64,000 nucleotides of DNA from positions 18,468-82,467 of the forward strand of contig CAKORY010000004.1 of NCBI GenBank assembly GCA_934101795.1, written 5' to 3'. The position numbers and the translations under genes are program-made. Shown piece after piece: positions 1-64,000 of the stretch. Numbering within the stretch: the stretch's first letter is position 1; each line of letters begins with the position of its first letter. The stretch is from an uncultured Bacilli bacterium. GTDB lineage: Bacteria; Bacillota_I; Bacilli_A; RF39; UBA660. The notes under the pieces were generated by a model. That model saw only the letters and a program-made list of their open reading frames with translations, was not told the origin of the DNA and did no database searches.

Positions 1-3
1 AAA

Positions 4-675
4 ATGCTTGAAAATTTGAAAAAAGATATTTATTTTAAAAAGTTATCCATATTACTAAAGTATTATTATAGTGAAGGAAAAATTTCTTTATTTGATGATA
101 AAATATTTAAAAGAATGGAAAGGACTTACATATGTGCTTTACCAGTTGTACTTCAAATAAAATATGCTATGTATTTTTTCCCCGAAGGTTCTTGCTATGA
201 CAGAAGTCTTTATATGTTTTTAGCTCTTGATAATGCTATTTTAGTACATGGTGATATAAAAAGTCTAGAATATTTATATGGTAAAGAATGTGCAGGACAT
301 GCTTGGATTGAACTTGGTGATTTTGTTTATGATCCAACCACTATGCAAAAATTTGATAAAAATGTTTATTATACTTTATATGAGTGCTCTAATGTAGAAA
401 AGATTAATAAAGAAGAATATTTAAAAACTAGTCGTGATTTTGTGAAGCAAAGTGTATCTTATGACATAAATGACTTTTTACCAAATGGAAGAAAGAGAAT
501 GCAACTTGCAAGCATTGTAATGCAAATTAAGAATAATGTTAAATGCATGAATGACGAACATTTTATAATGGATTTAGAAAAATATTTAGCATTAACTGAC
601 TATAATGAACAGAAATTAATTGAAGAACAAAGACAGTTTTTAAGTAGAAAAATTGATCTTGATAAATTAATGTAA
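4..675 (+). CDS. transglutaminase-like cysteine peptidase domain protein (hypothetical); starts at window edge, possibly 5'-partial
   Basis: 223-aa ORF. Ordered Cys (GSCYD), His (AGHAWIE) and Asp (VYDPT) with spacing typical of a transglutaminase-like/papain-fold catalytic triad. Nothing else recognisable. Confidence 0.4.
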   Translation: MLENLKKDIYFKKLSILLKYYYSEGKISLFDDKIFKRMERTYICALPVVLQIKYAMYFFPEGSCYDRSLYMFLALDNAILVHGDIKSLEYLYGKECAGHAWIELGDFVYDPTTMQKFDKNVYYTLYECSNVEKINKEEYLKTSRDFVKQSVSYDINDFLPNGRKRMQLASIVMQIKNNVKCMNDEHFIMDLEKYLALTDYNEQKLIEEQRQFLSRKIDLDKLM

Positions 676-730
676 TAAAGCATATTATAATAAAAAATAG
701 TAAACCAACATACAATTTAATGGTGGTTTT

Positions 731-1486
731 ATGCAAAATATAATCTTTCCCCTTACTTTATCTACACTTGCGGGTCTATCAACCTTAATCGGGGCTATAT
801 TCATATTTTTTAAAATTCAAGATAGAAATTTAAATAAATTTATTAGTTTTTGTTTAGCTTTTTCTATATCAGTTATGATTACTATAAGTATTTTAGATTT
901 AATACCAACATCATTTTATCAAATATCAAATATTTATGGAGTAGGGAAGAGCATTTTAATTCTCATTATAGCATTTATTATAAGTTATATTGTAATAACA
1001 TATTTAAGTGCTAGAATAGAAAAAGCAACACATAGTGCTGATTTATATAAATTAGGTATATTGAATATGATTGTATTGATACTTCATAATCTTCCTGAGG
1101 GTATTGCAACATTTTTAAGTAGTTATCATAATACATCTTTAGGTATTAAACTATCAATTGCCATAATGCTTCATAATATTCCCGAAGGTATATCAATTGC
1201 TGTACCAATTTATTATGCCACAAGAAACAGAAAAAAAGCTATCAAAGCAACATTATTATCTGGGTTATCAGAACCACTCGGAGCACTACTTGCTTTTGTT
1301 TTTTTAAAAAGATATGTATCAGATGTTATGATTAGTATAGTTTTAATTGTGGTTGCTGGTTTAATGATTACTTTATCTATTCAAGAAATGTTACCTAAAG
1401 CATTAAAATATAAAGAAAATAAATATATTTATTTAGGCTTATTAATTGGCACAGTTTTAGTAATAATTAATGTGCTTATTAGTTAG
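731..1486 (+). CDS. zupT: ZIP-family zinc transporter
   Basis: 251-aa polytopic membrane protein with two HN(L/I)PEG(I) motifs (HNLPEGIATF, HNIPEGISIAVP) characteristic of ZupT/ZIP. RBS GGTGG upstream of the ATG. Confidence 0.85.
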   Translation: MQNIIFPLTLSTLAGLSTLIGAIFIFFKIQDRNLNKFISFCLAFSISVMITISILDLIPTSFYQISNIYGVGKSILILIIAFIISYIVITYLSARIEKATHSADLYKLGILNMIVLILHNLPEGIATFLSSYHNTSLGIKLSIAIMLHNIPEGISIAVPIYYATRNRKKAIKATLLSGLSEPLGALLAFVFLKRYVSDVMISIVLIVVAGLMITLSIQEMLPKALKYKENKYIYLGLLIGTVLVIINVLIS

Positions 1487-1891
1487 ATAGAGAAGGGGAA
1501 GTTCTAATAATAAATAAAAATATTAAATATTTTGATTATTGTTTTAGCTACTATTTATATCAATATGACTTGAGCAAGTTTTAAACAATCAATTATTAAA
1601 TAAGAGCATTTATATTAATTATATTTTTGTTAAACAATAATATATAGTGATTAATAAAAATATATTTATAAATATTTTTCAGATGATTAAGTTAACATAA
1701 TATATATTATTTAGAATATATTTTTAATTAATAATTAACTAATTTTATCGAAGAAATCTCTAATTTTATTACTTTGAGTTATATTATACTATTTTATTAT
1801 GCTAAGCTTAATAAGCAAATTGATATTTTAATATATAATTAATTACAATTGATTATTAATAATATTTTAATTATTAACAATAATGTTTTTA

Positions 1892-1973
1892 TTATAACCT
1901 TATTTATATTTAAATAATGATATATACGCGTTTATAACCTTATATTTATATATAATAAGGATATATGCGTATA
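1892..1973. repeat. two imperfect ~40-nt direct repeats (ttataaccttat..taa.taa.gatatatRcg) in a 540-nt AT-rich intergenic region
   Basis: Read directly from sequence at 1892-1930 and 1931-1973; about 80% identical. Confidence 0.4.
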
Positions 1974-1986
1974 TGAAAAAAATATG

Positions 1987-2017
1987 CCCCCTATTTTTTG
2001 AAAAAAATTGATAGGGG
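1987..2017. terminator. bidirectional intrinsic terminator hairpin (CCCCTAT-loop-ATAGGGG) flanked by T/A runs, immediately after the stop of the 2025-2999 minus-strand gene
   Basis: 7-bp GC-containing stem with A/T runs on both sides, which is rare GC in this AT-rich DNA. Confidence 0.6.
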
Positions 2018-2024
2018 ACTTTAA

Positions 2025-2999
2025 TTATTCTTTTTTAGATAGAGTTGTAAAAATTAGAGCTATTATAATCATTAGAATAAAATCTACTATTAGTTTACTT
2101 AATAATAAATTTAAATTAAGTAAATTATATAGTATGTATACAAAGAAACATGATAATATTATTCTAAATATCTTTTTTAATAAAAATAATGCATTTCGAG
2201 ATATTAAGTTATTCTTATAAATACTATTATAATTCATAGCAATATGTATAACTATCCCTACTACTTCGGAAACAGTTGTTGCTACAATAATACCTTTTAA
2301 ATCATTATTTGCATCTCTTACATAAAATATTATTACAAATAATACTAATGCAATAAAATATGGTATTATTGATTTAATTATATATGGAATAAGAGTTTTT
2401 AGATAGGGGATTGGTTTAAAGTTATGCTTCCCTACTCTCTTTTCTTTTTTTCGCCAAATAGTTTTAATGTTTTTTTCTTTAATTGGTATGTTTTCATTAA
2501 TAGCTGTTATTAAATAATTATTGTGGTTATTTTTGTTTTTTAAGCCTTCTAGCAATCTTTTAAATAAATCTATACTAATTGCCTTAATATCTGGTAAAAC
2601 ACTCTTAAAATTGGTATTAAATAAAGAATTAAATACTTTATTTATTGTTTTTTCTCCAAAACTATAATTATCATTTACGCCAAATATAATAGATGTACTA
2701 TTTTCTATTGCATCTAGACCACATTTAGCAATATCATCTCTAGTTGTATTTATTATATCATCTACAAATACAATAGATTTTATTTCTAAATTTTTATCTT
2801 TAATATAATGTTCTAAATCAAATAAATAATCATATGTATGACCATTTACTACTCTTATATTACTTAAATTTAATATATTTGATCCTTTATTGCATACAAG
2901 TATATTACTAAATACTTCCTCTACTCGGTCAATTGCATTTTTTAATTCTTCAATATTTTCATTATACCAATTTATTACTACTAACATATCTTTATTCAT
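2025..2999 (-). CDS. membrane protein, glycosyltransferase-like N-terminal domain fused to GtrA-like multi-TM C-terminal region (hypothetical)
   Basis: 324 aa. N-terminal soluble region with a weak GT2-like pattern (VVINWYNE, VFVDDII). C-terminal about 120 aa with 3-4 hydrophobic helices. The assignment is weak. Confidence 0.35.
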   Translation of the reverse strand: MNKDMLVVINWYNENIEELKNAIDRVEEVFSNILVCNKGSNILNLSNIRVVNGHTYDYLFDLEHYIKDKNLEIKSIVFVDDIINTTRDDIAKCGLDAIENSTSIIFGVNDNYSFGEKTINKVFNSLFNTNFKSVLPDIKAISIDLFKRLLEGLKNKNNHNNYLITAINENIPIKEKNIKTIWRKKEKRVGKHNFKPIPYLKTLIPYIIKSIIPYFIALVLFVIIFYVRDANNDLKGIIVATTVSEVVGIVIHIAMNYNSIYKNNLISRNALFLLKKIFRIILSCFFVYILYNLLNLNLLLSKLIVDFILMIIIALIFTTLSKKE

Positions 3000-3069
3000 T
3001 TTATAACACCTACTTTATTTTAACACTATATTTACTTTTAGTCAAAAAGAAAAGAAGGTTTTAACTTCT

Positions 3070-4701
3070 TTAAATTTCTATTTCTTCACCATTAGCGCAG
3101 ATGCAACTAGAAGTACTAGAACTAAGTACTTCGCCACCTGGACAAATATTTTGACAAGTATTATCAATTATATTATTAGAAATACTTCCCCATATAGAAT
3201 CAGTAAAATTTTGAATAAAAGTATACGCTTTAAATTTGCTAATTATATTCATTACGTTATTTATTATAATTTGACTATCTTCTTCGGATATATTTTCAAT
3301 GTTAGTTGCATTACTAAAGTTTTTCTTAGTTACTAAATTATTACCATACTTTTCGTTGTTTTTAATGTCTAAAGTGATATTATAATCATTATAAGTTAAA
3401 TTTACTTTTCCAGAAACATCATTTGTTTTATTATTTTTGCTTGATACTATATTTAAATTACCATTTATTTTGATGTTTTTTGAATTTATTTTAATGTCAA
3501 CATTTGATGTATTTTTCTTTTCACTATTTATTGTAATATCTAAACTTGTATCAGTTGTAGTATAAACAATCATTGCTTTATTATCTGATACTTCAAGTTT
3601 TGCTTGAGCTGGATTGTTATTTTCATCTTTTCCATTAATAACAATTTTTTCTTTTGTTATTTCAACTTCATATTCATCTTCATCACTAGTTATTTTATAC
3701 TTATTTTTATCTATTTTTACACCTTTTATTTCTTTTTCATCACTTTTTATAGTAAAATTTTCTATAGTGTTATTAAGCATTTTAACTTCAATAGTAATTT
3801 TTACATTTTCTAAAGTTATAGCATTTTCTTCAGTTATAATATTAGATAAAGCTTTATCTTCATTAACTAGTTTCATGAATTTATCATTAATTTTGTCTTT
3901 ATTTGTATCATTAATTTCATATGTATAAATAACATTTAAACCATCATATTTTGTATTTAAATTTGCTTCTTTTAAAGCTTCAAATAGGTGTTTTATAATA
4001 TTATTGGCGATTAATTCAATGTCATATTTAGTGAAAGATTTTAACTTTTCAGTATATTCATCTACATTACCAAAAAGATTATCATCACTTTTTATAGTTA
4101 GTACTTTATTAATTATATCTTTGCTATCAATATAGATTTTGTTATTATCAATTGCAAGTTTGCCTGTTAAAGTACCTGTATCTTGTTTTAAGCTTATATC
4201 CATATCAATATAATTATTTTTTAAACTTTGGTTAGATTTTAAACCAATTTCTAAATTATTTAAATCTTTTAATTTGCTTGATGTAGTTGTTAACTTAATA
4301 TTTGAATCACTAACTACATCATATTTATCAATGTTATTTAAGTAATCTTTATTAATTGTTATTCCTTCAAAAACTTTATTTATAAAGGTATTAATATTTT
4401 TAGAACTTTGATCTAAAAAACTTGATGCAGTATATTTATTTTTAATAAATAGATAGCCTCCGATACTAAGTAAAAGTATAATAAATACAATGACTAAAGT
4501 TATAATTAGCCCTTTTTTACTTTTCTTTTCTCTAAAATCTTCAAAGCCTATGTTGTTTTTTTCTTCTTTGGGTAATTCTGCAACTTTGCTACCCATCGCT
4601 ATGTTTTCTGAAGTATCGTTTACTACTTCAGGTGTTGGGTTATTATTTATACCCATTTCATTTTCATTTTTTAATTCTTCATCCATTTTTTTCAACCTCA
4701 C
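3070..4701 (-). CDS. single-pass membrane-anchored Asn/Lys-rich surface protein with Cys-rich C-terminal tail (hypothetical)
   Basis: 543 aa. Short cytoplasmic N-terminus, one TM (GLIITLVIVFIILLLSIGGYLFI), a long low-complexity ectodomain and a C-terminal CQNICPGG...SSCICANG. Lies downstream of dnaJ on the same strand. Confidence 0.5.
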   Translation of the reverse strand: MRLKKMDEELKNENEMGINNNPTPEVVNDTSENIAMGSKVAELPKEEKNNIGFEDFREKKSKKGLIITLVIVFIILLLSIGGYLFIKNKYTASSFLDQSSKNINTFINKVFEGITINKDYLNNIDKYDVVSDSNIKLTTTSSKLKDLNNLEIGLKSNQSLKNNYIDMDISLKQDTGTLTGKLAIDNNKIYIDSKDIINKVLTIKSDDNLFGNVDEYTEKLKSFTKYDIELIANNIIKHLFEALKEANLNTKYDGLNVIYTYEINDTNKDKINDKFMKLVNEDKALSNIITEENAITLENVKITIEVKMLNNTIENFTIKSDEKEIKGVKIDKNKYKITSDEDEYEVEITKEKIVINGKDENNNPAQAKLEVSDNKAMIVYTTTDTSLDITINSEKKNTSNVDIKINSKNIKINGNLNIVSSKNNKTNDVSGKVNLTYNDYNITLDIKNNEKYGNNLVTKKNFSNATNIENISEEDSQIIINNVMNIISKFKAYTFIQNFTDSIWGSISNNIIDNTCQNICPGGEVLSSSTSSCICANGEEIEI

Positions 4702-4740
4702 TACTTTTATTATATTTTATATTATATCATTATTTGACAA

Positions 4741-4766
4741 AAAAATAAAGACTATTTTTAGTCCTT
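4741..4766 (-). terminator. putative intrinsic terminator after dnaJ
   Basis: On the minus strand, hairpin AAGGACTA-aaaa-TAGTCTTT followed by ATTTTTTTG, directly after the dnaJ stop. Confidence 0.5.
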
Positions 4767-5892
4767 ATTTCATGTATTTATTAAAATTCTTAAATTCTGG
4801 TGAGTCTTCTAAGTCAGTTTGAGCTAAATCTTGAAGTAATGCTTTTTGCTTTCTATCAAGTTTAGTTGGAATAATTATATTTATTACAGCATACATATTT
4901 CCTTTTGATATTGAATTAGGAAGTTTAATACCTTTACCTTTGATTTTAAGTTTTGTATAATTTTGGGTACCAGCTTTAATCTCAAGTATAATATTACCAT
5001 ATAGTGTAGGTATTTCTTTTTTACATCCAAGAGTGGCATCGGTGATCGTAACTGGTACTTCAAGATAAATATCTGCGCCATCTCTTTCAAATAATGGATG
5101 TTCTTTAATTTTAAATTCAAGGAACACATCACCATTTGGTCCTCCATTTAAACCAGCGTTTCCTTTTCCAGAAAGTCTTAATTGATATCCTTCATCTACA
5201 CCTTCTGGAATAGTAACTGTTAGTGTTTTGACTTTTTCTACCACACCTTTACCATGACATTCATCACATATTGTTTCATAAGTTTTACCGCGGCCTTTAC
5301 AATCTGGACATGTTTTTTGAGTTTGCATGTAACCAAATATTGTTTGGGCTTGTTCTAATACTTTACCTGCTCCACCACAAGTACGACATGTTTTTTCGTT
5401 AAATCCACCTTTACCTTTACAACTTGAACATTCACTTGTTAAATTTAATTTAACATCTTTTTCACAACCAAAGGCTGCTTCTTCAAATGTTAGATTTAGA
5501 ACTACACGAATGTCTTCACCTTTAGATGGACGTGATGATGCTCTTGAAGAGCCTCCAAAACCTGAAAATCCACGGAAACCTCCGCCAAAAAGGTCACCAA
5601 GAATATCTTCTAAGTCAATATCCCCCATGTTGAAACCTTGGAAACCAGCCCCTCCGCCAGATCCACCGTTTTCAAAAGCTGCATGACCAAATTGATCATA
5701 TTGGCGTCTTTTATTTGCATCTGAAAGTACAGAATAAGCTTCACCAATTTCTTTAAATTTTTCTTCAGCACCTGGAGTTTTATTGATATCTGGGTGATAC
5801 TCTTTAGCAAGTTTTCTAAATGCTCTTTTTATTTCTTCATCTGTAGCAGTTTTACTGACTCCTAAGACTTCATAATAATCTTTTTTATTCAT
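4765..5892 (-). CDS. dnaJ: molecular chaperone DnaJ
   Basis: J-domain ([30 protein letters not shown]), Gly-rich linker, and a four CxxCxGxG zinc-finger region. Confidence 0.95.
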
Positions 5893-5895
5893 TTT

Positions 5896-7170
5896 TTACT
5901 CCTTTCCAGCTATAGTGATATTATCTAAAAGTAGTGAAGGCACATTTACACTTAAACTAAATTTAGATAAATCACTACCAACTTCAATAACATTTGTAAA
6001 TACTTCAAAAAAGTTAGTTGATAATATAATCATGTTTAATCCTTTAGTTATTTTACCATTTTGAACCAGTAAGCCTTCCGCTTGAACTGAGATATTTCCA
6101 GTCTTTTTGTCAACTCCGGCATGAAAACCATAAGCTTCATCAATTATAACTCCATTATCAAGTTCTTTAACTAGTTCATCAAATGATTTATTTCCTTTTT
6201 CAATATATAAATTATTAACTCCATTTGCATTACCAGTTGCATTGTTTTCTAACTTCATAGCATATTCAATATTATTTATTTCTTTAACAAATATACCTTT
6301 ATCTACTAAAACTTGTTTCTTTTTTAATGTTCCTTCACTATCAAAATTTGAATTAAGTATTCCATTTGGTGAATCTTCAATAATAGTTATTTTATCACTA
6401 AATATTTTTTTATTTAATTTATCTGATAATACAGATTCATTTAAATATATAACTTTACTTTGAAAAGATGTACTAAATGTAGAAAGAATGCTTTCAACAA
6501 CATTATTTGTAAGAAGAACTTTATATTTATTAGTTGCAAGTGAAGTACTATCTATTTTAATTAATAAATTTTCTATTCTTTTAAGTAAATATTCTTTAAA
6601 TTCATTAAAATTATATTCTTTAGTATAAAACCCGATATAAAGTACTCTGGTTTGATTGTTTTTTTCTACTGTTATAGATGCACCATAAGAGTTAAGATAT
6701 GTTTCATCTTCCATATTACAGTTATTTAACTCATTAGTTATAAGTTTACCAATTTCAGCATGTGAAAATCCAGTTTCAATAGTTTTAATACAAGAATATT
6801 TATTTTTTAATTCATTAAGTGATAATAAATCTTCTGTAACTTTAGTATAGTCTATTTTTTCGTGTTTTTTTACTTTATTTTTAATGTTTCCAGAGCATAA
6901 TCTATTACTATTTTTGTTATCACTGGTATTAAACATTTCTTCTAAAGTGTTAATAATTTCATCGGTATTTTTAATATTTTCTGTAACTATTTTAACACAT
7001 CTATTATTTTTTATAGCTTTAATAATATAACTTGTTACATTAGTTATTTGAAATAGTTTAACTTTATTATTTAATGTACTTATATCTGTAGAATTATTTT
7101 TTTCTTTAAATATTTCAATATCAATATTATGTTTTTTACCAAGTTCAATTAATTTATTCACTTTTTTCAC
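5896..7170 (-). CDS. tldE: TldE/PmbA-family protein (partner of TldD metalloprotease)
   Basis: 424 aa, PmbA/TldE-like C-terminal region (GFHAGVDKKTGNISVQAEGLLVQNGK...). Overlaps the upstream TldD gene by 17 nt. Confidence 0.7.
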   Translation of the reverse strand: MKKVNKLIELGKKHNIDIEIFKEKNNSTDISTLNNKVKLFQITNVTSYIIKAIKNNRCVKIVTENIKNTDEIINTLEEMFNTSDNKNSNRLCSGNIKNKVKKHEKIDYTKVTEDLLSLNELKNKYSCIKTIETGFSHAEIGKLITNELNNCNMEDETYLNSYGASITVEKNNQTRVLYIGFYTKEYNFNEFKEYLLKRIENLLIKIDSTSLATNKYKVLLTNNVVESILSTFSTSFQSKVIYLNESVLSDKLNKKIFSDKITIIEDSPNGILNSNFDSEGTLKKKQVLVDKGIFVKEINNIEYAMKLENNATGNANGVNNLYIEKGNKSFDELVKELDNGVIIDEAYGFHAGVDKKTGNISVQAEGLLVQNGKITKGLNMIILSTNFFEVFTNVIEVGSDLSKFSLSVNVPSLLLDNITIAGKE

Positions 7171-8527
7171 CTCCGACGAGTATATGACTTACCTTTATGC
7201 GTGGCATTCCAACGTTTACTGGAACTGAACCACTAATAGATCCACACATTCCTTGTCCAAGTGATAAGTTATCTCCGATCTTTTCTACGCTTGCAAGTAT
7301 ATCCTTACAATTGCCAATTAAACTAGCAGATTTAACGCATTCAGCCAGTTTTCCATCTCTAATCATATATGCTAAATCACATGCAAAGTTAAAATCTCCA
7401 GTTTCTGGTGAAACACTTCCTCCACCCATTTTCTTAGCATATAGTCCTAATTTAATGTCTTTAATCATATCTTCAAAAGTGTCTGTTCCTTTTTCAAGAT
7501 ATGTATTATTCATTCTGGAAGTCGGAGCATATATGTAACTTTCTCTTCTGGAACTTCCCGTTGGTTTCATCTTCATCTTTCGATTATTTATTTCATCAAT
7601 TAAATATCCTTTTAAAATACCGTTTTCAATAAGTACATTTCTTTTTGTTTCTCGGCCTTCATCATCTATTTTGGTTGTTCCCCATTCATCAAATAATGTT
7701 CCATCATCAATGATACTAACTTTTTCACTTGCTATTTTTTTATTTAAATCATGGCTTAATACTGATAATCCATCCGCAACAGATGTTGCTTCCATAGCAT
7801 GACCACAAGCTTCATGAAATATTACTCCTCCAAAGCCATTTTCAATTATAACTGGCATTTCACCACCTGGACATAGAGATGCATATAGCTTATCTATTCC
7901 TTCTTTAATAAGTTCATTAATTATTTCATCAAATTTGATTTCATCAAGTAGATCTAGACTTGTTGTTTTACCTAATGAATAAGAAATATTACATGTTTTA
8001 TTCCCATCTTTAAAACTTATGATAATAACTAGTCTAGTTCTTTCTCTTTCTTCATTTTTGAATAAACCATTTTCACGAGCAACTGTAACATCCTGTTTAA
8101 CATTTTGAAGAGTTATATTTACTTGATTTATCCTGCGATCTTTACTTCTGATTTTCTTGTCTAAGTTATTAAATAAGTTCTTAATGTTATCATTTGTATA
8201 ATGAGTTTTATGGTTATTTTTATATTTTTTTAATCTATTTAAAGATACATAAGTATATATTACTTTATCTTTAATATTACTTTTTAGAGTATCTACGATA
8301 GAATTAATATTTTTCTTATTAAAATCGTTAGTAGCAGCATAATAAACGTTACTATCTTTAGCAAGTCTAAGGCCAAGGCCATTTGAAAAATTTACATTAT
8401 AACCATCTAGATTACTATCAATGTAATTAAATATTGTAGTTATTTTATTTTCCATGAAAATTTCTGCAAAGTCACCACCAGTTGATAACATGTCTTCCAA
8501 GATTCTTTCTAATCTATCTTTTTTCAT
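7154..8527 (-). CDS. tldD: TldD-family zinc metalloprotease
   Basis: 457 aa with an HEACGH zinc-binding motif and the TldD-type GxC...GMP C-terminal region. RBS AGGAG 7 nt upstream of the ATG. Confidence 0.8.
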   Translation of the reverse strand: MKKDRLERILEDMLSTGGDFAEIFMENKITTIFNYIDSNLDGYNVNFSNGLGLRLAKDSNVYYAATNDFNKKNINSIVDTLKSNIKDKVIYTYVSLNRLKKYKNNHKTHYTNDNIKNLFNNLDKKIRSKDRRINQVNITLQNVKQDVTVARENGLFKNEERERTRLVIIISFKDGNKTCNISYSLGKTTSLDLLDEIKFDEIINELIKEGIDKLYASLCPGGEMPVIIENGFGGVIFHEACGHAMEATSVADGLSVLSHDLNKKIASEKVSIIDDGTLFDEWGTTKIDDEGRETKRNVLIENGILKGYLIDEINNRKMKMKPTGSSRRESYIYAPTSRMNNTYLEKGTDTFEDMIKDIKLGLYAKKMGGGSVSPETGDFNFACDLAYMIRDGKLAECVKSASLIGNCKDILASVEKIGDNLSLGQGMCGSISGSVPVNVGMPRIKVSHILVGGEKSE

Positions 8528-8588
8528 ATTTCTCCTTTAAACGGGTAAAAAGAGAGTTAAGACGCTCTCTTTTATCCTTTAATTTAAA

Positions 8589-10415
<1,827 letters not shown>

Positions 10416-10447
10416 TCATTCCTTTCATTTATTTTTCTTGAGCTTAA

Positions 10448-10975
10448 TTATTCATTTACTTTTACCATAGCAACTCTGATAACTTTGTCTTTATAAGTAT
10501 AACCTTTTTGTAAGACTTCAATTACAACATTGCTAGGTAAGTTTTTATCATTATCTGTAAGAACTGCTTCCATCTTATTTGGATCGAATTCTAGTCCTTT
10601 ACATTCTATTTCTTTTACTTCTAATTCTTGTAAAATATTTACTAAATTAGTATATATCATCTTAAATCCACTTAAGAATTTAGACACTTCATCAGATAAA
10701 TCTCTATCATCTAAGCTAATAGCTCTTTCGAAGTTATCTACGATTGGCAATATTTTAGTAATTAATTTTTCTCCATCATATTTGCATAATTTACTAATTT
10801 CTTCTTCGTTTCTTCTTTTCATATTTTGCATTTCTGCCATAACTCGAAGAAGTTTTTCATTTAATTTAGCATTTTCTTCTGCAATCTTTTTATTTTCGGT
10901 ATTATCTACTTTTTTAGGTTCTTTTTTCTTTATATTTTTAACCTTTTGTTTTCCTTTTACTTTCTTTTCTTCCAT
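10448..10975 (-). CDS. grpE: nucleotide exchange factor GrpE
   Basis: 175 aa, with a coiled-coil N-terminus and the GrpE C-terminal beta domain (IEVLQKGYTYKDKVIRVAMVKV). The start overlaps the hrcA stop (TAATG). Confidence 0.9.
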   Translation of the reverse strand: MEEKKVKGKQKVKNIKKKEPKKVDNTENKKIAEENAKLNEKLLRVMAEMQNMKRRNEEEISKLCKYDGEKLITKILPIVDNFERAISLDDRDLSDEVSKFLSGFKMIYTNLVNILQELEVKEIECKGLEFDPNKMEAVLTDNDKNLPSNVVIEVLQKGYTYKDKVIRVAMVKVNE

Positions 10976-11982
10976 TATTTATCCTTTCTACTATCGAGTT
11001 TCTCGTCGATATATTCTAATAAACCAACAATTCTTTGATAGTCCATTCTCTTTGGCCCAATTACCGCAATTGTTCCTTCTTCACCATTAATATGATATTT
11101 TTTTCTAATAATAGTTACATTTGAATCAAACTTATTTTCTTTGCCAATATAAACTTTAATTTCATCTTCATCACTATTTTCTTCAACTTTTGCAATAAAA
11201 GATTTATCTTCTAGTTTATTTGCAAGTCTTTTAAGTTCTGAAATATCATTATATTCTGGCTGTTCAAATATTTTTGTTTTACCAGTTACATGAATATTAC
11301 TATTATTATTTACAAAATCATTAAAAGCATCATAGAAGATATTGTACACTGTTTCATATTGTCTAATTTGTGTTTTTATAATTGGTTTTACTTCAAATTC
11401 AAGTCGTTTGCTTACATCATTTATTGGTGTGCCCACTAGCATTTTATTGATTATTTCACTAGTTTTAATAACTTCTTTAACATTTATATTATTATCTAAA
11501 GTAAACATTTTATTTTCAATGTTTCCTTTATCCGTACACACAACTGCCACAACTTGATTATTGCCTAAATCAATAATATTAATCTGTAAAAGTGTATTAT
11601 CTTCACTATTTTTTCCTAGAACTACGCTTGTATAATTGGTTATTTCACTAATTATATCCATACATTTATTTATGGCATCGCTTAATTCTAAATCAGTATT
11701 TGCAAATATCTTTTGTAGTTTTAACATATCACCACCAGTAAGTTTTTCTGGTTCCATTAAGTTATTTACATAATATCTGTATCCCGATTCACTTGGAACA
11801 CGTCCTGAAGATATATGATTTTTTTCTAAGTATCCCATATCCTCTAACTCTGCCATTTCATTTCTAATCGTGGCACTAGATAAGTTAAACATATCACATA
11901 AAGCTTTTGAACCGACTGGTCTTGCTGTCTTAATATATGTTTCAACAATTACTTTTAAGAGATTATTTTTACGTTCATCCAT
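10975..11982 (-). CDS. hrcA: heat-inducible transcription repressor HrcA
   Basis: HrcA family (winged-helix N-terminus ...ARPVGSKAL...). The ORF-track start at 12003 is an in-frame GTG that runs through the CIRCE element. The ATG at 11982 is preceded by RBS AGAGAGG, so it is the preferred start. Confidence 0.9.
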   Translation of the reverse strand: MDERKNNLLKVIVETYIKTARPVGSKALCDMFNLSSATIRNEMAELEDMGYLEKNHISSGRVPSESGYRYYVNNLMEPEKLTGGDMLKLQKIFANTDLELSDAINKCMDIISEITNYTSVVLGKNSEDNTLLQINIIDLGNNQVVAVVCTDKGNIENKMFTLDNNINVKEVIKTSEIINKMLVGTPINDVSKRLEFEVKPIIKTQIRQYETVYNIFYDAFNDFVNNNSNIHVTGKTKIFEQPEYNDISELKRLANKLEDKSFIAKVEENSDEDEIKVYIGKENKFDSNVTIIRKKYHINGEEGTIAVIGPKRMDYQRIVGLLEYIDEKLDSRKDK

Positions 11983-11996
11983 AATATTACCTCTCT

Positions 11997-12023
11997 TTAG
12001 CACTTACTTTTCACCAGTGCTAA
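11997..12023 (-). promoter_or_regulatory. CIRCE operator (TTAGCACTG-N9-AAGTGCTAA on the transcribed strand)
   Basis: 9-N9-9 inverted repeat matching the CIRCE consensus TTAGCACTC-N9-GAGTGCTAA at 8/9 + 8/9. It lies directly downstream of a sigma-A promoter and 15 nt upstream of the hrcA ATG. Confidence 0.85.
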
Positions 12024-12027
12024 TACT

Positions 12028-12056
12028 ATTATAATATTATGCTTAGCACTTGTCAA
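12028..12056 (-). promoter_or_regulatory. sigma-A promoter of the hrcA operon (-35 TTGACA, 17-nt spacer, -10 TATAAT)
   Basis: Perfect consensus hexamers read on the minus strand. The spacer contains an extra CIRCE half-site AGTGCTAAG. Confidence 0.6.
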
Positions 12057-12082
12057 TATATAACTGCTAATTTTTGTAAAAT

Positions 12083-12111
12083 TTGACAAGATTAGTAAAA
12101 TGTGATAATAT
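12083..12111 (+). promoter_or_regulatory. sigma-A promoter (-35 TTGACA, 17 nt, extended -10 TGaTAATAT) for the divergent 12137-12559 gene
   Basis: Consensus -35 and a TG-extended -10. The TTG used by the ORF track as a start is actually the -35 element. Confidence 0.6.
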
Positions 12112-12136
12112 ATTGCTAATTAAAGGGGGAAAATAT

Positions 12137-12559
12137 ATGGAAACACACGTTTATACTGTCGATGCTATAAATTCTGGTGATACTACTTATATAAGTAGTG
12201 ATAATTTAAGAATAATAATGGAACTTGAAAATATTAAAATAGTACAAGAACCTAAACCATTTAGAAAGTTAGTTTCTGAATTATGGGCTGACTCTATTAT
12301 GAAAGGCTCATATCCGCAAAATGATCCAGACGCTATTATGATTAAAACAGAAAATGCAACATTTTATTATGATGCTAAGAAAATTATTAAAAATCAACAT
12401 TGGATATTATTATACTTAAATCAATTACATGTTTTGGATCCTCAACTACTTGCTGATGGAACTAGATGGACAGAACTAAAACAGCCAATAGAACTTTTAA
12501 TGTCTATGGGTAATGCTGTTGTTGAATGCATACAAAAAAATAATAAAATAGTAAGGTAA
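12137..12559 (+). CDS. hypothetical protein (140 aa)
   Basis: ATG at 12137 preceded by RBS AAAGGGGGA. The track's longer ORF starts at a TTG inside the promoter. No recognisable domain. Confidence 0.5.
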   Translation: METHVYTVDAINSGDTTYISSDNLRIIMELENIKIVQEPKPFRKLVSELWADSIMKGSYPQNDPDAIMIKTENATFYYDAKKIIKNQHWILLYLNQLHVLDPQLLADGTRWTELKQPIELLMSMGNAVVECIQKNNKIVR

Positions 12560-12568
12560 ATTGCCTTG

Positions 12569-13789
12569 CTATTTTATTATGTTGTCAAGAGCCTTTAAAA
12601 CTGCTATTTTGCCATATTCATAAGTAAGTCCACCTTGTAAATAAGCTATATATGGACTTCTAAGAGGACCATCACATGATATTTCAATTGATGAACCTTG
12701 GGTAAATGAACCTGATGCCATTATTATTTCATCATCATATCCTGGCATATTTGTTGGTACTGGTGTGCTACTTGCATCTATAGCACTTCCATTTTGAATA
12801 CCTTCCACAAACTTAATTAGTTTTTCTCTACTTCCAAACTTTATAGTTTCAACTATATCACATCTTTCTTCATTCCATTTTGGTGATACATCATATCCTA
12901 AATTTTCCAGTAAGTATGATGCAAGTACTACAGTTTTTAAGCTACATGCAACTACTGATGGTGCCATATATAAACCTTGCAAGAAACTTTTATTAGCACC
13001 TAAACTTGGTCCAACTTCATCTGCTTCTCCAGGAACATTTAATCTTTCACTACATAAATATACTAAATTCTCTTTACCTACGATATATGCACCATTACTT
13101 GCTATACCAGCACCTAAATTTTTAATTAACGAACCAACACATATATCAGCACCAACTTCCGTAGGTTCTTTACTACTTACAAATTCACAATAGCAATTGT
13201 CTACCATAACTATTATATCTTTATCAATACTTTTAATTAATTTAATAACTTTTTCTAATGCATCAATGCTTATACTTTTTCTAGTGCTATATCCAATAGA
13301 TCTTTGAACTTCAATAAGCTTTACTTTGTTATTATTTAAAAACTCTTCAATTTCTTTATAATTAAAATCATCATTCTCTAAATCTATTTGTTCATACTTA
13401 ATACCAAATGATTTCAAACTACTTTTATTATCATTAAAGCCAATTACAGAATCTAATGTATCATAAGGCCTACCTGTGATAGATAAAAGTGTATCACCTG
13501 GTCTTAAAAGAGCAAATAAAGCAGTACTTATAGCATGTGTACCAGATATAAATTGATTCCTAACTAAAGCTTTTTCACATTTAAATACATCAGCGTATAC
13601 TTTTTCTATTATATCTCTTCCATAGTCACCATAACCATATCCAGTTGTACTATTAAAACAAGCTTCATTTACGTTTTCTTTCCAAAAAGCACTTATTACT
13701 TTCCTACTATTATAAAAACATACATCATCTATTTTACTATATACATCTTTTAATACAATTTCAGCATTTTTTACATCTTCAATATTCAT
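12569..13789 (-). CDS. YnbB/aluminium-resistance-family PLP-dependent enzyme (Cys/Met-metabolism-like fold)
   Basis: 406 aa. The overall pattern matches the YnbB family (GYGYGDYGRD..., ISGTHAISTALFALLRPGD). The family assignment comes from memory of that family and is not verified. Confidence 0.5.
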   Translation of the reverse strand: MNIEDVKNAEIVLKDVYSKIDDVCFYNSRKVISAFWKENVNEACFNSTTGYGYGDYGRDIIEKVYADVFKCEKALVRNQFISGTHAISTALFALLRPGDTLLSITGRPYDTLDSVIGFNDNKSSLKSFGIKYEQIDLENDDFNYKEIEEFLNNNKVKLIEVQRSIGYSTRKSISIDALEKVIKLIKSIDKDIIVMVDNCYCEFVSSKEPTEVGADICVGSLIKNLGAGIASNGAYIVGKENLVYLCSERLNVPGEADEVGPSLGANKSFLQGLYMAPSVVACSLKTVVLASYLLENLGYDVSPKWNEERCDIVETIKFGSREKLIKFVEGIQNGSAIDASSTPVPTNMPGYDDEIIMASGSFTQGSSIEISCDGPLRSPYIAYLQGGLTYEYGKIAVLKALDNIIK

Positions 13790-14502
13790 TTTATACCTCC
13801 ATCTATTTTTAACACTGTATCATTTATATAACTATTACTTGCAAGAAAATATATAGCATCAGCAATCTCTTCTTTACATGCAAATCTTCTAAGTAATATT
13901 TTACTTGTTTCTTCATTTTTAAAAGTACTATCTATATTACTTGTCATATCTGTGTCTATCCATCCTGGTGCTATGCTATTTACTCTAATGTTTGGGGCAT
14001 AATTTTTTGCAAAGTTATGAGTTAAACTTACTATACCAGCTTTAGATGCATCATAATCAATACTTTCTATATAACTTCCATTATAGATATTATTGCTTGC
14101 TACATTTATAATACTACCTTTATTCATTATTAACTTGACATATTTACATGTTAAAAATACACTAAGTAGATTATTTTCTATTACTTCCATAAATTCTTTA
14201 CTTGTTTTATCATTTAAACTATTATCTTTACTTATGCCAGCATTATTTACTAAACAATCAATATTACCTATATTATTTTTTATTTTATTAAATAAACCTT
14301 TTACTTCATCTTCTTTAGACACATCACATTTATAAACATAGGCCTTTACTTTATAAGTATTTTCTATATATTCTTTTAAATCTTCGGCACACCTTTTACT
14401 TGAATGATAATTTATAATAGTATTATATCCTTTACTTGCAAAATACTCTATAACTGATGCACCTAGTCCTCGGGAGGAACCTGTTACTAATACTGTTTTC
14501 AT
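13786..14502 (-). CDS. short-chain dehydrogenase/reductase (SDR) family oxidoreductase
   Basis: MKTVLVTGSSRGLG Rossmann motif and NNAGI. The real start is likely the ATG at 14502 (RBS GGTGAAG); the track start at 14544 adds 14 residues. Confidence 0.8.
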   Translation of the reverse strand: MKTVLVTGSSRGLGASVIEYFASKGYNTIINYHSSKRCAEDLKEYIENTYKVKAYVYKCDVSKEDEVKGLFNKIKNNIGNIDCLVNNAGISKDNSLNDKTSKEFMEVIENNLLSVFLTCKYVKLIMNKGSIINVASNNIYNGSYIESIDYDASKAGIVSLTHNFAKNYAPNIRVNSIAPGWIDTDMTSNIDSTFKNEETSKILLRRFACKEEIADAIYFLASNSYINDTVLKIDGGIK

Positions 14503-14547
14503 ATTTTCTTCACCACGCTTATATATTACACTAATTTTAGGCAAAAT

Positions 14548-14567
14548 AAAAGAGCTTTTGCTCTTTT
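14548..14567 (-). terminator. intrinsic terminator (AAAGAGC-aaaa-GCTCTTT + T-run) overlapping the stop of the 14566-14964 gene
   Basis: Read on the minus strand; a T-run follows the stem. Confidence 0.5.
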
Positions 14568-14964
14568 ATTTAATTATTACTCCATTTTCATCAAATTCAT
14601 AATGTGGTAATACAAAATCTTCTTTTTTATTACTATTATCTAATTTATCTAGTTCTATATTTTTACTTTCTATATATTTTGTATCACTATTAATAATTTC
14701 ACTATCTATATCATTTAATCCATTTGTAAGCTTAGTATATTCTTCTGTTTTATAGCCTTCGAATAATACATCTTTAATATCTTTTTGATTAAATGAACAA
14801 TAACTACTTTTAATCATTACTCCTTCTGGATATGCACAACCTGAATAATCATATATTTCTAAGTCATTTGCATATTCTACAGAGTAATAACCAGTTATCA
14901 TTATTGATTTATTATTATTTCTAAGCTTTACTACACTACCAATTGGTAAATATCTTTTATTCAT
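14566..14964 (-). CDS. hypothetical protein, possibly DUF4176-like
   Basis: 132 aa. The N-terminal YLPIGSVVKL...IMITGY resembles the LP(I/L)GSVV motif I associate with DUF4176. This is uncertain. Confidence 0.35.
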   Translation of the reverse strand: MNKRYLPIGSVVKLRNNNKSIMITGYYSVEYANDLEIYDYSGCAYPEGVMIKSSYCSFNQKDIKDVLFEGYKTEEYTKLTNGLNDIDSEIINSDTKYIESKNIELDKLDNSNKKEDFVLPHYEFDENGVIIK

Positions 14965-15011
14965 GTTAGTCCCTTTCTACTCTATTAATGACTTTGTCCT
15001 TCCCTGAAGTA

Positions 15012-16604
15012 TCAGTTTACTCTGATTGGATCAGTAGCAGTCCCACTTCCTGATTCATATGTTATGGAAGCTTTGAGATTGAAAACTGGTCTCACCGCAC
15101 GCCCAACGCTTGCATTACCGTTGTCCACGCTACCAGCATCATTCACAAGTAACGCATTAGAGGCACCGTCCGCTTCACGGGAAATAGTCCATTCCTGAAG
15201 TCCCATATGCATCCAATTGACACTTGTTGCTACTCTATAATCTTTTGTTACATCACTATTATATCCTAATAATGTCCACTTATCTTGTGGCACTGCATAC
15301 ATATAGTCGCTTAAATACATTGCTCCTATTTTTGCACTATATTCTGTTGTATTATCTGTTGTATTTGTTGTTATGGGATTATTTATTTCATTTTTATATG
15401 TTGTTTTGGCTGGTTGGATTTCTATATTTTCCCATGTGTTTCCGCCAACCTTCCATGTTGTTGTATCTATTTTTTTTGCCCATTCTGCTCCTATTTTAGT
15501 TATGAAATTTGTATTTAAATTTGTTTTATTTAACAAACTTGTACTCCATGTATTTGAACCTTTCCCACTATTTATACTTGTATTATTTTTATAATTCCAT
15601 GAATATCCTGCTATATTGGCTAAATTGTTGCCTTTATAATCTGAATTACTCCAATTATTTGTAGATGCAATAGTAGTATATTTATCATTATAATCTCCAT
15701 CTGTACCTAATAATGCACTTGTTGCATAATCTGCTTTGATTAGTTTTACTCTTTGTTCAGTTTGATTTTCTCCAACTTTATTATCAAATACTCCAATTAT
15801 TCTATATAGATTATCTTCTGGACATGGACTTTCTGTTGAACCAAAACATACATAATTATTTACTTGATCACTTGCTCCAGCATATCTGTATGAATTATCC
15901 TCTGCTCCATTTGTTAGGCTTGCATCATGGTAATAAATACTATTTTCACCTTGGGTTCCTGTATATAGTGATTTTACATAATCTGCTAAAGTTGGATCTG
16001 CTTCTCTTTCATAAGACTTAACTGCAACTCCTGCTGCAAATGTTGTGTTTTGATATTCTGTTGCTTTTTCATCTACAAATAGGTATAAATCATAAGTTGC
16101 ACTACCTTTGTATGGAACTTTATTATTATAAAGTTTAAATATATTACCATAAGTACCAGATAAGCCAGCATTAAGTTCTGTTTTTTCTGCATCAGTAAAA
16201 TTATCTGCATCATCTAAAGAACTTGTAAGTGTACCTTCCACTAAAGCTTCTTTAGAACCTTTTTCAGTTATAATATAATGAATATTTGAAGCTGACAAAG
16301 TATTAGTGTTTAGTGTTGCTAAATAAAGATTAAAACCTACATAAGTATCACAATAACTAGTAACTGTAAAAGTATATGGAGTCGTTTGTAATCCTTTGTT
16401 TCTACTCATAGGATAACTATTAGTTAGTTTTATTGAAGTGGTTCCTTCTAATTTTATTTTAGCACAGCTTGATAAACTAACTTCAGTTATATTTCCACCT
16501 TGATCTATTGGTTTCATAAAAGCCGTTGTAATACTTACAGAAAGTACCACTACTATTAAAACTGCTAGTACACTTAATATAATAATTCTGGTTTTTTTAC
16601 TCAT
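15012..16604 (-). CDS. membrane-anchored surface protein, paralog of 44989-46659, sharing a C-terminal ~300-aa domain and terminal motif with pilin-like proteins
   Basis: 530 aa. N-terminal signal-anchor (IIILSVLAVLIVVVLSV). The C-terminal half is about 70% identical to the second large protein (DYVKSLYTGTQGEN...YRIIGVF...TTWKVGG...AKIGAMYLSDYMYA...VRPVFNLKASITYESGSGTATDPIRVN). Confidence 0.6.
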   Translation of the reverse strand: MSKKTRIIILSVLAVLIVVVLSVSITTAFMKPIDQGGNITEVSLSSCAKIKLEGTTSIKLTNSYPMSRNKGLQTTPYTFTVTSYCDTYVGFNLYLATLNTNTLSASNIHYIITEKGSKEALVEGTLTSSLDDADNFTDAEKTELNAGLSGTYGNIFKLYNNKVPYKGSATYDLYLFVDEKATEYQNTTFAAGVAVKSYEREADPTLADYVKSLYTGTQGENSIYYHDASLTNGAEDNSYRYAGASDQVNNYVCFGSTESPCPEDNLYRIIGVFDNKVGENQTEQRVKLIKADYATSALLGTDGDYNDKYTTIASTNNWSNSDYKGNNLANIAGYSWNYKNNTSINSGKGSNTWSTSLLNKTNLNTNFITKIGAEWAKKIDTTTWKVGGNTWENIEIQPAKTTYKNEINNPITTNTTDNTTEYSAKIGAMYLSDYMYAVPQDKWTLLGYNSDVTKDYRVATSVNWMHMGLQEWTISREADGASNALLVNDAGSVDNGNASVGRAVRPVFNLKASITYESGSGTATDPIRVN

Positions 16605-16633
16605 AAGAAAAATCTCCTTTATTCTATATATAA

Positions 16634-16662
16634 ATTATATAAAAAAAATTAAATTTGTTCAA
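16634..16662 (-). promoter_or_regulatory. putative sigma-A promoter (TTGAAC-17-TATAAT) for 15012-16604
   Basis: Hexamers read on the minus strand about 30 nt upstream of the RBS AAAGGAG. Confidence 0.4.
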
Positions 16663-16697
16663 GTGTTTAATGATAATAAATTTTAAAAATAAAGAAA

Positions 16698-16725
16698 AAG
16701 ATCTTAAAAATTTAATTAAGATCTT
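16698..16725 (-). terminator. terminator hairpin (palindrome AAGATCTT x2) overlapping the stop of the ToxN-like gene
   Basis: AAGATCTT-12 nt-AAGATCTT followed by TTTTCTTTATTTTT on the minus strand. Confidence 0.5.
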
Positions 16726-17191
16726 CTTTTAGTTCATCTAACATCATTTGTTTTAATTTATCTATGTCAGGAAAAAATAAATTTATTCCACGCTTCTTAT
16801 AACCTAATAATTGTTTAAAATTATTTGTTATTTCCTTTTTTAGGTCAGATCCAACAAATAAAGGCATGTTACTCACAGTATGAACATGGTCTATATATTT
16901 TTCTAAAGTTGGAAATGCATTTTGAAATAATATTACTGCATCGGCATCAGCAATTTTTCTTATCCAAATAGTATTACAAAAACCATACTTTAAAATTTTA
17001 TTATTAATTATTTTTTGATATTTACTTACTTTTGAACTTATAGGAATGAACCATAAAATATCACCATCTTTTATAGTAAAATATGTTGGCCTTTTTTTAC
17101 CTCTTTCGTGATTTACCATTAGTTTATCATCATTCACGTGATAAAAATACTCATCTTTAATATGATATAAATATCCAGTTTTTATTTTCAT
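16712..17191 (-). CDS. ToxN/AbiQ-like endoribonuclease toxin (candidate type III TA toxin)
   Basis: 159 aa with RBS AGGTGAGG. Size and N-terminal pattern (YLYHIKDEYFYHV..., RPTYFTIKDGDILWFIPISSKVSKY) resemble ToxN/AbiQ. A promoter, tandem RNA repeats and a terminator sit immediately upstream. Confidence 0.5.
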   Translation of the reverse strand: MKIKTGYLYHIKDEYFYHVNDDKLMVNHERGKKRPTYFTIKDGDILWFIPISSKVSKYQKIINNKILKYGFCNTIWIRKIADADAVILFQNAFPTLEKYIDHVHTVSNMPLFVGSDLKKEITNNFKQLLGYKKRGINLFFPDIDKLKQMMLDELKEDLN

Positions 17192-17238
17192 AATTTATTC
17201 ACCTCACCTGATATTTGCATTATAACATAAGCCACAAT

Positions 17239-17267
17239 AAAACTCAAGCATTTAACTTGAGTTTTTA
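17239..17267 (-). terminator. intrinsic terminator between the repeat array and the toxin ORF (AAAAACTCAAG-ttaaatg-CTTGAGTTTT)
   Basis: 10-bp stem with flanking A and T runs. It sits where the attenuating terminator lies in ToxIN-type loci. Confidence 0.6.
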
Positions 17268-17270
17268 ACA

Positions 17271-17470
17271 TTTTCGACCGGGATCATTTATTAGTCGCAC
17301 CACCCGGAAGCGAAAAACATTGTCGACCGGACTCACTTGATACCCCGCACCATCCGGAAGCGGAAAACATTTTCGCTGGGATAATTTATTAGTCGCATCT
17401 CCCAGAAGCGACCTCTATTTCGCATTTGGAATAATTTATATCCCGCACCATCCAAGAGCGGCACATTCTC
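17271..17470 (-). ncRNA. candidate type III antitoxin RNA (toxI-like): four tandem 49-50-nt repeats, each with a 5-bp stem showing compensatory substitutions
   Basis: Units at 17271-17319, 17320-17369, 17370-17418 and 17419-17468. The stems (plus strand) are CCGGG/CCCGG, CCGGA/TCCGG, CTGGG/CCCAG and TTGGA/TCCAA around a ~20-nt loop (..ttattagtcgcacca). The block is GC-rich relative to its surroundings and non-coding. A consensus promoter lies directly upstream. Confidence 0.55.
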
Positions 17471-17482
17471 TAATGCAATTTA

Positions 17483-17511
17483 AATATACCACACTTTAAC
17501 GCAATTGTCAA
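17483..17511 (-). promoter_or_regulatory. sigma-A promoter driving the repeat array (-35 TTGACA, 17 nt, extended -10 TGgTATATT)
   Basis: Read on the minus strand about 40 nt downstream of the ppdK stop. A TSS is predicted at about 17476, at the edge of the first repeat. Confidence 0.55.
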
Positions 17512-17553
17512 ATGAAATATTTTATATTTATAGTATATTCTTTTCTTAATAAA

Positions 17554-20184
17554 TTATTTACCTTGTTTTCTTAAAATAGCAGATCTAGCTGCTGCTAAAC
17601 GAGCAATTGGAACTCTATATGGAGAGCAAGATACATAATTAAATCCTAGTTTATCACAGAAAGCAACACTAGCTGGATCTCCACCATGTTCACCACAAAT
17701 ACCTAGTGAAAGCTTTGGATTAACACTTCTACCTTTAGTAGCTCCCATTTCCATTAAAAGCCCTACACCATCAAAGTCTATACGAGCAAATGGATCAAAT
17801 TCAAATATTCCTTTTTCATAATAAGAACTTAAGAACTTACCAGCATCATCTCTAGAAAAACCATATGTCATTTGTGTTAAGTCATTTGTTCCAAAACTAA
17901 AGAATTCTGCTTCTTCAGCTATTTTATCAGCAAGAAGTGCAGCACGCGGAATTTCAATCATTGTTCCAACTTCATATTTTAAATCAATACCAGCATTTTT
18001 AATTAATTCATCAGCAGTTTCACAAACTATATTTTTAACATATTTAAGTTCTTTAACTTCACCAACAAGTGGAATCATTATTTCTGGAGTAACATTAATT
18101 CCTTTTTTAGATACATTAATAGCTGCTTCAATAACTGCTCTTGTTTGCATTCTAGCAATTTCTGGATATGTTATAGCTAAACGACATCCTCTATGTCCCA
18201 TCATTGGATTAAATTCTTTTAGTGAATCAATTACTTCATGTAACTCTTCAACTGTTTTACCTAAAGCTTCAGCAAGTTCTTTAATTTCACTTTCTGTTTT
18301 TGGTAAGAATTCATGTAAAGGTGGGTCTAAATATCTAATGACAACACTATATGGAGCCATTGCTTCATATAATCCTTCAAAGTCTTTTCTTTGATATGGC
18401 AAAATATTTTCAAGAGCTTCTTCTCTTTCTTCTAGCGTTGTTGCACAAATCATTTTTCTAAAGTTGAATATTCTATCTTTTTCGAAGAACATGTGCTCTG
18501 TACGGCAAAGTCCAATACCTTCAGCTCCAAATTTTCGAGCTTGAATAGCATCTTTTGGTGTATCAGCATTAGTTCTAACACGTAAATCTCTTGCACTATC
18601 AGCCCATGACATAAATGTTTCAAAATCACCACTAATTGATGCTTCTTCCATATCAAGTTTTCCAGCATATACTTTACCAGTTGAACCATCAATTGATAAA
18701 TAGTCTCCTTCTTTATAAATAGAACCATCAGGCATTTTTAATGTTTTTTCTTCTTCATTTATAACGATTGATGAAGCACCACTAACACAGCAAATACCCA
18801 TTCCACGAGCAACTACTGCAGCATGACTTGTCATACCGCCACGGATAGTTAAAACACCTTTACTTGAATTCATTCCTTCGATATCTTCCGGTGATGTTTC
18901 AAGTCTAACTAAAATACTATCAATACCTTTTTTCTTATTTTCAATTACATCACTTGCAGTAAAGTAAATTTTACCAGTTCCTGCTCCAGGTGATGCTGCT
19001 AAGCCTTCAGCAACTACTTTACCAGTTTTTAAAGCACTATCAGTAAATGTTGGATGTAAAAGTGCATCAAGTTGTTTAGGATCAACCATTAAAACTGCTT
19101 CATCTTTTGTTATCATACCTTCATTTACTAAATCAACAGCAACTTTTATAGCAGCTTTTGCTGTTCTTTTACCATTTCTTGTTTGTAAAATAAATAGCTT
19201 ACCATTTTCAATAGTAAATTCCATATCTTGCATATCTTTATAATGTTTTTCAAGACTTTCAGCAATATTTGCAAATTCAGTATATACTTCTGGCATTTCT
19301 TCTTTTAAAGTTGCAATTGGACTTGGTGTACGAATGCCTGCAACAACATCTTCACCTTGAGCATTAATTAAATATTCTCCGAATAAGGCTTTTTCTCCAG
19401 TTGCAGGATTTCTTGTAAATGCAACACCAGTTCCTGAATTATTTCCACTATTACCATAAACCATTTCTTGAACATTAACTGCAGTTCCCCAACTAGATGG
19501 AATATCATTTATTCTTCTATAATAAATAGCTCTTTCATTATTCCAACTTCTAAATACTGCTTTAACAGCTTCAATTAATTGAGTAAATGGTTCTTGTGGA
19601 AAATCTTCTCCAGCAAATTCTTTATAAGCTTTTTTAAACAAATCTGTAAGTTCTACCATATCATTTTCATCTAAATCAATGTCATTTTTAACACCTTTTT
19701 TGGCTTTAACTTCATCAATTATAGTTTCAAATTTACTTTTAGAATATCCTTTTACTACATCGGCAAACATTTGAATAAATCTTCTATAAGAATCATATAC
19801 AAATCTCTTATTACCAATTTTTTCAGCAAAAGATGAAGCTATCTCATCATTTAAACCTAAATTAAGTACTGTATCCATCATACCAGGCATACTAGCACGA
19901 GCTCCGCTTCGTACACTTACAAGAAGTGGATTGGTTTTATCACCAAATTTTTTGCCGCTTTTTTCTTCAAGTTTTGATAAAGCTTCTTTAATTTGGTTTA
20001 TTACTTCTTCACTTAATACCTTTCCATCATCATAGTATTTGTTACAAGCCTCAGTTGTAACTGTAAATCCACCCGGAACAGGCATACCAATATTAGTCAT
20101 TTCTGCTAAATTAGCCCCTTTACCTCCAAGGAGATTTCTCATATCTTTGTTTCCTTCTTGAAACAAATAAACATATTTTTCCAT
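17554..20184 (-). CDS. ppdK: pyruvate, phosphate dikinase
   Basis: About 876 aa. N-terminal MEKYVYLFQEGNKDMRNLLGGKGANLAEM, and a central TSHAAVVARGMG phospho-His region. The track start at 20196 lies inside the RBS GGAGGA, so the ATG at 20184 is preferred. Confidence 0.95.
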   Translation of the reverse strand: MEKYVYLFQEGNKDMRNLLGGKGANLAEMTNIGMPVPGGFTVTTEACNKYYDDGKVLSEEVINQIKEALSKLEEKSGKKFGDKTNPLLVSVRSGARASMPGMMDTVLNLGLNDEIASSFAEKIGNKRFVYDSYRRFIQMFADVVKGYSKSKFETIIDEVKAKKGVKNDIDLDENDMVELTDLFKKAYKEFAGEDFPQEPFTQLIEAVKAVFRSWNNERAIYYRRINDIPSSWGTAVNVQEMVYGNSGNNSGTGVAFTRNPATGEKALFGEYLINAQGEDVVAGIRTPSPIATLKEEMPEVYTEFANIAESLEKHYKDMQDMEFTIENGKLFILQTRNGKRTAKAAIKVAVDLVNEGMITKDEAVLMVDPKQLDALLHPTFTDSALKTGKVVAEGLAASPGAGTGKIYFTASDVIENKKKGIDSILVRLETSPEDIEGMNSSKGVLTIRGGMTSHAAVVARGMGICCVSGASSIVINEEEKTLKMPDGSIYKEGDYLSIDGSTGKVYAGKLDMEEASISGDFETFMSWADSARDLRVRTNADTPKDAIQARKFGAEGIGLCRTEHMFFEKDRIFNFRKMICATTLEEREEALENILPYQRKDFEGLYEAMAPYSVVIRYLDPPLHEFLPKTESEIKELAEALGKTVEELHEVIDSLKEFNPMMGHRGCRLAITYPEIARMQTRAVIEAAINVSKKGINVTPEIMIPLVGEVKELKYVKNIVCETADELIKNAGIDLKYEVGTMIEIPRAALLADKIAEEAEFFSFGTNDLTQMTYGFSRDDAGKFLSSYYEKGIFEFDPFARIDFDGVGLLMEMGATKGRSVNPKLSLGICGEHGGDPASVAFCDKLGFNYVSCSPYRVPIARLAAARSAILRKQGK

Positions 20185-20338
20185 ATAATCCTCCATATAT
20201 TTATTTTATCATTTATAAGCTAGCTGTACAAGAAAAAACATGTCAAATTTACATACTTTTGATATTAATTAAAAATTAAGAAAATGAACTCAATTATGAA
20301 CGATCTTTGTCAATCGATAAAGGCCATTTTTCCGTTAA

Positions 20339-20372
20339 AAAAATATATAGAATTATTTTTCCTATATATCTT
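20339..20372 (-). terminator. putative terminator after queA (ATATATAG-loop-CTATATAT + T6)
   Basis: Hairpin overlaps the queA stop codon and is followed by TTTTTT on the minus strand. Confidence 0.45.
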
Positions 20373-21399
20373 TTTTTATAAACATAGCATCTCCAAAAGA
20401 GAAGAATCTAAAATCATGTGCTTTAGCATATTCATATGCATTTAGAATATATTCTTTAGTTGCAAGTGTAGAAACTAGCATTACTAGAGTGCTTTTAGGT
20501 AAATGAAAATTTGTAATAAGACCATCAATTGCTTTAAATTCAAAAGCACCAGGATAAATAAATATATCAGTATTACCAGAACAAGCTGTAAATTTATCAT
20601 ATTTATGAGCCACTGTTTCCAATACTCTAGTAGATGTTGTGCCAACTGCATATATGTTTCTTCCTTCTTCTTTAGCTTTATTTAACTTTTCTGCAACTTC
20701 TTTGGTCATTATATAATATTCACTGTGCATATGATGTTTAGTTATATCTTCAACTTCAACAGGTCTAAAAGTGCCAAGTCCTACATGAAGTGTTACATAA
20801 AGGAGCTCTACTCCTTGCTTTTCCAGACTTTCCAGTAATTCTTTAGTAAAATGAAGTCCTGCAGTTGGAGCTGCTGCACTACCTATATTTTTAGCATAAA
20901 CTGTTTGATATCTAGACTGATCTTCTAATTTTTCATGAATATATGGTGGAAGTGGCATTGTTCCAAGTTTATCAAGTATTTCCATTAGAATGCCTTCATA
21001 AATTAGTTTAACATGCACTATACCTTCATCTAATTTTTCTATAACTTCTGCTTTTAACGAACCATCACCAAAAGAAATAATTGTACCAATATGCAACCTT
21101 TTAGCTGGTTTTGCTAGACATTCCCAAATATCACCTTCTATATCTTTTAAAAGAAGTAATTCAATAACAGCTTTTGTATCTATTTTTTCTCCGATAATTC
21201 TAGCTGGTATTACTTTAGTATCATTTAATACTAAAACGTCGCCTTTTTTTAAATAAGAACCTATATTTTTAAATACATCATCTTTTATATTACCATTTTC
21301 TTTATTTAGTAATAAAAGTTTAGATGCTGCCCTATCTTTAAGAGGGGTTTGTGCTATAAATTTTTCAGGTAAATCATAGTTGTACTCTTCTATATTCAT
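20362..21399 (-). CDS. queA: S-adenosylmethionine:tRNA ribosyltransferase-isomerase
   Basis: 345 aa. N-terminal [22 protein letters not shown] and conserved core. Confidence 0.9.
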
Positions 21400-22076
21400 T
21401 TTATTATTTCCTTTATTGTTTTTACTACTTCATCATTAATATCATCAATCGTTCTAATTATATCATCTTTAACACAAGTAATTTTTTTATAACCATATTT
21501 TTCTGTTAATTCAAGATAGGCAGTTTCAGCTTGCTTTAAATGAGCTTTATTTGATTCATGTTGATCTGGTGTTTCTTCTCTATTTTTCTTTAAAACCGCA
21601 GCATATTCAAAAGGCATATATAAAAATATTACTGCATCAGGTCTTGGAAGCTCCATAATTTCAAATTCTAAAGTGTCTAATTTTTGATACATTTTTGCTC
21701 TTTCTTCTGGTGTCTTTAGCTTTCCACCTTGATGAGCCATATTTGATTCCACATATCTATCAAGTATTACTACATCACCATTTTCTAGATGTTTATTTAT
21801 AATACCTATATTATATCTTCGATCCGCAGCATAATAAGCAGATGCAGCTAAGGCATCAACATTTGGTGCTCCTTCTGGAAACCAACCTTCACAAATATAG
21901 GATTTGCCTAAATATGGTCCTCCGACAATTCTACCTGTTGGTGTATCATACATTGGAAAAGAATAATTATAAACATTTACTCCCATTTCTTTAAATCTTG
22001 CTACTGCTCTTTTTACTTGCGTTTCTTTACCAGAACAATCTGTACCTTCAATTACTATCAATTTACCTTTTTTCAT
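21396..22076 (-). CDS. tmk: thymidylate kinase
   Basis: P-loop [17 protein letters not shown] and the dTMP kinase LID region. There is a 4-nt overlap with queA. Confidence 0.9.
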
Positions 22077-22558
22077 TTTATCGCTTCTTTCTTTTCATAT
22101 ATTACAAATTTATATTTTAATTCATTATCATTATTTTCTTTTAAAATGTTATATTTATATTTACTTTTATCAAAATCTGGAAAATATGTATCTGCATCTT
22201 TAGCATCATCTATTTCTGTTAAATACAACCTGTCAGCATATGGAATAAATAATTTATAGATTGAGAAGCCTCCGATAATCATTACCTCTTCATTTTGTTT
22301 ATTAACAAATTCTAATAAATTATCAAAATTATTAAATACTAAACCATTTTCTATTTTCTCTAGATGCTTTGATAATACAATATATTTTCTTCCTTCAAGT
22401 CTTTTAGGTAGTGATGCATAAGTATTTGCTCCCATTACAATATACTTATGCATTGTTAAATTTTTAAAATTTTGTAAATCTTCTTTAATATGCCATATTA
22501 GCTCATTATTTTTACCAATTTCATTATTTTTACCTATTGCTGCTATTATACTAATCAC
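22073..22558 (-). CDS. folA: dihydrofolate reductase
   Basis: 161 aa, with ISIIAAIGKNNEIGKNNELIW and GGFSIY motifs. Confidence 0.85.
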   Translation of the reverse strand: MISIIAAIGKNNEIGKNNELIWHIKEDLQNFKNLTMHKYIVMGANTYASLPKRLEGRKYIVLSKHLEKIENGLVFNNFDNLLEFVNKQNEEVMIIGGFSIYKLFIPYADRLYLTEIDDAKDADTYFPDFDKSKYKYNILKENNDNELKYKFVIYEKKEAIK

Positions 22559-22566
22559 TTTAGCAC

Positions 22567-23466
22567 CTACTGAGCAAGTGGAAACTTTATAGGTCCCATA
22601 TGTCTATAACGAACAATTTTAATATCATTAACATCTTTAGAATTATCAAAATCTTTAAATTCTTTTATTTCAGGATTTATCCAAAGTTCTGGAGCTTCAT
22701 AATCACCATTTTTTTCAAATCTTTCAATTTGTGTCTTTATACCTTCGACTTGATTTACATATATATGAGCATCTTTAATGCTATAGTTTATAGTACCAGG
22801 TTTTAAACCAGTTACTTGAGAAATTAAAGATAATAAAACTGCATATTGTGTTACATTAAATGGAAGTCCTAAAGGTACATCACAACTTCTTTGGTGAACC
22901 CAAATATTTAAATATCCATCAGTTACATCCCATTCTGTTGACCAAACACAACTAGGCAAAACTGCAGTATTTAAATATTCATCTTGCCAAAGCGACATAA
23001 CCAGTCTTCTATCAAATGGATTGTTCTTTAATGTATCTAATAATTTATCCATTAATCCAAGTTTTTTTACAATAAATCCATAAGCTGTTCCAATGGTATG
23101 GGCATATTCTTTACCAAAATTCTTTTCTATATCTTTTTTAACAAATTTACCATCTTCTAATACATTTTGGTTGGCTCTCCATATACCATCTTCATCTATT
23201 TCCCATTCATCCCAAATGTGTACATTCCTTTCTTGAAGCCATCTTACATCATTGCTTTGCACTTGATAAATCCAAAGCATTTCTAAAATTGCTTGTCTAA
23301 AGAAAAGTTGTTTAGTTGTAAGACATGGAAATTCTTCTTGTAAATTAAATTCTAAATGATAACTTGGTATTTTTATAGTATTTATTCCTGTTCTATTAAC
23401 TACTTCAGTTCCTTCTTCAAGTATTTTTTTACATAATTTTATATATTCTTTATCCCATTTTGACAT
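22567..23466 (-). CDS. thyA: thymidylate synthase (ThyA type)
   Basis: Active-site region LPSCVWSTEW and HQRSCDVPLGLPFN. Confidence 0.9.
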   Translation of the reverse strand: MSKWDKEYIKLCKKILEEGTEVVNRTGINTIKIPSYHLEFNLQEEFPCLTTKQLFFRQAILEMLWIYQVQSNDVRWLQERNVHIWDEWEIDEDGIWRANQNVLEDGKFVKKDIEKNFGKEYAHTIGTAYGFIVKKLGLMDKLLDTLKNNPFDRRLVMSLWQDEYLNTAVLPSCVWSTEWDVTDGYLNIWVHQRSCDVPLGLPFNVTQYAVLLSLISQVTGLKPGTINYSIKDAHIYVNQVEGIKTQIERFEKNGDYEAPELWINPEIKEFKDFDNSKDVNDIKIVRYRHMGPIKFPLAQ

Positions 23467-23477
23467 AATTTACTCCA

Positions 23478-24701
23478 TTAATACCAAAGGGGATATTTAC
23501 TTGTAAGTTCAAGTACTTCTTTTTCAAGATTTTCAAGTATTTCTTCATTATCACTATTTTTAAGTGCTGATGCTATAATATGACCAACTTGCTCAAAATC
23601 AGCTTCTGTAAAACCTCTAGTTGTCATAGCTGGTGATCCTAGTCTTAAACCACTTGTTACCATTGGTGATTCAGTATCTCCAGGAATCGTATTTTTATTC
23701 GTAGTAATATGTATTCTATCTAGTAGATTTTGAGCATCTTTACCTGTTAGTCCACATCCACTTTTAACATCTACAAGAATTAAATGATTATCTGTTCCAC
23801 CAGATATAATTCTAAATCCTTCATTTGATAAAGTTTCTGCTAGAACTTTAATATTTTTAAGAACATTTTCTTGATATGTTTTAAATTCTGGTTGCAATGC
23901 TTCATAGAAACATTGTGCTTTTGCTGCTATAACATGCATAAGTGGTCCTCCTTGAATACCTGGGAAAATTGTTTTATCAATTTTTTTAGCAATTTCAGGA
24001 TCGTTTGTTAAAATTAGTCCTCCACGAGGCCCACGTAAAGTTTTATGAGTAGTTGATGTAACTACATGAGCGTAAGGCACTGGTGATGGATGAAGATTTG
24101 CTGCTACAAGTCCTGCTATGTGAGCCATATCAACCATTAAATATGCTCCAACTTTATCACAAATTTCTCTAAATCTTTTAAAATCGATGGTTCTTGAATA
24201 TGCTGATGCTCCAGCTATAACCATCTTTGGTTTTTCTTCTAAAACTCTTCTTTCAAGTTCATCATAATTGATTTCTTCAGTTTCAGGGTCTATGTCATAA
24301 TCCACTATTTCATAATCTTTACCACTAAAAGACATTTTATGACCATGAGTTAAATGTCCTCCATTAGATAAACTCATACCCATTACCTTGTCACCATGAT
24401 TAAGAAGAGCTCTATAAACAGCCATATTAGCGCTAGAGCCAGAATGTGGTTGAACATTGGCATATAAAGCTCCAAATAATTCTTTAGCATAGTTTATTGC
24501 TTGTGATTCAAAAATATCAATATATTCACATCCACCATAATATCTTTTGCCAGGATATCCTTCAGCATATTTATTTGTTAAAATGCTTCCTTGTAATTTC
24601 AATATATCATTTGATACATAGTTTTCACTAGCAATTAACTCAATATTGTTTTCTTGTCTTTCTCTTTCCTTTCTTAATGCATCTTCTAAAATTTTGTCCA
24701 T
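23478..24701 (-). CDS. glyA: serine hydroxymethyltransferase
   Basis: 407 aa with a PLP-lysine region [16 protein letters not shown]. Confidence 0.95.
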
Positions 24702-24702
24702 G

Positions 24703-25527
24703 TTATCTTTCTCCTTCTTTCATTTCTATTAAATTATCTATTATCATTGCTACAGTCATCGGTCCGACTCCTCCAGGGTTCGGAGTAACGTACGAGACTA
24801 TATCATAGACATCTTTATCAATATCCCCCACTATTTTACCATCTATTCTATTTACACCAACATCTATTAAAACGGAAGTCTTTTTTATCATATCTTTTTT
24901 AATTAGATTAGGTGAACCAGCCGCAGCTACTAGTATGTCTGCTTGTTTGGTATAATTTATTAAATTTTTAGTTTTTGAGTGACAAAGAGTAACTGTTGCA
25001 TTTCTGTTTTCAAGAGCAAGTGCTAATGGTTTTCCCACTATGTTACCTCTACCAACTATTACAACATTTGCCCCTTCAATAGGTATATTGTAATGTTCTA
25101 ATAATTTTATAATTCCTTTAACAGTACATGGTAATGTACTTTTCTTATTTAAGTATAAATTATATACATTTGTTAAAGTAAAACCATCAACGTCCTTATT
25201 TGAATCAATTAAACTTGAACATTTATCAAAATCCAAATGTGTCGGAATTGGACTTTGAAGTATAATTCCTGTTACATTTTTATCATTATTAAGTTTATTT
25301 ATTAAATCAATTAGTTCATTTTCATTAATGTCATTATCTAAATTATAAACTTTAGTTTCAATGCCAACTTCACTACAATATTTGATTTTATTTTTAATAT
25401 ATATTTTACTTGCTTCGTTTTCACCAACTTCAATTATAGCAAGTTTAATTTTGAGATTATTATTTTTTATTTCTTCTTTATACTTAATTAATAATTCATC
25501 TCTTAGTTTCTTTCCATCTAATAACAT
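24703..25527 (-). CDS. folD: bifunctional methylenetetrahydrofolate dehydrogenase/cyclohydrolase
   Basis: 274 aa with [18 protein letters not shown] and [11 protein letters not shown]. Confidence 0.9.
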
Positions 25528-25539
25528 TTATTAACCTCC

Positions 25540-26544
25540 TTAAAATAATGACATATTATGGTCAATACCTAAATGTTTATAAGCTTTTTCACAAGCTACA
25601 CGACCACTTCTTGTCCTTTTTATAAAACCTTCTTGAAGTAAAAATGGTTCTACAACATCTTCAATAGTTGTTATTTCTTCACCAATTGCAGTAGATATTG
25701 TTTCAACTCCAACTGGTCCACCATTAAATTTTGTAATTAATGCTTCTAAATACTCGATATCAACATTATCAAGTCCATAAGCATCAACATTTAATCTTTC
25801 TAATGCCTTAAGAGTTATATCTAAATCTATTAAGCCATCACCTTCAACTAAGGCAAAATCTCTTACTCTTTTAAATAATCTATTAGCAAGTCTTGGAGTC
25901 TTTCTACTTCTTCTTGCCAGTTCCATAGCGGCATCATCAGTTATATGCATATTTAAAACATTGCTAGTTCTTTTAACTATATCAGATAATTCTTCATCAC
26001 TATAAAACTCTAATTTATTAACAATTCCAAATCTATCACGCAAAGGATTAGATAAATCGCCTGCTCTTGTTGTTGCTCCAACCAAAGTAAATGGTGGTAA
26101 ATCAATTTTTATCGATCTACTTTTGCCATCGGTGCCAATTACAACATTGATAGTAAAATCTTCCATAGCTGAATAAAGTATTTCTTCTACAACAGCTGGT
26201 ATTCTATGTATTTCATCAATAAATAAAACGTCTCCAGGTTCAAGTGTAGAAAGAATTGCAGCTAAATCACCACTTTTTTCAATTGATGGACCAGTTGCTG
26301 TTTTAATATTACTTCCAAGTTCATTGGCAATAATATGAGCAAGGGTTGTTTTACCAAGTCCCGGAGGACCATATAAAAGCACATGATCTAAAGGCTCATT
26401 ACGCATTTTAGCTGCTTCAATAAAAACATGAAGATTTTCTTTTATTTTCTTTTGACCAACATATTCATCCAAACTTTCTGGCCTTATATTTTTATCAAAA
26501 ACATCTTCAAGCGTTAAATTACTATCTATTATTCTATCATCCAT
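25540..26544 (-). CDS. ruvB: Holliday junction branch migration helicase RuvB
   Basis: Walker [16 protein letters not shown] and the RuvB C-terminal winged helix. Confidence 0.95.
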
Positions 26545-27088
26545 TATTTACTCCCCCACTTTCAACTATATTTGCTATTTCAAACCAGTTTTTAACTATT
26601 TGGTGCTTACTTTCTTTTTCATCAGTCATTCTTAATGTCTTAATTTGAGCAGCTTTCATTTCATCTAAAACTTTTTCTTTATCATCTATAAATAGATCTA
26701 GATTATAATCTAATGCAGTATTTACCTTACTGTCTTTAAAAAATACTATTTCATCGAAAGGAATGCTCTCTTTTGCAAAATACATACTAGTTAAATATAA
26801 TGTTTTTAAATTAATCAAATTATCAGTTTTTTCTACACCTCTAGCAGTTATAAATATAATTTTATATCCTAATTTATGCCATTTTTTTAAGACTTCTGTT
26901 ACATTTGGTTTTAATTTTACATTATAAACTATATCTTCTAAATATCTTGCTAAAAAATCTTTAAGTTCTTCTTTTTTAAGATTGTGGTAATCTTGATTTT
27001 CATTATATTTATCATTATTCTTAACAAGGTGGTTAGCCAAAAGTGAAGTTTCAGTTATTGTATTATCAATATCAATTCCAATTTTCAT
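26537..27088 (-). CDS. HAD-superfamily hydrolase, 5'(3')-nucleotidase-like
   Basis: 183 aa with an N-terminal DxDxT motif (IGIDIDNTI) and a C-terminal DD. RBS AAGGTGGTGG. Confidence 0.55.
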
Positions 27089-27238
27089 TTTGACCCACCA
27101 CCTTGCATATTAAAATTATTATATAACATATTTTTAAATTAGCCAATAACAATTTTAAAATTTTAATACAATTTTATTGTAACAAACAAATATTTGGTAG
27201 TCAAGTTAAAAATTTTTATATTTTTTTCTAATTATGGA

Positions 27239-27267
27239 TTGTAGAAATTAAAAATATAGTGTATAAT
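27239..27267 (+). promoter_or_regulatory. putative sigma-A promoter (TTGTAG-17-TATAAT) for the pilus ATPase gene
   Basis: Hexamers with 17-nt spacing about 25 nt upstream of the GTG start. Confidence 0.4.
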
Positions 27268-27289
27268 AATTAAAGAATAAAGGAATTGT

Positions 27290-28573
27290 GTGATACAGAT
27301 GTTTAGAGATTTTGACTACGAAAATAAACCTGTTGTTGATATCGTAAATGAAATGATCGTAGATGCCATCAAGAAAAAAGCATCAGATATTCATTTTGAT
27401 CCAACTGAAGATTACCTTAATGTCCGCATTAGAATTGATGGGGAACTTTTAGAATATGCTAAAGTTCCTGCATTTGTTAAAAAAAATCTTTTAACTAGAA
27501 TTAAAATTATAAGTGGTATGAACATTACTGAATCACGACTTCCTCAAGATGGAGCCATTAAAAATATTGGAGATATTCAAGATTTAGACTTGCGTGTTTC
27601 TTCACTTCCTATTGTTGATGGTGAAAAAATTGTTATTCGTATTTTGAATTATACAATGTCTTCTGGAGGACTTGAAAATTTAGGCCTTTCACAAAAGAAT
27701 TTAGATAAAATTAATAAATTAATAAAAATGCCAAATGGTATTATTATGGTTACTGGTGCTACCGGATCTGGTAAATCAACCACAGTTTATAGTATGCTAC
27801 AAATTTTAAATACTGTTTCAAGAAACATAATTACGGTTGAAGATCCAGTAGAAATGAAAATTGCAGGAATTAATCAAGTTCAAGTTATGAGTGATATCGG
27901 ACTTACATTTGGAAATACGTTAAGAAGTATTCTTCGTCAAGACCCAGATGTTATAATGATCGGAGAAATTCGTGATGATGAAACAGCTCGTATTGCTGTT
28001 CGTGCATCTATAACTGGTCACTTAGTTTTATCAACAATTCACACTAATAACTCTCTTAATACAATTGAAAGATTACTTGATATGGAAGTTGAGAGATATT
28101 TACTTGGAAGTGCTTTAACTGGTATTATTTCACAAAGACTTGTTAAAAGATTATGTCCAAAGTGTCGTACAAGTAGACCTACTACAAATTATGAAAAAAC
28201 ATTATTTGAAAAAGTTTTAGGTAAAGAAGTTAATGAGGTTTATGTTCCTCAAGGTTGTAGCGAATGTATAAATGGTTATTCTGGCCGTATTGCTCTTCAT
28301 GAAGTTTTGGAAATAACTCAGGAAATACGTGATGCCATTACAAATAATATCCGTAAAAATGAACTTCGAAATCTAGTTTATAAAAAATCTGATGTAATAT
28401 CTCTTTTAGAAGATGGACTTGAAAAAGTAGTTGCTGGACTTACAAGTGTTGACGAAATACTTAGAGTAATTGATGTTGATGATGATATTGGTGAAGAAGA
28501 TACTGATATTAAAGATGCTTTTATAGGAAAAACTACAAATAATATAACAACAGGAGAAATTGAAACTTTATAG
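27290..28573 (+). CDS. GspE/PilB/ComGA-family type IV pilus/competence assembly ATPase
   Basis: 427 aa. Walker A GATGSGKST, Asp/His boxes and a tetracysteine CPKC..CSEC. GTG start with RBS AGGA 5 nt upstream. It is one of the few plus-strand genes. Confidence 0.85.
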   Translation: MIQMFRDFDYENKPVVDIVNEMIVDAIKKKASDIHFDPTEDYLNVRIRIDGELLEYAKVPAFVKKNLLTRIKIISGMNITESRLPQDGAIKNIGDIQDLDLRVSSLPIVDGEKIVIRILNYTMSSGGLENLGLSQKNLDKINKLIKMPNGIIMVTGATGSGKSTTVYSMLQILNTVSRNIITVEDPVEMKIAGINQVQVMSDIGLTFGNTLRSILRQDPDVIMIGEIRDDETARIAVRASITGHLVLSTIHTNNSLNTIERLLDMEVERYLLGSALTGIISQRLVKRLCPKCRTSRPTTNYEKTLFEKVLGKEVNEVYVPQGCSECINGYSGRIALHEVLEITQEIRDAITNNIRKNELRNLVYKKSDVISLLEDGLEKVVAGLTSVDEILRVIDVDDDIGEEDTDIKDAFIGKTTNNITTGEIETL

Positions 28574-28588
28574 TTTCAATTTTTTATC

Positions 28589-28619
28589 AAAAAAAACAAC
28601 CAAATTATGATTGTTTTTT
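28589..28619. terminator. AT-rich bidirectional hairpin between the convergent ATPase and pilin genes
   Basis: AAAAAACAA-11 nt-TTGTTTTTT, a weak stem with only one G-C pair. Confidence 0.35.
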
Positions 28620-29116
28620 TAATTTTCTGCTATTATACCACTATACTTAGCATAAACTATGTCATTTTCTACATAAACATAAACTTTTTCTCTATTTGCA
28701 TAATAACCACTTACAAAGTTTTTTTCTTCATCTGATGGAACCGTAACTTGTGCTTTATCTATAGTTTTATTTATAATAACTTTATAATTTTTTACTTCAT
28801 TATATTCAATAGTTTCTTTTGTATTTAAATAATTTCTATCTATAAGCGTTTGGACTTTAATAGTTAAACATGGTGCTATTTTTTTACTATTTATTTCACA
28901 ACTATGAGCATTTGGGTCTAGGTTTTTTATAAACTCTTTTTTATCATTTCCAAAACTTTCCCCGGCAGCTTCAATTAATTCAATATTAGTGTTCCACAAA
29001 CTTTGATTTATTCCCCTTTTAGCTGCGGCTATACCAATGCTTCCCATCAAAGTAATAATGGATATTATAACTACTGCTGCAAGTAATTCAACTAATGTAA
29101 ACCCATTTTTATTCAT
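28619..29116 (-). CDS. type IV pilin / ComGC-like pseudopilin with prepilin N-terminus
   Basis: MNKNGFTLVELLAAVVIISIITL: a G|FTLVE class III signal with Glu at +5. Confidence 0.75.
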   Translation of the reverse strand: MNKNGFTLVELLAAVVIISIITLMGSIGIAAAKRGINQSLWNTNIELIEAAGESFGNDKKEFIKNLDPNAHSCEINSKKIAPCLTIKVQTLIDRNYLNTKETIEYNEVKNYKVIINKTIDKAQVTVPSDEEKNFVSGYYANREKVYVYVENDIVYAKYSGIIAEN

Positions 29117-29123
29117 AACTCAC

Positions 29124-29678
29124 CTACTTAAGTAATAGCCTTAAAGCTTCTTTAACTTGTTCTTCCAAAGACTTACTGTGATCAACATTATTAATAACTT
29201 TTTTAATTTCAGCAGTTTTATAACCTAAAGCATTTAAAGTGTCCATTAAATCTTCAGTGCTATCATCTTCTACTTCAGTTACATCTATATCAATCTTACC
29301 TTTTAAATCAAGAATTATTTGACGAGCAAGTTTTTCTCCAATTTTTGGAAATTTAGTTAAATATAGGATATTTTCTCTATTAATTGCATCAACTATTCCA
29401 CTTATGGAACCTGTTGCAAGTATAGGAAGAGCAATTTTTGGTCCTAAACCTTTAACACTAATAAGTTTTAAAAATAGCTCATATTCTTCCTTTTCTTTGA
29501 AACCATACAAACTATACTCATCTTCACCAATTTTATTATAAACATAAACTTTATATTCTTTGTTTACTTCATAGCAAAATGGATTAGGAACATATATTAA
29601 AAAGCCTACGCCATTTGCTTCTACAACAATATTATTTATGCCTATCTCAGTAACAAAGCCTTTTATATAACTATACAT
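29124..29678 (-). CDS. ruvA: Holliday junction DNA helicase RuvA
   Basis: 184 aa with the OB-fold N-terminus (MYSYIKGFV...) and the HhH region VKGLGPKIALPIL. Confidence 0.9.
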   Translation of the reverse strand: MYSYIKGFVTEIGINNIVVEANGVGFLIYVPNPFCYEVNKEYKVYVYNKIGEDEYSLYGFKEKEEYELFLKLISVKGLGPKIALPILATGSISGIVDAINRENILYLTKFPKIGEKLARQIILDLKGKIDIDVTEVEDDSTEDLMDTLNALGYKTAEIKKVINNVDHSKSLEEQVKEALRLLLK

Positions 29679-29951
29679 ATTATCACCACTATAATAATAT
29701 CAAATTTATGCAAAATTATCAAGTAACGTTCATAAACTTAAATATGAACCTTTATATAAATAATATTTTATTTAAAAAAGTTAAAAGAATTAAAACTGAT
29801 GAAGAATATATTTTGTATAAAAATAAGCATTCTTATTTTAATTTTTTGAAAAATATAGATATACTTATGATTGATGATAAAAATTCTATAGTCTTTAAAT
29901 ATAGAAATATGCCTTTTCTTAAGTATATTAGTTATAAACATTTTAATGAAA

Positions 29952-29988
29952 AAACTAGTGTTATTGTACTACCACTAAACACTAGTTT
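29952..29988 (-). terminator. intrinsic terminator after obg (perfect 11-bp stem AAACTAGTGTT/AACACTAGTTT + T-run)
   Basis: About 25 nt after the obg stop on the minus strand, followed by TTTTTCATT. Confidence 0.55.
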
Positions 29989-30010
29989 GAATTTGAAAAT
30001 TGGGGATGTT

Positions 30011-31276
30011 TTAGTCTTTGAAAGTGAACATATAATCTAATATTTGGACTTCATCTCCGGGTTTAGCACCCAACTTTTCTAATTCATCTTCAATACCCAT
30101 ACCTTTAAATTTACGAGCAAATCTAAGTACTCCTTCATCTTCATTAAATTTAGTCATAAGAAGAAGTGTTTCGATTTCCTTGCCGGAAACGATCCAGATA
30201 TTACCATCTCTTTTAATATTGTATGGTTTATTATCTTCATATTTATATATTTTAAATTGTTCTTTTGGATACAAATCTTCTTTAGGTGTTTCATCAAGTA
30301 TTTCCATAAGTCTTTCTACCATTTTATCTATACCATTTAAGTCATAAGAACTTACGGGAATAACTTCTAAATCGGGATATTCTTTCTTAAATTTTTCTAA
30401 GTTTTCTTTACCGTTTTCTAAATCCATCTTACTTGCTATAACTACTTCTTTTTTATTTTTTAATATTTCACTATATTTTATAACTTCATTTCTTATTGTT
30501 TTGTAGTCATCGATTGGATTTCTTTCTTCAGATGCTCCCATATCAACAACATGAGCTATTATTCTTGTACGCATAGCATGTTTTAAAAATTCTGTACCAA
30601 GTCCTACCCCACTTGATGCGCCTTCAATAAGTCCTGGTAGATCAGCCATTACAAAGCTTTTGCCATTTTTAAGTTTTACAACACCTAAATTTGGATTAAG
30701 CGTTGTAAAATGATAGGCAGCAATCTTAGGTTTAGATGAACTAATCACAGATAAAAGGGTTGATTTTCCTACACTTGGCATACCTACAAGACCTACATCT
30801 GCTAAAACTTTAAGCTCTAGTCTAACTTCTATTTCTTCGCCAGGCTCACCTTTTTCACTAAATTTAGGAGCTGGCATGTCATGAGTTGCAAAAGATTTAT
30901 TTCCTTTTCCACCACGACCACCATGGGCAACAACAAACTTTTCTCCATCGTTTATTAAATCAGCCATCACTTCGTTGGTTGCTTTATTAATAATGGTAGT
31001 TCCTTCAGGGACATTAATGATGATATCTTCAGCATTTTTTCCATATTTATTAGACCCTTTTCCATTTTCACCTTTGGGTGCTTTAATTATCTTTTTATAA
31101 CTTAAATCTACCAAAGTTTTTAGACTTTTATCTACATTGAAAATTATGCTAGCACCACGGCCACCATTTCCTCCATCAGGTCCACCCATTGGTACAAACT
31201 TTTCTCTTCTAAATGAAGTACACCCATCTCCACCAGGACCTGCCATTAATTTTATATTAAGTTCATCAACAAACAT
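30011..31276 (-). CDS. obg: GTPase Obg/CgtA
   Basis: 421 aa with the Obg fold N-terminus (MFVDELNIKLMAGPGGDGC), G1 GMPSVGKST and DLPGLIEGA. RBS AGGTGA. Confidence 0.95.
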   Translation of the reverse strand: MFVDELNIKLMAGPGGDGCTSFRREKFVPMGGPDGGNGGRGASIIFNVDKSLKTLVDLSYKKIIKAPKGENGKGSNKYGKNAEDIIINVPEGTTIINKATNEVMADLINDGEKFVVAHGGRGGKGNKSFATHDMPAPKFSEKGEPGEEIEVRLELKVLADVGLVGMPSVGKSTLLSVISSSKPKIAAYHFTTLNPNLGVVKLKNGKSFVMADLPGLIEGASSGVGLGTEFLKHAMRTRIIAHVVDMGASEERNPIDDYKTIRNEVIKYSEILKNKKEVVIASKMDLENGKENLEKFKKEYPDLEVIPVSSYDLNGIDKMVERLMEILDETPKEDLYPKEQFKIYKYEDNKPYNIKRDGNIWIVSGKEIETLLLMTKFNEDEGVLRFARKFKGMGIEDELEKLGAKPGDEVQILDYMFTFKD

Positions 31277-31352
31277 AGTTTTTTCACCTCGTTTATAATT
31301 TTAACATATTTTCCTCTCATATTCCACTAAAAGTTGTACATTAGATTTACTA

Positions 31353-31395
31353 GAGTGTGGTCGTGCTGACTTTCCAGCGCGGTCACACTCTTTTT
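31353..31395 (+). other. GC-rich hairpin + T5 (GAGTGTG-24 nt-CACACTC-TTTTT) whose loop TCGTGCTGACTTTCCA recurs in the hairpin at 31659-31703
   Basis: Read from sequence. The shared 16-nt loop motif sits in two hairpins with different stems. Confidence 0.4.
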
Positions 31396-31455
31396 ATTAT
31401 TTAAGAATATAATAGGTCTTTACATATAATATTAATGTCAGTATAGCAAACTTCA

Positions 31456-31550
31456 TGCTATAATCAATTGACATAACTATAAGTTTTATGGTATAGTTAT
31501 GCCGTTAAAGAAGCAAAAGCGTTGGTACAACAAGGTTGCTTCTTTTTTCA
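31456..31550 (+). ncRNA. candidate small RNA: two tandem extended -10 promoters (TGcTATAAT at 31456-64; TTGACA-18-TGgTATAGT at 31468-97) followed by a 9-bp hairpin + T-run terminator (31508-31548)
   Basis: Near-consensus plus-strand promoters in a region where all flanking genes are on the minus strand. The transcript would be about 45-80 nt and end at AAGAAGCAA...TTGCTTCTTTTTT. No ORF. Confidence 0.35.
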
Positions 31551-31620
31551 TTTTCTTTTAAATATCTTTGTATAATCATTTTTACCAAATAAATAATTTT
31601 AACAAATGTACAGCAATTAA

Positions 31621-31711
31621 TTGACGCATTGTTTTTTCTGTGCTATAATACAAGTATTAAAAGTTGTAGTCGTGGTGACTTTTCATCTAGTGTTACAACT
31701 TTTATTTTTTT
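31621..31711 (+). ncRNA. candidate small RNA: promoter TTGACG-17-TGcTATAAT (31621-31649) followed by a ~55-nt hairpin-terminated transcript (31656-31711)
   Basis: Consensus promoter with an extended -10. The transcript folds as AAAAGTTGTA-stem with loop TCGTGGTGACTTTTCA, followed by T8. It overlaps the stop of the convergent 31702-32424 gene. Confidence 0.4.
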
Positions 31712-32424
31712 ACGTTAATATTTTTTAAAATAATAAATTCATTATTTTTCTTTATTCCTATTTCTTCAATCCATCTTGCTTTTCTTCTAAAAATTTCTTC
31801 GGCTTGAATTACTAATTCATTCATACTTAAAGGAGAGTGAGTTGCTTCGAACAAAAATCTCACAGCTTGGTTATTTTTCCCATCAACGTTATGAAATAAT
31901 AATTGTTTACTTGCTCCGATTACTATTTTCATATCATAGTTTCCTAGAAACACATCATTCTTGTAAATTGTACAGTCAGATACGCTAACATTTTCAGGAT
32001 ATTCTATTTCTGGATTTAATTGGATTTTCAAAGTGGTATTTTTACAAAGCCATTTTGCAAAATTTGTTTCTTTTTGTTTTAATCTATATTTTATAAAATG
32101 ATTATCAATCAAATACTTTTTTCCTTTATACTCAAATATTTCATTTTTTTGTAGTATTTTTATTTCATTTCTGATTTCGTGTGTTTCTTCTAACCATTCA
32201 TTTGTAATATCAATATAGGATTGCGAATGTGTATTTTTTTCAACAACACTTTGAATATTTAAAGACATATAAAAACACTTTCTAAGCATCATATAATTAA
32301 GGCATTTTTGGTGTGGCTTCATGATACTGTAAAGTGTTTTAAAAATTCTGTACAAACAAACTATAACATAACATAAGTATATTTGCAATAAAAAATGTAT
32401 CTTTTTCTTAGCAATAAAATACAT
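31702..32424 (-). CDS. hypothetical protein (start uncertain; several in-frame Met)
   Basis: 240-aa ORF with no recognisable domain. Internal starts at MKPHQK or MSLNIQS are likely, since the N-terminal extension is hydrophobic low-complexity. Confidence 0.45.
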   Translation of the reverse strand: MYFIAKKKIHFLLQIYLCYVIVCLYRIFKTLYSIMKPHQKCLNYMMLRKCFYMSLNIQSVVEKNTHSQSYIDITNEWLEETHEIRNEIKILQKNEIFEYKGKKYLIDNHFIKYRLKQKETNFAKWLCKNTTLKIQLNPEIEYPENVSVSDCTIYKNDVFLGNYDMKIVIGASKQLLFHNVDGKNNQAVRFLFEATHSPLSMNELVIQAEEIFRRKARWIEEIGIKKNNEFIILKNINVKK

Positions 32425-32486
32425 TATAAATCATTTTACTTTTTGATTTATACATGCTATAATCTTTAAAGAAAGAAGGACATATC

Positions 32487-33125
32487 ATGGAATATAATAA
32501 AATTAAAAATGCATATAAAATAATTGAAAATAGCAAATACTTTGTTAAGGATCCATATAGATATAAGAATAAATGGCATGATTTATTTGGCAATAAAAAT
32601 CCAATTAGTTTAGAACTTGGTATGGGACGTGGCGAATTTATAATCAATATGGCCAAAAAGTATCCAAATATTAACTTTATTGGGCTTGAACTTTATCCAT
32701 CACAAATGGTTATGGCTACAGAAAAGCTTCAAAAAGAAAAAATTACTAATTTAAAATTAATTAATGATGATGCTAGGAATATCGACAAAATATTTGGTAA
32801 AGAAATATCGACAATATACTTAACTTTCTCAGAACCTTGGCCGAAAGGTATTGATGAAAAAAATAGATTTACTCATATAAGTTATTTAAAATTATATGAT
32901 AAAATATTTAAAAAAGATAAACATATTATTTTAAAGACTGATAATAAAGGACTATTTGCATATTCACTTGAAACACTATCACAATATTGGTACACCTTTA
33001 ATAAAGTTAGTTTAGATTTACATCATGATGAGAGAAATATTAGTAATATAATGACTGATTTTGAAAAACAATATGAAAAAGAAGGAAGACCTATTTATTA
33101 CGTAGATGCTAAATTTGATGAATAA
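32487..33125 (+). CDS. trmB: tRNA (guanine46-N7)-methyltransferase
   Basis: 212 aa with the SAM-binding motif LELGMGRGEF and the TrmB core FSEPWPK. Confidence 0.9.
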   Translation: MEYNKIKNAYKIIENSKYFVKDPYRYKNKWHDLFGNKNPISLELGMGRGEFIINMAKKYPNINFIGLELYPSQMVMATEKLQKEKITNLKLINDDARNIDKIFGKEISTIYLTFSEPWPKGIDEKNRFTHISYLKLYDKIFKKDKHIILKTDNKGLFAYSLETLSQYWYTFNKVSLDLHHDERNISNIMTDFEKQYEKEGRPIYYVDAKFDE

Positions 33126-33151
33126 AACACCAGAAAATCTGGTGTTTTTTA
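33125..33151. terminator. bidirectional intrinsic terminator (AAACACCAG-aaaat-CTGGTGTTT + T-run)
   Basis: Lies between the convergent trmB and 33152-34399 genes. Confidence 0.7.
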
Positions 33152-34399
33152 TTATTCCACTACTTTAAATATGGTTGGTATTCCTCTGGTTCTGTGTCTT
33201 AAAGCTGAATCAATTGGATCATTTAACATATCAAATGTTGCATCTTTTCCAGTACCATGCTTTTCTACCATAACACTTGATGTTCCACCATCTAAGTTTG
33301 CAGCATTAACGGCACCATATCTATCCATGATATCAACTAAATCTTTCATGGAAGCTCCTTTAGTACGAGTAGCATTAGAATCAACAACTAACATTAATAC
33401 AATGCCATCTTTTCTTTGACCAATAGCAGTTCTAGCAGCATATCCCCAACCACCATTTCCTTTAGTAAATGACTTTTGGCCATTAACTATTAAAAATGGC
33501 CCCATGGATACAGCATCTCTAATTCCCATTTCTAAAGCTTTTTCTCCACCAACGTTTTGAAGAAGAACTAAAGTGTTATCAGTATTAAAGCCTACTACGC
33601 CAGATGCACCACCCATATTATGATCGGTTATAATTTTTTTGTTAGATATTGTTAGACCTACGGGATTTGCTCCATTACTATTATAATTTGGATCCATAAA
33701 TCCTCCACCATTAATGGTTAAAACTGAATTTTGTTCCTTTGCCATATCATAAATATATTGTCCACTTCTACCAAGCCATTTAGAATATCCAACACTTATT
33801 TTACTTGGATCATAAACAACTCCTAAATAAGCATCACAGCCATTAACCTTAAATTTTATTATTTTATATAAATCATCCTTATTTCTTTCTAATATCTGTT
33901 TTTCATATTCATTTTTATAATTTAAAGTTTCTTTATGATCAACAAGGGTAGGATCTGTTTCTTTTCCACCATCATCAATATAATTGTTTCCTAAAACTTT
34001 ATTTATTTCTTCGGTACTATAGAACCATTTACAATAATACTGATGGTTCATTGTGGCCATAGCTGTTGTAATAAGCCATTCTTTAAATCCAGTAAATGGG
34101 CCATATAAGATAAACAAAAATGTTGAACAACCAAACATATATGTAACTATTAAAACTGAAACCACTATCATTTTAGCTTTACTAAAGGCTTTTCTATGCT
34201 TATTTTTTACTAAGCTAACTATACCAATAATTAAGCTTAAAACACTAATTATTAAGACAATTAATGATATTAATTTGAATATGTTTTTAACTAAATAATT
34301 AGAATTACATCCAATTACATAAAATACTAAACTTGTAAATAATATAAATGTACTTATCCAAATTAATAATAAACTTTTTTTCTTATTCATTTTTATCAC
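33152..34399 (-). CDS. membrane-anchored phosphodiester glycosidase family protein (NAGPA/DUF2233-like)
   Basis: 415 aa. Three N-terminal TM helices, then a domain with GFNTDNTLVL...NLDGGTSSVM typical of the phosphodiester glycosidase family. Confidence 0.55.
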   Translation of the reverse strand: MIKMNKKKSLLLIWISTFILFTSLVFYVIGCNSNYLVKNIFKLISLIVLIISVLSLIIGIVSLVKNKHRKAFSKAKMIVVSVLIVTYMFGCSTFLFILYGPFTGFKEWLITTAMATMNHQYYCKWFYSTEEINKVLGNNYIDDGGKETDPTLVDHKETLNYKNEYEKQILERNKDDLYKIIKFKVNGCDAYLGVVYDPSKISVGYSKWLGRSGQYIYDMAKEQNSVLTINGGGFMDPNYNSNGANPVGLTISNKKIITDHNMGGASGVVGFNTDNTLVLLQNVGGEKALEMGIRDAVSMGPFLIVNGQKSFTKGNGGWGYAARTAIGQRKDGIVLMLVVDSNATRTKGASMKDLVDIMDRYGAVNAANLDGGTSSVMVEKHGTGKDATFDMLNDPIDSALRHRTRGIPTIFKVVE

Positions 34400-35243
34400 C
34401 TAAATACTCCTTCACTTCTTCTATTGTTTTAGAAAAATCTTCAAAATTTACATTAAACCATTTAACATCCATCTTATTATTAAACCATGTATATTGTCTT
34501 TTAGCATAATGCCTACTATTTTTCTTTATTAAATCAATTGCCTCTTCTATAGTAATATTTCCACTTAAATAGTCGATTATCTCTTTATAACCTATTGCTC
34601 TTTTAAGTATCATACTATTTGGATATTTTTTATAAAGTGTTTTAACTTCTTCAATCAATCCATTATTTATCATTACATCTACTCTATTATCTATAATTTC
34701 ATATAATTTGTTTCTTTCTGTGGTAAGACCTATAAATATACAATCTTCATAAAGCAAAATTGGTTCTATTTTTTGGTCATTACTTCTTTTTAAAAATCTT
34801 TCAAGCCTTACTCTGTTATTTCTGTCTATACAACAATTTTTATCTTTTTTTAAAGCTAAGTCATATAATTTTTCTAAAGAATATGAGCTATAATCTGTGT
34901 CATTTTCATCTTCATAAAATCTATAGTCATAAGCTCCAGCTGTTGCATATAATCCAGTTCCACCTACTATAATAAGATTTTTGTCTTTATATTTTGCGAA
35001 TAAATCTCTTAAATCCTTTTGATAATCCTTAACATTATATTCTTCATCTGGATTTTTTATATCAAAAAGAAAATGCTTAATCCCTTCTTTTTCTTCTTCT
35101 GTTACTTTTGCACTACCTATATTAAGTTCTTTATATACTTGCACAGCATCGCAATTAATTATATAAGCATCTAAATACTTAGCTAAAGCTATACTTAATT
35201 TGGTTTTTCCTACTCCGGTAGGACCCATTATAAATATTTTCAT
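34383..35243 (-). CDS. miaA: tRNA dimethylallyltransferase
   Basis: P-loop IMGPTGVGKTKLSIALA and the MiaA core. Confidence 0.9.
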   Translation of the reverse strand: MKIFIMGPTGVGKTKLSIALAKYLDAYIINCDAVQVYKELNIGSAKVTEEEKEGIKHFLFDIKNPDEEYNVKDYQKDLRDLFAKYKDKNLIIVGGTGLYATAGAYDYRFYEDENDTDYSSYSLEKLYDLALKKDKNCCIDRNNRVRLERFLKRSNDQKIEPILLYEDCIFIGLTTERNKLYEIIDNRVDVMINNGLIEEVKTLYKKYPNSMILKRAIGYKEIIDYLSGNITIEEAIDLIKKNSRHYAKRQYTWFNNKMDVKWFNVNFEDFSKTIEEVKEYLGDKNE

Positions 35244-35302
35244 AAGACATCACTTAATTATTTTAACAAAAATTTGTTTAAATGTCATCTAAAATTTATA
35301 TT

Positions 35303-36190
35303 TTATTTTATTAATTTATATTCTCTTACTTTTATCCTTTCATCACTGCAATATTCCATGATAAACTTATTATCTTTTCTACAAAGTATAATACCTATTG
35401 TTTTATCTTGCATTGGATTTCTTAAATTCTTATCTATATAATTCATATAAACTTCTATTTGACCTATATGTTCTTTTTTTAGTTTAGTAACCTTTAACTC
35501 AACCACTACATAACAATTAAATTCAATGTTATATAATAGTAAATCAATATAATTATAGCTATCACCTATCTTTATTTGGTATTCATTTGATATAAAACTA
35601 AATGAATTACCTAGTTCTTTTAAAAATGCTGGTATATCTTCAAGAATCATTTTTTGTAACAATTTTTCTGATATTACTTCATAATTAGTATTATTTTTTA
35701 TTATAATTGGATTTTTGATAATATCTTGAAGATTTAATTTTTCTTCATTAATTAACTTTAGTTTAGTTTGTTCATCTAATCTTTCATATTCTTTATTTTT
35801 AATACGTTTGCGAAGTTCACGCACTGATAAATTTTGCTCTTTACAAATTGTTATATAGTAATTAATTTTGTTTATATTATCAAACCATATTAATTCACAA
35901 TAATGTGAGTATGTCAAAAAGTCCGACATTGTCGGACTTTTTGACAAAACTTCATAAAATCTTCTTGCATATTTTAATCTGGTTACTGTATATCCTTTGC
36001 CAAATTCTTTAGTTAACTTATCTGAATATTCTTTGATAATACCTTCACCATAATGTTTACCTGCTTCACTTAGTAGTTTTCCAACGTTATAATAAGTTGT
36101 TAAGTCACTTTTGTTTTTTGAATAATCCTTTACCTTTTTAGTTATCTCATTATTTAGTATTTCGTTTTTTATCTCATTATAATAATTCAT
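35303..36190 (-). CDS. DUF1016/YhcG-family PD-(D/E)XK nuclease-like protein, tandem copy a
   Basis: 295 aa. N-terminal YYNVGKLLSEAGKHYGEGIIKEYS...KGY..RLKYARRFY matches the DUF1016 N-domain. C-terminal IDLLLYN-x10-VVELK-x3-LKKEHIGQ is the D..E.K nuclease core. Confidence 0.7.
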   Translation of the reverse strand: MNYYNEIKNEILNNEITKKVKDYSKNKSDLTTYYNVGKLLSEAGKHYGEGIIKEYSDKLTKEFGKGYTVTRLKYARRFYEVLSKSPTMSDFLTYSHYCELIWFDNINKINYYITICKEQNLSVRELRKRIKNKEYERLDEQTKLKLINEEKLNLQDIIKNPIIIKNNTNYEVISEKLLQKMILEDIPAFLKELGNSFSFISNEYQIKIGDSYNYIDLLLYNIEFNCYVVVELKVTKLKKEHIGQIEVYMNYIDKNLRNPMQDKTIGIILCRKDNKFIMEYCSDERIKVREYKLIK

Positions 36191-37058
36191 ATTCTCTTAC
36201 CTTTATCCTTTCATCACTACAATATTCCATGATAAACTTATTATCTTTTTTACAAAGAATAATACCTATCGTTTTATCTTGCATTGAATTTCTTAAATTC
36301 TTATCTATATAATTCATATAAACTTCTATTTGACCTATATGTTCTTTTTTTAATTTTGTAACCTTTAACTCTACAACTACAAAACAGTTAAATTCATAAT
36401 TATACAAAAGTAAATCAATATAGTTATAGTTACAACCAATTTTAATTGGATATTCATTTGATATAAAACAAAATGAATTACCTAGTTCTTTTAAAAATGA
36501 TGGTATGTCTTCAAGAATCATTTTTTGTAACACTTTTTCCGATATTACTTCATAATTAGCATTACTTTTTATTATAATTGGATTTTTGATAGTATCTTGA
36601 ACTTCTAATTTTTCGTCTTTAATTAGCTTTAGTTTTGTTTGTTCATCTAATCTTTCATACTCATTATTTTTAATACATTCTCGAAGCTGTCTAACAGAAA
36701 GACTGTTTTGTTCACACATTGTAATATAATATTTTATTTTAATAGTATCATTTAATTTAAACAATTCACAAAAATGACTCCATGACAAAAAGCCAGACAG
36801 TGTTTGGCTTTTTTGAAAATTATAGAACTTTCTCATATTTTTTAAATTACTTAAACCATAACCTTTACCAAATTCTTTTGTTAACTTTTTTGAATATTTC
36901 TTAATAATACCTTCACCATAATGTTTACCTGCTTCACTTAAAAGTTTTCCAACGTTATAATAAGTTGTTAAATCACTTTTGTTTTTTGAATAATCCTTTA
37001 CCTTTTTAGTTATCTCATTATTTAGTATTTCATTTTTTATCTCATTATAATAATTCAT
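36177..37058 (-). CDS. DUF1016/YhcG-family PD-(D/E)XK nuclease-like protein, tandem copy b
   Basis: 293 aa. The first ~55 and last ~170 residues are almost identical to copies a and c, while the middle is about 50-60% identical. The start overlaps the stop of copy c by 14 nt (GAATATGAATTATTATAATGAG). Confidence 0.7.
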   Translation of the reverse strand: MNYYNEIKNEILNNEITKKVKDYSKNKSDLTTYYNVGKLLSEAGKHYGEGIIKKYSKKLTKEFGKGYGLSNLKNMRKFYNFQKSQTLSGFLSWSHFCELFKLNDTIKIKYYITMCEQNSLSVRQLRECIKNNEYERLDEQTKLKLIKDEKLEVQDTIKNPIIIKSNANYEVISEKVLQKMILEDIPSFLKELGNSFCFISNEYPIKIGCNYNYIDLLLYNYEFNCFVVVELKVTKLKKEHIGQIEVYMNYIDKNLRNSMQDKTIGIILCKKDNKFIMEYCSDERIKVREYELL

Positions 37059-37929
37059 ATTCTCTTACCTTTATCCTTTCATCACTGCAATATTCCATAA
37101 TAAATTTATTATCTTTTCTACAAAGAATAATACCTATCGTTTTATCTTGCATTGGTTTTCTTAAATTCTTATCTATATAATTCATATAAACTTCTATTTG
37201 ACCTATATGTTCTTTTTTTAATTTAGTTATCTTTAATTCTATAACTACATAACAATTGAACTCAATGTTATATAATAGTAAATCAATGTAATTATAGTTG
37301 CAACCAACTTTAATTGGATATTCACTACCTACAAAAGAAAATGAATTACCTAACTCTTTCATAAATTCTTCAATATCTTCAAGAATAATTTTCTCCAATG
37401 CTTTCTCAGATATTACTTCATAATTAGCATTACTTTTTATTATAATTGGATTTTTGATAGTATCTTGAAGTTTTAATTTTTCATCTTTTATTAGCTTTAG
37501 TTTTGTTTGTTCATCTAATCTTTCATACTCATTATTTTTAATGCGTTCTCGAAGCTCACGTTTTGACAAATTATTTTTAATAGTAACATTAATATAATAG
37601 GTTATTTTTTCCTTATTATTAAGTGGTAATAATTCTATATAATGACTCCATGTTAATTGGTCAGCCACCGGCTGACTTTTTCCAAATTCATAAAATAATC
37701 TCATATATTTTAAAGTAGTAACTGAATAATTTTTATTTAATTCCTTACTCAACTTTTTTGAATATTCCTTGATAATACCTTCACCATAATGTTTACCTGC
37801 TTCACTTAAAAGTTTTCCAACGTTATAATAAGTTGTTAAGTCACTTTTGTTTTTTGAATAATCCTTTACCTTTTTAGTTATCTCATTATTTAGTATTTCA
37901 GTTTTTATTTCATTATAATAATTCATCAT
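37045..37929 (-). CDS. DUF1016/YhcG-family PD-(D/E)XK nuclease-like protein, tandem copy c
   Basis: 294 aa with the same architecture. It lies 19 nt downstream of comEC. Confidence 0.7.
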   Translation of the reverse strand: MMNYYNEIKTEILNNEITKKVKDYSKNKSDLTTYYNVGKLLSEAGKHYGEGIIKEYSKKLSKELNKNYSVTTLKYMRLFYEFGKSQPVADQLTWSHYIELLPLNNKEKITYYINVTIKNNLSKRELRERIKNNEYERLDEQTKLKLIKDEKLKLQDTIKNPIIIKSNANYEVISEKALEKIILEDIEEFMKELGNSFSFVGSEYPIKVGCNYNYIDLLLYNIEFNCYVVIELKITKLKKEHIGQIEVYMNYIDKNLRKPMQDKTIGIILCRKDNKFIMEYCSDERIKVREYELL

Positions 37930-37948
37930 ATATTTTCTCCCTGTTTTT

Positions 37949-39994
37949 TTAATTTAATGCATATTTTAGTTTTATTTTATTTTTATTTAACTTTATACAG
38001 ATCGTACCTTTTAAATCTGTTCTTAAAACTTTACTATTTTTTAAATTTTCTAATACTTCTTCATGTGGATGCCCATATTTATTGTTTCTTCCTACACTTA
38101 TGACTGAATAGATTGGTTTTAAAGTATTGATAAAATTCTTACTAGTACTATATTTACTTCCATGATGGCCAATTTTTAAAAAATTAATGTTTGTAATTTT
38201 GTATTTTTCTAATAGTTTTTCTTCAACTTTAATTGATGCATCACCCATAAAAAGAAATTTATAACCTAAAAAAGTTACATAATTTACAATACTATTATCA
38301 TTTTCATTGTCATATATGTCATTATTTAAATTTACTATATTAAAATATTTAAAATTGTATTTTTTTGTAATATTAACTTTAGAAGAAATAATTTCTTTTT
38401 CTAAATTATTAATGTTTCCACTATTTAATATGACACTCTTTACATTGATATTTTCTATAATATTTAAACTTTCTTTTGCATGATCTGCATCACCATGTGT
38501 AATAATCATACATGAAAGACTGGTTATACCTTTACTTTTTAAAAATTTAATAGTGTTGTTACTTAAGTGGTAGACTTTCTTTTTCTTTTTCCAATCAGCC
38601 AGTTTATATTCTACTTTGCCACCAGTATCAATCATAATAGTTTCTTTATTATGCGGAGATACAAGAATACTAGAATCACCTTGACCAACATCTAAATAGT
38701 AAACATAATAGTTAAAATCTAAGAAAGGTAATAATTTACAAGTAACAACTATTAATATTAATAAATATAAGTTTTCCTTTTTCTTAGTTAACAAAATTAT
38801 ATAAAATAAAGTAACAAAAATTATTGGCATTTTGGGTATATTTATTAATAAACAAAATTTACCTAAAAATATATTGAAATTGTTAGTAACTGATATAAAA
38901 AAATTTAATATTGGATTTAAACATGGAAAGATAAACGAAATTAAAATAAATGGATATAAGAATAAACTTACCCAAGGAACAAAAATAATATTAATTAGAA
39001 TTGAAAGTAAATTTACTTCAAAGTTTACTAAGGCCGTAACTGGTAAACTAAATAAAAAAGTTATAATACTTAATTTTAGTAGTTTTATAAAATAATTGCC
39101 TTTTATATAATCGGTGTAATAAATAATACCAAAACAAACAACAAAAGAATAAATAAAACCTAGATCATAAATCATAAAAGGATCGATTAATAAAATTAAA
39201 TAAGCACTTAAAATAAGTATATGCATATTTGAATATCTAAGTTTCTTCAGCTTATTTATTTTTTTCAATATATAAAATATTATAGCACGCATTATTGATG
39301 CAGTTATTCCTGTTAAAAATAAATATAATAACAAAAATACTGATGTTGCAAAAAATTCTTTTTTTTCACTTTTTATAATTTTTGAAATTAATAAAACTAA
39401 CATATTAATATGCATTCCTGATATTGCTAATAAATGACTAATACCATTTTTTTGATATGCATCGTAGATATCACTTGATAGTAGTGCCTTATCCCCAAGT
39501 ATGAAAGCTAAATAGTAATCACTATTTTCACTATTGTATATTTTTTTAAATAAGTTATCCTTTAATTTATAGATTAGATTATTACTATCAATTATTTTAT
39601 ATTCAGAAATATTAAAAATATAATATATTTTTTTGTTATATAAATATCTTTTATAATTAAAAGTATTTGGCACTGTATTATTAAGAGGTTCACTAAATGA
39701 ACCTCTTAAATATACTTTGCTTCCAAGATGAAATGTATTAAATATACTATTTTTTTCTTCTTCTGTTTGAACATAATAATTTGCTATTATATTTTCCCTA
39801 GCTTTAATATTTATTGTAAGTTTATTTCCATCAAGTTTCATACTTGTGATTATACCAGTTACATATTCCTCTTTTATGTCATATTTAGAGGAATATTTTA
39901 TTATTTTTGTAAAAAATATTATATAAATAAATATAAATATACCTAATATTACTAAAAGTTTATTAAATTGTAATATTTGCTTTAAATTTTTCAT
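37949..39994 (-). CDS. comEC: DNA internalization competence protein ComEC/Rec2
   Basis: 681 aa polytopic membrane protein with a C-terminal metallo-beta-lactamase domain (HGDADH). Confidence 0.9.
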   Translation of the reverse strand: MKNLKQILQFNKLLVILGIFIFIYIIFFTKIIKYSSKYDIKEEYVTGIITSMKLDGNKLTINIKARENIIANYYVQTEEEKNSIFNTFHLGSKVYLRGSFSEPLNNTVPNTFNYKRYLYNKKIYYIFNISEYKIIDSNNLIYKLKDNLFKKIYNSENSDYYLAFILGDKALLSSDIYDAYQKNGISHLLAISGMHINMLVLLISKIIKSEKKEFFATSVFLLLYLFLTGITASIMRAIIFYILKKINKLKKLRYSNMHILILSAYLILLIDPFMIYDLGFIYSFVVCFGIIYYTDYIKGNYFIKLLKLSIITFLFSLPVTALVNFEVNLLSILINIIFVPWVSLFLYPFILISFIFPCLNPILNFFISVTNNFNIFLGKFCLLINIPKMPIIFVTLFYIILLTKKKENLYLLILIVVTCKLLPFLDFNYYVYYLDVGQGDSSILVSPHNKETIMIDTGGKVEYKLADWKKKKKVYHLSNNTIKFLKSKGITSLSCMIITHGDADHAKESLNIIENINVKSVILNSGNINNLEKEIISSKVNITKKYNFKYFNIVNLNNDIYDNENDNSIVNYVTFLGYKFLFMGDASIKVEEKLLEKYKITNINFLKIGHHGSKYSTSKNFINTLKPIYSVISVGRNNKYGHPHEEVLENLKNSKVLRTDLKGTICIKLNKNKIKLKYALN

Positions 39995-40739
39995 AAGTTG
40001 CCTTACCGATACCTTTAACTTTCATTATTTCATCAATAGATTTAAATTCTCCATTAGCTTCACGATAATCAATGATTTTTTGGGCTTTAGCTTCACCTAT
40101 ACCAGTAAGGGTTGAAAGTTCTTTTATACCTGCAGTATTAATGTTTACTAATTTATTTACTAATGTGTTTTTATTATCATTATTATCATTTGATTTAATT
40201 TCATCAACAACTTTACTTTCGGATTTTTCAATTACACTTTCATTATTTTCTAGAGAACTATCAATATTATATTCTGGTACTATATTTTTTTCATTAGTCT
40301 TATTAGAAAATGAAGTATTTTTATTTGTACTTGAACTTTTATTTACATTATTTGGCTTATCTACACTACTTGCTTTTTTCTTTATATTATCTTTATCATA
40401 AACAACAACAACCATTTCATCCTTAAGTTTCATACTTAAATTAATATTGTCATAATAAGCTTTTTTGCTAAAACCTCCGGCTGCATCAATTAAATCTTTA
40501 AGTCTACTGCCTTCATCAAACTCATAAACTCCAGGTGATATAACTTCTCCTTTTATTTCGGCTTTAATTTTTATACTTTGATTTTTTTCAGAAATAGTTT
40601 CATTAACTAATAAGTTATTATTTTCACTATCAATATACTCATCATCATTAAAATTCATAAATGCATAAATTCCTCCACTAATTATTAATAAAATTATTGT
40701 TATTCCAACTATTATTACTTTTTTATTAAATATTTTCAT
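39963..40739 (-). CDS. comEA: competence protein ComEA (DNA receptor, SLBB + tandem helix-hairpin-helix)
   Basis: N-terminal TM, an SLBB-like IKGEVISPGVYEFDEGSRLKDLIDAAGG, and a C-terminal HhH2 (LVNINTAGIKELSTLTGIGEAKAQKII). RBS AGGAGGA. Confidence 0.85.
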   Translation of the reverse strand: MKIFNKKVIIVGITIILLIISGGIYAFMNFNDDEYIDSENNNLLVNETISEKNQSIKIKAEIKGEVISPGVYEFDEGSRLKDLIDAAGGFSKKAYYDNINLSMKLKDEMVVVVYDKDNIKKKASSVDKPNNVNKSSSTNKNTSFSNKTNEKNIVPEYNIDSSLENNESVIEKSESKVVDEIKSNDNNDNKNTLVNKLVNINTAGIKELSTLTGIGEAKAQKIIDYREANGEFKSIDEIMKVKGIGKATYEKFKANITI

Positions 40740-40849
40740 ATTTCCTCCTTCTAAGTATCCTAATTTATCCTCTCATATTATATATTTCCTAAATTACTTA
40801 AAATTTCCCCAGTTATTATAAAGTTTTTTAAAATAAGTTTATTATACAT

Positions 40850-40877
40850 AAAAAAAGCCCATAAATTGGGCTTTTTA
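40850..40877. terminator. bidirectional intrinsic terminator (A7-AGCCCA-taaat-TGGGCT-T5)
   Basis: GC stem flanked by an A-run and a T-run, lying between the 40911-41918 gene and comEA. Confidence 0.7.
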
Positions 40878-40910
40878 AGTATGTCAAATTTGTGTATATA
40901 TTTACATATT

Positions 40911-41918
40911 TTAACTATTTAAAAGATAATCTACAGCTTCATCAAAGTTTTTCACACTTTTTAAAACTAGTTGCAAATTAAATTCATTTTTTACTTTTAA
41001 TGCTTCTTCATAGTTTTCTTCTGGACAAAGAAATATATCTGCTTTCTTTTTTGCTGCTCCAAGCATTTTATATTTAACACCATCAATAGCACCAACAGTG
41101 CCATCTAAAGAAATTGTACCAGTACCAACAATTTTTCTTCCTTTTGTTAAATCTTCTTTTACTATATCGTTGTAAATAGCTAATGTGAGCATTAAACCTC
41201 CACTAGAACCTGATTCACTAGCTTTGGTTTTGATTTTAATATCTGGATTTGTGTCATATTCATAAGTAGTTAAAAATCCTATACCTATTTTCTTTTCTCC
41301 TTCATTTTCTGAGATAATAGCATAACAATTCTTTTCTTTATTATTTCTTTTTACAACAATATTTATTTTATCACCAATATTTTTATTATTAATAATGCCT
41401 TTTAAATCATCAATTGTTTCAATCTCTTTACCATCAGCTTTCAAAAATTCATCTTGAAGCTTTACATCTGTCTTAGCAAAATCTGCAATAAATGTAACAT
41501 TATTTATGCTTTTAGTAATTTTTACTTCTTTACCAGCTTTATTATACGCTAGAATAGTGGCATTATTAACAGATGAAGTCATATATATTCTCTCTAACTT
41601 TAATAGTTCATCAATGGATTCATCATTTATAGTTACATCCTCATTTTTTTTAAGATCCCAGTTAGGAATAACATAAGAAAGTAAAATACTAGGAATTGTT
41701 CCTTTTCGCATCGAAACATAACTCATATTAAGACTTCCATTTTTGTCATATCCATTTTCAACATCTATTCTTTCATTTAAATTAACAAGACCTCCGGGTG
41801 TATAAACTACATAAGGAAACTCAAACGTAAAAACAAATATTAAAATTGTTAAACAAATTAAAAATCTTATATTTTCTAAAATAAATAATTTAACTTTGTC
41901 ATATATTTTATTAAACAA
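40911..41918 (-). CDS. YlbL/SepM-family Lon-like S16 serine protease with PDZ domain
   Basis: 335 aa. N-terminal TM, a PDZ-like middle region, and a C-terminal Lon protease domain with catalytic-Ser region ESGSSGGLMLTLAIY and Lys region GAAKKKADIFLCP. Confidence 0.7.
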   Translation of the reverse strand: MFNKIYDKVKLFILENIRFLICLTILIFVFTFEFPYVVYTPGGLVNLNERIDVENGYDKNGSLNMSYVSMRKGTIPSILLSYVIPNWDLKKNEDVTINDESIDELLKLERIYMTSSVNNATILAYNKAGKEVKITKSINNVTFIADFAKTDVKLQDEFLKADGKEIETIDDLKGIINNKNIGDKINIVVKRNNKEKNCYAIISENEGEKKIGIGFLTTYEYDTNPDIKIKTKASESGSSGGLMLTLAIYNDIVKEDLTKGRKIVGTGTISLDGTVGAIDGVKYKMLGAAKKKADIFLCPEENYEEALKVKNEFNLQLVLKSVKNFDEAVDYLLNS

Positions 41919-41960
41919 ATTGCATCACCTTTATTAATTATAGCAAAAAAGGAAGAGAAT

Positions 41961-42797
41961 ATGAAACGAAAAATAACTATTTTACTTATTATGACATTTA
42001 TTATACTAATTTTTAATAATTATGATATTGTTTTGAAAAGTACTTTGGATGCTACCACTATATGGCTTAATAGGGTTTTTCCAAATCTTTTTATAATGAT
42101 TATTATTCAAGACTTATTAATTAATTTAGATTTTGCATCATTTTTTAAAAATACTGCTGTTTACATTTTTATTATGTCTCTTTTAAGTGGAACACCTTCT
42201 GGAACATATATTATTTCTAAATTAAAACAGCAAAATATAATTAGTAAAGAATATGCTAATACTTGTTTGATTTTTACATTTTTTGCTAATCCATTATTTT
42301 TATATTCTATATTAAATTCTATATTCTTAAGTAAATTTATAACTATTAGATTAATGTTAATTTTATATTTAACAAATCTTTTCTTGTATTTTATATATAA
42401 AAAAGATTTACCATCAAATGGTAAATCTATAAATGCTAATGAAATTAATTTATCTTCTTCAATTAAAACTAGTATAAATACCACTATTACTGTTCTTGGA
42501 GTTATAACATTTTACCTTATATTATCAAATATTATAATTACTGAATTTAATATTATTTATCCATTTAATATTTTCTTTAAAGGATTTTTAGAAATGACTC
42601 AAGGGCTGGCAGCACTAATTAATGCTAATATAAAGTTCAAAGAAATTATATCAATGATATTTATATCTTTTGGGGGTTTTTCTATTCATACTCAAGTTTC
42701 ATGTATCTTAAATGAGGCTGATTTATCATACAAATACTTTTTTAAAGGTAGGATAATACAAACTATTTTAGTGGTTTTGCTAACAATTATAACCTAG
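41961..42797 (+). CDS. YlbJ-like sporulation integral membrane protein (nucleoside-recognition/Gate domain-like)
   Basis: 278 aa, 7-8 TM. Divergent from the ylbL-like gene, as in the Bacillus ylbJ-ylbL neighbourhood. Assigned by context plus a weak motif (GFLEMTQGLAAL). Confidence 0.4.
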   Translation: MKRKITILLIMTFIILIFNNYDIVLKSTLDATTIWLNRVFPNLFIMIIIQDLLINLDFASFFKNTAVYIFIMSLLSGTPSGTYIISKLKQQNIISKEYANTCLIFTFFANPLFLYSILNSIFLSKFITIRLMLILYLTNLFLYFIYKKDLPSNGKSINANEINLSSSIKTSINTTITVLGVITFYLILSNIIITEFNIIYPFNIFFKGFLEMTQGLAALINANIKFKEIISMIFISFGGFSIHTQVSCILNEADLSYKYFFKGRIIQTILVVLLTIIT

Positions 42798-43355
42798 ACA
42801 AGTAATATTTTTGTTAAAATCTTGTGATTTACCAATATAACTTATTAAAATATCATCTAATAAATTATTATTTCCAAATTTATTTTTATCATTTGTTGTG
42901 TGCACTTCAATATCTATTTGTAATGTATATATTCTTTTATTTACTTCATTTATTTTATCATCACTATAGCTTACATTTGCTTTTTTTGTATATATTTTTC
43001 CTCCATCTATTGTCCAATTTCGTGTGCTATTACTTGAACTTTTATAAGTAAATTTGTTTTCAGTTGCATCTATAATACTAGTTTTATTATTTTTAAAAGT
43101 AAATTTTATTTTTAAATTATTACTCGTAGAACCTGTACTATCAATATCAGTTATAACATTGTTATTTAAATCATTTTCTATCATTCTTAATATTTCTGCT
43201 CTGTTAATTTGATTGTCTTTGGCATATACATTATTTGTTTCTGTATTATTTAAATCTACTAAAAGTCTCATTAGAAAGATTAAAATAATAGATATTAATG
43301 CAATACTTATTACAAGTTCTAAAAGTGTACTTCCTCTTTTATTCATTTTTTTCAT
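42780..43355 (-). CDS. prepilin-type pseudopilin / minor pilin
   Basis: MKKMNKRGSTLLELVISIALISIILIF: a G|STLLE class III signal. 191 aa. Confidence 0.65.
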   Translation of the reverse strand: MKKMNKRGSTLLELVISIALISIILIFLMRLLVDLNNTETNNVYAKDNQINRAEILRMIENDLNNNVITDIDSTGSTSNNLKIKFTFKNNKTSIIDATENKFTYKSSSNSTRNWTIDGGKIYTKKANVSYSDDKINEVNKRIYTLQIDIEVHTTNDKNKFGNNNLLDDILISYIGKSQDFNKNITCLGYNC

Positions 43356-43358
43356 AAA

Positions 43359-44201
43359 TTACCCCACTATATATGGATCAGCATTTGTGCCAGTCCCACT
43401 TAAATATCTAACACTTCCCTTTAGGTAAAATGTTGGTTTAATATTTTTATTATTGCTTGCAATATCAGTATCTATAGTACCATCATTTTTTAGATAATAA
43501 CTATATACTAAATTACTATTTGTTCTTGTTATAAACCACATATTACTTGTAAAAAGCCAGTTATTTTGATTTTTTACTGTTTCATCATATATGCTTTCAT
43601 TACCTGCATAAATATAATCACTTATATATGGTAAACCTATCTTTTGAATAGTGGTAACACCATTATTTTTTTTATCTCCGATTTCATAATTAATTATTTC
43701 TTTACCAGGTTTAGTTTTAAAAGAATTATCTAAACCACCAACATACCATGTGGTAGTTTCTATTAATTCAATATTATCTCCTAGGTTATTTATAAATTCA
43801 GTATTTAAATAAGAACTTACTGATGATTCTTCATAGTTATTTGAACTTTTGCTATCAAAGGCTACATTTATAATACTATCATTTTTTATTAGTTTTACTT
43901 TACCATCAATTACTCCGATTATTCGATATGTTTCATTATTAAACTTAATATAATTATTGGGGTTACTTCCATTAAACCTATATGTATTATCTATTTTTAA
44001 CATATTTATTTCTTCATATCTATTAATAAGATAATTAGCAAAATTAGTATCACTTATCTCATTTTTTATTGTTTTCTTCATATTATTTAAAAGATTTCTA
44101 CTTGTAACCATATTAACTATTATAAACATCATTAGAGTTAAGAATACTAGGAAAAATGAATAAATTACTGTTACGGATATAAAACCTTTGCTATTTTTCA
44201 T
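43359..44201 (-). CDS. pilin-like protein with the C-terminal domain shared with the two large surface proteins
   Basis: 280 aa. N-terminal KGFISVTVIYSFFLVFLTLMMFII (G|F, no Glu5). C-terminal YRIIGV.DGKVKLIK, TTWYVGG, ISDYIYA, ...KPTFYLKGSVRYLSGTGTNADPYIVG. RBS AAGGAGG. Confidence 0.55.
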   Translation of the reverse strand: MKNSKGFISVTVIYSFFLVFLTLMMFIIVNMVTSRNLLNNMKKTIKNEISDTNFANYLINRYEEINMLKIDNTYRFNGSNPNNYIKFNNETYRIIGVIDGKVKLIKNDSIINVAFDSKSSNNYEESSVSSYLNTEFINNLGDNIELIETTTWYVGGLDNSFKTKPGKEIINYEIGDKKNNGVTTIQKIGLPYISDYIYAGNESIYDETVKNQNNWLFTSNMWFITRTNSNLVYSYYLKNDGTIDTDIASNNKNIKPTFYLKGSVRYLSGTGTNADPYIVG

Positions 44202-44273
44202 AATTGCCTCCTTATTTTATTATTATTGGATCAGATTTAGTACCATTTCCAGATGCATAAGTTATGGAAGAGA

Positions 44274-44906
44274 TTAAATTGAAGCTTGTGTTTTTCCATA
44301 CATACCGACTGAAGCATAATATGTTTGACATCTTTTATCCATTCCTGGAGTGCACTTAATAATATCTCTTTCTTTATTTTTATTTTCTTCCGTTGTATCT
44401 TCAAGTTTATTTGCATATTCAATAACTAAATAGTAATCATACTTTGTATCACTTAAAGAATTAACATATTTTTGCATATTATAACTTAAATTATTTATTG
44501 ATGATTTACAATATTTTTCAGTGCCTTCATAACAGTTATCAAACATTTCACTTTTTACCAATATCATTTGATTTATTTTGAAACTTTTAACTATTTCTTC
44601 TAGAGAGTATATTCTGTTATCAGCTTTTTCTACTTCGTTAAATAATGCATCAAAACCTGTTCCTAAAGTAACTATATATGTATCATTAAAATAATTTTTC
44701 TTTACGTTTTCTATGTCACTATATTCTTCTAGAAATTTTCTAACATAATTTGTATAATAAATATAAGCTGGATCATCATAATATAATCTTACTTTTTCAT
44801 CACTTATTATGGCATTGTAGGTACTATAAAGATATAAAAGTGATGCAGATAGTATTACTACAGTTATAATTGTTTCCACAAAAGCAAACCCTTTTTTACT
44901 TCTCAT
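44274..44906 (-). CDS. prepilin-type pilin, apparently 3'-truncated by a frameshift in an A5 tract (full-length frame would end at ~44213)
   Basis: MRSKKGFAFVETIITVVILS: a G|FAFVE class III signal. The -1 reading frame after GGAAAAACA encodes NTSFNLISSITYASGNGTKSDPIIIK*. This matches the family's C-terminal motif and ends right at the next gene's RBS. Confidence 0.6.
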   Translation of the reverse strand: MRSKKGFAFVETIITVVILSASLLYLYSTYNAIISDEKVRLYYDDPAYIYYTNYVRKFLEEYSDIENVKKNYFNDTYIVTLGTGFDALFNEVEKADNRIYSLEEIVKSFKINQMILVKSEMFDNCYEGTEKYCKSSINNLSYNMQKYVNSLSDTKYDYYLVIEYANKLEDTTEENKNKERDIIKCTPGMDKRCQTYYASVGMYGKTQASI

Positions 44907-44988
44907 TTTATCACTTACCTTACTATATATAGTTTATCAAAACCTAAACAAAAAATCAACCTATATAGATTGATTTTTGTGTTAGCCA

Positions 44989-46659
44989 CTAGTTTATACG
45001 AATTGGTGAATTTTGAGTTCCATCGCCTTCGACATAAGTTACGGAAGGTAAAAGATTGAAGACTGGCCGAACAGCATACGTATCAGAGTCAACATAGCAG
45101 TCGTTGTCGGTGATGTTGCCGGTGTAATTCACAAAATTCCCATGGTCATCCCAGTCCGCATTACGGGTAATTGTCCATTCTACTAGCCCCATATACATCC
45201 AATTGACACTTGTGGCAGCTCTATAATCTTTTGATGCATCATCATTATAACTTTCTAATGTCCACTTATCTTGTGGTGTTGCATACATATAGTCACTTAC
45301 ATACATTAAGCCTATTTTTGCACTATATTCTGTTTCTGAAGAGTATTCACCAGATTCTGGTTTTACCACTTCATTTTGGTATGCATTTTTGGCTATTCCT
45401 CCAGCCAAATACTCCAAGTTCACCCCTCCAACCTTCCATGTTGTTTCTGCTATTTTAGCTGCCCAGTCATCTCCTATTTTTGTTATGAAGTTAGTATTTA
45501 AATTTGTTTTATTTAAATTTGATAAACTCCATATATTTTGACCAGACTTATTCCAATTATATGCTGCTATATTAGCTAAATTGTTTCCTTTATAATTGGT
45601 ATTATCCCAATCATATGAAGGATCAGAAGTAACAGTTGTATATTTATCTCCATAATCTCCATCGGTACCTAATAATGCACTTGTTGCATAATCTGATTTG
45701 ATTAGTTTTACTTTACCTCCAAATACTCCGATTATTCTATATAGATTATCAGCTGGGCATGGCGTTGCATTACTTCCAAAACATACATAATTATTTACTT
45801 GATCACTTGCTCCAGCAAATCTGTACGAATTATCTTCAGCATCTAAAACAGTTCCAACAGGATATGTTTTTATTTCATGTTCATGTGTTTCTTGATTAAA
45901 AAATTCAAATTTAAATTCAGAAGCACTTTTGATTGTACCATTGTGATGATAGATGCCATTTTCTCCTTGAGTACCTGTATATAATGATTTTACATAATCC
46001 GTTAATAGGTTTATTTTTTCTTTTTGTATCATAACCTTTGCACTTAATCCACTTGATGCATTAGCTGTTTGATCTCCTTCATAGTTTACAAATGTAAGCT
46101 TTAGTGTATATTGTTCTTCTTTTGCATCTGTTGTTGCTGTTATTGTTTTCTTATTTGCTATAGTTATTAAACCATTTGTTGTTGTAACATCAAAACCTGA
46201 TATACTTTTGTTTTCTCTATCTTGAACTACTTTATGAGTTAGTCCTGATATTTCTGTTACTTCATTTCCATCTGGTCCTGTAACTGTTAATATAAGTTCT
46301 GGTTTATCTTCACCTAATGTATATTTGAATGTATTGTTTTCAATATTAAAATATACATAATAGTTATCTGTTGCTTCATTTGTCTTATTATTTGCAACTA
46401 ATGTTGCTTTAGCAAATGTTTCTCCAGATAAACTTCCCTTTTCTTGACCAAATGATGATTGGTCTGCATATAAACTTATAGCACTACCTGTTGTAAATGT
46501 AAGCATATCTGTTGTATATGTTGTAACCTTAACCTCCGTAGAACTTGATGCTCCCCCTTGTGCTTTAAAATATGCAAATGTTGCACCAACTACTAAAGTA
46601 ATTAATGTAACAACTGCAACTATACTAAGAATTAATGCTTGTTTTTTATTTTTTTCCAT
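44989..46659 (-). CDS. membrane-anchored surface protein, paralog of 15012-16604
   Basis: About 556 aa starting at MEKNKKQALILSIVAVVTL (ATG 46659). The track's longer ORF begins upstream by translating the poly-T tract as FFFFFF. C-terminal ...AVRPVFNLLPSVTYVEGDGTQNSPIRIN. Confidence 0.65.
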   Translation of the reverse strand: MEKNKKQALILSIVAVVTLITLVVGATFAYFKAQGGASSSTEVKVTTYTTDMLTFTTGSAISLYADQSSFGQEKGSLSGETFAKATLVANNKTNEATDNYYVYFNIENNTFKYTLGEDKPELILTVTGPDGNEVTEISGLTHKVVQDRENKSISGFDVTTTNGLITIANKKTITATTDAKEEQYTLKLTFVNYEGDQTANASSGLSAKVMIQKEKINLLTDYVKSLYTGTQGENGIYHHNGTIKSASEFKFEFFNQETHEHEIKTYPVGTVLDAEDNSYRFAGASDQVNNYVCFGSNATPCPADNLYRIIGVFGGKVKLIKSDYATSALLGTDGDYGDKYTTVTSDPSYDWDNTNYKGNNLANIAAYNWNKSGQNIWSLSNLNKTNLNTNFITKIGDDWAAKIAETTWKVGGVNLEYLAGGIAKNAYQNEVVKPESGEYSSETEYSAKIGLMYVSDYMYATPQDKWTLESYNDDASKDYRAATSVNWMYMGLVEWTITRNADWDDHGNFVNYTGNITDNDCYVDSDTYAVRPVFNLLPSVTYVEGDGTQNSPIRIN

Positions 46660-46728
46660 ACATACCACGTCCTTTTTAACTAACAAACTCACGCATAATA
46701 TTCTTACGTTACTATATAAGTATACCTG

Positions 46729-46747
46729 AAAAAAAAAAAAAAAAAAA
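46729..46747. repeat. homopolymeric A19 (T19 on the minus strand) ~70 nt upstream of the surface-protein start codon
   Basis: Counted directly. It is the longest homopolymer in the window by far. Confidence 0.9.
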
Positions 46748-46831
46748 GCATCACATTTACACATTTTATAAAATTGTACACAAAAAAACCATTACAATAT
46801 TTTTTTCATATAATAAATATAGGTGATTACT

Positions 46832-47011
46832 CATGAAGTGTAATGGTCCTCGTAATGGTTTAACTATTATAATTTTATTTATACTCGGAGTATTAATTTT
46901 TTATCAAGCACTAATTACTTTAATACTCCCCTTTAGATTTAATATTTTTATTTTACTTTTAGAAATATCTTTATTTTTCTTCTTCATCATGCGTATTATA
47001 TGGCCTTATTA
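46832..47011 (+). CDS. possible small hydrophobic protein (59 aa), below the ORF-track length threshold
   Basis: ATG preceded by RBS AGGTGA at 6 nt. MKCNGPRNGLTIIILFILGVLIFYQALITLILPF... with two predicted TM helices. Overlaps the 3' end of the convergent gene by ~40 nt. Confidence 0.3.
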
Positions 47012-47858
47012 ATTCTTCAGTTTTAAAAACATAATCAATTAAATTACTTACATTTTGACATCTTTCAAATTCATTATTACTCTTTTTACTTTCTGGTGGC
47101 AGAGTTATTAAAATAAATAATAATTTCTTTTCATAATCAAGTAAAGGAAACTTATACATATATCTTGATAATATTTCACTAAATTCTATATTATTCCATT
47201 CTTTTTTATAAAGTTTAGCTATATCTATAACAGGTGTATCTATTATATAATTATCCCAGCTTATAAGTTTATTGTCTCTTAAATGATTAAGTTCTAAATT
47301 ATTATGTAAAGTTGCTACCCTGATTTTATTTTCATTTGTAACCAAAGAGTACCAATCATCTAATTCTTCTAAAGCATACTTTAGTGATGCATCAAGTTTA
47401 TAATAATTTCTTAAAAACAAATAATTTGATGGTGACTCATAATCTTCATTAAAACCAATTTCATATAAAGTATTATAATAACTTGTTAAATAATTAATAT
47501 TACTTTTAATATTTTCATATATAGTTTTAAATTTATCATTACTTACTTCCTTAAAATAGCTAGTTTTATTATGTAAACTAGCTATTAATTCTATTAAATC
47601 TTCGCATTTTTGTTCTTTAGGTAGTTTTGTATCTTCAACATACTCAAAGACATTAACTTCATCTCTGGATGCATCAATAATCTTAGGAAAGTTTATAAAT
47701 CCACGATTAGTTAGATAATTATATAATTCATTTATATCTTTATTCTTAGGTTTTATTATAAAATCTCCACTGGTAGTTTCTAAAATAGTGGTTTTACCTT
47801 TAATTGTATATCTATATGGCTTATAAATAGCTTTTAGCATTTCTAAACTTTTATTCAT
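46971..47858 (-). CDS. CotS/YsxE-like kinase-fold spore coat-associated protein (catalytic motif degenerate)
   Basis: 295 aa with an APH/CotS-like layout. The catalytic loop reads LHNNLELNHL instead of HGDLHxxN. Lies immediately downstream of a SpoVID-like gene, as with Bacillus spoVID-ysxE. Confidence 0.45.
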   Translation of the reverse strand: MNKSLEMLKAIYKPYRYTIKGKTTILETTSGDFIIKPKNKDINELYNYLTNRGFINFPKIIDASRDEVNVFEYVEDTKLPKEQKCEDLIELIASLHNKTSYFKEVSNDKFKTIYENIKSNINYLTSYYNTLYEIGFNEDYESPSNYLFLRNYYKLDASLKYALEELDDWYSLVTNENKIRVATLHNNLELNHLRDNKLISWDNYIIDTPVIDIAKLYKKEWNNIEFSEILSRYMYKFPLLDYEKKLLFILITLPPESKKSNNEFERCQNVSNLIDYVFKTEELIRPYNTHDEEEK

Positions 47859-48498
47859 TTATTTCAGGTATTATAATTTTATCCCCAAGAGTTAGTGTAC
47901 TTAAATCATTATATTCACCAAGTATTGCATCTGAGGTATTATATTTTAAACATATACTTTCTATTGTATCAGTTTCTTTCATTTCATGGATATGATAAGT
48001 TACATATACATCATCACTATCATTAATATTATTTAAAATAGTATCTTTAGTTTCTTCAGTTATATCTCTTTCTTCTTTTACTTCTTCTTTAGGTTCTTCT
48101 ACTTCTCTATCTATTTCATCAAGTAAATTGTCGAGTGTTGGTTCTTCTACTTGCTTAAATAAAGGTTCTTCTTCCTTTACTTCATCGGCATTAATACTAT
48201 ATTCAATATTTACTCTGAGTGTATCATTATCAATAACTTCATAAGTAAAATCTTGTACTTCAAAATTAACACTATTTGTATCAATTTTATTTGTCATATT
48301 AACTGAAAATGGTAAAACATATTCAAAATGTTCTTTATTAACACTTACTTCATGTGTTTTATATTCCCCGGATATTGTAAAATTACCTAAAACCTCTGTT
48401 TCATTTGCTGTATAATCATGTTCAAGTGAAACACTTAAAATTTCTGCAATATTACTTTTAAATTTAACATCTTTTGTAAATGGTATAATACAATTCAT
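47851..48498 (-). CDS. SpoVID-like protein (SpoVID N-domain + acidic linker + C-terminal LysM)
   Basis: C-terminal LysM (YVTYHIHEMKETDTIESICLKYNTSDAILGEYNDLSTLTLGDKIIIP). The N-terminal pattern resembles SpoVID (..AEILSVSLEHDY...GNFTISGEY). Confidence 0.55.
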   Translation of the reverse strand: MNCIIPFTKDVKFKSNIAEILSVSLEHDYTANETEVLGNFTISGEYKTHEVSVNKEHFEYVLPFSVNMTNKIDTNSVNFEVQDFTYEVIDNDTLRVNIEYSINADEVKEEEPLFKQVEEPTLDNLLDEIDREVEEPKEEVKEERDITEETKDTILNNINDSDDVYVTYHIHEMKETDTIESICLKYNTSDAILGEYNDLSTLTLGDKIIIPEINE

Positions 48499-48548
48499 AT
48501 CATTTCCTCCCTTTATAAAAAGAATATGCTAAATAAAAAAAGTTAGAA

Positions 48549-49208
48549 CTAGATATGAAATCTTCTTTCTAACTCTTCTTTTATTTGTTTTATATCAAAT
48601 ACAAATAAAAATACTAAAATAATTATACTTAATATAACAGAGATATAACTTGGCCAATATACATTTATTTTATTAAACATAATGAGTATACCTGGAGTTA
48701 AACCTATGATAGAATTAATCATAGCATAGAATACAAATTCTTTTTTAAGTTTGCTTTTAAATGGTAATATTATTAAAATACTTATCATATATAATACACA
48801 TAAAAAGGGTAAACAATAATTTATACTCCACATCTTAAATCCAGTTGATTTATCCCATAAATAAGATAAAAGTAAAATAGTAATCATTTCTAAAAATAGC
48901 ATTCTTATAAAGTTTTTTCTTCCCTTTATAGCTTCAATTAAAGTAATCCAAAAACTAACAATTGCTAAAATTACAAAATAAGCCCAACTAATTTTATTAC
49001 TTATTGAAAAATTTATAAAAAGACATATAAATATAGCTATTAAAGAACATGCAAATAATAATTTAATAAATAAATTGTGTTTTTTATAATCAAAATTAGG
49101 TATTGGAAAAACATCTATTCCTTCATTTTTTTCTAAAGGATTATGACAAAGAGGACATTTACTAACACTTGTATTAATATATACATTACATTTATGGCAT
49201 TTAATCAT
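48549..49208 (-). CDS. zinc-ribbon membrane protein (hypothetical)
   Basis: N-terminal CHKC-x13-CPLC Cys4 ribbon followed by 4-5 TM helices. Preferred start is the ATG at 49208 (RBS GGAAGGTGA), which overlaps the upstream stop (ATGATTAA). The track start at 49244 is less likely. Confidence 0.5.
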   Translation of the reverse strand: MIKCHKCNVYINTSVSKCPLCHNPLEKNEGIDVFPIPNFDYKKHNLFIKLLFACSLIAIFICLFINFSISNKISWAYFVILAIVSFWITLIEAIKGRKNFIRMLFLEMITILLLSYLWDKSTGFKMWSINYCLPFLCVLYMISILIILPFKSKLKKEFVFYAMINSIIGLTPGILIMFNKINVYWPSYISVILSIIILVFLFVFDIKQIKEELERRFHI

Positions 49209-50436
49209 CTTCTTCACCTTCCATGTTGGTATTAATGTAAACATCTATATTATTACTACTTAATGTTTTAAAAAAATATCTTTCTATTTCACTAGTTGTA
49301 AATTTAGATGTAAAACTTAATACCATATTATCCTCATATGAACACATACACATTTGAATAGTTTCTGTACTTATAAATACATCAAAATAATCAATATATT
49401 TTTCATAAACTTTAGGCATTTTAACAATTCCAATGTTTGATAAAGTCATTGTTTGGTATTTACTTGCTATTTTATATGCTAGTTTTAAAACAAAATCCTT
49501 AAGTATTACTGGAACTAATCTAACTATAAATATATTCTCTAAATTAATGGTACTATTCATTTTAGCTTTTATATTGGTTTTATCTAATGCTTTAGTAAAT
49601 TCTTCTTTAACAACTCTACTTATATTTTCAAATGAATTATCTTTTTCATTAAAACTTACATTTACTACACTAAAAAAGTTTCTTACTGTATATGATGGAT
49701 AATAATTTCTTAAGTTTACTGGTACTGTAATAACAATTGGCTTTTTATTTCTTTTGCTTTTAGTTTCACTTATACTTTTTATAAGAATACTTGTTAAATA
49801 TTCTGTTACAGTTAAATTTAATTTTTTGGCTTCTTCTTTCACTTTTTTAGTACTTACTATTCCTTCAATTATTTTAAGTTTATTTTCAACATATTTATCT
49901 TCTTTTATTTTATAAGCTTTTTTATTTGATATAGCTTTTTTAAAATTATTACTTTTATATTTTATAAAAGCATCTTCCTTTATTTCTTTACTGCTTCCTT
50001 CATTTATTATCTCAGCTGAATTTATATTATATACTAGGTTTAAATAATTTGCTGTTAGACTTTTTAAAAAAGTAAGGGTTCCTGTTCCATCTGTTAAGGC
50101 ATGATTAACTTCTAGATTTATTTTTCTTTTATAATATGTTACTTCAAATAAATGATTACTAGAAAAATCAGAACATGGAGATTTAGTTTCTTCTTTTGCA
50201 GTAAAATTTTTATTTGTTTCTTCAAGATAATACCAAAATACACCTTTTTTTAAACTTGATTTAAATATAGGATACTCATCTAATGTTTTTTGAAGTGCTA
50301 TATTTAGTTTATTTTCATCTATATTTTCTTTTAGACAACAACTAAATCTAAATATCTTTGGATCATTTTTGCTTTTAGATGGGGGAAATATTTTAGCAGC
50401 ATTATCTAATCTATACCATTTACTCAAAAGTATCAC
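49201..50436 (-). CDS. condensation-domain-like (HxxxDG) acyltransferase
   Basis: 411 aa with NHALTDGTG (HHxxxDG-type motif) about 115 aa from the N-terminus. Fold family is CAT/NRPS-C/WS-DGAT/alcohol acetyltransferase-like. Confidence 0.5.
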   Translation of the reverse strand: MILLSKWYRLDNAAKIFPPSKSKNDPKIFRFSCCLKENIDENKLNIALQKTLDEYPIFKSSLKKGVFWYYLEETNKNFTAKEETKSPCSDFSSNHLFEVTYYKRKINLEVNHALTDGTGTLTFLKSLTANYLNLVYNINSAEIINEGSSKEIKEDAFIKYKSNNFKKAISNKKAYKIKEDKYVENKLKIIEGIVSTKKVKEEAKKLNLTVTEYLTSILIKSISETKSKRNKKPIVITVPVNLRNYYPSYTVRNFFSVVNVSFNEKDNSFENISRVVKEEFTKALDKTNIKAKMNSTINLENIFIVRLVPVILKDFVLKLAYKIASKYQTMTLSNIGIVKMPKVYEKYIDYFDVFISTETIQMCMCSYEDNMVLSFTSKFTTSEIERYFFKTLSSNNIDVYINTNMEGEEDD

Positions 50437-51253
50437 TTCCTTTTAAATATTCTATAGTTAAATCTCTATATTGATGAAAAATATTATTAGTTAGAAAAGC
50501 ATGGGGAGCTCCTTGTAGGTCTAAGTGCCTTACGGGAACTAAAAATCTTTCTAATTTTTCTTTTAATGCTATTCCTTCATCATGAAGTGGATCTAAAGTT
50601 CCTGTTATAATTGTTGTTTTAGGAAAGCCAAAAAGCCAATTGTTTTTAAGTAAGTTTACATAAGGATTCTTATAATCTTTATCATTTCTTAAATACATAC
50701 TTAAATAATCACGAAGAGATTCTTTAGTTAAAAAAGTTTTACCACTATTTTTTAATACTGATTTATATTTAGTATTGCTTGTATAGTCTGTTTGTGCCGC
50801 AGGATATGCTAGTATTACTTCTTTAAATTTTAATTTTTTGTTTTTTATAGCAACTGCAAAAGCTAGATTAGCACCAGCTGAATCTCCCATTATTGATACA
50901 TTTTTATAGTTTTCCATTATTTTTTCACATACTAAATCTATTTCATTTAAAGCTATTGGAAATTTGTTTTCGGGAGCTAAAGGATAATCAAGCGCTATAA
51001 CACATGTATTTACTTCTTTTGATAACTTATAGCAAATATTAGAATGAGTATTTAAAGAACCTGATACCCAACCACCACCATGTAAATAAATTAAAGTATT
51101 ATTACTATTTTCATTAAATATTCTGACATCCATATTAAGTATTTTATCATCTCTATAATTTTTCTTAGATACTGTATTTATACTTGTTAATTCATCTATT
51201 TTACGATACAATTCTATATTATCTTTTATTGAAACTTTCAATTTTATCACCAT
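50420..51253 (-). CDS. alpha/beta-hydrolase fold esterase/lipase (HSL-like, HGGG family)
   Basis: HGGGW oxyanion motif, GDSAGANLA nucleophile elbow and a C-terminal DPLHDEG. Confidence 0.8.
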   Translation of the reverse strand: MVIKLKVSIKDNIELYRKIDELTSINTVSKKNYRDDKILNMDVRIFNENSNNTLIYLHGGGWVSGSLNTHSNICYKLSKEVNTCVIALDYPLAPENKFPIALNEIDLVCEKIMENYKNVSIMGDSAGANLAFAVAIKNKKLKFKEVILAYPAAQTDYTSNTKYKSVLKNSGKTFLTKESLRDYLSMYLRNDKDYKNPYVNLLKNNWLFGFPKTTIITGTLDPLHDEGIALKEKLERFLVPVRHLDLQGAPHAFLTNNIFHQYRDLTIEYLKGSDTFE

Positions 51254-51295
51254 TTATATTTTATCACAAACAGAAAAAGAAAAATAGATATTAAT

Positions 51296-52276
51296 CTATT
51301 TTTCTCCCTCTTCAAGCATTGTAGTTATAAAAAGTCCATAACCAGACATGGGATTATCAATTATAACATGAGTTACAGCTCCGATAATTTTATTATTTTG
51401 AATAATTGGAGAACCGCTCATACCTTGAACAACTCCACCAGTTTTATCAAGTAATTCTTTGTCAGTTATTTTAAATGATATATTTTTTATTTTAGCAGTT
51501 TCATCTATTTTATTTATTTCTATATCATAATATTTTACTTCTTCTTTATTTAAAACTGTTGCAATCTTTGCACTACCTATTTTAACTTCTTCTTTAGTTG
51601 CTACTTCAAGCATTTCTTTATTTGGTATTGTAGATTCATATAATCCATATATTCCTACCCCAGTATTTTTCATGATACTTCCATATTTGGTATTATAATA
51701 AAATTTGGCATTTTTACTTCCAGCATAACCAACTCTACTTTTATCAATGCCAGTTATATAGTTTCTAAATATTGTACCGGTTTTGATTTCTACGATATTA
51801 CTCGTATTACTTTCTATTATTTCATGACCAAGAGCACCAAATATCTTTGTTTCTGGGTCAATATATGATAGTGTACCAGTACCTGTTATGCTATCTTTAA
51901 CATATAAACCAGTTTTATAAATATCACCATCTTTTATAAGTTCTAGCTTACTTGTCTTTTCTTTACCATTTCTTTTTAAAGTAATAGTTACTTCCTCTTT
52001 ATCTACATTTTGTTCAATTATTTTTGTGAGTTCACCTATTGTATTAACATATGTATCATTTATTTTAATAATATAATCACCAGATTTTATCGTGGGATTT
52101 CCTTTGTTATATTTTCCATTTATTTGGTAAAAACCTATTACCATCACTCCATCACTATTTATTTCAATACCAAGTGTTTCACCACCAGGAATTATATAGT
52201 TTGAATATGCAAATACATTTATTGGTAATAATAACCAACTTATTAATATTATTTTTAATTTTTTCATGTATACCAC
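51296..52276 (-). CDS. spoIVB: stage IV sporulation protein B signalling peptidase (S55)
   Basis: Signal anchor, PDZ domain (GDYIIKIND), and protease region with GTLSYIDPETKIFGALGH and GMSGSPII. Confidence 0.8.
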   Translation of the reverse strand: MVYMKKLKIILISWLLLPINVFAYSNYIIPGGETLGIEINSDGVMVIGFYQINGKYNKGNPTIKSGDYIIKINDTYVNTIGELTKIIEQNVDKEEVTITLKRNGKEKTSKLELIKDGDIYKTGLYVKDSITGTGTLSYIDPETKIFGALGHEIIESNTSNIVEIKTGTIFRNYITGIDKSRVGYAGSKNAKFYYNTKYGSIMKNTGVGIYGLYESTIPNKEMLEVATKEEVKIGSAKIATVLNKEEVKYYDIEINKIDETAKIKNISFKITDKELLDKTGGVVQGMSGSPIIQNNKIIGAVTHVIIDNPMSGYGLFITTMLEEGEK

Positions 52277-52379
52277 CTATCTATACTTATTATGGATATT
52301 TTTAGATAAATTAAAAAGCCAATTATTGACAAAGAACCACTATCATGATAAAGTATAGTACATATTTTGGAGGAATAAT

Positions 52380-53294
52380 ATGAGTTATACGGATGAAGAA
52401 TTGGCAAAAATGGATATAACTGACTTTGAAGAAGCACGCAAGAAAATTGTTGACTTGTCTGTGTTTGATAATATTTATGATATTTCTTTGAATGATAAAA
52501 CAAAAAGAAATATTGATTTTACAAGAGAGTTATATATAGAATATTTAGACGATTTAAAAACATTTAAAGAAACAACTAGAGAACAGGTTCTTAAAGCACT
52601 AATGAATACTGAAACAATTGATAATCACTCTTTAGAAAGAGAAAATTCTAATCTTTTAATTGCTTATAGTGAAACTCATCATTCAACCGCAATTAGATAC
52701 TTATTAAAAAAACTTTTAAGTGAAAATAATGGCCTTGATAGTGAAATAATTAGAAAAACACATGAAATACTAATGCGTGGGACATCAAGAAATGGGTATA
52801 TTAACCCTAGTTTTAGAAAAAGCAATATATCTTTTGTATGTCATATGGAAAATGGTGAAAGAATTATTACTTTCTTTCCAATATCATATCATCAAATAAA
52901 TGAAGCTATTAGATTATTTTGTGTCTACTTTAATGACAAAACTATGTGCGAAGAAGATCTTTTTATTAAACCATTTGTAGTTCATGGTTTACTTGCGGCA
53001 TTACAAGTTTTTGAAGATGGCAATACGAGATTATCTAGAACACTTCAACATGTTAAATTGCATGAGCTTACTAACCAATTATTAGATAACGAGTTTTTAC
53101 TCCCTACTATATATTTCTCTAAAAATTATATGCCTTTTAGAGATGAGTATAGAGCCCTTATAAGATATATAGCTTTAAAACCAAATAATGAAACTTGGAA
53201 TGAGTGGATAAATTTTAATATGTGTAGACTTCAAGAAAGAATTTATGCAAATAATTATAATTTTTCAACTTTAACAAGAAAAAAACTTATTTGA
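52380..53294 (+). CDS. Fic/DOC-family protein with degenerate catalytic motif
   Basis: 304 aa. The motif position reads LQVFEDGNTRLSR, compared with the consensus HPFx(D/E)GNGRxxR (His to Gln, Gly to Thr). Confidence 0.55.
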   Translation: MSYTDEELAKMDITDFEEARKKIVDLSVFDNIYDISLNDKTKRNIDFTRELYIEYLDDLKTFKETTREQVLKALMNTETIDNHSLERENSNLLIAYSETHHSTAIRYLLKKLLSENNGLDSEIIRKTHEILMRGTSRNGYINPSFRKSNISFVCHMENGERIITFFPISYHQINEAIRLFCVYFNDKTMCEEDLFIKPFVVHGLLAALQVFEDGNTRLSRTLQHVKLHELTNQLLDNEFLLPTIYFSKNYMPFRDEYRALIRYIALKPNNETWNEWINFNMCRLQERIYANNYNFSTLTRKKLI

Positions 53295-53330
53295 ATAAAA
53301 ATAGTTCAAATAAGTTTTTATTTTCTCACA

Positions 53331-54113
53331 TTATAATTTACTATTTATTGTCTTTTCTAATATTCTTTTTACATCTCTTTCATTAAATGGTTTTAAAAGT
53401 ATATCAATAATTGGATATTTAAAAGCTTTATCTATAGATTCTTTATCATCTACCCCAGTAATAATAGAAATAGGTATGCTTCTAAATAAGTCTTTATTTT
53501 TATAATAATCTAAAACTTCAAAGCCATTTACATTTGGCATATTTAAATCAAGAAGTACAGCTTTAATATTTTGTCTTTTTGTATCATCTTCTAAAATATC
53601 TATTGCTTCTTTACCATCAGTTGCACTTATAACTTCAAATGAATCATCTAATATTTTTAAAATAAAGTTTCTTATTAAATTAGAATCATCCACTACAAGA
53701 ATAGCTTTATCATGGGAAGGTTTCGGAGCCTTATACAAATCATCATCTACGATACCTACTCCCATATATTTTTTTACTAAATTAACTACTCTATTTGCTT
53801 CTTTCATTAATTCATTAAAATGTTCTGTAACATAGTACATGTCATTGGCTTTACTTTTAAGTTCATGATCATATGCAAGTTCACCTAAGACTTCAAAGCC
53901 AAAATATCTGGCATCACTTTTAAGCGAATGGACAAGAATAGCATAATTTGCCATATCTCCGATTTCTTTACAAGCTTTAATTTTCTCTAGCTTTCCTGGT
54001 ACTTCTTGTAAAAAAGTTTCAAGGGTTGCATCATATGTTTCCATATCCCCGAATAACTCTAAAGCTTTTTTTACATTTGCCCCATTTTCAATTAAAATAT
54101 TTACATCTTTCAC
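53331..54113 (-). CDS. Hpt-receiver fusion protein (phosphotransfer protein without output domain)
   Basis: N-terminal Hpt (HSLKSDARYFGF). C-terminal REC (VVDDS...LLDLNMPNVNGFEVL...K). Confidence 0.75.
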   Translation of the reverse strand: MKDVNILIENGANVKKALELFGDMETYDATLETFLQEVPGKLEKIKACKEIGDMANYAILVHSLKSDARYFGFEVLGELAYDHELKSKANDMYYVTEHFNELMKEANRVVNLVKKYMGVGIVDDDLYKAPKPSHDKAILVVDDSNLIRNFILKILDDSFEVISATDGKEAIDILEDDTKRQNIKAVLLDLNMPNVNGFEVLDYYKNKDLFRSIPISIITGVDDKESIDKAFKYPIIDILLKPFNERDVKRILEKTINSKL

Positions 54114-54119
54114 TATTTA

Positions 54120-55952
54120 TCACTCCTTGTTTAAATATTCATTTATTACTCTATTTAATTCATCTTTACTTATTGGTTTGGCTAAGTAATCATTAAATCC
54201 ATCTGCTAAGTATTTTTCCCTCATACCTGTTAAAGCGTTTGCTGTAAGGGCAACAGTTGGTATATTAAAATCTGGTATTTGCTCTTTTATTTTATGAAGT
54301 GTTTCTACTCCACTTAACTTTGGCATCATATCATCCATTAATATTAAATCATATTTTTTGCCATTTTTCAAGTTATCTATGCAAATAAAGCCACTTTCAA
54401 CACATTCTGTAGTAATACCATATGTACCCAGTAATCTTTCTGCAACTTTTAAATTAATTTTATTATCATCTACTACTAAAACTAATTTATTATTTACTTT
54501 TATGTCATCATTTTTAACAACTGGAGCATCAACTTTTATAGTTGGATTTTTAACAATTCTTTGGTCTATTGAAACTGTAAATTTAGAACCTTTTCCATAG
54601 ACACTTTGAACTACTATTTTTCCGTGCATTAAATCTACTAACTTTTTAGTTATAGCAAGTCCTAATCCAGTTCCTTCAATAGTTACGTTATCTTCTAAAT
54701 CTAATCTTTCAAATTTATTAAATAACTTATTAATATTTTCTTGCTTAATACCAATACCGGTATCTTCAACTGATATTATTAATCGACATACATCATTTTT
54801 AACAACTGAATTTATACTAAATGTTATGCTTCCTTCTTTGGTATATTTAACAGCATTAGTTAATATATTTACACAAATTTGTTTAAGTCTTGATGCATCA
54901 CCATATAAAACACGAGGAATAGTATCATCTATTTTTGTAATAAGTTCAATAGGTTTATCTCCAAGTCTACCTTTTGTTAATGCAATAAGTTCTGTTGTAA
55001 CTTTATTAAAGTCATATTCAGTATTAACTATTTCTAATTTACCAGCTTCAATCTTCGATATATCCAAAATACCATTTACTATTTCAAGTAGATTATCACT
55101 AGCCATAACAATATCATTTACTTCATCTTTTGCACTATCTGGTAAGTTTTTATCTTCCAAAAGCATATTACTAAAGCCCACGATTGCATTAAGTGGGGTC
55201 CTTATTTCATGTGACATACTTGATAAAAATTCTGTTTTAGCGGTATTTGCTTTTTCTGCAGCAATCTTTGCTTCATTTAACTGGGCAATCATTTTAACAT
55301 CTGGGTTATCAATTGTAAAATACATAATATAGTTAACAAAGCAAACCACTATTGAAACCCAAATTAAATATGGATTTATATTAACTACTACTAAAACTCC
55401 AATTAATAATAAAAGCATTACTAATACAAAGAAATATCTTTTATCAACTTTTTTAAGATTAAATAAAACTATTAATAAAGTCATAATGAGATAAACTCCA
55501 CACAATATTTCAGCCATTAAAACTGCAGAACCATCGGCTGTATATGCGTTTCCAGATTTTATTACATCAACTTTACCAAATAACATAAATATAAAAATTA
55601 TTAAATCTGTAACTAAAAATGGAATAGAAAATTTCCTATAATGTGATTTAAAAACTGGAAGGGTTATTATTGCAATGTAAGAAAATATACAATTACAAAT
55701 TAATATCAGCATTACAAAATCTATTTTATTTAAAATTGTAATTATAAAATCTAAGTAACCTGGAGTATAAAAGAAGGCAATAGATTGAAGTATTGTTACA
55801 ATTAAACTATCTACAAAACTACACACAATCATGAATGAATACATTTTATTTTCTAATAAATCTACTCTTTCTTTAGAGAAATAAACATAACACATTAAAC
55901 CAGAAAAAAATAGTGAACATACTGGCAATAATATACCTTCCATACTTACCAC
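54120..55952 (-). CDS. hybrid sensor histidine kinase (multi-TM sensor - HisKA - HATPase - REC)
   Basis: About 6 TM N-terminal region, H-box [13 protein letters not shown] boxes, and a C-terminal receiver ([10 protein letters not shown]...[14 protein letters not shown]). Confidence 0.85.
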   Translation of the reverse strand: MVSMEGILLPVCSLFFSGLMCYVYFSKERVDLLENKMYSFMIVCSFVDSLIVTILQSIAFFYTPGYLDFIITILNKIDFVMLILICNCIFSYIAIITLPVFKSHYRKFSIPFLVTDLIIFIFMLFGKVDVIKSGNAYTADGSAVLMAEILCGVYLIMTLLIVLFNLKKVDKRYFFVLVMLLLLIGVLVVVNINPYLIWVSIVVCFVNYIMYFTIDNPDVKMIAQLNEAKIAAEKANTAKTEFLSSMSHEIRTPLNAIVGFSNMLLEDKNLPDSAKDEVNDIVMASDNLLEIVNGILDISKIEAGKLEIVNTEYDFNKVTTELIALTKGRLGDKPIELITKIDDTIPRVLYGDASRLKQICVNILTNAVKYTKEGSITFSINSVVKNDVCRLIISVEDTGIGIKQENINKLFNKFERLDLEDNVTIEGTGLGLAITKKLVDLMHGKIVVQSVYGKGSKFTVSIDQRIVKNPTIKVDAPVVKNDDIKVNNKLVLVVDDNKINLKVAERLLGTYGITTECVESGFICIDNLKNGKKYDLILMDDMMPKLSGVETLHKIKEQIPDFNIPTVALTANALTGMREKYLADGFNDYLAKPISKDELNRVINEYLNKE

Positions 55953-55996
55953 CTATTATGATTATATCACTATTTTTTTGTTTATAAAAGCTTTTT

Positions 55997-57112
55997 TTAA
56001 AATCTTCTTTGGAGATCTTCTCTTTTTCTTTGTCTAACTAATTTTTGAGCATATATTACATCATTTACATTTCTTGCTGTAATATTGTCGATTTCTGCAA
56101 TGCTTTCAAACACGTCTTCAGGCCTTACTTTGTCTTTTGGTCTAAAATCAGATGATCTTTCAATACTTGAATCATAATAATCCATTGTACTTAAATTATG
56201 TACTAATTTTTCTTCAAGAGCATTTATTGGATCGGAATATTGACCAATAAGTTCTTCTCTTGTTATATGACCATATTTTTCAATCATTAAATATAACCAT
56301 GTTGCCATAACATCACGTAAATATTCTAAAGCAGCTTTTTCACTTAAATCATCAATTTTTATTGGTTCATCAACCACTGTGTGAATTATATCGTCTTTAG
56401 TTGGATGAATTTTATTTTTTATATTCTTTGGTCCCTTATCTCTCAAGTAATGGACAATAGGGACTATATTAGCACCAGTTTCTTTAGCCACTCTATAAAT
56501 ACCTGGCCATAAATCTAAAACCAATTCATTGGTACTTTTATTTAAAATGCCTTCTGGATATAATATTAAATCGACTCCATGATTTAATACATTAACACAA
56601 TTATCTATACACATATTTCTACTTACTTCAGACTTACGATTAAACATAGTTACTCCATTTAACCAAGCAGTTATACCATCAAAAGAATTATAAAATTGAG
56701 GTAAACTAGCGAATAAAAAATAAGCATTTCTTTGGCAAGCTAAAACAGATGCCAGTGGATCATCCTTAAAACCATGGTTAGGCATCCAAATGACTGGATT
56801 ATCTGGTAACGTAATTGGTTTGTCTGGTGTTGTATCATTTGAATTTTTCAAAGTATTTCTATTTTCAAAAACTTGAGTATTTTGAAGAAACAATGGACCA
56901 ATTTTCTTTATAAATAAATTTACTTTTTTTCTTAAAGCTATTTCTTCTTCACTTAATAAGTCACTATTTAATAAATAACCAAACTTCTTAACCATATAAT
57001 TGTACATAATTGAAGCTTTTTTATTATCTCCGATTAGATCAAGTTCTGAAGTAATTAATCCTTCTTGTAGTAACAAATCTATAGTGACTTTGTCATTTTT
57101 AGTTAACTTCAT
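55997..57112 (-). CDS. lysophospholipid acyltransferase (PlsC/LPLAT superfamily)-like protein
   Basis: 371 aa with block I PNHGFKDDP (NHxxxxD) and block III YPEG. Own extended -10 promoter (TGgTATAAT) at ~57140-57148 on the minus strand. Confidence 0.55.
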   Translation of the reverse strand: MKLTKNDKVTIDLLLQEGLITSELDLIGDNKKASIMYNYMVKKFGYLLNSDLLSEEEIALRKKVNLFIKKIGPLFLQNTQVFENRNTLKNSNDTTPDKPITLPDNPVIWMPNHGFKDDPLASVLACQRNAYFLFASLPQFYNSFDGITAWLNGVTMFNRKSEVSRNMCIDNCVNVLNHGVDLILYPEGILNKSTNELVLDLWPGIYRVAKETGANIVPIVHYLRDKGPKNIKNKIHPTKDDIIHTVVDEPIKIDDLSEKAALEYLRDVMATWLYLMIEKYGHITREELIGQYSDPINALEEKLVHNLSTMDYYDSSIERSSDFRPKDKVRPEDVFESIAEIDNITARNVNDVIYAQKLVRQRKREDLQRRF

Positions 57113-57177
57113 AATATCTTTTCCCCTTTAAACAACGTAATTATACCATTATTTTCCTATAAAGTATACAATTCTGG

Positions 57178-57204
57178 TGACTTTTAGTATCATATTTGAT
57201 ACAA
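57178..57204. promoter_or_regulatory. second copy of a 27-nt element TGACTTTTAGTATCATATTTGATACAA containing the palindrome GTATCA-tatt-TGATAC
   Basis: Identical 27-mer to the one in the promoter of the XRE regulator gene at 60947-60975. Here it lies ~50 nt upstream of the acyltransferase promoter and 3' of the second kinase gene. Confidence 0.45.
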
Positions 57205-57260
57205 CAATTAAGTTTTAACGTTATTTTTATTAAAAAAAAGAATAATTCTTCTTTTTTGTA

Positions 57261-59099
57261 TTATTCTTTGTTTAAATATTCATTTATTACTCTATTTAAT
57301 TCATCTTTACTTATTGGTTTAGCTAAATAATCATTAAATCCATCTGCTAAGTATTTTTCCCTCATACCTGTTAAAGCATTTGCTGTAAGGGCTATAGTTG
57401 GTATATTAAAATCAGGTATTTCTTCTTTTATTTTATGAAGAGTTTCTACCCCGCTCATTCTAGGCATCATATCATCCATTAATATTAAATCATATTTTTT
57501 ACCATTTTTGAGGTTATCTATGCAAATAAAGCCACTTTCAACACATTCTGTAGTAATACCATAAGTTCCCAGTAATCTTTCTGCAACCTTTAAATTGATT
57601 TTATTATCATCAACTACTAAAACTAATTTATTATTTACTTTAATTTCATCACTTTCAATTACTGGCTCACTAGTTGTTATTGTTGGATTTTTAACAATCA
57701 TTTGATCAATTGAAACTGTAAACTTAGAACCTTTTCCATATACACTTTGAACTACGATAGTTCCATGCATTAAGTCTACTAACTTTTTAGTAATTGCTAA
57801 ACCTAGTCCTGTTCCTTCAATGGTAATATTTTCTTCTAAATCTAGTCTTTCAAATTTATTAAATAACTTATTTATATTTTCTTGTTTAATACCAATTCCT
57901 GTATCTTCAACTGCTATTATAAGTCTACAAACATCACCTTTTATAACTGAATTTACACTAAATGTTATACTTCCCTTTTTAGTATATTTTACAGCATTAG
58001 TTAAAATATTTACACATATTTGTTTAAGTCTTGTTGCATCACCATATAACACTTTAGGTATTACTTCATCTACTTTAGTAATTAATTCTATTGGTTTATC
58101 TGCAATTCTTCCTTTTGTAAGAGATATAAGTTCAGTTATTACTTTATTAAAATCATATTCACCATCAACAATTTCTAATTTACCAGCTTCAATTTTTGAT
58201 ATATCCAGTATACCATTAACTATTTCTAGTAAATTTTCTGATGCCATAACAATATCTTTTACTTCATCTTTTGCACTATCTGGTAAAGTTTTATCATCTA
58301 AAAGCATATTGCTAAAACCTACGATTGCATTAAGTGGTGTTCTTATTTCATGAGACATATTTGATAAAAACTCTGTTTTAGCAGTATTAGCTTTTTCTGC
58401 TTGTGTCTTCGCAGCATTTAATTCACTAATTAATTTAACATCAGGATTTTCAATAGTAAAGTACATTATCATTACAACTAAAGATAAGAGATAATTAATT
58501 AAAAAAGCGGATGGGAATAAACTTTGAACTAAAAAATTAATAAGCATTAGTAATACAAAAATATATAAAGGTCTTAATTTCTTTCCTTGAATATTTTTTC
58601 TATATTTAATTGCTATTGTTATAGAATAAAGAATAAGAATAAAACAAATAATATAAGTTAGTAATACAGGAAAACCTTTGGGTATAATAACATTTTCTAA
58701 AACATCAAAATTAATTGGTAAAATTAAAATAAATGGTACAGTAAAGATTAAAAATAAAGCAAATGTATAAAAAGTATTCATCATTTTACTTTTATAATTT
58801 TCGCTATTTGGTAAACTTATACATTTTATATAATAAGAAAATAATAAAAGCCATAACACAAAATAAACAAAAACAAATTTAGATGCTATAGAATACATTA
58901 AACCATTAATATCGTAACCATACTTATATAATAGACATGTTGTTATATCCATAGATAATCCAAAGATAGTTAAAAGTAATAAATACTTATAAATTCTTGT
59001 TTCTATATTATTTACTCTTTCTTTAGATAAAAAATTATATGTAAAAAGAATTATTATAATTAATGCACTTATTGAGAAATATAATCCCATCACTACCAC
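57261..59099 (-). CDS. hybrid sensor histidine kinase, paralog of 54120-55952 with a different sensor domain
   Basis: 612 aa. The C-terminal ~400 aa (from [10 protein letters not shown]) is ~90% identical to the other kinase and the DNA is ~90% identical over ~1.2 kb. The N-terminal multi-TM domain is unrelated in sequence. Confidence 0.85.
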
Positions 59100-59143
59100 A
59101 TCCTACCGTAATAATAATATCATAAAATATATTTCATTTCAAG

Positions 59144-59173
59144 AAAAAAAGAAATCTACATTTAAGTAGATTA
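59144..59173 (-). terminator. intrinsic terminator after the AMP-ligase gene (AATCTAC-ttaaat-GTAGATT + T7)
   Basis: Hairpin + T-run read on the minus strand directly after the stop. Confidence 0.5.
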
Positions 59174-60889
59174 TCTTACTTTAGTTCTAACTAAATTTTT
59201 GTTTTCTTGTTTTTCTTTGTCTTTAGCTTCCATAGCTTTTGGATCAAGTTTTCCATTATCAGTTCTTGGTAATGTTTCTTCATAATATTCAATATATCCA
59301 GGAAGTGCACTAGTACCTAAAGTTTTTTCTATTAAAGTAAATATTTTATCTTCTAGTACTTTTCTATCACAGTTAAAATTATTTAAACTTACATGATAAC
59401 TTGGTAAAAATTGTTCCTTATCATCTGGAATTGATGTAACTATTACTTCTCTTATTTCTGGGATTTGAAGAAGTATTTGTTCAATTTGTTCAGGATAAAT
59501 ATTATCTACACCAGAAACAAAGTTTCTTTTAACTCGACCTACAAATTCATATTCACCATTTTCGTGTTTAATGGCAACATCTTTTGTATTATACCATTTA
59601 ACACCATTTTCATCATATACAAATACAGCATTGGTTTCGGCTTCATTTTCATGATATCTAAGCATCATTCCAGGACCATTTACTAGTAAAACTCCTGGAG
59701 TTTCCAAAGACATGTCTTCAAATGTTTTGGGATCAGCAATTTTTGAATTTACAAAGGGAATTGGATATCCTATTGTTCCTGGGGTATTTTTTCCGCCTAG
59801 ACATACATGCGTCGGAGCCCACATTTCTGTTAATCCTAAACCATTTCCAATTGGTGTTATGCAACCAGCATATTCTAAGGCTTTATTTGCTTCCTTAAGC
59901 TTTTGAGGTTTAAACATTTCACCACCTGACAAAGGTTGAATTAAGTTTTCCAAAGTCCATGGTTTTAAACTAGGATCTTGAGCTAGTATTTCCCAGTGAA
60001 CAGGTCCTCCCATAGCACCATTTGCATGAGTTCTTACAAGTTCACTATAAAAATCTTTTGGTAAAGCTTTTAATGTTAAAGCATATTCTAAATTTTTACA
60101 TAAAGCATAGTGTAGAACTAATCTTCCAAAACACATATGGCCAAAAGGAATATTTCCTAAATGAACCATACCAGGTTCTAATATTAATACATAATCTAGT
60201 GCTTTTACAACACTATTTAAAGCACCACCATCTAAGTCAACACCTTTATGAACACCACTAGATCCACCAGTAAACATAATATCAGTAGTAGTTCCTTTAA
60301 TATGTTTTGGATATTCTACATCAATATAATCCTTACCATCTGCGACAATACTCATTAAATTGTTATCTTTCTTTAAAATTTTATTACCAGCTAATAATTG
60401 TTTGGCATTATAAAGGAATTTTAAACCATTTTTATCTAAAGACTCTAATGGAGAATATAAAATCGGCGTAATATTTAAACTCTTTGCAAGATTTTTAAAA
60501 TTTCCATGCATCATGTCAACAGAAATAATAAATTCAGGCTTTGTCATTTCTATATCTCTTTTCATCTTATACTCATTATTAAGTGGGCTTAATCCAATAA
60601 CTTGAGCTCCAAGTTTTTTTAGTGCATAAAGTAGGTATACCGACTCTGGAGTATTCACAACTACAACACCTACTTTAGTATCTTTATGTATCCCTCTTTT
60701 GTATAGTGCACGAGCAAATTCATCAATTCTTTCATGTAATTCTTCATATGATATTTTTTTAGTATCAAATGATAAAGCAGTATCATTCATATGATTTTTA
60801 TTTCTTTCAAGTAAAAAATCATATTCATTACCTTCTGGTAAAGTGTCTTCTTTCATTTCTTTCGTATAGTAATCATAAAATTTTTCCAT
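59171..60889 (-). CDS. AMP-dependent synthetase/ligase (acyl-activating enzyme)
   Basis: 572 aa with the AMP-binding motif DIMFTGGSSGVHKGV (T-S/G-G-x-x-G-x-x-K-G) and a C-terminal adenylate-forming lid with conserved Lys. Confidence 0.75.
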   Translation of the reverse strand: MEKFYDYYTKEMKEDTLPEGNEYDFLLERNKNHMNDTALSFDTKKISYEELHERIDEFARALYKRGIHKDTKVGVVVVNTPESVYLLYALKKLGAQVIGLSPLNNEYKMKRDIEMTKPEFIISVDMMHGNFKNLAKSLNITPILYSPLESLDKNGLKFLYNAKQLLAGNKILKKDNNLMSIVADGKDYIDVEYPKHIKGTTTDIMFTGGSSGVHKGVDLDGGALNSVVKALDYVLILEPGMVHLGNIPFGHMCFGRLVLHYALCKNLEYALTLKALPKDFYSELVRTHANGAMGGPVHWEILAQDPSLKPWTLENLIQPLSGGEMFKPQKLKEANKALEYAGCITPIGNGLGLTEMWAPTHVCLGGKNTPGTIGYPIPFVNSKIADPKTFEDMSLETPGVLLVNGPGMMLRYHENEAETNAVFVYDENGVKWYNTKDVAIKHENGEYEFVGRVKRNFVSGVDNIYPEQIEQILLQIPEIREVIVTSIPDDKEQFLPSYHVSLNNFNCDRKVLEDKIFTLIEKTLGTSALPGYIEYYEETLPRTDNGKLDPKAMEAKDKEKQENKNLVRTKVR

Positions 60890-60946
60890 ATTTTCCTCAC
60901 CTTGTCTTGATTATACAAAATTTAATACGATTTAACAATACTTACG

Positions 60947-60975
60947 TTGACTTTTAGTATCATATTTGATACAAT
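60947..60975 (+). promoter_or_regulatory. promoter TTGACT-17-TACAAT whose spacer carries the perfect palindrome GTATCA-tatt-TGATAC (probable operator)
   Basis: Read from sequence ~20 nt upstream of the XRE regulator ATG. The palindrome spans 60957-60972. Confidence 0.55.
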
Positions 60976-60992
60976 TTTATTGGTGAGAACGT

Positions 60993-61247
60993 ATGGACTA
61001 TGATAACAATTATATTGAAGTTGCTTATAATCCAGAAGAATTAAATGAAATTTTCATTAAAGAATTTATAAGTTTTAGAAAAGAAAATAACTTAACACAA
61101 GATTTATTTTCTAAGTATTCTGGAGTTTCTAGAGAAAAAATTGCTAGAATTGAATGTGGAGTTTCTTCTCCTTCTGTGCTTAGTTTACTTAAAATTCTTG
61201 GACCAATTGGATATACTATTAAAATAGAAAAAGTAAAGAACAAATAA
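60993..61247 (+). CDS. XRE-family (Cro/C1-type HTH) transcriptional regulator
   Basis: 84 aa. HTH LTQDLFSKYSGVSREKIARIECGVSSPSVLSLLKIL. Confidence 0.7.
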   Translation: MDYDNNYIEVAYNPEELNEIFIKEFISFRKENNLTQDLFSKYSGVSREKIARIECGVSSPSVLSLLKILGPIGYTIKIEKVKNK

Positions 61248-61268
61248 CTTTCTTTACTTTTTTTGTAA

Positions 61269-63011
61269 TTAATTTTCTAAAATAGCTTTAATTCTTCTTA
61301 CACCTGCACTAGATGCTTCTTCTTTTATAATTTTAAAATGTCCAAGTAGACTAGTATTTTTAACATGTGGACCACCACATAGTTCTTTAGAAACATTATC
61401 ACCGATTGTGTAAACTGTTACAATATCTGGATACTTTTCAATAAACATACATTCTGCTCCACTTTTAATAGCATCTTCTTTAGTCATTTCTTGAAAACTA
61501 ACATCCAAACCTTCTTGAATCCACTTGTTAACCAAATTTTCTGTTTCAATCTTTTCTTCATCACTTAATTTATGATCACAACTAAAATCAAAACGCATTC
61601 TTTCATCAGTTATATTGCTTCCCTTTTGATGAACATCTGGACCTACCACTTGTTTTAAAGCAGCATTAAGTAAATGAGTTGCTGTATGATATTTAGTTTC
61701 TATTTCACTATTACCTGCAAGACCACCCTTAAATTTACCAGCAGATGCAGTTCTTGAAAGTTCTTGATGAGCCTTAAACTTTTCATTAAATCCTTTTATA
61801 TCTACTGAAATTCCTGCATCTTTAGCAAGTTCTTCAGTAAGTTCAATTGGGAAACCATATGTATCATATAAATGGAATGCTACATCTCCATCAATATCTT
61901 TATTACTTACTTTATTAAATTCTCTTAAACCTTTTTCAAGGGTTCTATTAAATTTTTCTTTTTCATTTTTTAAAACATCAAGTACAACTTGTTTATTTTG
62001 ACTAAGTTCGCTATAGTAACTTTGATATTTTTCAATTATTAATCTTGCTATTTGTTCTTCCCAATTACTACTTATATCAATACCCAATTTCTTAGCATGT
62101 CTAATAGCTCTTCGAATAAGTCTTCTTAATATGTAACCTTGATCAGTATTACTTGGTTTAATTCCTGCCGGATCACTACTTATGAATACTGCAGTTCTAA
62201 TATGATCAGCGATAATTCTCATACTTTTTTCATTGCCTTCATAAGGAAGTCCTGCAATATCACTTATTAAATCAATCACATCACTCCAAATGCTTGATTT
62301 ATAATTATCGTCTACACCTTCAAGTACAGTGGTAATTCTTTCAACGCCCATACCAGTGTCGACATTTTTCTTTGGAAGTTCTGTAACAGTTCCATTTTCA
62401 TCTTTATAATATTGCATAAAGACATTATTCCATATTTCAACCCATCTATCATCTTCAGGATCAAAAGTTTCTGGAGCTTCTTCATTACTTCTAAAATAGA
62501 ATATTTCTGTATCAGGGCCACATGGACCAGAAGCTCCAGCAATCCAGAAATTATCTAAAGTAGTTTTAGCAATTCTTTCTTTTTTCATTCCTAAACTAAG
62601 CCATTTGTTATAACTTACTTCATCAAATGGTATTAAGTCATTACCAGCAAAAACTGTTACAGCAAGTTTTTCTACTGGAATATTTAATACTTTAGTTAAA
62701 AATTCAAAACTCCATGTAATACTTTCATCTTTAAAATAATCACCTAAAGACCAATTACCTAGCATTTCAAAGAATGTATGGTGTGTTGTGTCTCCTATTT
62801 CATCCAAATCATTAGTTCTAATACATTTTTGGTAATCACATAGTCTTGTTCCATAAGGATGAGGTTCTCCCATTAAATATGGAATTAAAGGTTGCATACC
62901 AGCAGTATTAAATAAAACTGACGGATCGTTTTCTGGTACAACTGGACTACTTGGTATTTGTTTATGTCCATGTTCAACAAAAAAGTTAATAAATAAATCT
63001 TTAATTTTCAT
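61269..63011 (-). CDS. alaS: alanine--tRNA ligase, short form (catalytic + tRNA-recognition + compact editing domain, no C-Ala domain)
   Basis: 580 aa. Class II motifs (FNTAGMQPL, GMGVERI), editing-domain Zn ligands HTATHLL...H and CGGPHV. About 300 aa shorter than typical bacterial AlaRS, with no continuation downstream. Confidence 0.8.
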   Translation of the reverse strand: MKIKDLFINFFVEHGHKQIPSSPVVPENDPSVLFNTAGMQPLIPYLMGEPHPYGTRLCDYQKCIRTNDLDEIGDTTHHTFFEMLGNWSLGDYFKDESITWSFEFLTKVLNIPVEKLAVTVFAGNDLIPFDEVSYNKWLSLGMKKERIAKTTLDNFWIAGASGPCGPDTEIFYFRSNEEAPETFDPEDDRWVEIWNNVFMQYYKDENGTVTELPKKNVDTGMGVERITTVLEGVDDNYKSSIWSDVIDLISDIAGLPYEGNEKSMRIIADHIRTAVFISSDPAGIKPSNTDQGYILRRLIRRAIRHAKKLGIDISSNWEEQIARLIIEKYQSYYSELSQNKQVVLDVLKNEKEKFNRTLEKGLREFNKVSNKDIDGDVAFHLYDTYGFPIELTEELAKDAGISVDIKGFNEKFKAHQELSRTASAGKFKGGLAGNSEIETKYHTATHLLNAALKQVVGPDVHQKGSNITDERMRFDFSCDHKLSDEEKIETENLVNKWIQEGLDVSFQEMTKEDAIKSGAECMFIEKYPDIVTVYTIGDNVSKELCGGPHVKNTSLLGHFKIIKEEASSAGVRRIKAILEN

Positions 63012-63534
63012 TTTCTAAACCCTCCAATATCTTAAATACTTTTTCTTTAGTTTTTGCCAGTTCATCATTTGCTATAATATAGTCAAATTCATCATAAGTT
63101 TCAAGTGCTCTTTCAGTAATATCACTTTGTTCTTCTAAAGAAAGCTTACTTGGTGCAAATTGATTAATAACCAAAATACTTGTTACATCATCATAGTTTT
63201 CTTTCATTTCTTCAAATTCAAGTGGCATTCTTGCGTCACTTATTATTACAACATCCACTAAGTCTTCATAAAGAGTTATATCCTCAATCATTCTTTTTGT
63301 TAAAAATCTTTCATCATAACTTCTAACCTTAGCACCAAAATTTTGTAAAAATCTTCTTGGTTTATTTTGACTTATACCATCCCAATCAGTTAGTTCTTTA
63401 GCAAATAATTTTATGTATTTACTAAATTCTGTTACAACGCATTTTTTTAATTTATAAGTATAAAACTCTTCAATCATTTTGGCAACTTCGTTCTTGCCAC
63501 TTCCACTTTTTCCACCAACAACAAATATTTTCAT
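63001..63534 (-). CDS. P-loop NTPase, small kinase-like protein (hypothetical)
   Basis: Walker A VVGGKSGSGK. Preferred start is the ATG at 63534 (RBS AAAGGAAAG); the track start at 63573 adds a hydrophobic 13-residue extension. Overlaps alaS by 11 nt. Confidence 0.5.
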   Translation of the reverse strand: MKIFVVGGKSGSGKNEVAKMIEEFYTYKLKKCVVTEFSKYIKLFAKELTDWDGISQNKPRRFLQNFGAKVRSYDERFLTKRMIEDITLYEDLVDVVIISDARMPLEFEEMKENYDDVTSILVINQFAPSKLSLEEQSDITERALETYDEFDYIIANDELAKTKEKVFKILEGLENEN

Positions 63535-63740
63535 TTTCTTCTTTCCTTTCACAAATAAAAAGAATGATACCAAAAGGAGTCAATGTATGACGGTACCATC
63601 CTTTAATTAACTTAATTATTTGTAACGTAATTACCCGATTAATCTCTATGAGTAGCAATTATATAACTCTTTTATTAGTTTTCATCAACCACTAACTTTC
63701 TGTAAATAAGATTTATATAACATCTCACATCAACGATTAC
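63535..63740 (-). promoter_or_regulatory. T-box leader (probable Ala specifier GCU) controlling the kinase-like gene and alaS
   Basis: On the minus strand, the T-box sequence AAAGGATGGTACCG (consensus AANNNGGGTGGNACCGCG) forms the 5' arm of a terminator (AAAGGA...TCCTTT + U-rich tail) just before the RBS. The only GCN triplet in the upstream stem I region is GCUA (in AAUUGCUACUC). Confidence 0.6.
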
Positions 63741-63747
63741 ATTTAAT

Positions 63748-63776
63748 AATATACACATATTTTTTTAACTTGTCAA
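63748..63776 (-). promoter_or_regulatory. sigma-A promoter for the T-box leader (-35 TTGACA, 17 nt, -10 TATATT)
   Basis: Consensus hexamers read on the minus strand, giving a ~205-nt leader. Confidence 0.5.
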
Positions 63777-64000
63777 GAGGATTTGACAAATAGCCACACT
63801 TATGTTATTATGTATTTAGCAAAGGATTTTGCATAAAATAATAAATGGAACATCCAATTTTGCATGTTGGATGCTGCCACATTGTGTGGGCATCTTAATC
63901 AACATGGTTGATTAGATGCTTTTATTTTCTCTACTTTAATAACAAAACCAAAATGAGAAGAATAATAATCAACCATAACCCGATGATAATACCATCTTTA

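Follow-up and report, generated by a model that had tools for sequence, protein, structure and literature searches.

Four open reading frames on the minus strand of a DNA stretch from an uncultured Bacilli bacterium (GCA_934101795.1 CAKORY010000004.1:18468-82467; 64,000 nt, hereafter the window) raise the question of whether a large surface protein and three pilin-like proteins belong to a single pilus system. An earlier note on this sequence had described them as one operon headed by the 556-aa protein. All four frames (556, 210, 280 and 191 aa) were confirmed at the coordinates compiled in Table 1, and the start of the 556-aa gene at 46659 was backed by the N-termini of its homologs. The conserved unit, however, consists of three genes only, namely pil210, pil280 and pil191.

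Table 1. Features of the window relevant to the pilin cassette; a slash marks the putative prepilin cleavage site.
Feature	Position (nt)	Strand	Description
556-aa surface protein gene	44989-46659	-	hydrophobic N-terminal signal/anchor with GATFAYF, N-module and DUF6273 module
pil210, 210-aa prepilin (MRSKKG/FAFVE)	44274-44906	-	N_methyl match
pil280, 280-aa modular minor pilin (MKNSKG/FISVT)	43359-44201	-	leader, alpha1 and DUF6273 module
pil191, 191-aa prepilin (KRG/STLLE), minor pilin	42780-43355	-	Pfam N_methyl
530-aa stand-alone paralog of the 556-aa protein	15012-16604	-	N-module differs, DUF6273 module common
Deletion scar, out of frame with pil210	44212-44285	-	last ~24 codons and stop of the lost DUF6273 module
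AT-rich 12-bp hairpin and T-run	44951-44978	-	directly after the 556-aa stop
16-mer GGTATGTATGGAAAAA	46651-46666	-	at the 556-aa start; second copy at 44291-44306
165-aa prepilin (MNKNG/FTLVE), candidate major pilin	28619-29116	-	adjoins ruvA
GspE/PilB-type type IV filament assembly ATPase	27290-28573	+	assigned by profile scores
comEA, DNA uptake	39963-40739	-	syntenic with the pilin cassette
comEC, DNA uptake	37949-39994	-	ComEC TIGR00361, 252 bits, above cutoff

The three-gene cassette occupies a constant position next to ylbJ, ylbL, comEA and comEC; this was seen in about 14 genomes at species level, all from uncultured low-GC gut Bacilli (labelled as uncultured Tenericutes, Bacilli or Erysipelotrichaceae, Clostridium sp. 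CAG:609 and Firmicutes bacterium CAG:460), with the order pil210-pil280-pil191 <-ylbJ ylbL comEA comEC being kept across the MAGs and genomes compared and pil191 being syntenic in all relatives. Each of the three products carries a class III leader, i.e., a short basic leader ending in Gly or Ala and followed by about 21 hydrophobic residues, at which a prepilin peptidase would cleave. In pil191 (MKKMNKRG/STLLELVISIAL), Glu5 is present, the Pfam N_methyl score (23.9 bits) exceeds the cutoff of 21.2, and the N-terminus gave weak ComGE, GspI and ComGF matches. Glu5 is likewise present in pil210 (MRSKKG/FAFVETIITVVIL), whose N_methyl score of 17.2 bits lies below the same cutoff, so that pil280 is flanked on both sides by genes with prepilin cleavage/methylation motifs. 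The proposal that the 556-aa protein heads this operon became doubtful, given that a hairpin and a T-run follow its stop codon and that the sequence immediately upstream of pil210 is conserved in relatives without any 556-like gene. This hairpin makes up the whole centroid structure (-9.9 kcal/mol) and, together with the T-run, is likely an intrinsic terminator separating the 556-aa gene from the cassette; it was left uncalled by a consensus terminator scanner, which requires at least three G-C pairs.

All motifs previously quoted for a common C-terminal domain were found in the 556-, 530- and 280-aa proteins. This region, which had been considered unplaceable in a named family, was identified by HMM and structure searches as a DUF6273 module (PF19789) with a C-type-lectin-like fold, and belongs to a divergent subfamily that has an additional N-terminal beta-rich part (YRIIGV..KVKLIK) and scores marginally with the Pfam model. 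With the 556-aa protein, the 530-aa protein shares 49% identity and the 280-aa protein 30%; a profile-profile comparison between the 280- and 556-aa families yielded a probability of 99.9% (E 2.6e-35, 244 columns), with module homology beginning at residue 44 of the former and residue 210 of the latter. Against a gathering cutoff of 23.5 bits, the PF19789 scores were 23.2 (E 6.7e-5) for pil280 and 16.4 for the 530-aa protein; the Pfam search returned no PF19789 match for the 556-aa protein, some homologs of which carry a precomputed PF19789 annotation, and 6 of the 20 pil280 orthologs matched (best E 4.7e-8). In a Foldseek search of the PDB, the AlphaFold2 (AF2) model of pil280 matched 9qa6 best (E 2.3e-7, probability 1.00), followed by weak C-type lectin matches; the N-terminal domain of 9qa6 is a DUF6273 domain (PMC12402451). 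The 17 BFVD matches with E of 1e-3 or lower were mostly DUF6273 phage proteins (E 1e-8 to 1e-3). As modelled, the pil280 module thus shares the fold of DUF6273 domains, which have been reported to resemble C-type lectins (PMC10743442).

The description of this region as a pilin-associated module was correct in one respect, since pil280 and its orthologs are proteins joining a pilin leader to the module within a conserved pilin cassette; it was incorrect in implying pilus specificity, because the module was matched 7669 times among library representatives, the longest of these proteins having 4905 aa, and because phage receptor-binding-like proteins and an IgA peptidase contain DUF6273 as well. 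It is also used by signal-anchored surface proteins of a very large and rapidly diverging family, to which the 556- and 530-aa proteins belong. The ending VRPxF.L..S.xY.SG.GT..DPI, once proposed as a terminal recognition tag, is in the model the last beta-hairpin of the module: its strands (E257-260, E266-268 and E277-279) are predicted with a pLDDT of 90-96, and the motif is internal in the tandem-module relatives P0304 and P0307.

With regard to pil280, which the earlier note had termed pilin-like, that label can be made more precise: the protein has a prepilin-like leader (MKNSKG/FISVTVIYSFFLVFL) with Thr at +5 in place of Glu5. Among 20 orthologs, G6 and F7 were invariant and T was found at +5. 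Leader and alpha1 (residues 1-43) precede a module spanning residues ~44-280, and the AF2 model (pLDDT 86) predicts a 41-residue N-terminal helix (10-50). Neither the N_methyl nor the ComGG or GspK profiles matched pil280. In every genome compared, prepilin genes are tightly packed on either side of it, and its leader type was joined to one to four modules in about 39 of the best 150 representatives. By combining a pilin moiety with a domain that is not pilus-specific, pil280 fits the definition of a modular pilin given by Raynaud et al. 2021 (PMC8179133). Elsewhere among type IV filaments, the K subunit, which lacks Glu5, caps the minor-pilin tip complex, and cap subunits as a rule have no Glu5 (PMC10790768); on this basis we infer that pil280 sits atop the tip complex. 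Missing Glu5 and HMM matches are to be expected of such a subunit but do not positively identify one. By analogy, it is best read as a K/ComGG-type cap subunit that shows a predicted ligand-binding module at the pilus tip, notwithstanding its gene being in the middle of the set instead of last and the missing family HMM match. A tip-adhesin reading for the 280-aa protein is reasonable.

The history of the cassette is recorded in pil210. Its orthologs of the 187-202-aa class end in YYASLGI*, while those of 509, 460 and 509 aa in loci L014, L019 and L029 are pilin::DUF6273 fusions with a full pilin core. The other-frame ending noticed earlier in the 210-aa gene is real: the -1 frame at 44212-44283 encodes FNLISSITYASGNGTKSDPIIIK*, overlaps the last four codons of pil210 and is 75% identical to the 3' end of the 530-aa gene (blastn, 68 nt, E 1e-6). 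Homology to the intact L029 fusion stops near 44285 and resumes near 44244, leaving a gap of ~0.85 kb, and in P0242 and P0243 (93-94% identical) reading continues into the module. This other-frame motif is a non-coding deletion scar, and pil210 has here lost a C-terminal DUF6273 module; the truncated allele was found in independent samples. Sister species L029 shows the 509-aa fusion intact and an internal deletion in the upstream 556-like gene. Because the 16-mer GGTATGTATGGAAAAA of the 556-aa start recurs at the pil210/module junction, with both copies also present in L029, the sequence suggests that a 556-like gene was the source of the module in the pilin fusion and that its start region was carried along.

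As for the 556-aa protein itself, it is a secreted or anchored surface protein and a lineage-specific neighbour of the cassette, not a conserved member. Its membership in the pilin cluster could not be maintained, as homologs are found in unrelated surroundings (flanked by mraY and ftsW, or adjacent to a LiaF-like gene) and most relatives lack one at this position; the gene is also preceded by an upstream region of its own. The family comprises at least 8000 clusters at 90% identity and is mosaic, with a conserved, beta-rich N-module of ~215 aa (86-95% identical) and a variable DUF6273 module (56-68%); for the 530-aa paralog, the N-part is 20% and the module 58-59% identical. Nevertheless, at least 8 of 16 loci (the window, L013, L015-L018, L022 and L026, with a remnant in L029) have a 556-like or N-module gene a few kb or less away from the cassette, which could reflect a functional link that our main reading plays down. 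The GATFAYF stretch of the 556-aa protein presumably resembles TasA-type signals, a lead only: the SipW-dependent (TasA-type) model TIGR04088 (cutoff 19 bits) did not match its N-terminus and gave 14.9 bits (E 0.023), below cutoff, with the L026 homolog (...GATYAYFQ...).

Concerning the filament to which the cassette belongs, the window also encodes a 165-aa pilin (TIGR02532 29.3 bits, above cutoff; ComGC match weak at 21 bits, cutoff 75, E 2e-4), located immediately upstream of the cassette in L020, L021 and L025, and an assembly ATPase scoring 474 bits with GspE, 457 with PilB and 266 with ComGA, all below the equivalog cutoffs. Of the ORFs scanned in the 64-kb window, none encodes a prepilin peptidase (A24) or a platform protein. 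The genes are scattered and do not form the comGA-GG operon with a ComGA-type ATPase and a ComGC-type major pilin that defines a comG-type Com pilus, and the cassette provides three minor pilins compared to four in the canonical H-I-J-K and GD-GG sets. A role in DNA uptake is suggested by the conserved adjacency to comEA and comEC, the sole pointer under this comG-type comparison, and we consider a competence-type DNA-uptake pilus the most likely form of the filament; it may instead be an adhesive pilus unrelated to competence, since the ATPase scores higher with GspE and PilB than with ComGA.

Our overall explanation, to which we assign a probability of about 0.7, combines a minor-pilin tip cassette with a DUF6273-bearing pil280 cap, the sharing of modules with surface proteins and a history of fusion followed by deletion. 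Of these elements, homology, fold, synteny, fusion and scar are shown, and peptidase cleavage, tip position, ligand and competence role are inferred. The three minor pilins would prime assembly and occupy the pilus tip, where the lectin-like module of pil280, the topmost subunit, would contact a ligand; a glycan or protein of host mucus or of other cells is the probable target, DNA a possible one. A 556-like gene beside pil210 may have donated a module, giving rise to a pilin::DUF6273 fusion; a deletion of about 0.85 kb, out of frame, then took this module away from pil210 in the strain of the window and left the other-frame scar, and in the sister species the fusion is intact and it is the upstream 556-like gene that has an internal deletion.

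Several alternatives bear on the individual proteins. One would make pil280 an N-terminally membrane-anchored lectin-like protein merely located among pilin genes, in keeping with its missing Glu5 and HMM matches, the lack of a classical pilin beta-sheet head and the start of module homology at residue 44. We deem this quite unlikely: the basic-Gly-Phe leader is invariant and, with its ~22 hydrophobic residues, conserved far beyond an ordinary signal anchor, the same leader recurs with one to four modules, prepilin genes closely flank the gene on both sides in all genomes, and cap subunits are regularly devoid of Glu5 (PMC10790768). Similarly improbable is a PilY1-like role for 556-type proteins as non-pilin tip partners, with the N-module docking on minor pilins and DUF6273 binding the ligand. 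The constancy of the N-module against the diverging C-module, the recurrence of these genes near the cassette and the occurrence of the same effector modules in both modular pilins and PilY1 (PMC8179133) would fit; the unrelated contexts of the homologs, the absence of an adjacent 556-like gene from most genomes and the hairpin and T-run between gene and cassette speak against it, and the N-module model (pLDDT 39) provides no structural information. The broader idea that DUF6273 surface proteins are functionally coupled to the pilus, either by such docking or by neighbouring genes donating modules, is unlikely as well. If it were true, tip specificity would be re-tooled by module exchange with the surface-protein repertoire of the cell, the reciprocal states of the sister species (intact surface gene and truncated pilin versus truncated surface gene and fused pilin) would be snapshots of that process, and, in the docking version, 556-type proteins would be a monoderm analogue of PilY1.

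Other alternatives concern the module sequences. That partial DUF6273 copies beside the cassette act as silent donors for pilin-module variation, in the manner of pilE/pilS, is very unlikely. Module ends do coincide with recombination joints, the fusion joint corresponding to the boundary between N- and C-module, a 148-aa 3' fragment lies upstream in the sister species, and fused modules are less identical (37-53%) than pilin cores (62-72%). Yet there is a single fragment per genome, which retains promoter and start codon and looks like a decaying gene, and the window showed no repeated cassettes. We give hardly any credence to the motif being a tag for pilus assembly or processing used by large pilus-associated adhesins: all four sequences finish with it and several genomes have 556-like genes close to the cassette, but it builds confidently modelled domain strands, stands between tandem modules, is present in thousands of proteins of unrelated architecture and is missing from pil191 and the 165-aa pilin. 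Finally, -1 ribosomal frameshifting or transcriptional slippage at GGAAAAAC (A5 run, 44291-44295) could add the motif to pil210, given that insertion of one A, or slippage by -1 on AAA, brings the two frames exactly together and that the allele is stable across samples. This is extremely improbable, since merely ~25 residues of a ~300-residue module would be gained, close relatives read directly into the full module, the sister species has the intact fusion, and the ~0.85-kb gap in DNA homology falls exactly here, the signature of a deletion. Nor does the evidence point to a diversity-generating retroelement, as no reverse transcriptase was found among the scanned ORFs of the window or in related loci, the window has no template repeat (its 3'-region repeats are paralogs and the scar only), and divergence is spread over the whole module.

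Among known systems, the minor-pilin cassette with its inferred pil280 cap is close to the modular minor pilins of Streptococcus sanguinis type IV pili; the modular-pilin concept derives from PMC8179133 and PMC9934059. Like PilC and PilB of that species, pil280 has a module, here a putative binding module, grafted onto a pilin, and is encoded among minor pilins, with a predicted tip location and predicted host-ligand binding (PMC8179133, PMC9934059); the modules are a concanavalin-A-like lectin in PilC, vWA in PilB and the C-type-lectin-like DUF6273 in pil280. In contrast to both, the pilin part of pil280 is the alpha1 helix only, without Glu5, and there is no sequence similarity. It shares with GspK, PilK/PilX and ComGG that it is the sole Glu5-less subunit of its set, exceeds its partners in size and has its gene among those of the other minor pilins. 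Unlike GspK and ComGG, it gives no HMM match, its gene lies in the middle and the set has three members instead of four; the extra domain of GspK is an alpha-domain, that of pil280 a lectin-like module.

The DUF6273 fold and family are also those of the N-terminal domain of the Thomasclavelia ramosa IgA peptidase, of phage "tentaclin"/retroelement (DGR) target proteins, and of gut phage receptor-binding-like proteins, whereas here the module follows a pilin leader or a signal-anchored N-module, with no retroelement nearby. As a possible analogy, the 556-aa protein resembles PilY1/PilC of type IVa pili in being large, in its ordinary signal peptide, in its gene lying beside minor pilins and in pairing a conserved "carrier" with a variable "effector" part; it differs in having no beta-propeller (IPR008707-type), no conserved linkage to the cassette and a family found mostly elsewhere. 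The placement of a lectin-like module both on a putative tip pilin and on ordinary surface proteins is an example of domain grafting of a kind already known, and we regard the pil280 set as an addition to the known class of modular minor pilins.

All four minus-strand open reading frames claimed for this region were present at their proposed coordinates, namely a surface-protein gene encoding a 556-aa product, whose start at 46659 was favoured over an upstream ATG on the basis of homolog N-termini, and three minor-pilin genes, pil210, pil280 and pil191, hereafter the cassette. The window has a G+C content of 26.8%. The C-terminal domain described as common to the 556-aa protein, its 530-aa stand-alone paralog and the 280-aa pil280 product was likewise recovered, together with every motif quoted for it. 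The alignment covers the C-terminal parts, and the 556-aa protein shows 49% and 30% identity to the 530-aa and 280-aa proteins, respectively. Profile-profile comparison matched the 280-aa and 556-aa families with a probability of 99.9% (E 2.6e-35, 244 columns), beginning at residue 44 in the former and at residue 210 in the latter. No database record was found with the exact sequence of the 530-aa paralog.

Coordinates of the features discussed (window positions unless another locus is named)
Feature	Position	Strand	Remarks
Surface-protein gene (556 aa)	44989-46659	-	
pil210 (210-aa prepilin)	44274-44906	-	leader MRSKKG↓FAFVE
pil280 (280 aa)	43359-44201	-	
pil191 (191-aa prepilin)	42780-43355	-	leader KRG↓STLLE
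530-aa paralog of the 556-aa protein	15012-16604		
Other-frame ending of pil210	44212-44283		-1 frame; encodes FNLISSITYASGNGTKSDPIIIK, then stop
16-mer GGTATGTATGGAAAAA	46651-46666; 44291-44306		556 start; pil210/module junction
Internally deleted 556-like remnant	L029 5932-6378; L028 871-1317		ends with DUF6273 module codons
T19 tract	46729-46747	-	~70 nt 5' of the 556-aa start codon
59-aa small ORF	46833-47012	+	hydrophobic; AGGTGA ribosome-binding site; between CotS-like and 556-aa genes
spoVID/ysxE-like pair	46971-48498	-	immediately upstream of the cluster
165-aa prepilin	28619-29116		leader MNKNG↓FTLVE; adjoins ruvA; TIGR02532 above cutoff; weak ComGC match
GspE/PilB-type ATPase	27290-28573	+	converges on the 165-aa prepilin gene
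SpoIVB	51296-52276		
YhcG/DUF1016 paralogs	35303-37929	-	three in tandem (295, 293, 294 aa), PD-(D/E)XK nuclease-like; directly downstream of comEC
Hybrid histidine kinases	54120-55952; 57261-59099	-	610 and 612 aa; HisKA, HATPase_c, receiver; flank an acyltransferase gene
Hpt-receiver protein	53331-54113		
Tandem 534- and 707-aa genes	L002 11466-13070; 13160-15283		between ylbL and comEA (L002/L018)
Interval resembling a decayed CDS 3' end	L019 ~5100-5560		~600 nt, CotS-like gene to fused pilin gene

With regard to genomic context, pil280 orthologs (45-100% identical, 271-312 aa) were common in gut metagenomes, and the cassette neighbourhood was constant in ortholog contigs and in 16 species-level genomes, the records being labelled uncultured Tenericutes, Bacilli or Erysipelotrichaceae, Clostridium sp. 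CAG:609 and Firmicutes bacterium CAG:460. The gene order comprises a spoVID/ysxE-like pair, pil210-pil280-pil191, a convergent ylbJ, a ylbL/SepM-like protease gene, comEA, comEC and holA; family scans of the window confirmed ComEA, ComEC, YlbJ, the SepM-like protease and the YsxE-like protein. The members of the spoVID/ysxE-like pair, so called from their look, are a 215-aa protein with, by eye, a LysM-like C-terminal segment and a CotS/YsxE-family protein (kinase). Together with SpoIVB and YlbJ, this pair indicates that the source lineage is spore-forming, yet several related records carry the label 'Tenericutes'. The pilus genes of the organism are scattered, with no single operon, and in three genomes the 165-aa pilin gene immediately precedes the spoVID/ysxE pair and the cassette. 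As to the assembly genes named as a check in the earlier note, the scanned window ORFs included the GspE/PilB-type ATPase and neither a platform protein nor a prepilin peptidase. Elsewhere in the window, the YhcG/DUF1016 trio has a single copy as its counterpart in the sister species (the L028-L031 group), and the two paralogous hybrid kinases and the Hpt-receiver protein look like a phosphorelay.

The shared C-terminal domain, previously left without a named family, was placed marginally in DUF6273 (PF19789) by Pfam. The 280-aa protein scored 23.2 bits against a gathering cutoff of 23.5 and the 530-aa protein 16.4 bits, the 556-aa protein gave no match to this Pfam family, and DUF6273 was matched in 6 of 20 orthologs of the 280-aa protein (best E 4.7e-8). 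The AlphaFold2 model of the 280-aa protein (mean pLDDT 86, pTM 0.77) consists of a 41-residue N-terminal helix (residues 10-50) and a mixed alpha/beta globule. A Foldseek search of the PDB with this model gave a single strong match, the Thomasclavelia ramosa IgA peptidase 9qa6 (E 2.3e-7), whose N-terminal domain carries the DUF6273 annotation (PMC12402451), followed by numerous weak matches to C-type lectin domains. Among predicted viral structures, 17 matches were found at E <= 1e-3, mainly gut-phage DUF6273 proteins, one of which is labelled a receptor-binding protein; a likeness of DUF6273 to C-type lectins has been described, as has its targeting by diversity-generating retroelements (DGRs) in receptor-binding proteins of phages (PMC10743442). 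When profiles of pil210, pil280, pil191 and the 556 family were run against PDB sequences, nothing meaningful emerged, and PHROGs gave a single, uninformative match.

A module profile searched against 1.84 billion representatives returned 7669 matches at E <= 1e-3 (338 at E <= 1e-30), and the matched proteins reach 4905 residues in length and contain as many as 13 matched stretches each; the module is thus a general and very widespread surface-binding module, and the specific link to pili suggested earlier did not hold. The short motif at the end of these proteins had been regarded as a possible recognition tag. In the model of the 280-aa protein, however, the C-terminal residues form strands (257-260, 266-268, 277-279; pLDDT 90-96), and in two-module relatives with a pilin leader the motif G.GT..DP(Y/I).(I/V) stands mid-protein, closing the first module (...SGSGTSNDPYIVN-ISGTAG... 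in P0304, ...EGTGTYSSPYRISGQNG... in P0307). These features rule out the tag and argue that the motif is the predicted closing beta-hairpin, and hence the boundary, of the module.

Across 20 pil280 orthologs, the N-terminus M-K-x-x-K-G↓F-I-S-(V/I)-T-V-I-Y-S-F-F-L-V-F-L shows hardly any variation, with G6 and F7 fully conserved and with Thr at position +5 instead of the Glu found in the products of both flanking genes. Since non-pilin homology begins at residue 44, the pilin portion comprises the leader and alpha1 only. The same leader was found from residue 1 in about 39 of the 150 best representatives, followed by one to four modules, and a 739-aa version of pil280 occurs in a distant Bacilli genome. 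In type II secretion, as in type IVa and Com pili, the tip complex is capped by the single minor pilin without Glu5 (K, ComGG; PMC10790768), and modular pilins, in which binding modules are grafted onto a pilin, are known and thought to be tip-exposed, as with the vWA module of PilB and the lectin module of PilC in S. sanguinis (PMC8179133, PMC9934059). Given these precedents, we infer that pil280 is a modular cap pilin, whose leader would be cleaved and which would show its DUF6273 module to a putative ligand at the tip.

A different history can be read from pil210. Its orthologs in most genomes have 187-202 aa and end in YYASLGI, with pil280 within ~10 nt, while in L014 (509 aa), L019 (460 aa) and the sister species L029-L031 (509 aa; pil280 79% identical) pil210 is fused in frame to a complete module. 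The fusion reads ...YYASVGMYGK-SQEKKQKLSEYIISQYNGVQG... at the junction and ends in ...DPIRIK. The window gene retains ...YYASVGMYGK, and the final ~24 module codons remain in another frame, giving the ending that the earlier note had observed; at the DNA level this stretch is 75% identical over 68 nt to the 3' end of the 530-aa gene (E 1e-6). A programmed frameshift at the A5 run was considered and rejected, given that P0242 and P0243, 93-94% identical to window pil210, read through the junction and that homology to the sister pil210 ends at about 44285 and picks up again at about 44244, which corresponds to a point ~0.85 kb later in the sister sequence. A sequencing or assembly error was discarded as the cause of the frame break because the identical 210-aa allele occurs in independent samples. 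The other-frame motif is a deletion scar.

The sister species shows the reciprocal state, with the pilin fused and the 556-like gene internally deleted: its promoter region and start (GGTATGTATGGGAAAAAATG) are joined directly to the last 148 codons. The window and the sister species each contain both copies of the 16-mer that marks the 556 start and the pil210/module junction, which suggests that the fusion arose from a 556-like gene just downstream of pil210 that would have lost its N-module (the N-terminal ~215 residues) and become joined to the pilin ORF. Between lineages, fused modules are 37-53% identical as against 62-72% for the pilin cores, and the linker of the L019 fusion differs; the fused module would thus either evolve much faster or have been captured repeatedly. 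Hypervariability driven by a DGR was rejected, as no template repeat was found in the window and no reverse transcriptase among the ORFs scanned, and divergence extends across the whole module.

Upstream of pil210 there seems to lie a hotspot at which surface-protein genes are gained and decay. The cassette-adjacent 556-like gene is absent from most relatives. In the window and in seven other loci (L013, L015-L018, L022, L026), a 556-like or N-module gene is found no more than a few kb away from the cassette, a recurrence that could conceivably reflect more than an insertion hotspot. An operon headed by the surface-protein gene, as initially proposed, was not supported, given a 12-bp hairpin and T-run found by direct folding 3' of the 556 stop and the conservation of ~80 nt 5' of pil210 in L014 and L019, both without a 556-like gene there. 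A consensus terminator scan called nothing after the 556 gene, the hairpin being AT-rich.

Clustered at 90% identity, the homologs of the 556-aa protein form at least 8000 groups. The family is mosaic: among close homologs, residues 1-215 are 86-95% identical versus 56-68% for the module, variability peaking at residues 501-520, just N-terminal of AVRPVFNL. The two homolog contexts examined were unrelated (an mraY/ftsW interval; after liaF-like and DUF4097 genes). AlphaFold2 run on the 556-aa protein with 20 close homologs gave a pLDDT of 39, too low for the model to be usable. The N-terminal GATFAYF motif may recall SipW/TasA-type signals; the signal model TIGR04088 gave no match to the 556-aa N-terminus and 14.9 bits (E 0.023), below its cutoff of 19, for a homolog in L026. 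The tandem 534- and 707-aa genes of L002/L018 carry the same N-module (49% identical over residues 6-214) on differing C-terminal domains without a match to the DUF6273 module, and the N-module is thus itself a reusable carrier. The T19 tract, at a site reading TTTTATGTTTGCTCTTTT in the sister species, might represent a promoter tract prone to slippage (phase variation), or else an artefact of assembly; no T run of nine or more was found in seven related loci (L012, L014, L019, L028-L031). The 59-aa ORF (MKCNGPRNGLTIIILFILGVLIF...) is ~95% conserved in DNA even where flanking proteins are only 60-90% identical, and is probably a conserved small membrane protein or another constrained element.

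No new type of machinery is revealed. DUF6273, a widespread domain of unknown function, gains a structural context at what would be the tip of a type IV filament, and no such link to pilins was found in the seven papers that came up as mentioning DUF6273. The pil280 product is a testable adhesin or receptor candidate in abundant uncultured gut Bacilli. The module that pil210 apparently acquired from the neighbouring surface-protein gene, along with the start region of that gene, and then lost again, with reciprocal decay in the sister species, offers a natural case of the rise and decay of a modular pilin among close lineages, an attractive yet modest evolutionary vignette, the general principle of modular tip pilins being already established.

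Compared with known systems, the cassette does not qualify as a canonical comG operon, nor the module as a DGR target. NCBIfam gave pil280, the middle gene of three as opposed to the last of four, no HMM-based ComGG/GspK assignment. The cassette proteins carry the leader features of type IV pilins, pil280 has the architecture of a modular pilin, and the module has the fold of DUF6273 with a marginal HMM score. In function, the cassette would resemble the modular minor pilins located at the tip in S. sanguinis and, through pil280, the K-type cap pilins.

Follow-up and report, generated by a model that had tools for sequence, protein, structure and literature searches.

The window, that is, the whole 64 kb stretch of DNA that was analysed, has a G+C content of 26.8% and carries on its minus strand a gene of 556 codons (44989..46659). 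A ysxE/CotS-like gene (46971-47858) and a LysM-like gene lie upstream of it. Downstream are three genes for pilin-like proteins of 210, 280 and 191 aa with G|F..E-type N-termini (42780..44906, minus strand), of which the 280-aa protein contains a DUF6273 module, and beyond these ylbJ, an S16 protease gene, comEA and comEC. Just after the stop codon of the 556-aa gene, an AT-rich hairpin followed by a U run was found (44945..44978, minus strand; dG −13.6 kcal/mol, z −3.3), which had been missed by a terminator scan that requires GC. Judged by its fold and U run it is probably an intrinsic terminator, so that the 556-aa gene is probably monocistronic. In the divergent direction, a gene for a small hydrophobic membrane protein of 59 aa (46833..47012, plus strand) with the Shine-Dalgarno sequence AGGTGAT overlaps in antisense with the 3' end of the ysxE-like gene. 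This protein has 78 homologues (57–67 aa; lowest identity 54%) and is listed in identical form on 51 contigs, which indicates that the ORF is a real, conserved gene. Elsewhere in the window, three tandem paralogous YhcG/DUF1016 PD-(D/E)XK nuclease genes were observed between miaA and comEC (35303-37929, minus strand), as well as two similar hybrid histidine kinase/receiver genes close together (54120-55952 and 57261-59099, minus strand).

The 556-aa product showed no Pfam or NCBIfam match. It comprises an N-terminal hydrophobic helix, a beta-sandwich N-domain of ~190 aa and a DUF6273-like C-terminal domain. Residues 1-215 represent the N-terminal module of 998 cluster representatives at 50% identity, the total lengths of which are very variable. 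When this module was modelled by AF2 with a diverse alignment, a hydrophobic helix (residues 3-34) and a beta-sandwich were predicted with a pLDDT of 91; the full-length model was unusable (pLDDT 39.5). A Foldseek search of the N-module against solved structures gave no significant match (best E 1.3e-3, TM ≤0.28). The GAT[FY]AYF motif (GATFAYF) after the hydrophobic helix presumably resembles SipW/TasA-type signal peptides. A SipW-cognate signal or a TasA-type fibre identity was nevertheless not supported, because no NCBIfam or Pfam match for SipW/TasA membership was obtained even at E≤10, and the TasA fibre 8aur ranked only 13th in the Foldseek search with a non-significant TM of 0.27. The features of a type IV pilin were also absent from the 556-aa product, which gave no N_methyl match and has no G before the hydrophobic stretch. 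Its C-terminal half is related to the DUF6273 modules of the neighbouring 280-aa pilin-like protein and of an in-window paralogue (15012-16604, minus strand; 530 aa with a diverged N-domain), and a precomputed PF19789 match exists for some homologues. In phage receptor-binding proteins, DUF6273 is reported to be C-type-lectin-like (PMC10743442). From the N-terminal hydrophobic helix, the beta-sandwich domain and the DUF6273-like C-terminal domain, we reasonably infer a secreted or surface lectin-like protein, and the 'surface protein' of the original prediction is kept in this predicted sense only.

Several observations were made on the gene family as a whole; related loci are given here as L numbers. 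The family is systematically fragmented in MAGs, and many contigs also break inside family genes (L004, L028, L045, L052 and L063/L065). In a sister lineage (L070-L074, L076, L077 and L079), comparison with window 44274-46659 revealed domain shuffling at the locus: a C-terminal remnant of 148 aa is joined to the promoter and ATG, and the N-terminus of the 210-aa pilin (95% identical) heads a pilin-DUF6273 fusion of 507-509 aa. The idea of silent cassettes and gene conversion (L008, L010 and window 15012-16604) was dropped, because these are complete paralogues with diverged N-domains of their own.

Between the 556-aa gene and the divergent small gene, 19 consecutive A residues are found on the plus strand (46729-46747), corresponding to T19 on the minus (coding) strand. 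It had originally been predicted that this 19-A run lies ~70 nt upstream of the ATG and directly 5' of a TATACT -10-like hexamer, and that no other homopolymer in the 64 kb exceeds ~8-10 nt. The letters of the plus strand bore this out: the distance to the ATG at 46659 is 69 nt, the hexamer is separated from the tract by the 4 nt CAGG, and all other homopolymers are of 8 nt or less, with eight runs of exactly 8. Under a first-order Markov model, only 6e-5 (A) and 4e-3 (T) runs of 19 nt or longer are expected in 64 kb. T19 is a genuine isolated outlier in the window. Over 342 kb from related loci, A/T runs fade out by ~12 nt, with the exception of the runs of 15-21 nt in the promoter class described here. 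Every homopolymer of at least 15 nt in this DNA belongs to that class, and the distribution of run lengths is bimodal. A homopolymer of hypermutable length that is an outlier for its genome is characteristic of contingency loci, and T19 has both properties.

Relatives were collected via the cluster member and the neighbouring genes, as an exact look-up of the window's 556-aa protein gave no match. They were labelled uncultured Bacilli, 'Tenericutes bacterium UMGS1410' or 'Clostridium sp. CAG:609', and all came from gut metagenomes. A module consisting of a short upstream block, the tract, the leader and the N-terminal domain was found in four genomic contexts in these related uncultured gut Bacilli: the neighbourhood of ysxE in the window's species and its sisters; the L002 context, where a uracil-DNA-glycosylase-like ORF, recognised by eye only, precedes it; the L005 clade, where it is flanked by genes for a formate/nitrite transporter and a sigma factor; and L058. 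Similarity between contexts begins ~16 nt ahead of the tract and extends over the leader and the N-domain (~90% identical), and the C-terminal domains differ.

The mechanical ORF call reads through the tract, giving a 591-aa ORF (44989..46764, minus strand) that begins with MCKCDAFFFFFFQV... and includes FFFFFF, just as the original prediction had warned. The homologues, however, all begin with M-x-KNKK (MEKNKK), 35 codons downstream of the mechanical start, and the upstream frame is broken in the T18, T17 and T15 alleles. The 5' extension (46660..46764, minus strand) is therefore spurious, and the database cluster representative of the gene is 556 aa long. These observations ruled out a tract within a coding region. 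As to an artefact of assembly or sequencing, contigs of three independent assemblies end in the poly-T tract (L034 1-20, L055 and L064). On the other hand, the tract with the same flanks was recovered in four independent assemblies of the window's species and in more than ten assemblies of relatives, obtained with different assemblers, and therefore it is not an assembly artefact. Taken together, an explanation of T19 by coding sequence or by artefact has hardly any probability left. In practice, ORF callers translate the tract and assemblies break at it.

The position of the tract was conserved in the relatives and its length was variable. Within the window's species, T19 in the window was accompanied by T18 in L001 and L063 and by at least 17 T in L064, the contig of which ends in the tract (3612-3628). 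The tract was T19 in L002 and at least 20 T in L055 of the same context, again with the contig end in the tract (3370-3389). In the L005 clade, it was T17 in L005 (= L066), T18 in L057, T15 in L067, T17 in L068 and T8-C-T8 in L069. The pure tracts were thus of 15, 17, 17, 18, 18, 18, 19 and 19 nt, with three contigs cut in the tract and with fixed flanks. Two VOFC01 contigs (T18 and T21) contained other homopolymer indels in coding sequence and were treated as unreliable. Over all strains, the range is given as 15-21. Between the window and L063, the tract was the sole difference, with 0 mismatches in 3.8 kb, and between the window and L001 it was the only indel, accompanied by 3 substitutions in 7.7 kb. 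A length that is polymorphic between strains, with conserved flanks, is another property of contingency loci and was found here; the original prediction had held that a tract of invariant length in deep coverage and across strains, with no effect on expression, would speak against a switch, and between these strains the tract is not invariant. It should be noted that, for a 17-20-nt homopolymer, a short-read metagenome assembly can give a consensus length that is wrong by 1 nt, so that 19 versus 18 within the window's species could be technical, and only the 15/17/18 spread of the L005 clade exceeds this error. This spread and the three contig ends in the tract are suggestive of real instability, short of proof.

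On the coding strand, the order of elements is TGTGTAAATGTGATGC-T19-CAGG-TATACT-TATATAGTAACGTAAGAATATTATG...AAGGA-N10-ATG. The linker CAGG (46728-46725) and the hexamer TATACT (46724-46719), together 46719..46728 of the minus strand, align with TGGTATTAT, TGATATTAT and TGGTAATAT of tract-less paralogues. They are followed by a conserved leader (46660..46718, minus strand) with the core TATATAGTAACGTAAGAATATTATG, which includes a TATTAT (46700-46695) and the ribosome-binding site AAGGA (46674-46670). The leaders of the tract-less paralogues L004, L028, L061 and L062 are homologous to that of the window, and the T-rich stretch TTTTCTTTTAAATTTATTTA of the paralogues together with their extended -10 (TGnTATTAT, within TGGTATTAT/TGATATTAT/TGGTAATAT) aligns with the tract and CAGGTATACT. 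In 13 tract-bearing or orthologous promoters, the hexamer was TATACT, TATGCT, TACACT or TATATT, with T-12, A-11 and T-7 invariant. In L034, a distant family member from a rabbit-gut MAG, a tract of at least 20 T abutting TGATAATAT lies only 33 nt from the ATG, which means that it must occupy the spacer and the -35 position; the tract and the sequence downstream read T≥20-GATAATAT, with a -10-like hexamer directly 3'. The promoter of the in-window paralogue (16605..16665, minus strand) has the canonical, unambiguous form TTGAAC-N17-TATAAT with a T8 in the spacer, which is one of the eight 8-nt runs of the window, and the shared TATATAG motif comes after its TATAAT. The alignment with the paralogue promoters, the in-window TTGAAC-N17-TATAAT, the conservation of the hexamer and the spacing in L034 led us to take TATACT as the putative -10 element, with the tract (46729..46747, minus strand) filling the spacer and the -35 position. 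TATTAT is a second -10-like hexamer and equally conserved. If it were the true -10, TATACT would be the -35 and the tract would be at the UP-element position as in sabA, which is the less favoured assignment. As far as homology and conservation point out the -10 candidates, the tract would be promoter-proximal with either choice.

No -35-like hexamer was found 5' of the tract in any context, the sequences there (TGATGC, AAAGGC, TAAGGC and CAATAC) being unlike TTGACA. The 556-aa gene promoter also lacks a TG extension of the -10, and it was not called by a simple sigma-70 scan, which misses it for want of a -35. A promoter without TG extension and -35 hexamer should be weak and dependent on upstream sequences. 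The missing -35-like hexamer and a spacing of 18-25 nt between the upstream block and the -10 ruled out a classic -35/-10 spacer switch. The tract had been predicted to form the spacer/UP region of the promoter; its placement 5' of a conserved -10-like hexamer was confirmed, but it is not a classic -35/-10 spacer. A sporulation-sigma promoter (GTATA...AATATTA), considered by eye only, was dropped, and so were weak by-eye matches to CodY or cre sites in the window's 5' flanking sequence, which are absent from the other contexts. The motif TATATAGTAA[C/G]GTAAG was observed twice, once within the 556-aa gene's leader (46714-46699, minus strand) and once shortly before the first gene for a pilin-like protein (44929-44914, minus strand), and may be a regulatory site shared by the two genes.

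We also considered that the tract might be transcribed from a promoter further upstream, such as ATTACA-N17-TATATT (46844-46816), so that U19 in a long 5' UTR would exert its effect in the RNA, by way of pausing, attenuation, slippage of RNAP or the binding of a protein. This promoter is a 9/12 sigma-70-like match on the minus strand, and the leader is highly conserved from the tract to the ATG. But such upstream matches occur at chance level (14 found versus 8.0 ± 3.1 in shuffles), and ATTACA-N17-TATATT itself lies in sequence absent from the other contexts, where the similarity stops ~16 nt 5' of the tract. The leader gave no Rfam match and its RNA fold was not significant (z −0.14), by which a known RNA element was ruled out. 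In L034, no more than 33 nt lie between the ATG and the tract, which adjoins the -10. A role of the tract in the transcript is therefore regarded as improbable.

Directly 5' of the tract, the weakly conserved 16-nt block TGTGTAAATGTGATGC (46748..46763, minus strand; consensus tTGyGTAAa.GtaA.GC) constitutes the 5' limit of the module common to the genomic contexts. Between the four unrelated contexts, 8-11 of the 16 positions are identical in pairwise comparison, versus ~31% expected. Candidate functions of the block are an UP-like or activator box or, in one clade, a hairpin arm. In the L005 clade (UMGS1410-like; L005/L066 1395-1429), the block and the first ~6 Ts of the tract form a 13-bp hairpin with dG −10.8 and z −3.0, in which an upstream AAAAGGG arm pairs with the first Ts. 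This hairpin is kept in L067 and L069 with partly compensating substitutions. It was also observed that this terminator-like hairpin overlaps the promoter. In the window, the hairpin adjoining the tract has a dG of −4.5 and a z of −0.15, no better than shuffles, and a separate hairpin with a T7 lies ~35 nt further upstream of the tract. The terminator scan of the window gave no call at the tract, where the stable hairpin followed by a U run that defines an intrinsic terminator is lacking. A terminator tail was thus ruled out for the window by the empty scan and the lack of a stable adjacent hairpin; a partial role is retained for the L005 clade.

The tract is not universal in the family. Paralogues with the same N-terminus but no tract were found at L045, L052, L004, L028 and L060-62 and at window 15012-16604 (T8 only). 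Sister lineages (~96% nucleotide identity) carry the interrupted T-rich stretches TTTTATATTTGTTATTTT-CGTG and TTTTATGTTTGCTCTTTTCGTT in place of a pure tract. The distance from the GC to the -10 is 21-22 nt in the interrupted alleles (L058, L069 and L070-79), with 22 nt in the sister lineages and 21 nt in L069, and 18-25 nt with pure tracts. Interrupted alleles with constant spacing would look like the expected stabilising ('locked') mutations of a contingency tract. The divergent 59-aa ORF is 100% identical in sister lineages without a pure tract, implying that the tract is not there for its sake. Of the earlier remark that the tract also lies upstream of this small ORF, the gene itself is thus upheld as real and conserved, but it is independent of the tract. 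At the window's genomic site by the small ORF, L078 (1-430) has a different cassette with GGC-T20-GATG-TAAAAT, and its gene is homologous to that of L034 (1-60). These two other cassettes of the same protein superfamily have tracts of their own (T20 and T≥20), in both cases ~T20 directly 5' of a -10-like hexamer.

As the main alternative, such observations might be accounted for by a static architecture, in which the tract is merely a T-rich spacer/-35/UP-like region, or in some contexts the U-tail of an upstream terminator, that has been homogenised by slippage and drifts neutrally in length with no regulatory consequence. The interrupted T-rich stretches of paralogues and sister lineages, which have the same length and occupy the same place, are consistent with it, as are the use of the first tract Ts by the L005-clade hairpin, conserved in L067 and L069, and the paralogue leaders, in which a terminator hairpin and T-tail stand directly 5' of the -10. 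However, neutral runs of this length should decay, whereas pure tracts of 15-21 nt are maintained in two unrelated cassettes and in no fewer than three contexts, and nothing else in these genomes exceeds ~12 nt. A U-tail would need only ~7-9 nt, and in the window the insignificant adjacent hairpin, the separate hairpin with T7 further upstream and the empty terminator scan speak against it. We consider a static architecture possible but, on balance, rather unlikely.

The best explanation appears to be that T19 is a slipped-strand, promoter-embedded element for tuning or phase variation, to which we assign a probability of roughly 55%. This reading is based on the outlier tract, its fixed position and variable length, the conserved flanks, the locked alleles and the recurrence upstream of related exported proteins. 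According to it, T19 would be a hypermutable simple-sequence repeat within the promoter of the 556-aa gene, located at about -17 to -35 and linking the core promoter to the weakly conserved 16-nt block. The promoter would be intrinsically weak and dependent on upstream contacts, either alpha-CTD/UP-like ones or those of an unknown activator. Slipped-strand mispairing during replication would add or remove a T, and each step of one T would shift the upstream DNA by 1 bp and rotate it by ~35 degrees relative to the -10. The shift and rotation would raise or lower transcription in the manner of a rheostat or an on/off switch, and the outcome would be subpopulations that differ in the display of a secreted or surface lectin-like protein. 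The tract thus appears closer to a linker of variable length, joining the -10 to the upstream block, than to a -35/-10 spacer. The transcription start, the length dependence of transcription, the heterogeneity within a population and the surface exposure of the product are what we infer from the DNA. The candidate slipped-strand switch proposed originally is hence supported in its outlier tract, its promoter position and the length differences between strains, but not as a switch of the classic spacer type.

Besides the possible 1-nt error in the consensus lengths and the equally conserved TATTAT, three further points weigh against the slipped-strand reading. The interrupted alleles drive the same gene, so that a pure tract is dispensable for promoter function. 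No -35 hexamer or known factor site was found that would make the tract length matter. Finally, the L005-clade hairpin implies that part of the conservation of the tract may reflect a terminator function.

A wider and more tentative extension is that ~15-21 T abutting the -10 may be a lineage-wide regulatory device of uncultured Mollicutes-related gut Bacilli, acting on selected members of an uncharacterised and very large secreted-protein family. The hallmarks of this family are a new N-terminal beta-sandwich (~1000 clusters at 50% identity) and shuffled, C-type-lectin-like DUF6273 modules, which also occur on pilins. Tract-length switching and domain shuffling at the same loci would then make up a commensal 'phasome', in which the tract links a conserved upstream box to the -10. 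At present we regard this extension as speculative and rather unlikely.

To our knowledge, nearly all documented cases of phase-variable promoter repeats come from pathogens in culture, among them Helicobacter, Neisseria, Mycoplasma and Streptococcus. The signature described here is found in a lineage of uncultured human-gut Bacilli represented by metagenomes only, upstream of a predicted lectin-like secreted-protein gene beside a pilin cluster. If the slipped-strand reading is true, stochastic switching by repeat slippage would shape surface display in abundant commensals and complement the invertible promoters known from Bacteroides. Deep metagenomes that already exist could be used to read off the length of the tract directly.

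A mutational expression switch of this kind is already known in pathogens (sabA, vlp and R28). The poly-C tracts of Bordetella fim2/fim3 and the promoter repeats of Neisseria and Haemophilus also form a variable linker between an upstream element and the -10, and act via a known activator (BvgA) or a defined -35; for the tract of the window, neither a -35 hexamer nor a known factor site was found.

In the vlp system, one tract length, 17, is reportedly the ON state. Neither a tract between recognisable hexamers with an ON spacing of ~17 bp nor a tract in every family member, which are the features of the vlp type, was found for the window's gene and family. In the Mycoplasma hyorhinis vlp poly(A) promoter switch (Citti & Wise 1995, summarised in PMC10502178), a homopolymer of ~17-20 nt lies directly 5' of the -10 of surface-protein genes, in an AT-rich host of the Bacilli/Mollicutes radiation and in a multigene family with variable C-terminal parts, all of which resembles the present locus. 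However, the vlp tract is a poly-A on the coding strand, is the -35/-10 spacer and is present in every vlp gene, whereas the window has a coding-strand poly-T with no recognisable -35 and a spacing of 18-25 nt, in one of several paralogues per genome.

In the Firmicute S. pyogenes M28, a T tract in the Spy1336/R28-Spy1337 intergenic region varies from 8 to 13 T in natural populations, and transcription is switched between 9T and 10T (PMC7098570). As in the window, this tract stands in the intergenic region of two divergent genes and ahead of a gene for a surface protein, a predicted one in the case of the window, but it is much shorter, and its divergent partner is a regulator that is co-controlled by the tract (PMC7098570), in contrast to the small ORF of the window, which is conserved independently of the tract.

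The closest mechanistic parallel appears to be provided by the T/A tracts of H. pylori, which alter how the core promoter is aligned to UP-like DNA further upstream, or else stand in for the -35 (PMC4081817). They include the sabA rheostat and the tracts of hopZ, babB and further genes, which lie between the -35 and -10 or take the place of these elements (PMC4081817, PMC2715451). The sabA tract lies 5' of a defined -35, whereas the tract of the window most likely replaces the -35 and spacer; the arrangement typical of sabA, with the tract directly 5' of the -35 and UP-like boxes upstream, would hold here only if TATTAT were the -10 and TATACT the -35, with the 16-nt block being present 5' of the tract. 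The host also differs, being a low-GC Gram-positive-type gut commensal known from metagenomes only, in which the effect of the tract is a predicted one. Nevertheless, the two share a coding-strand poly-T (13-19 nt in sabA) in the promoter, putative in the window, of an adhesin-type gene, with a length that varies between strains, few classical promoter elements and a conserved A/T-rich sequence 5' of the tract, and in both a change of geometry relative to UP-like DNA has been proposed.
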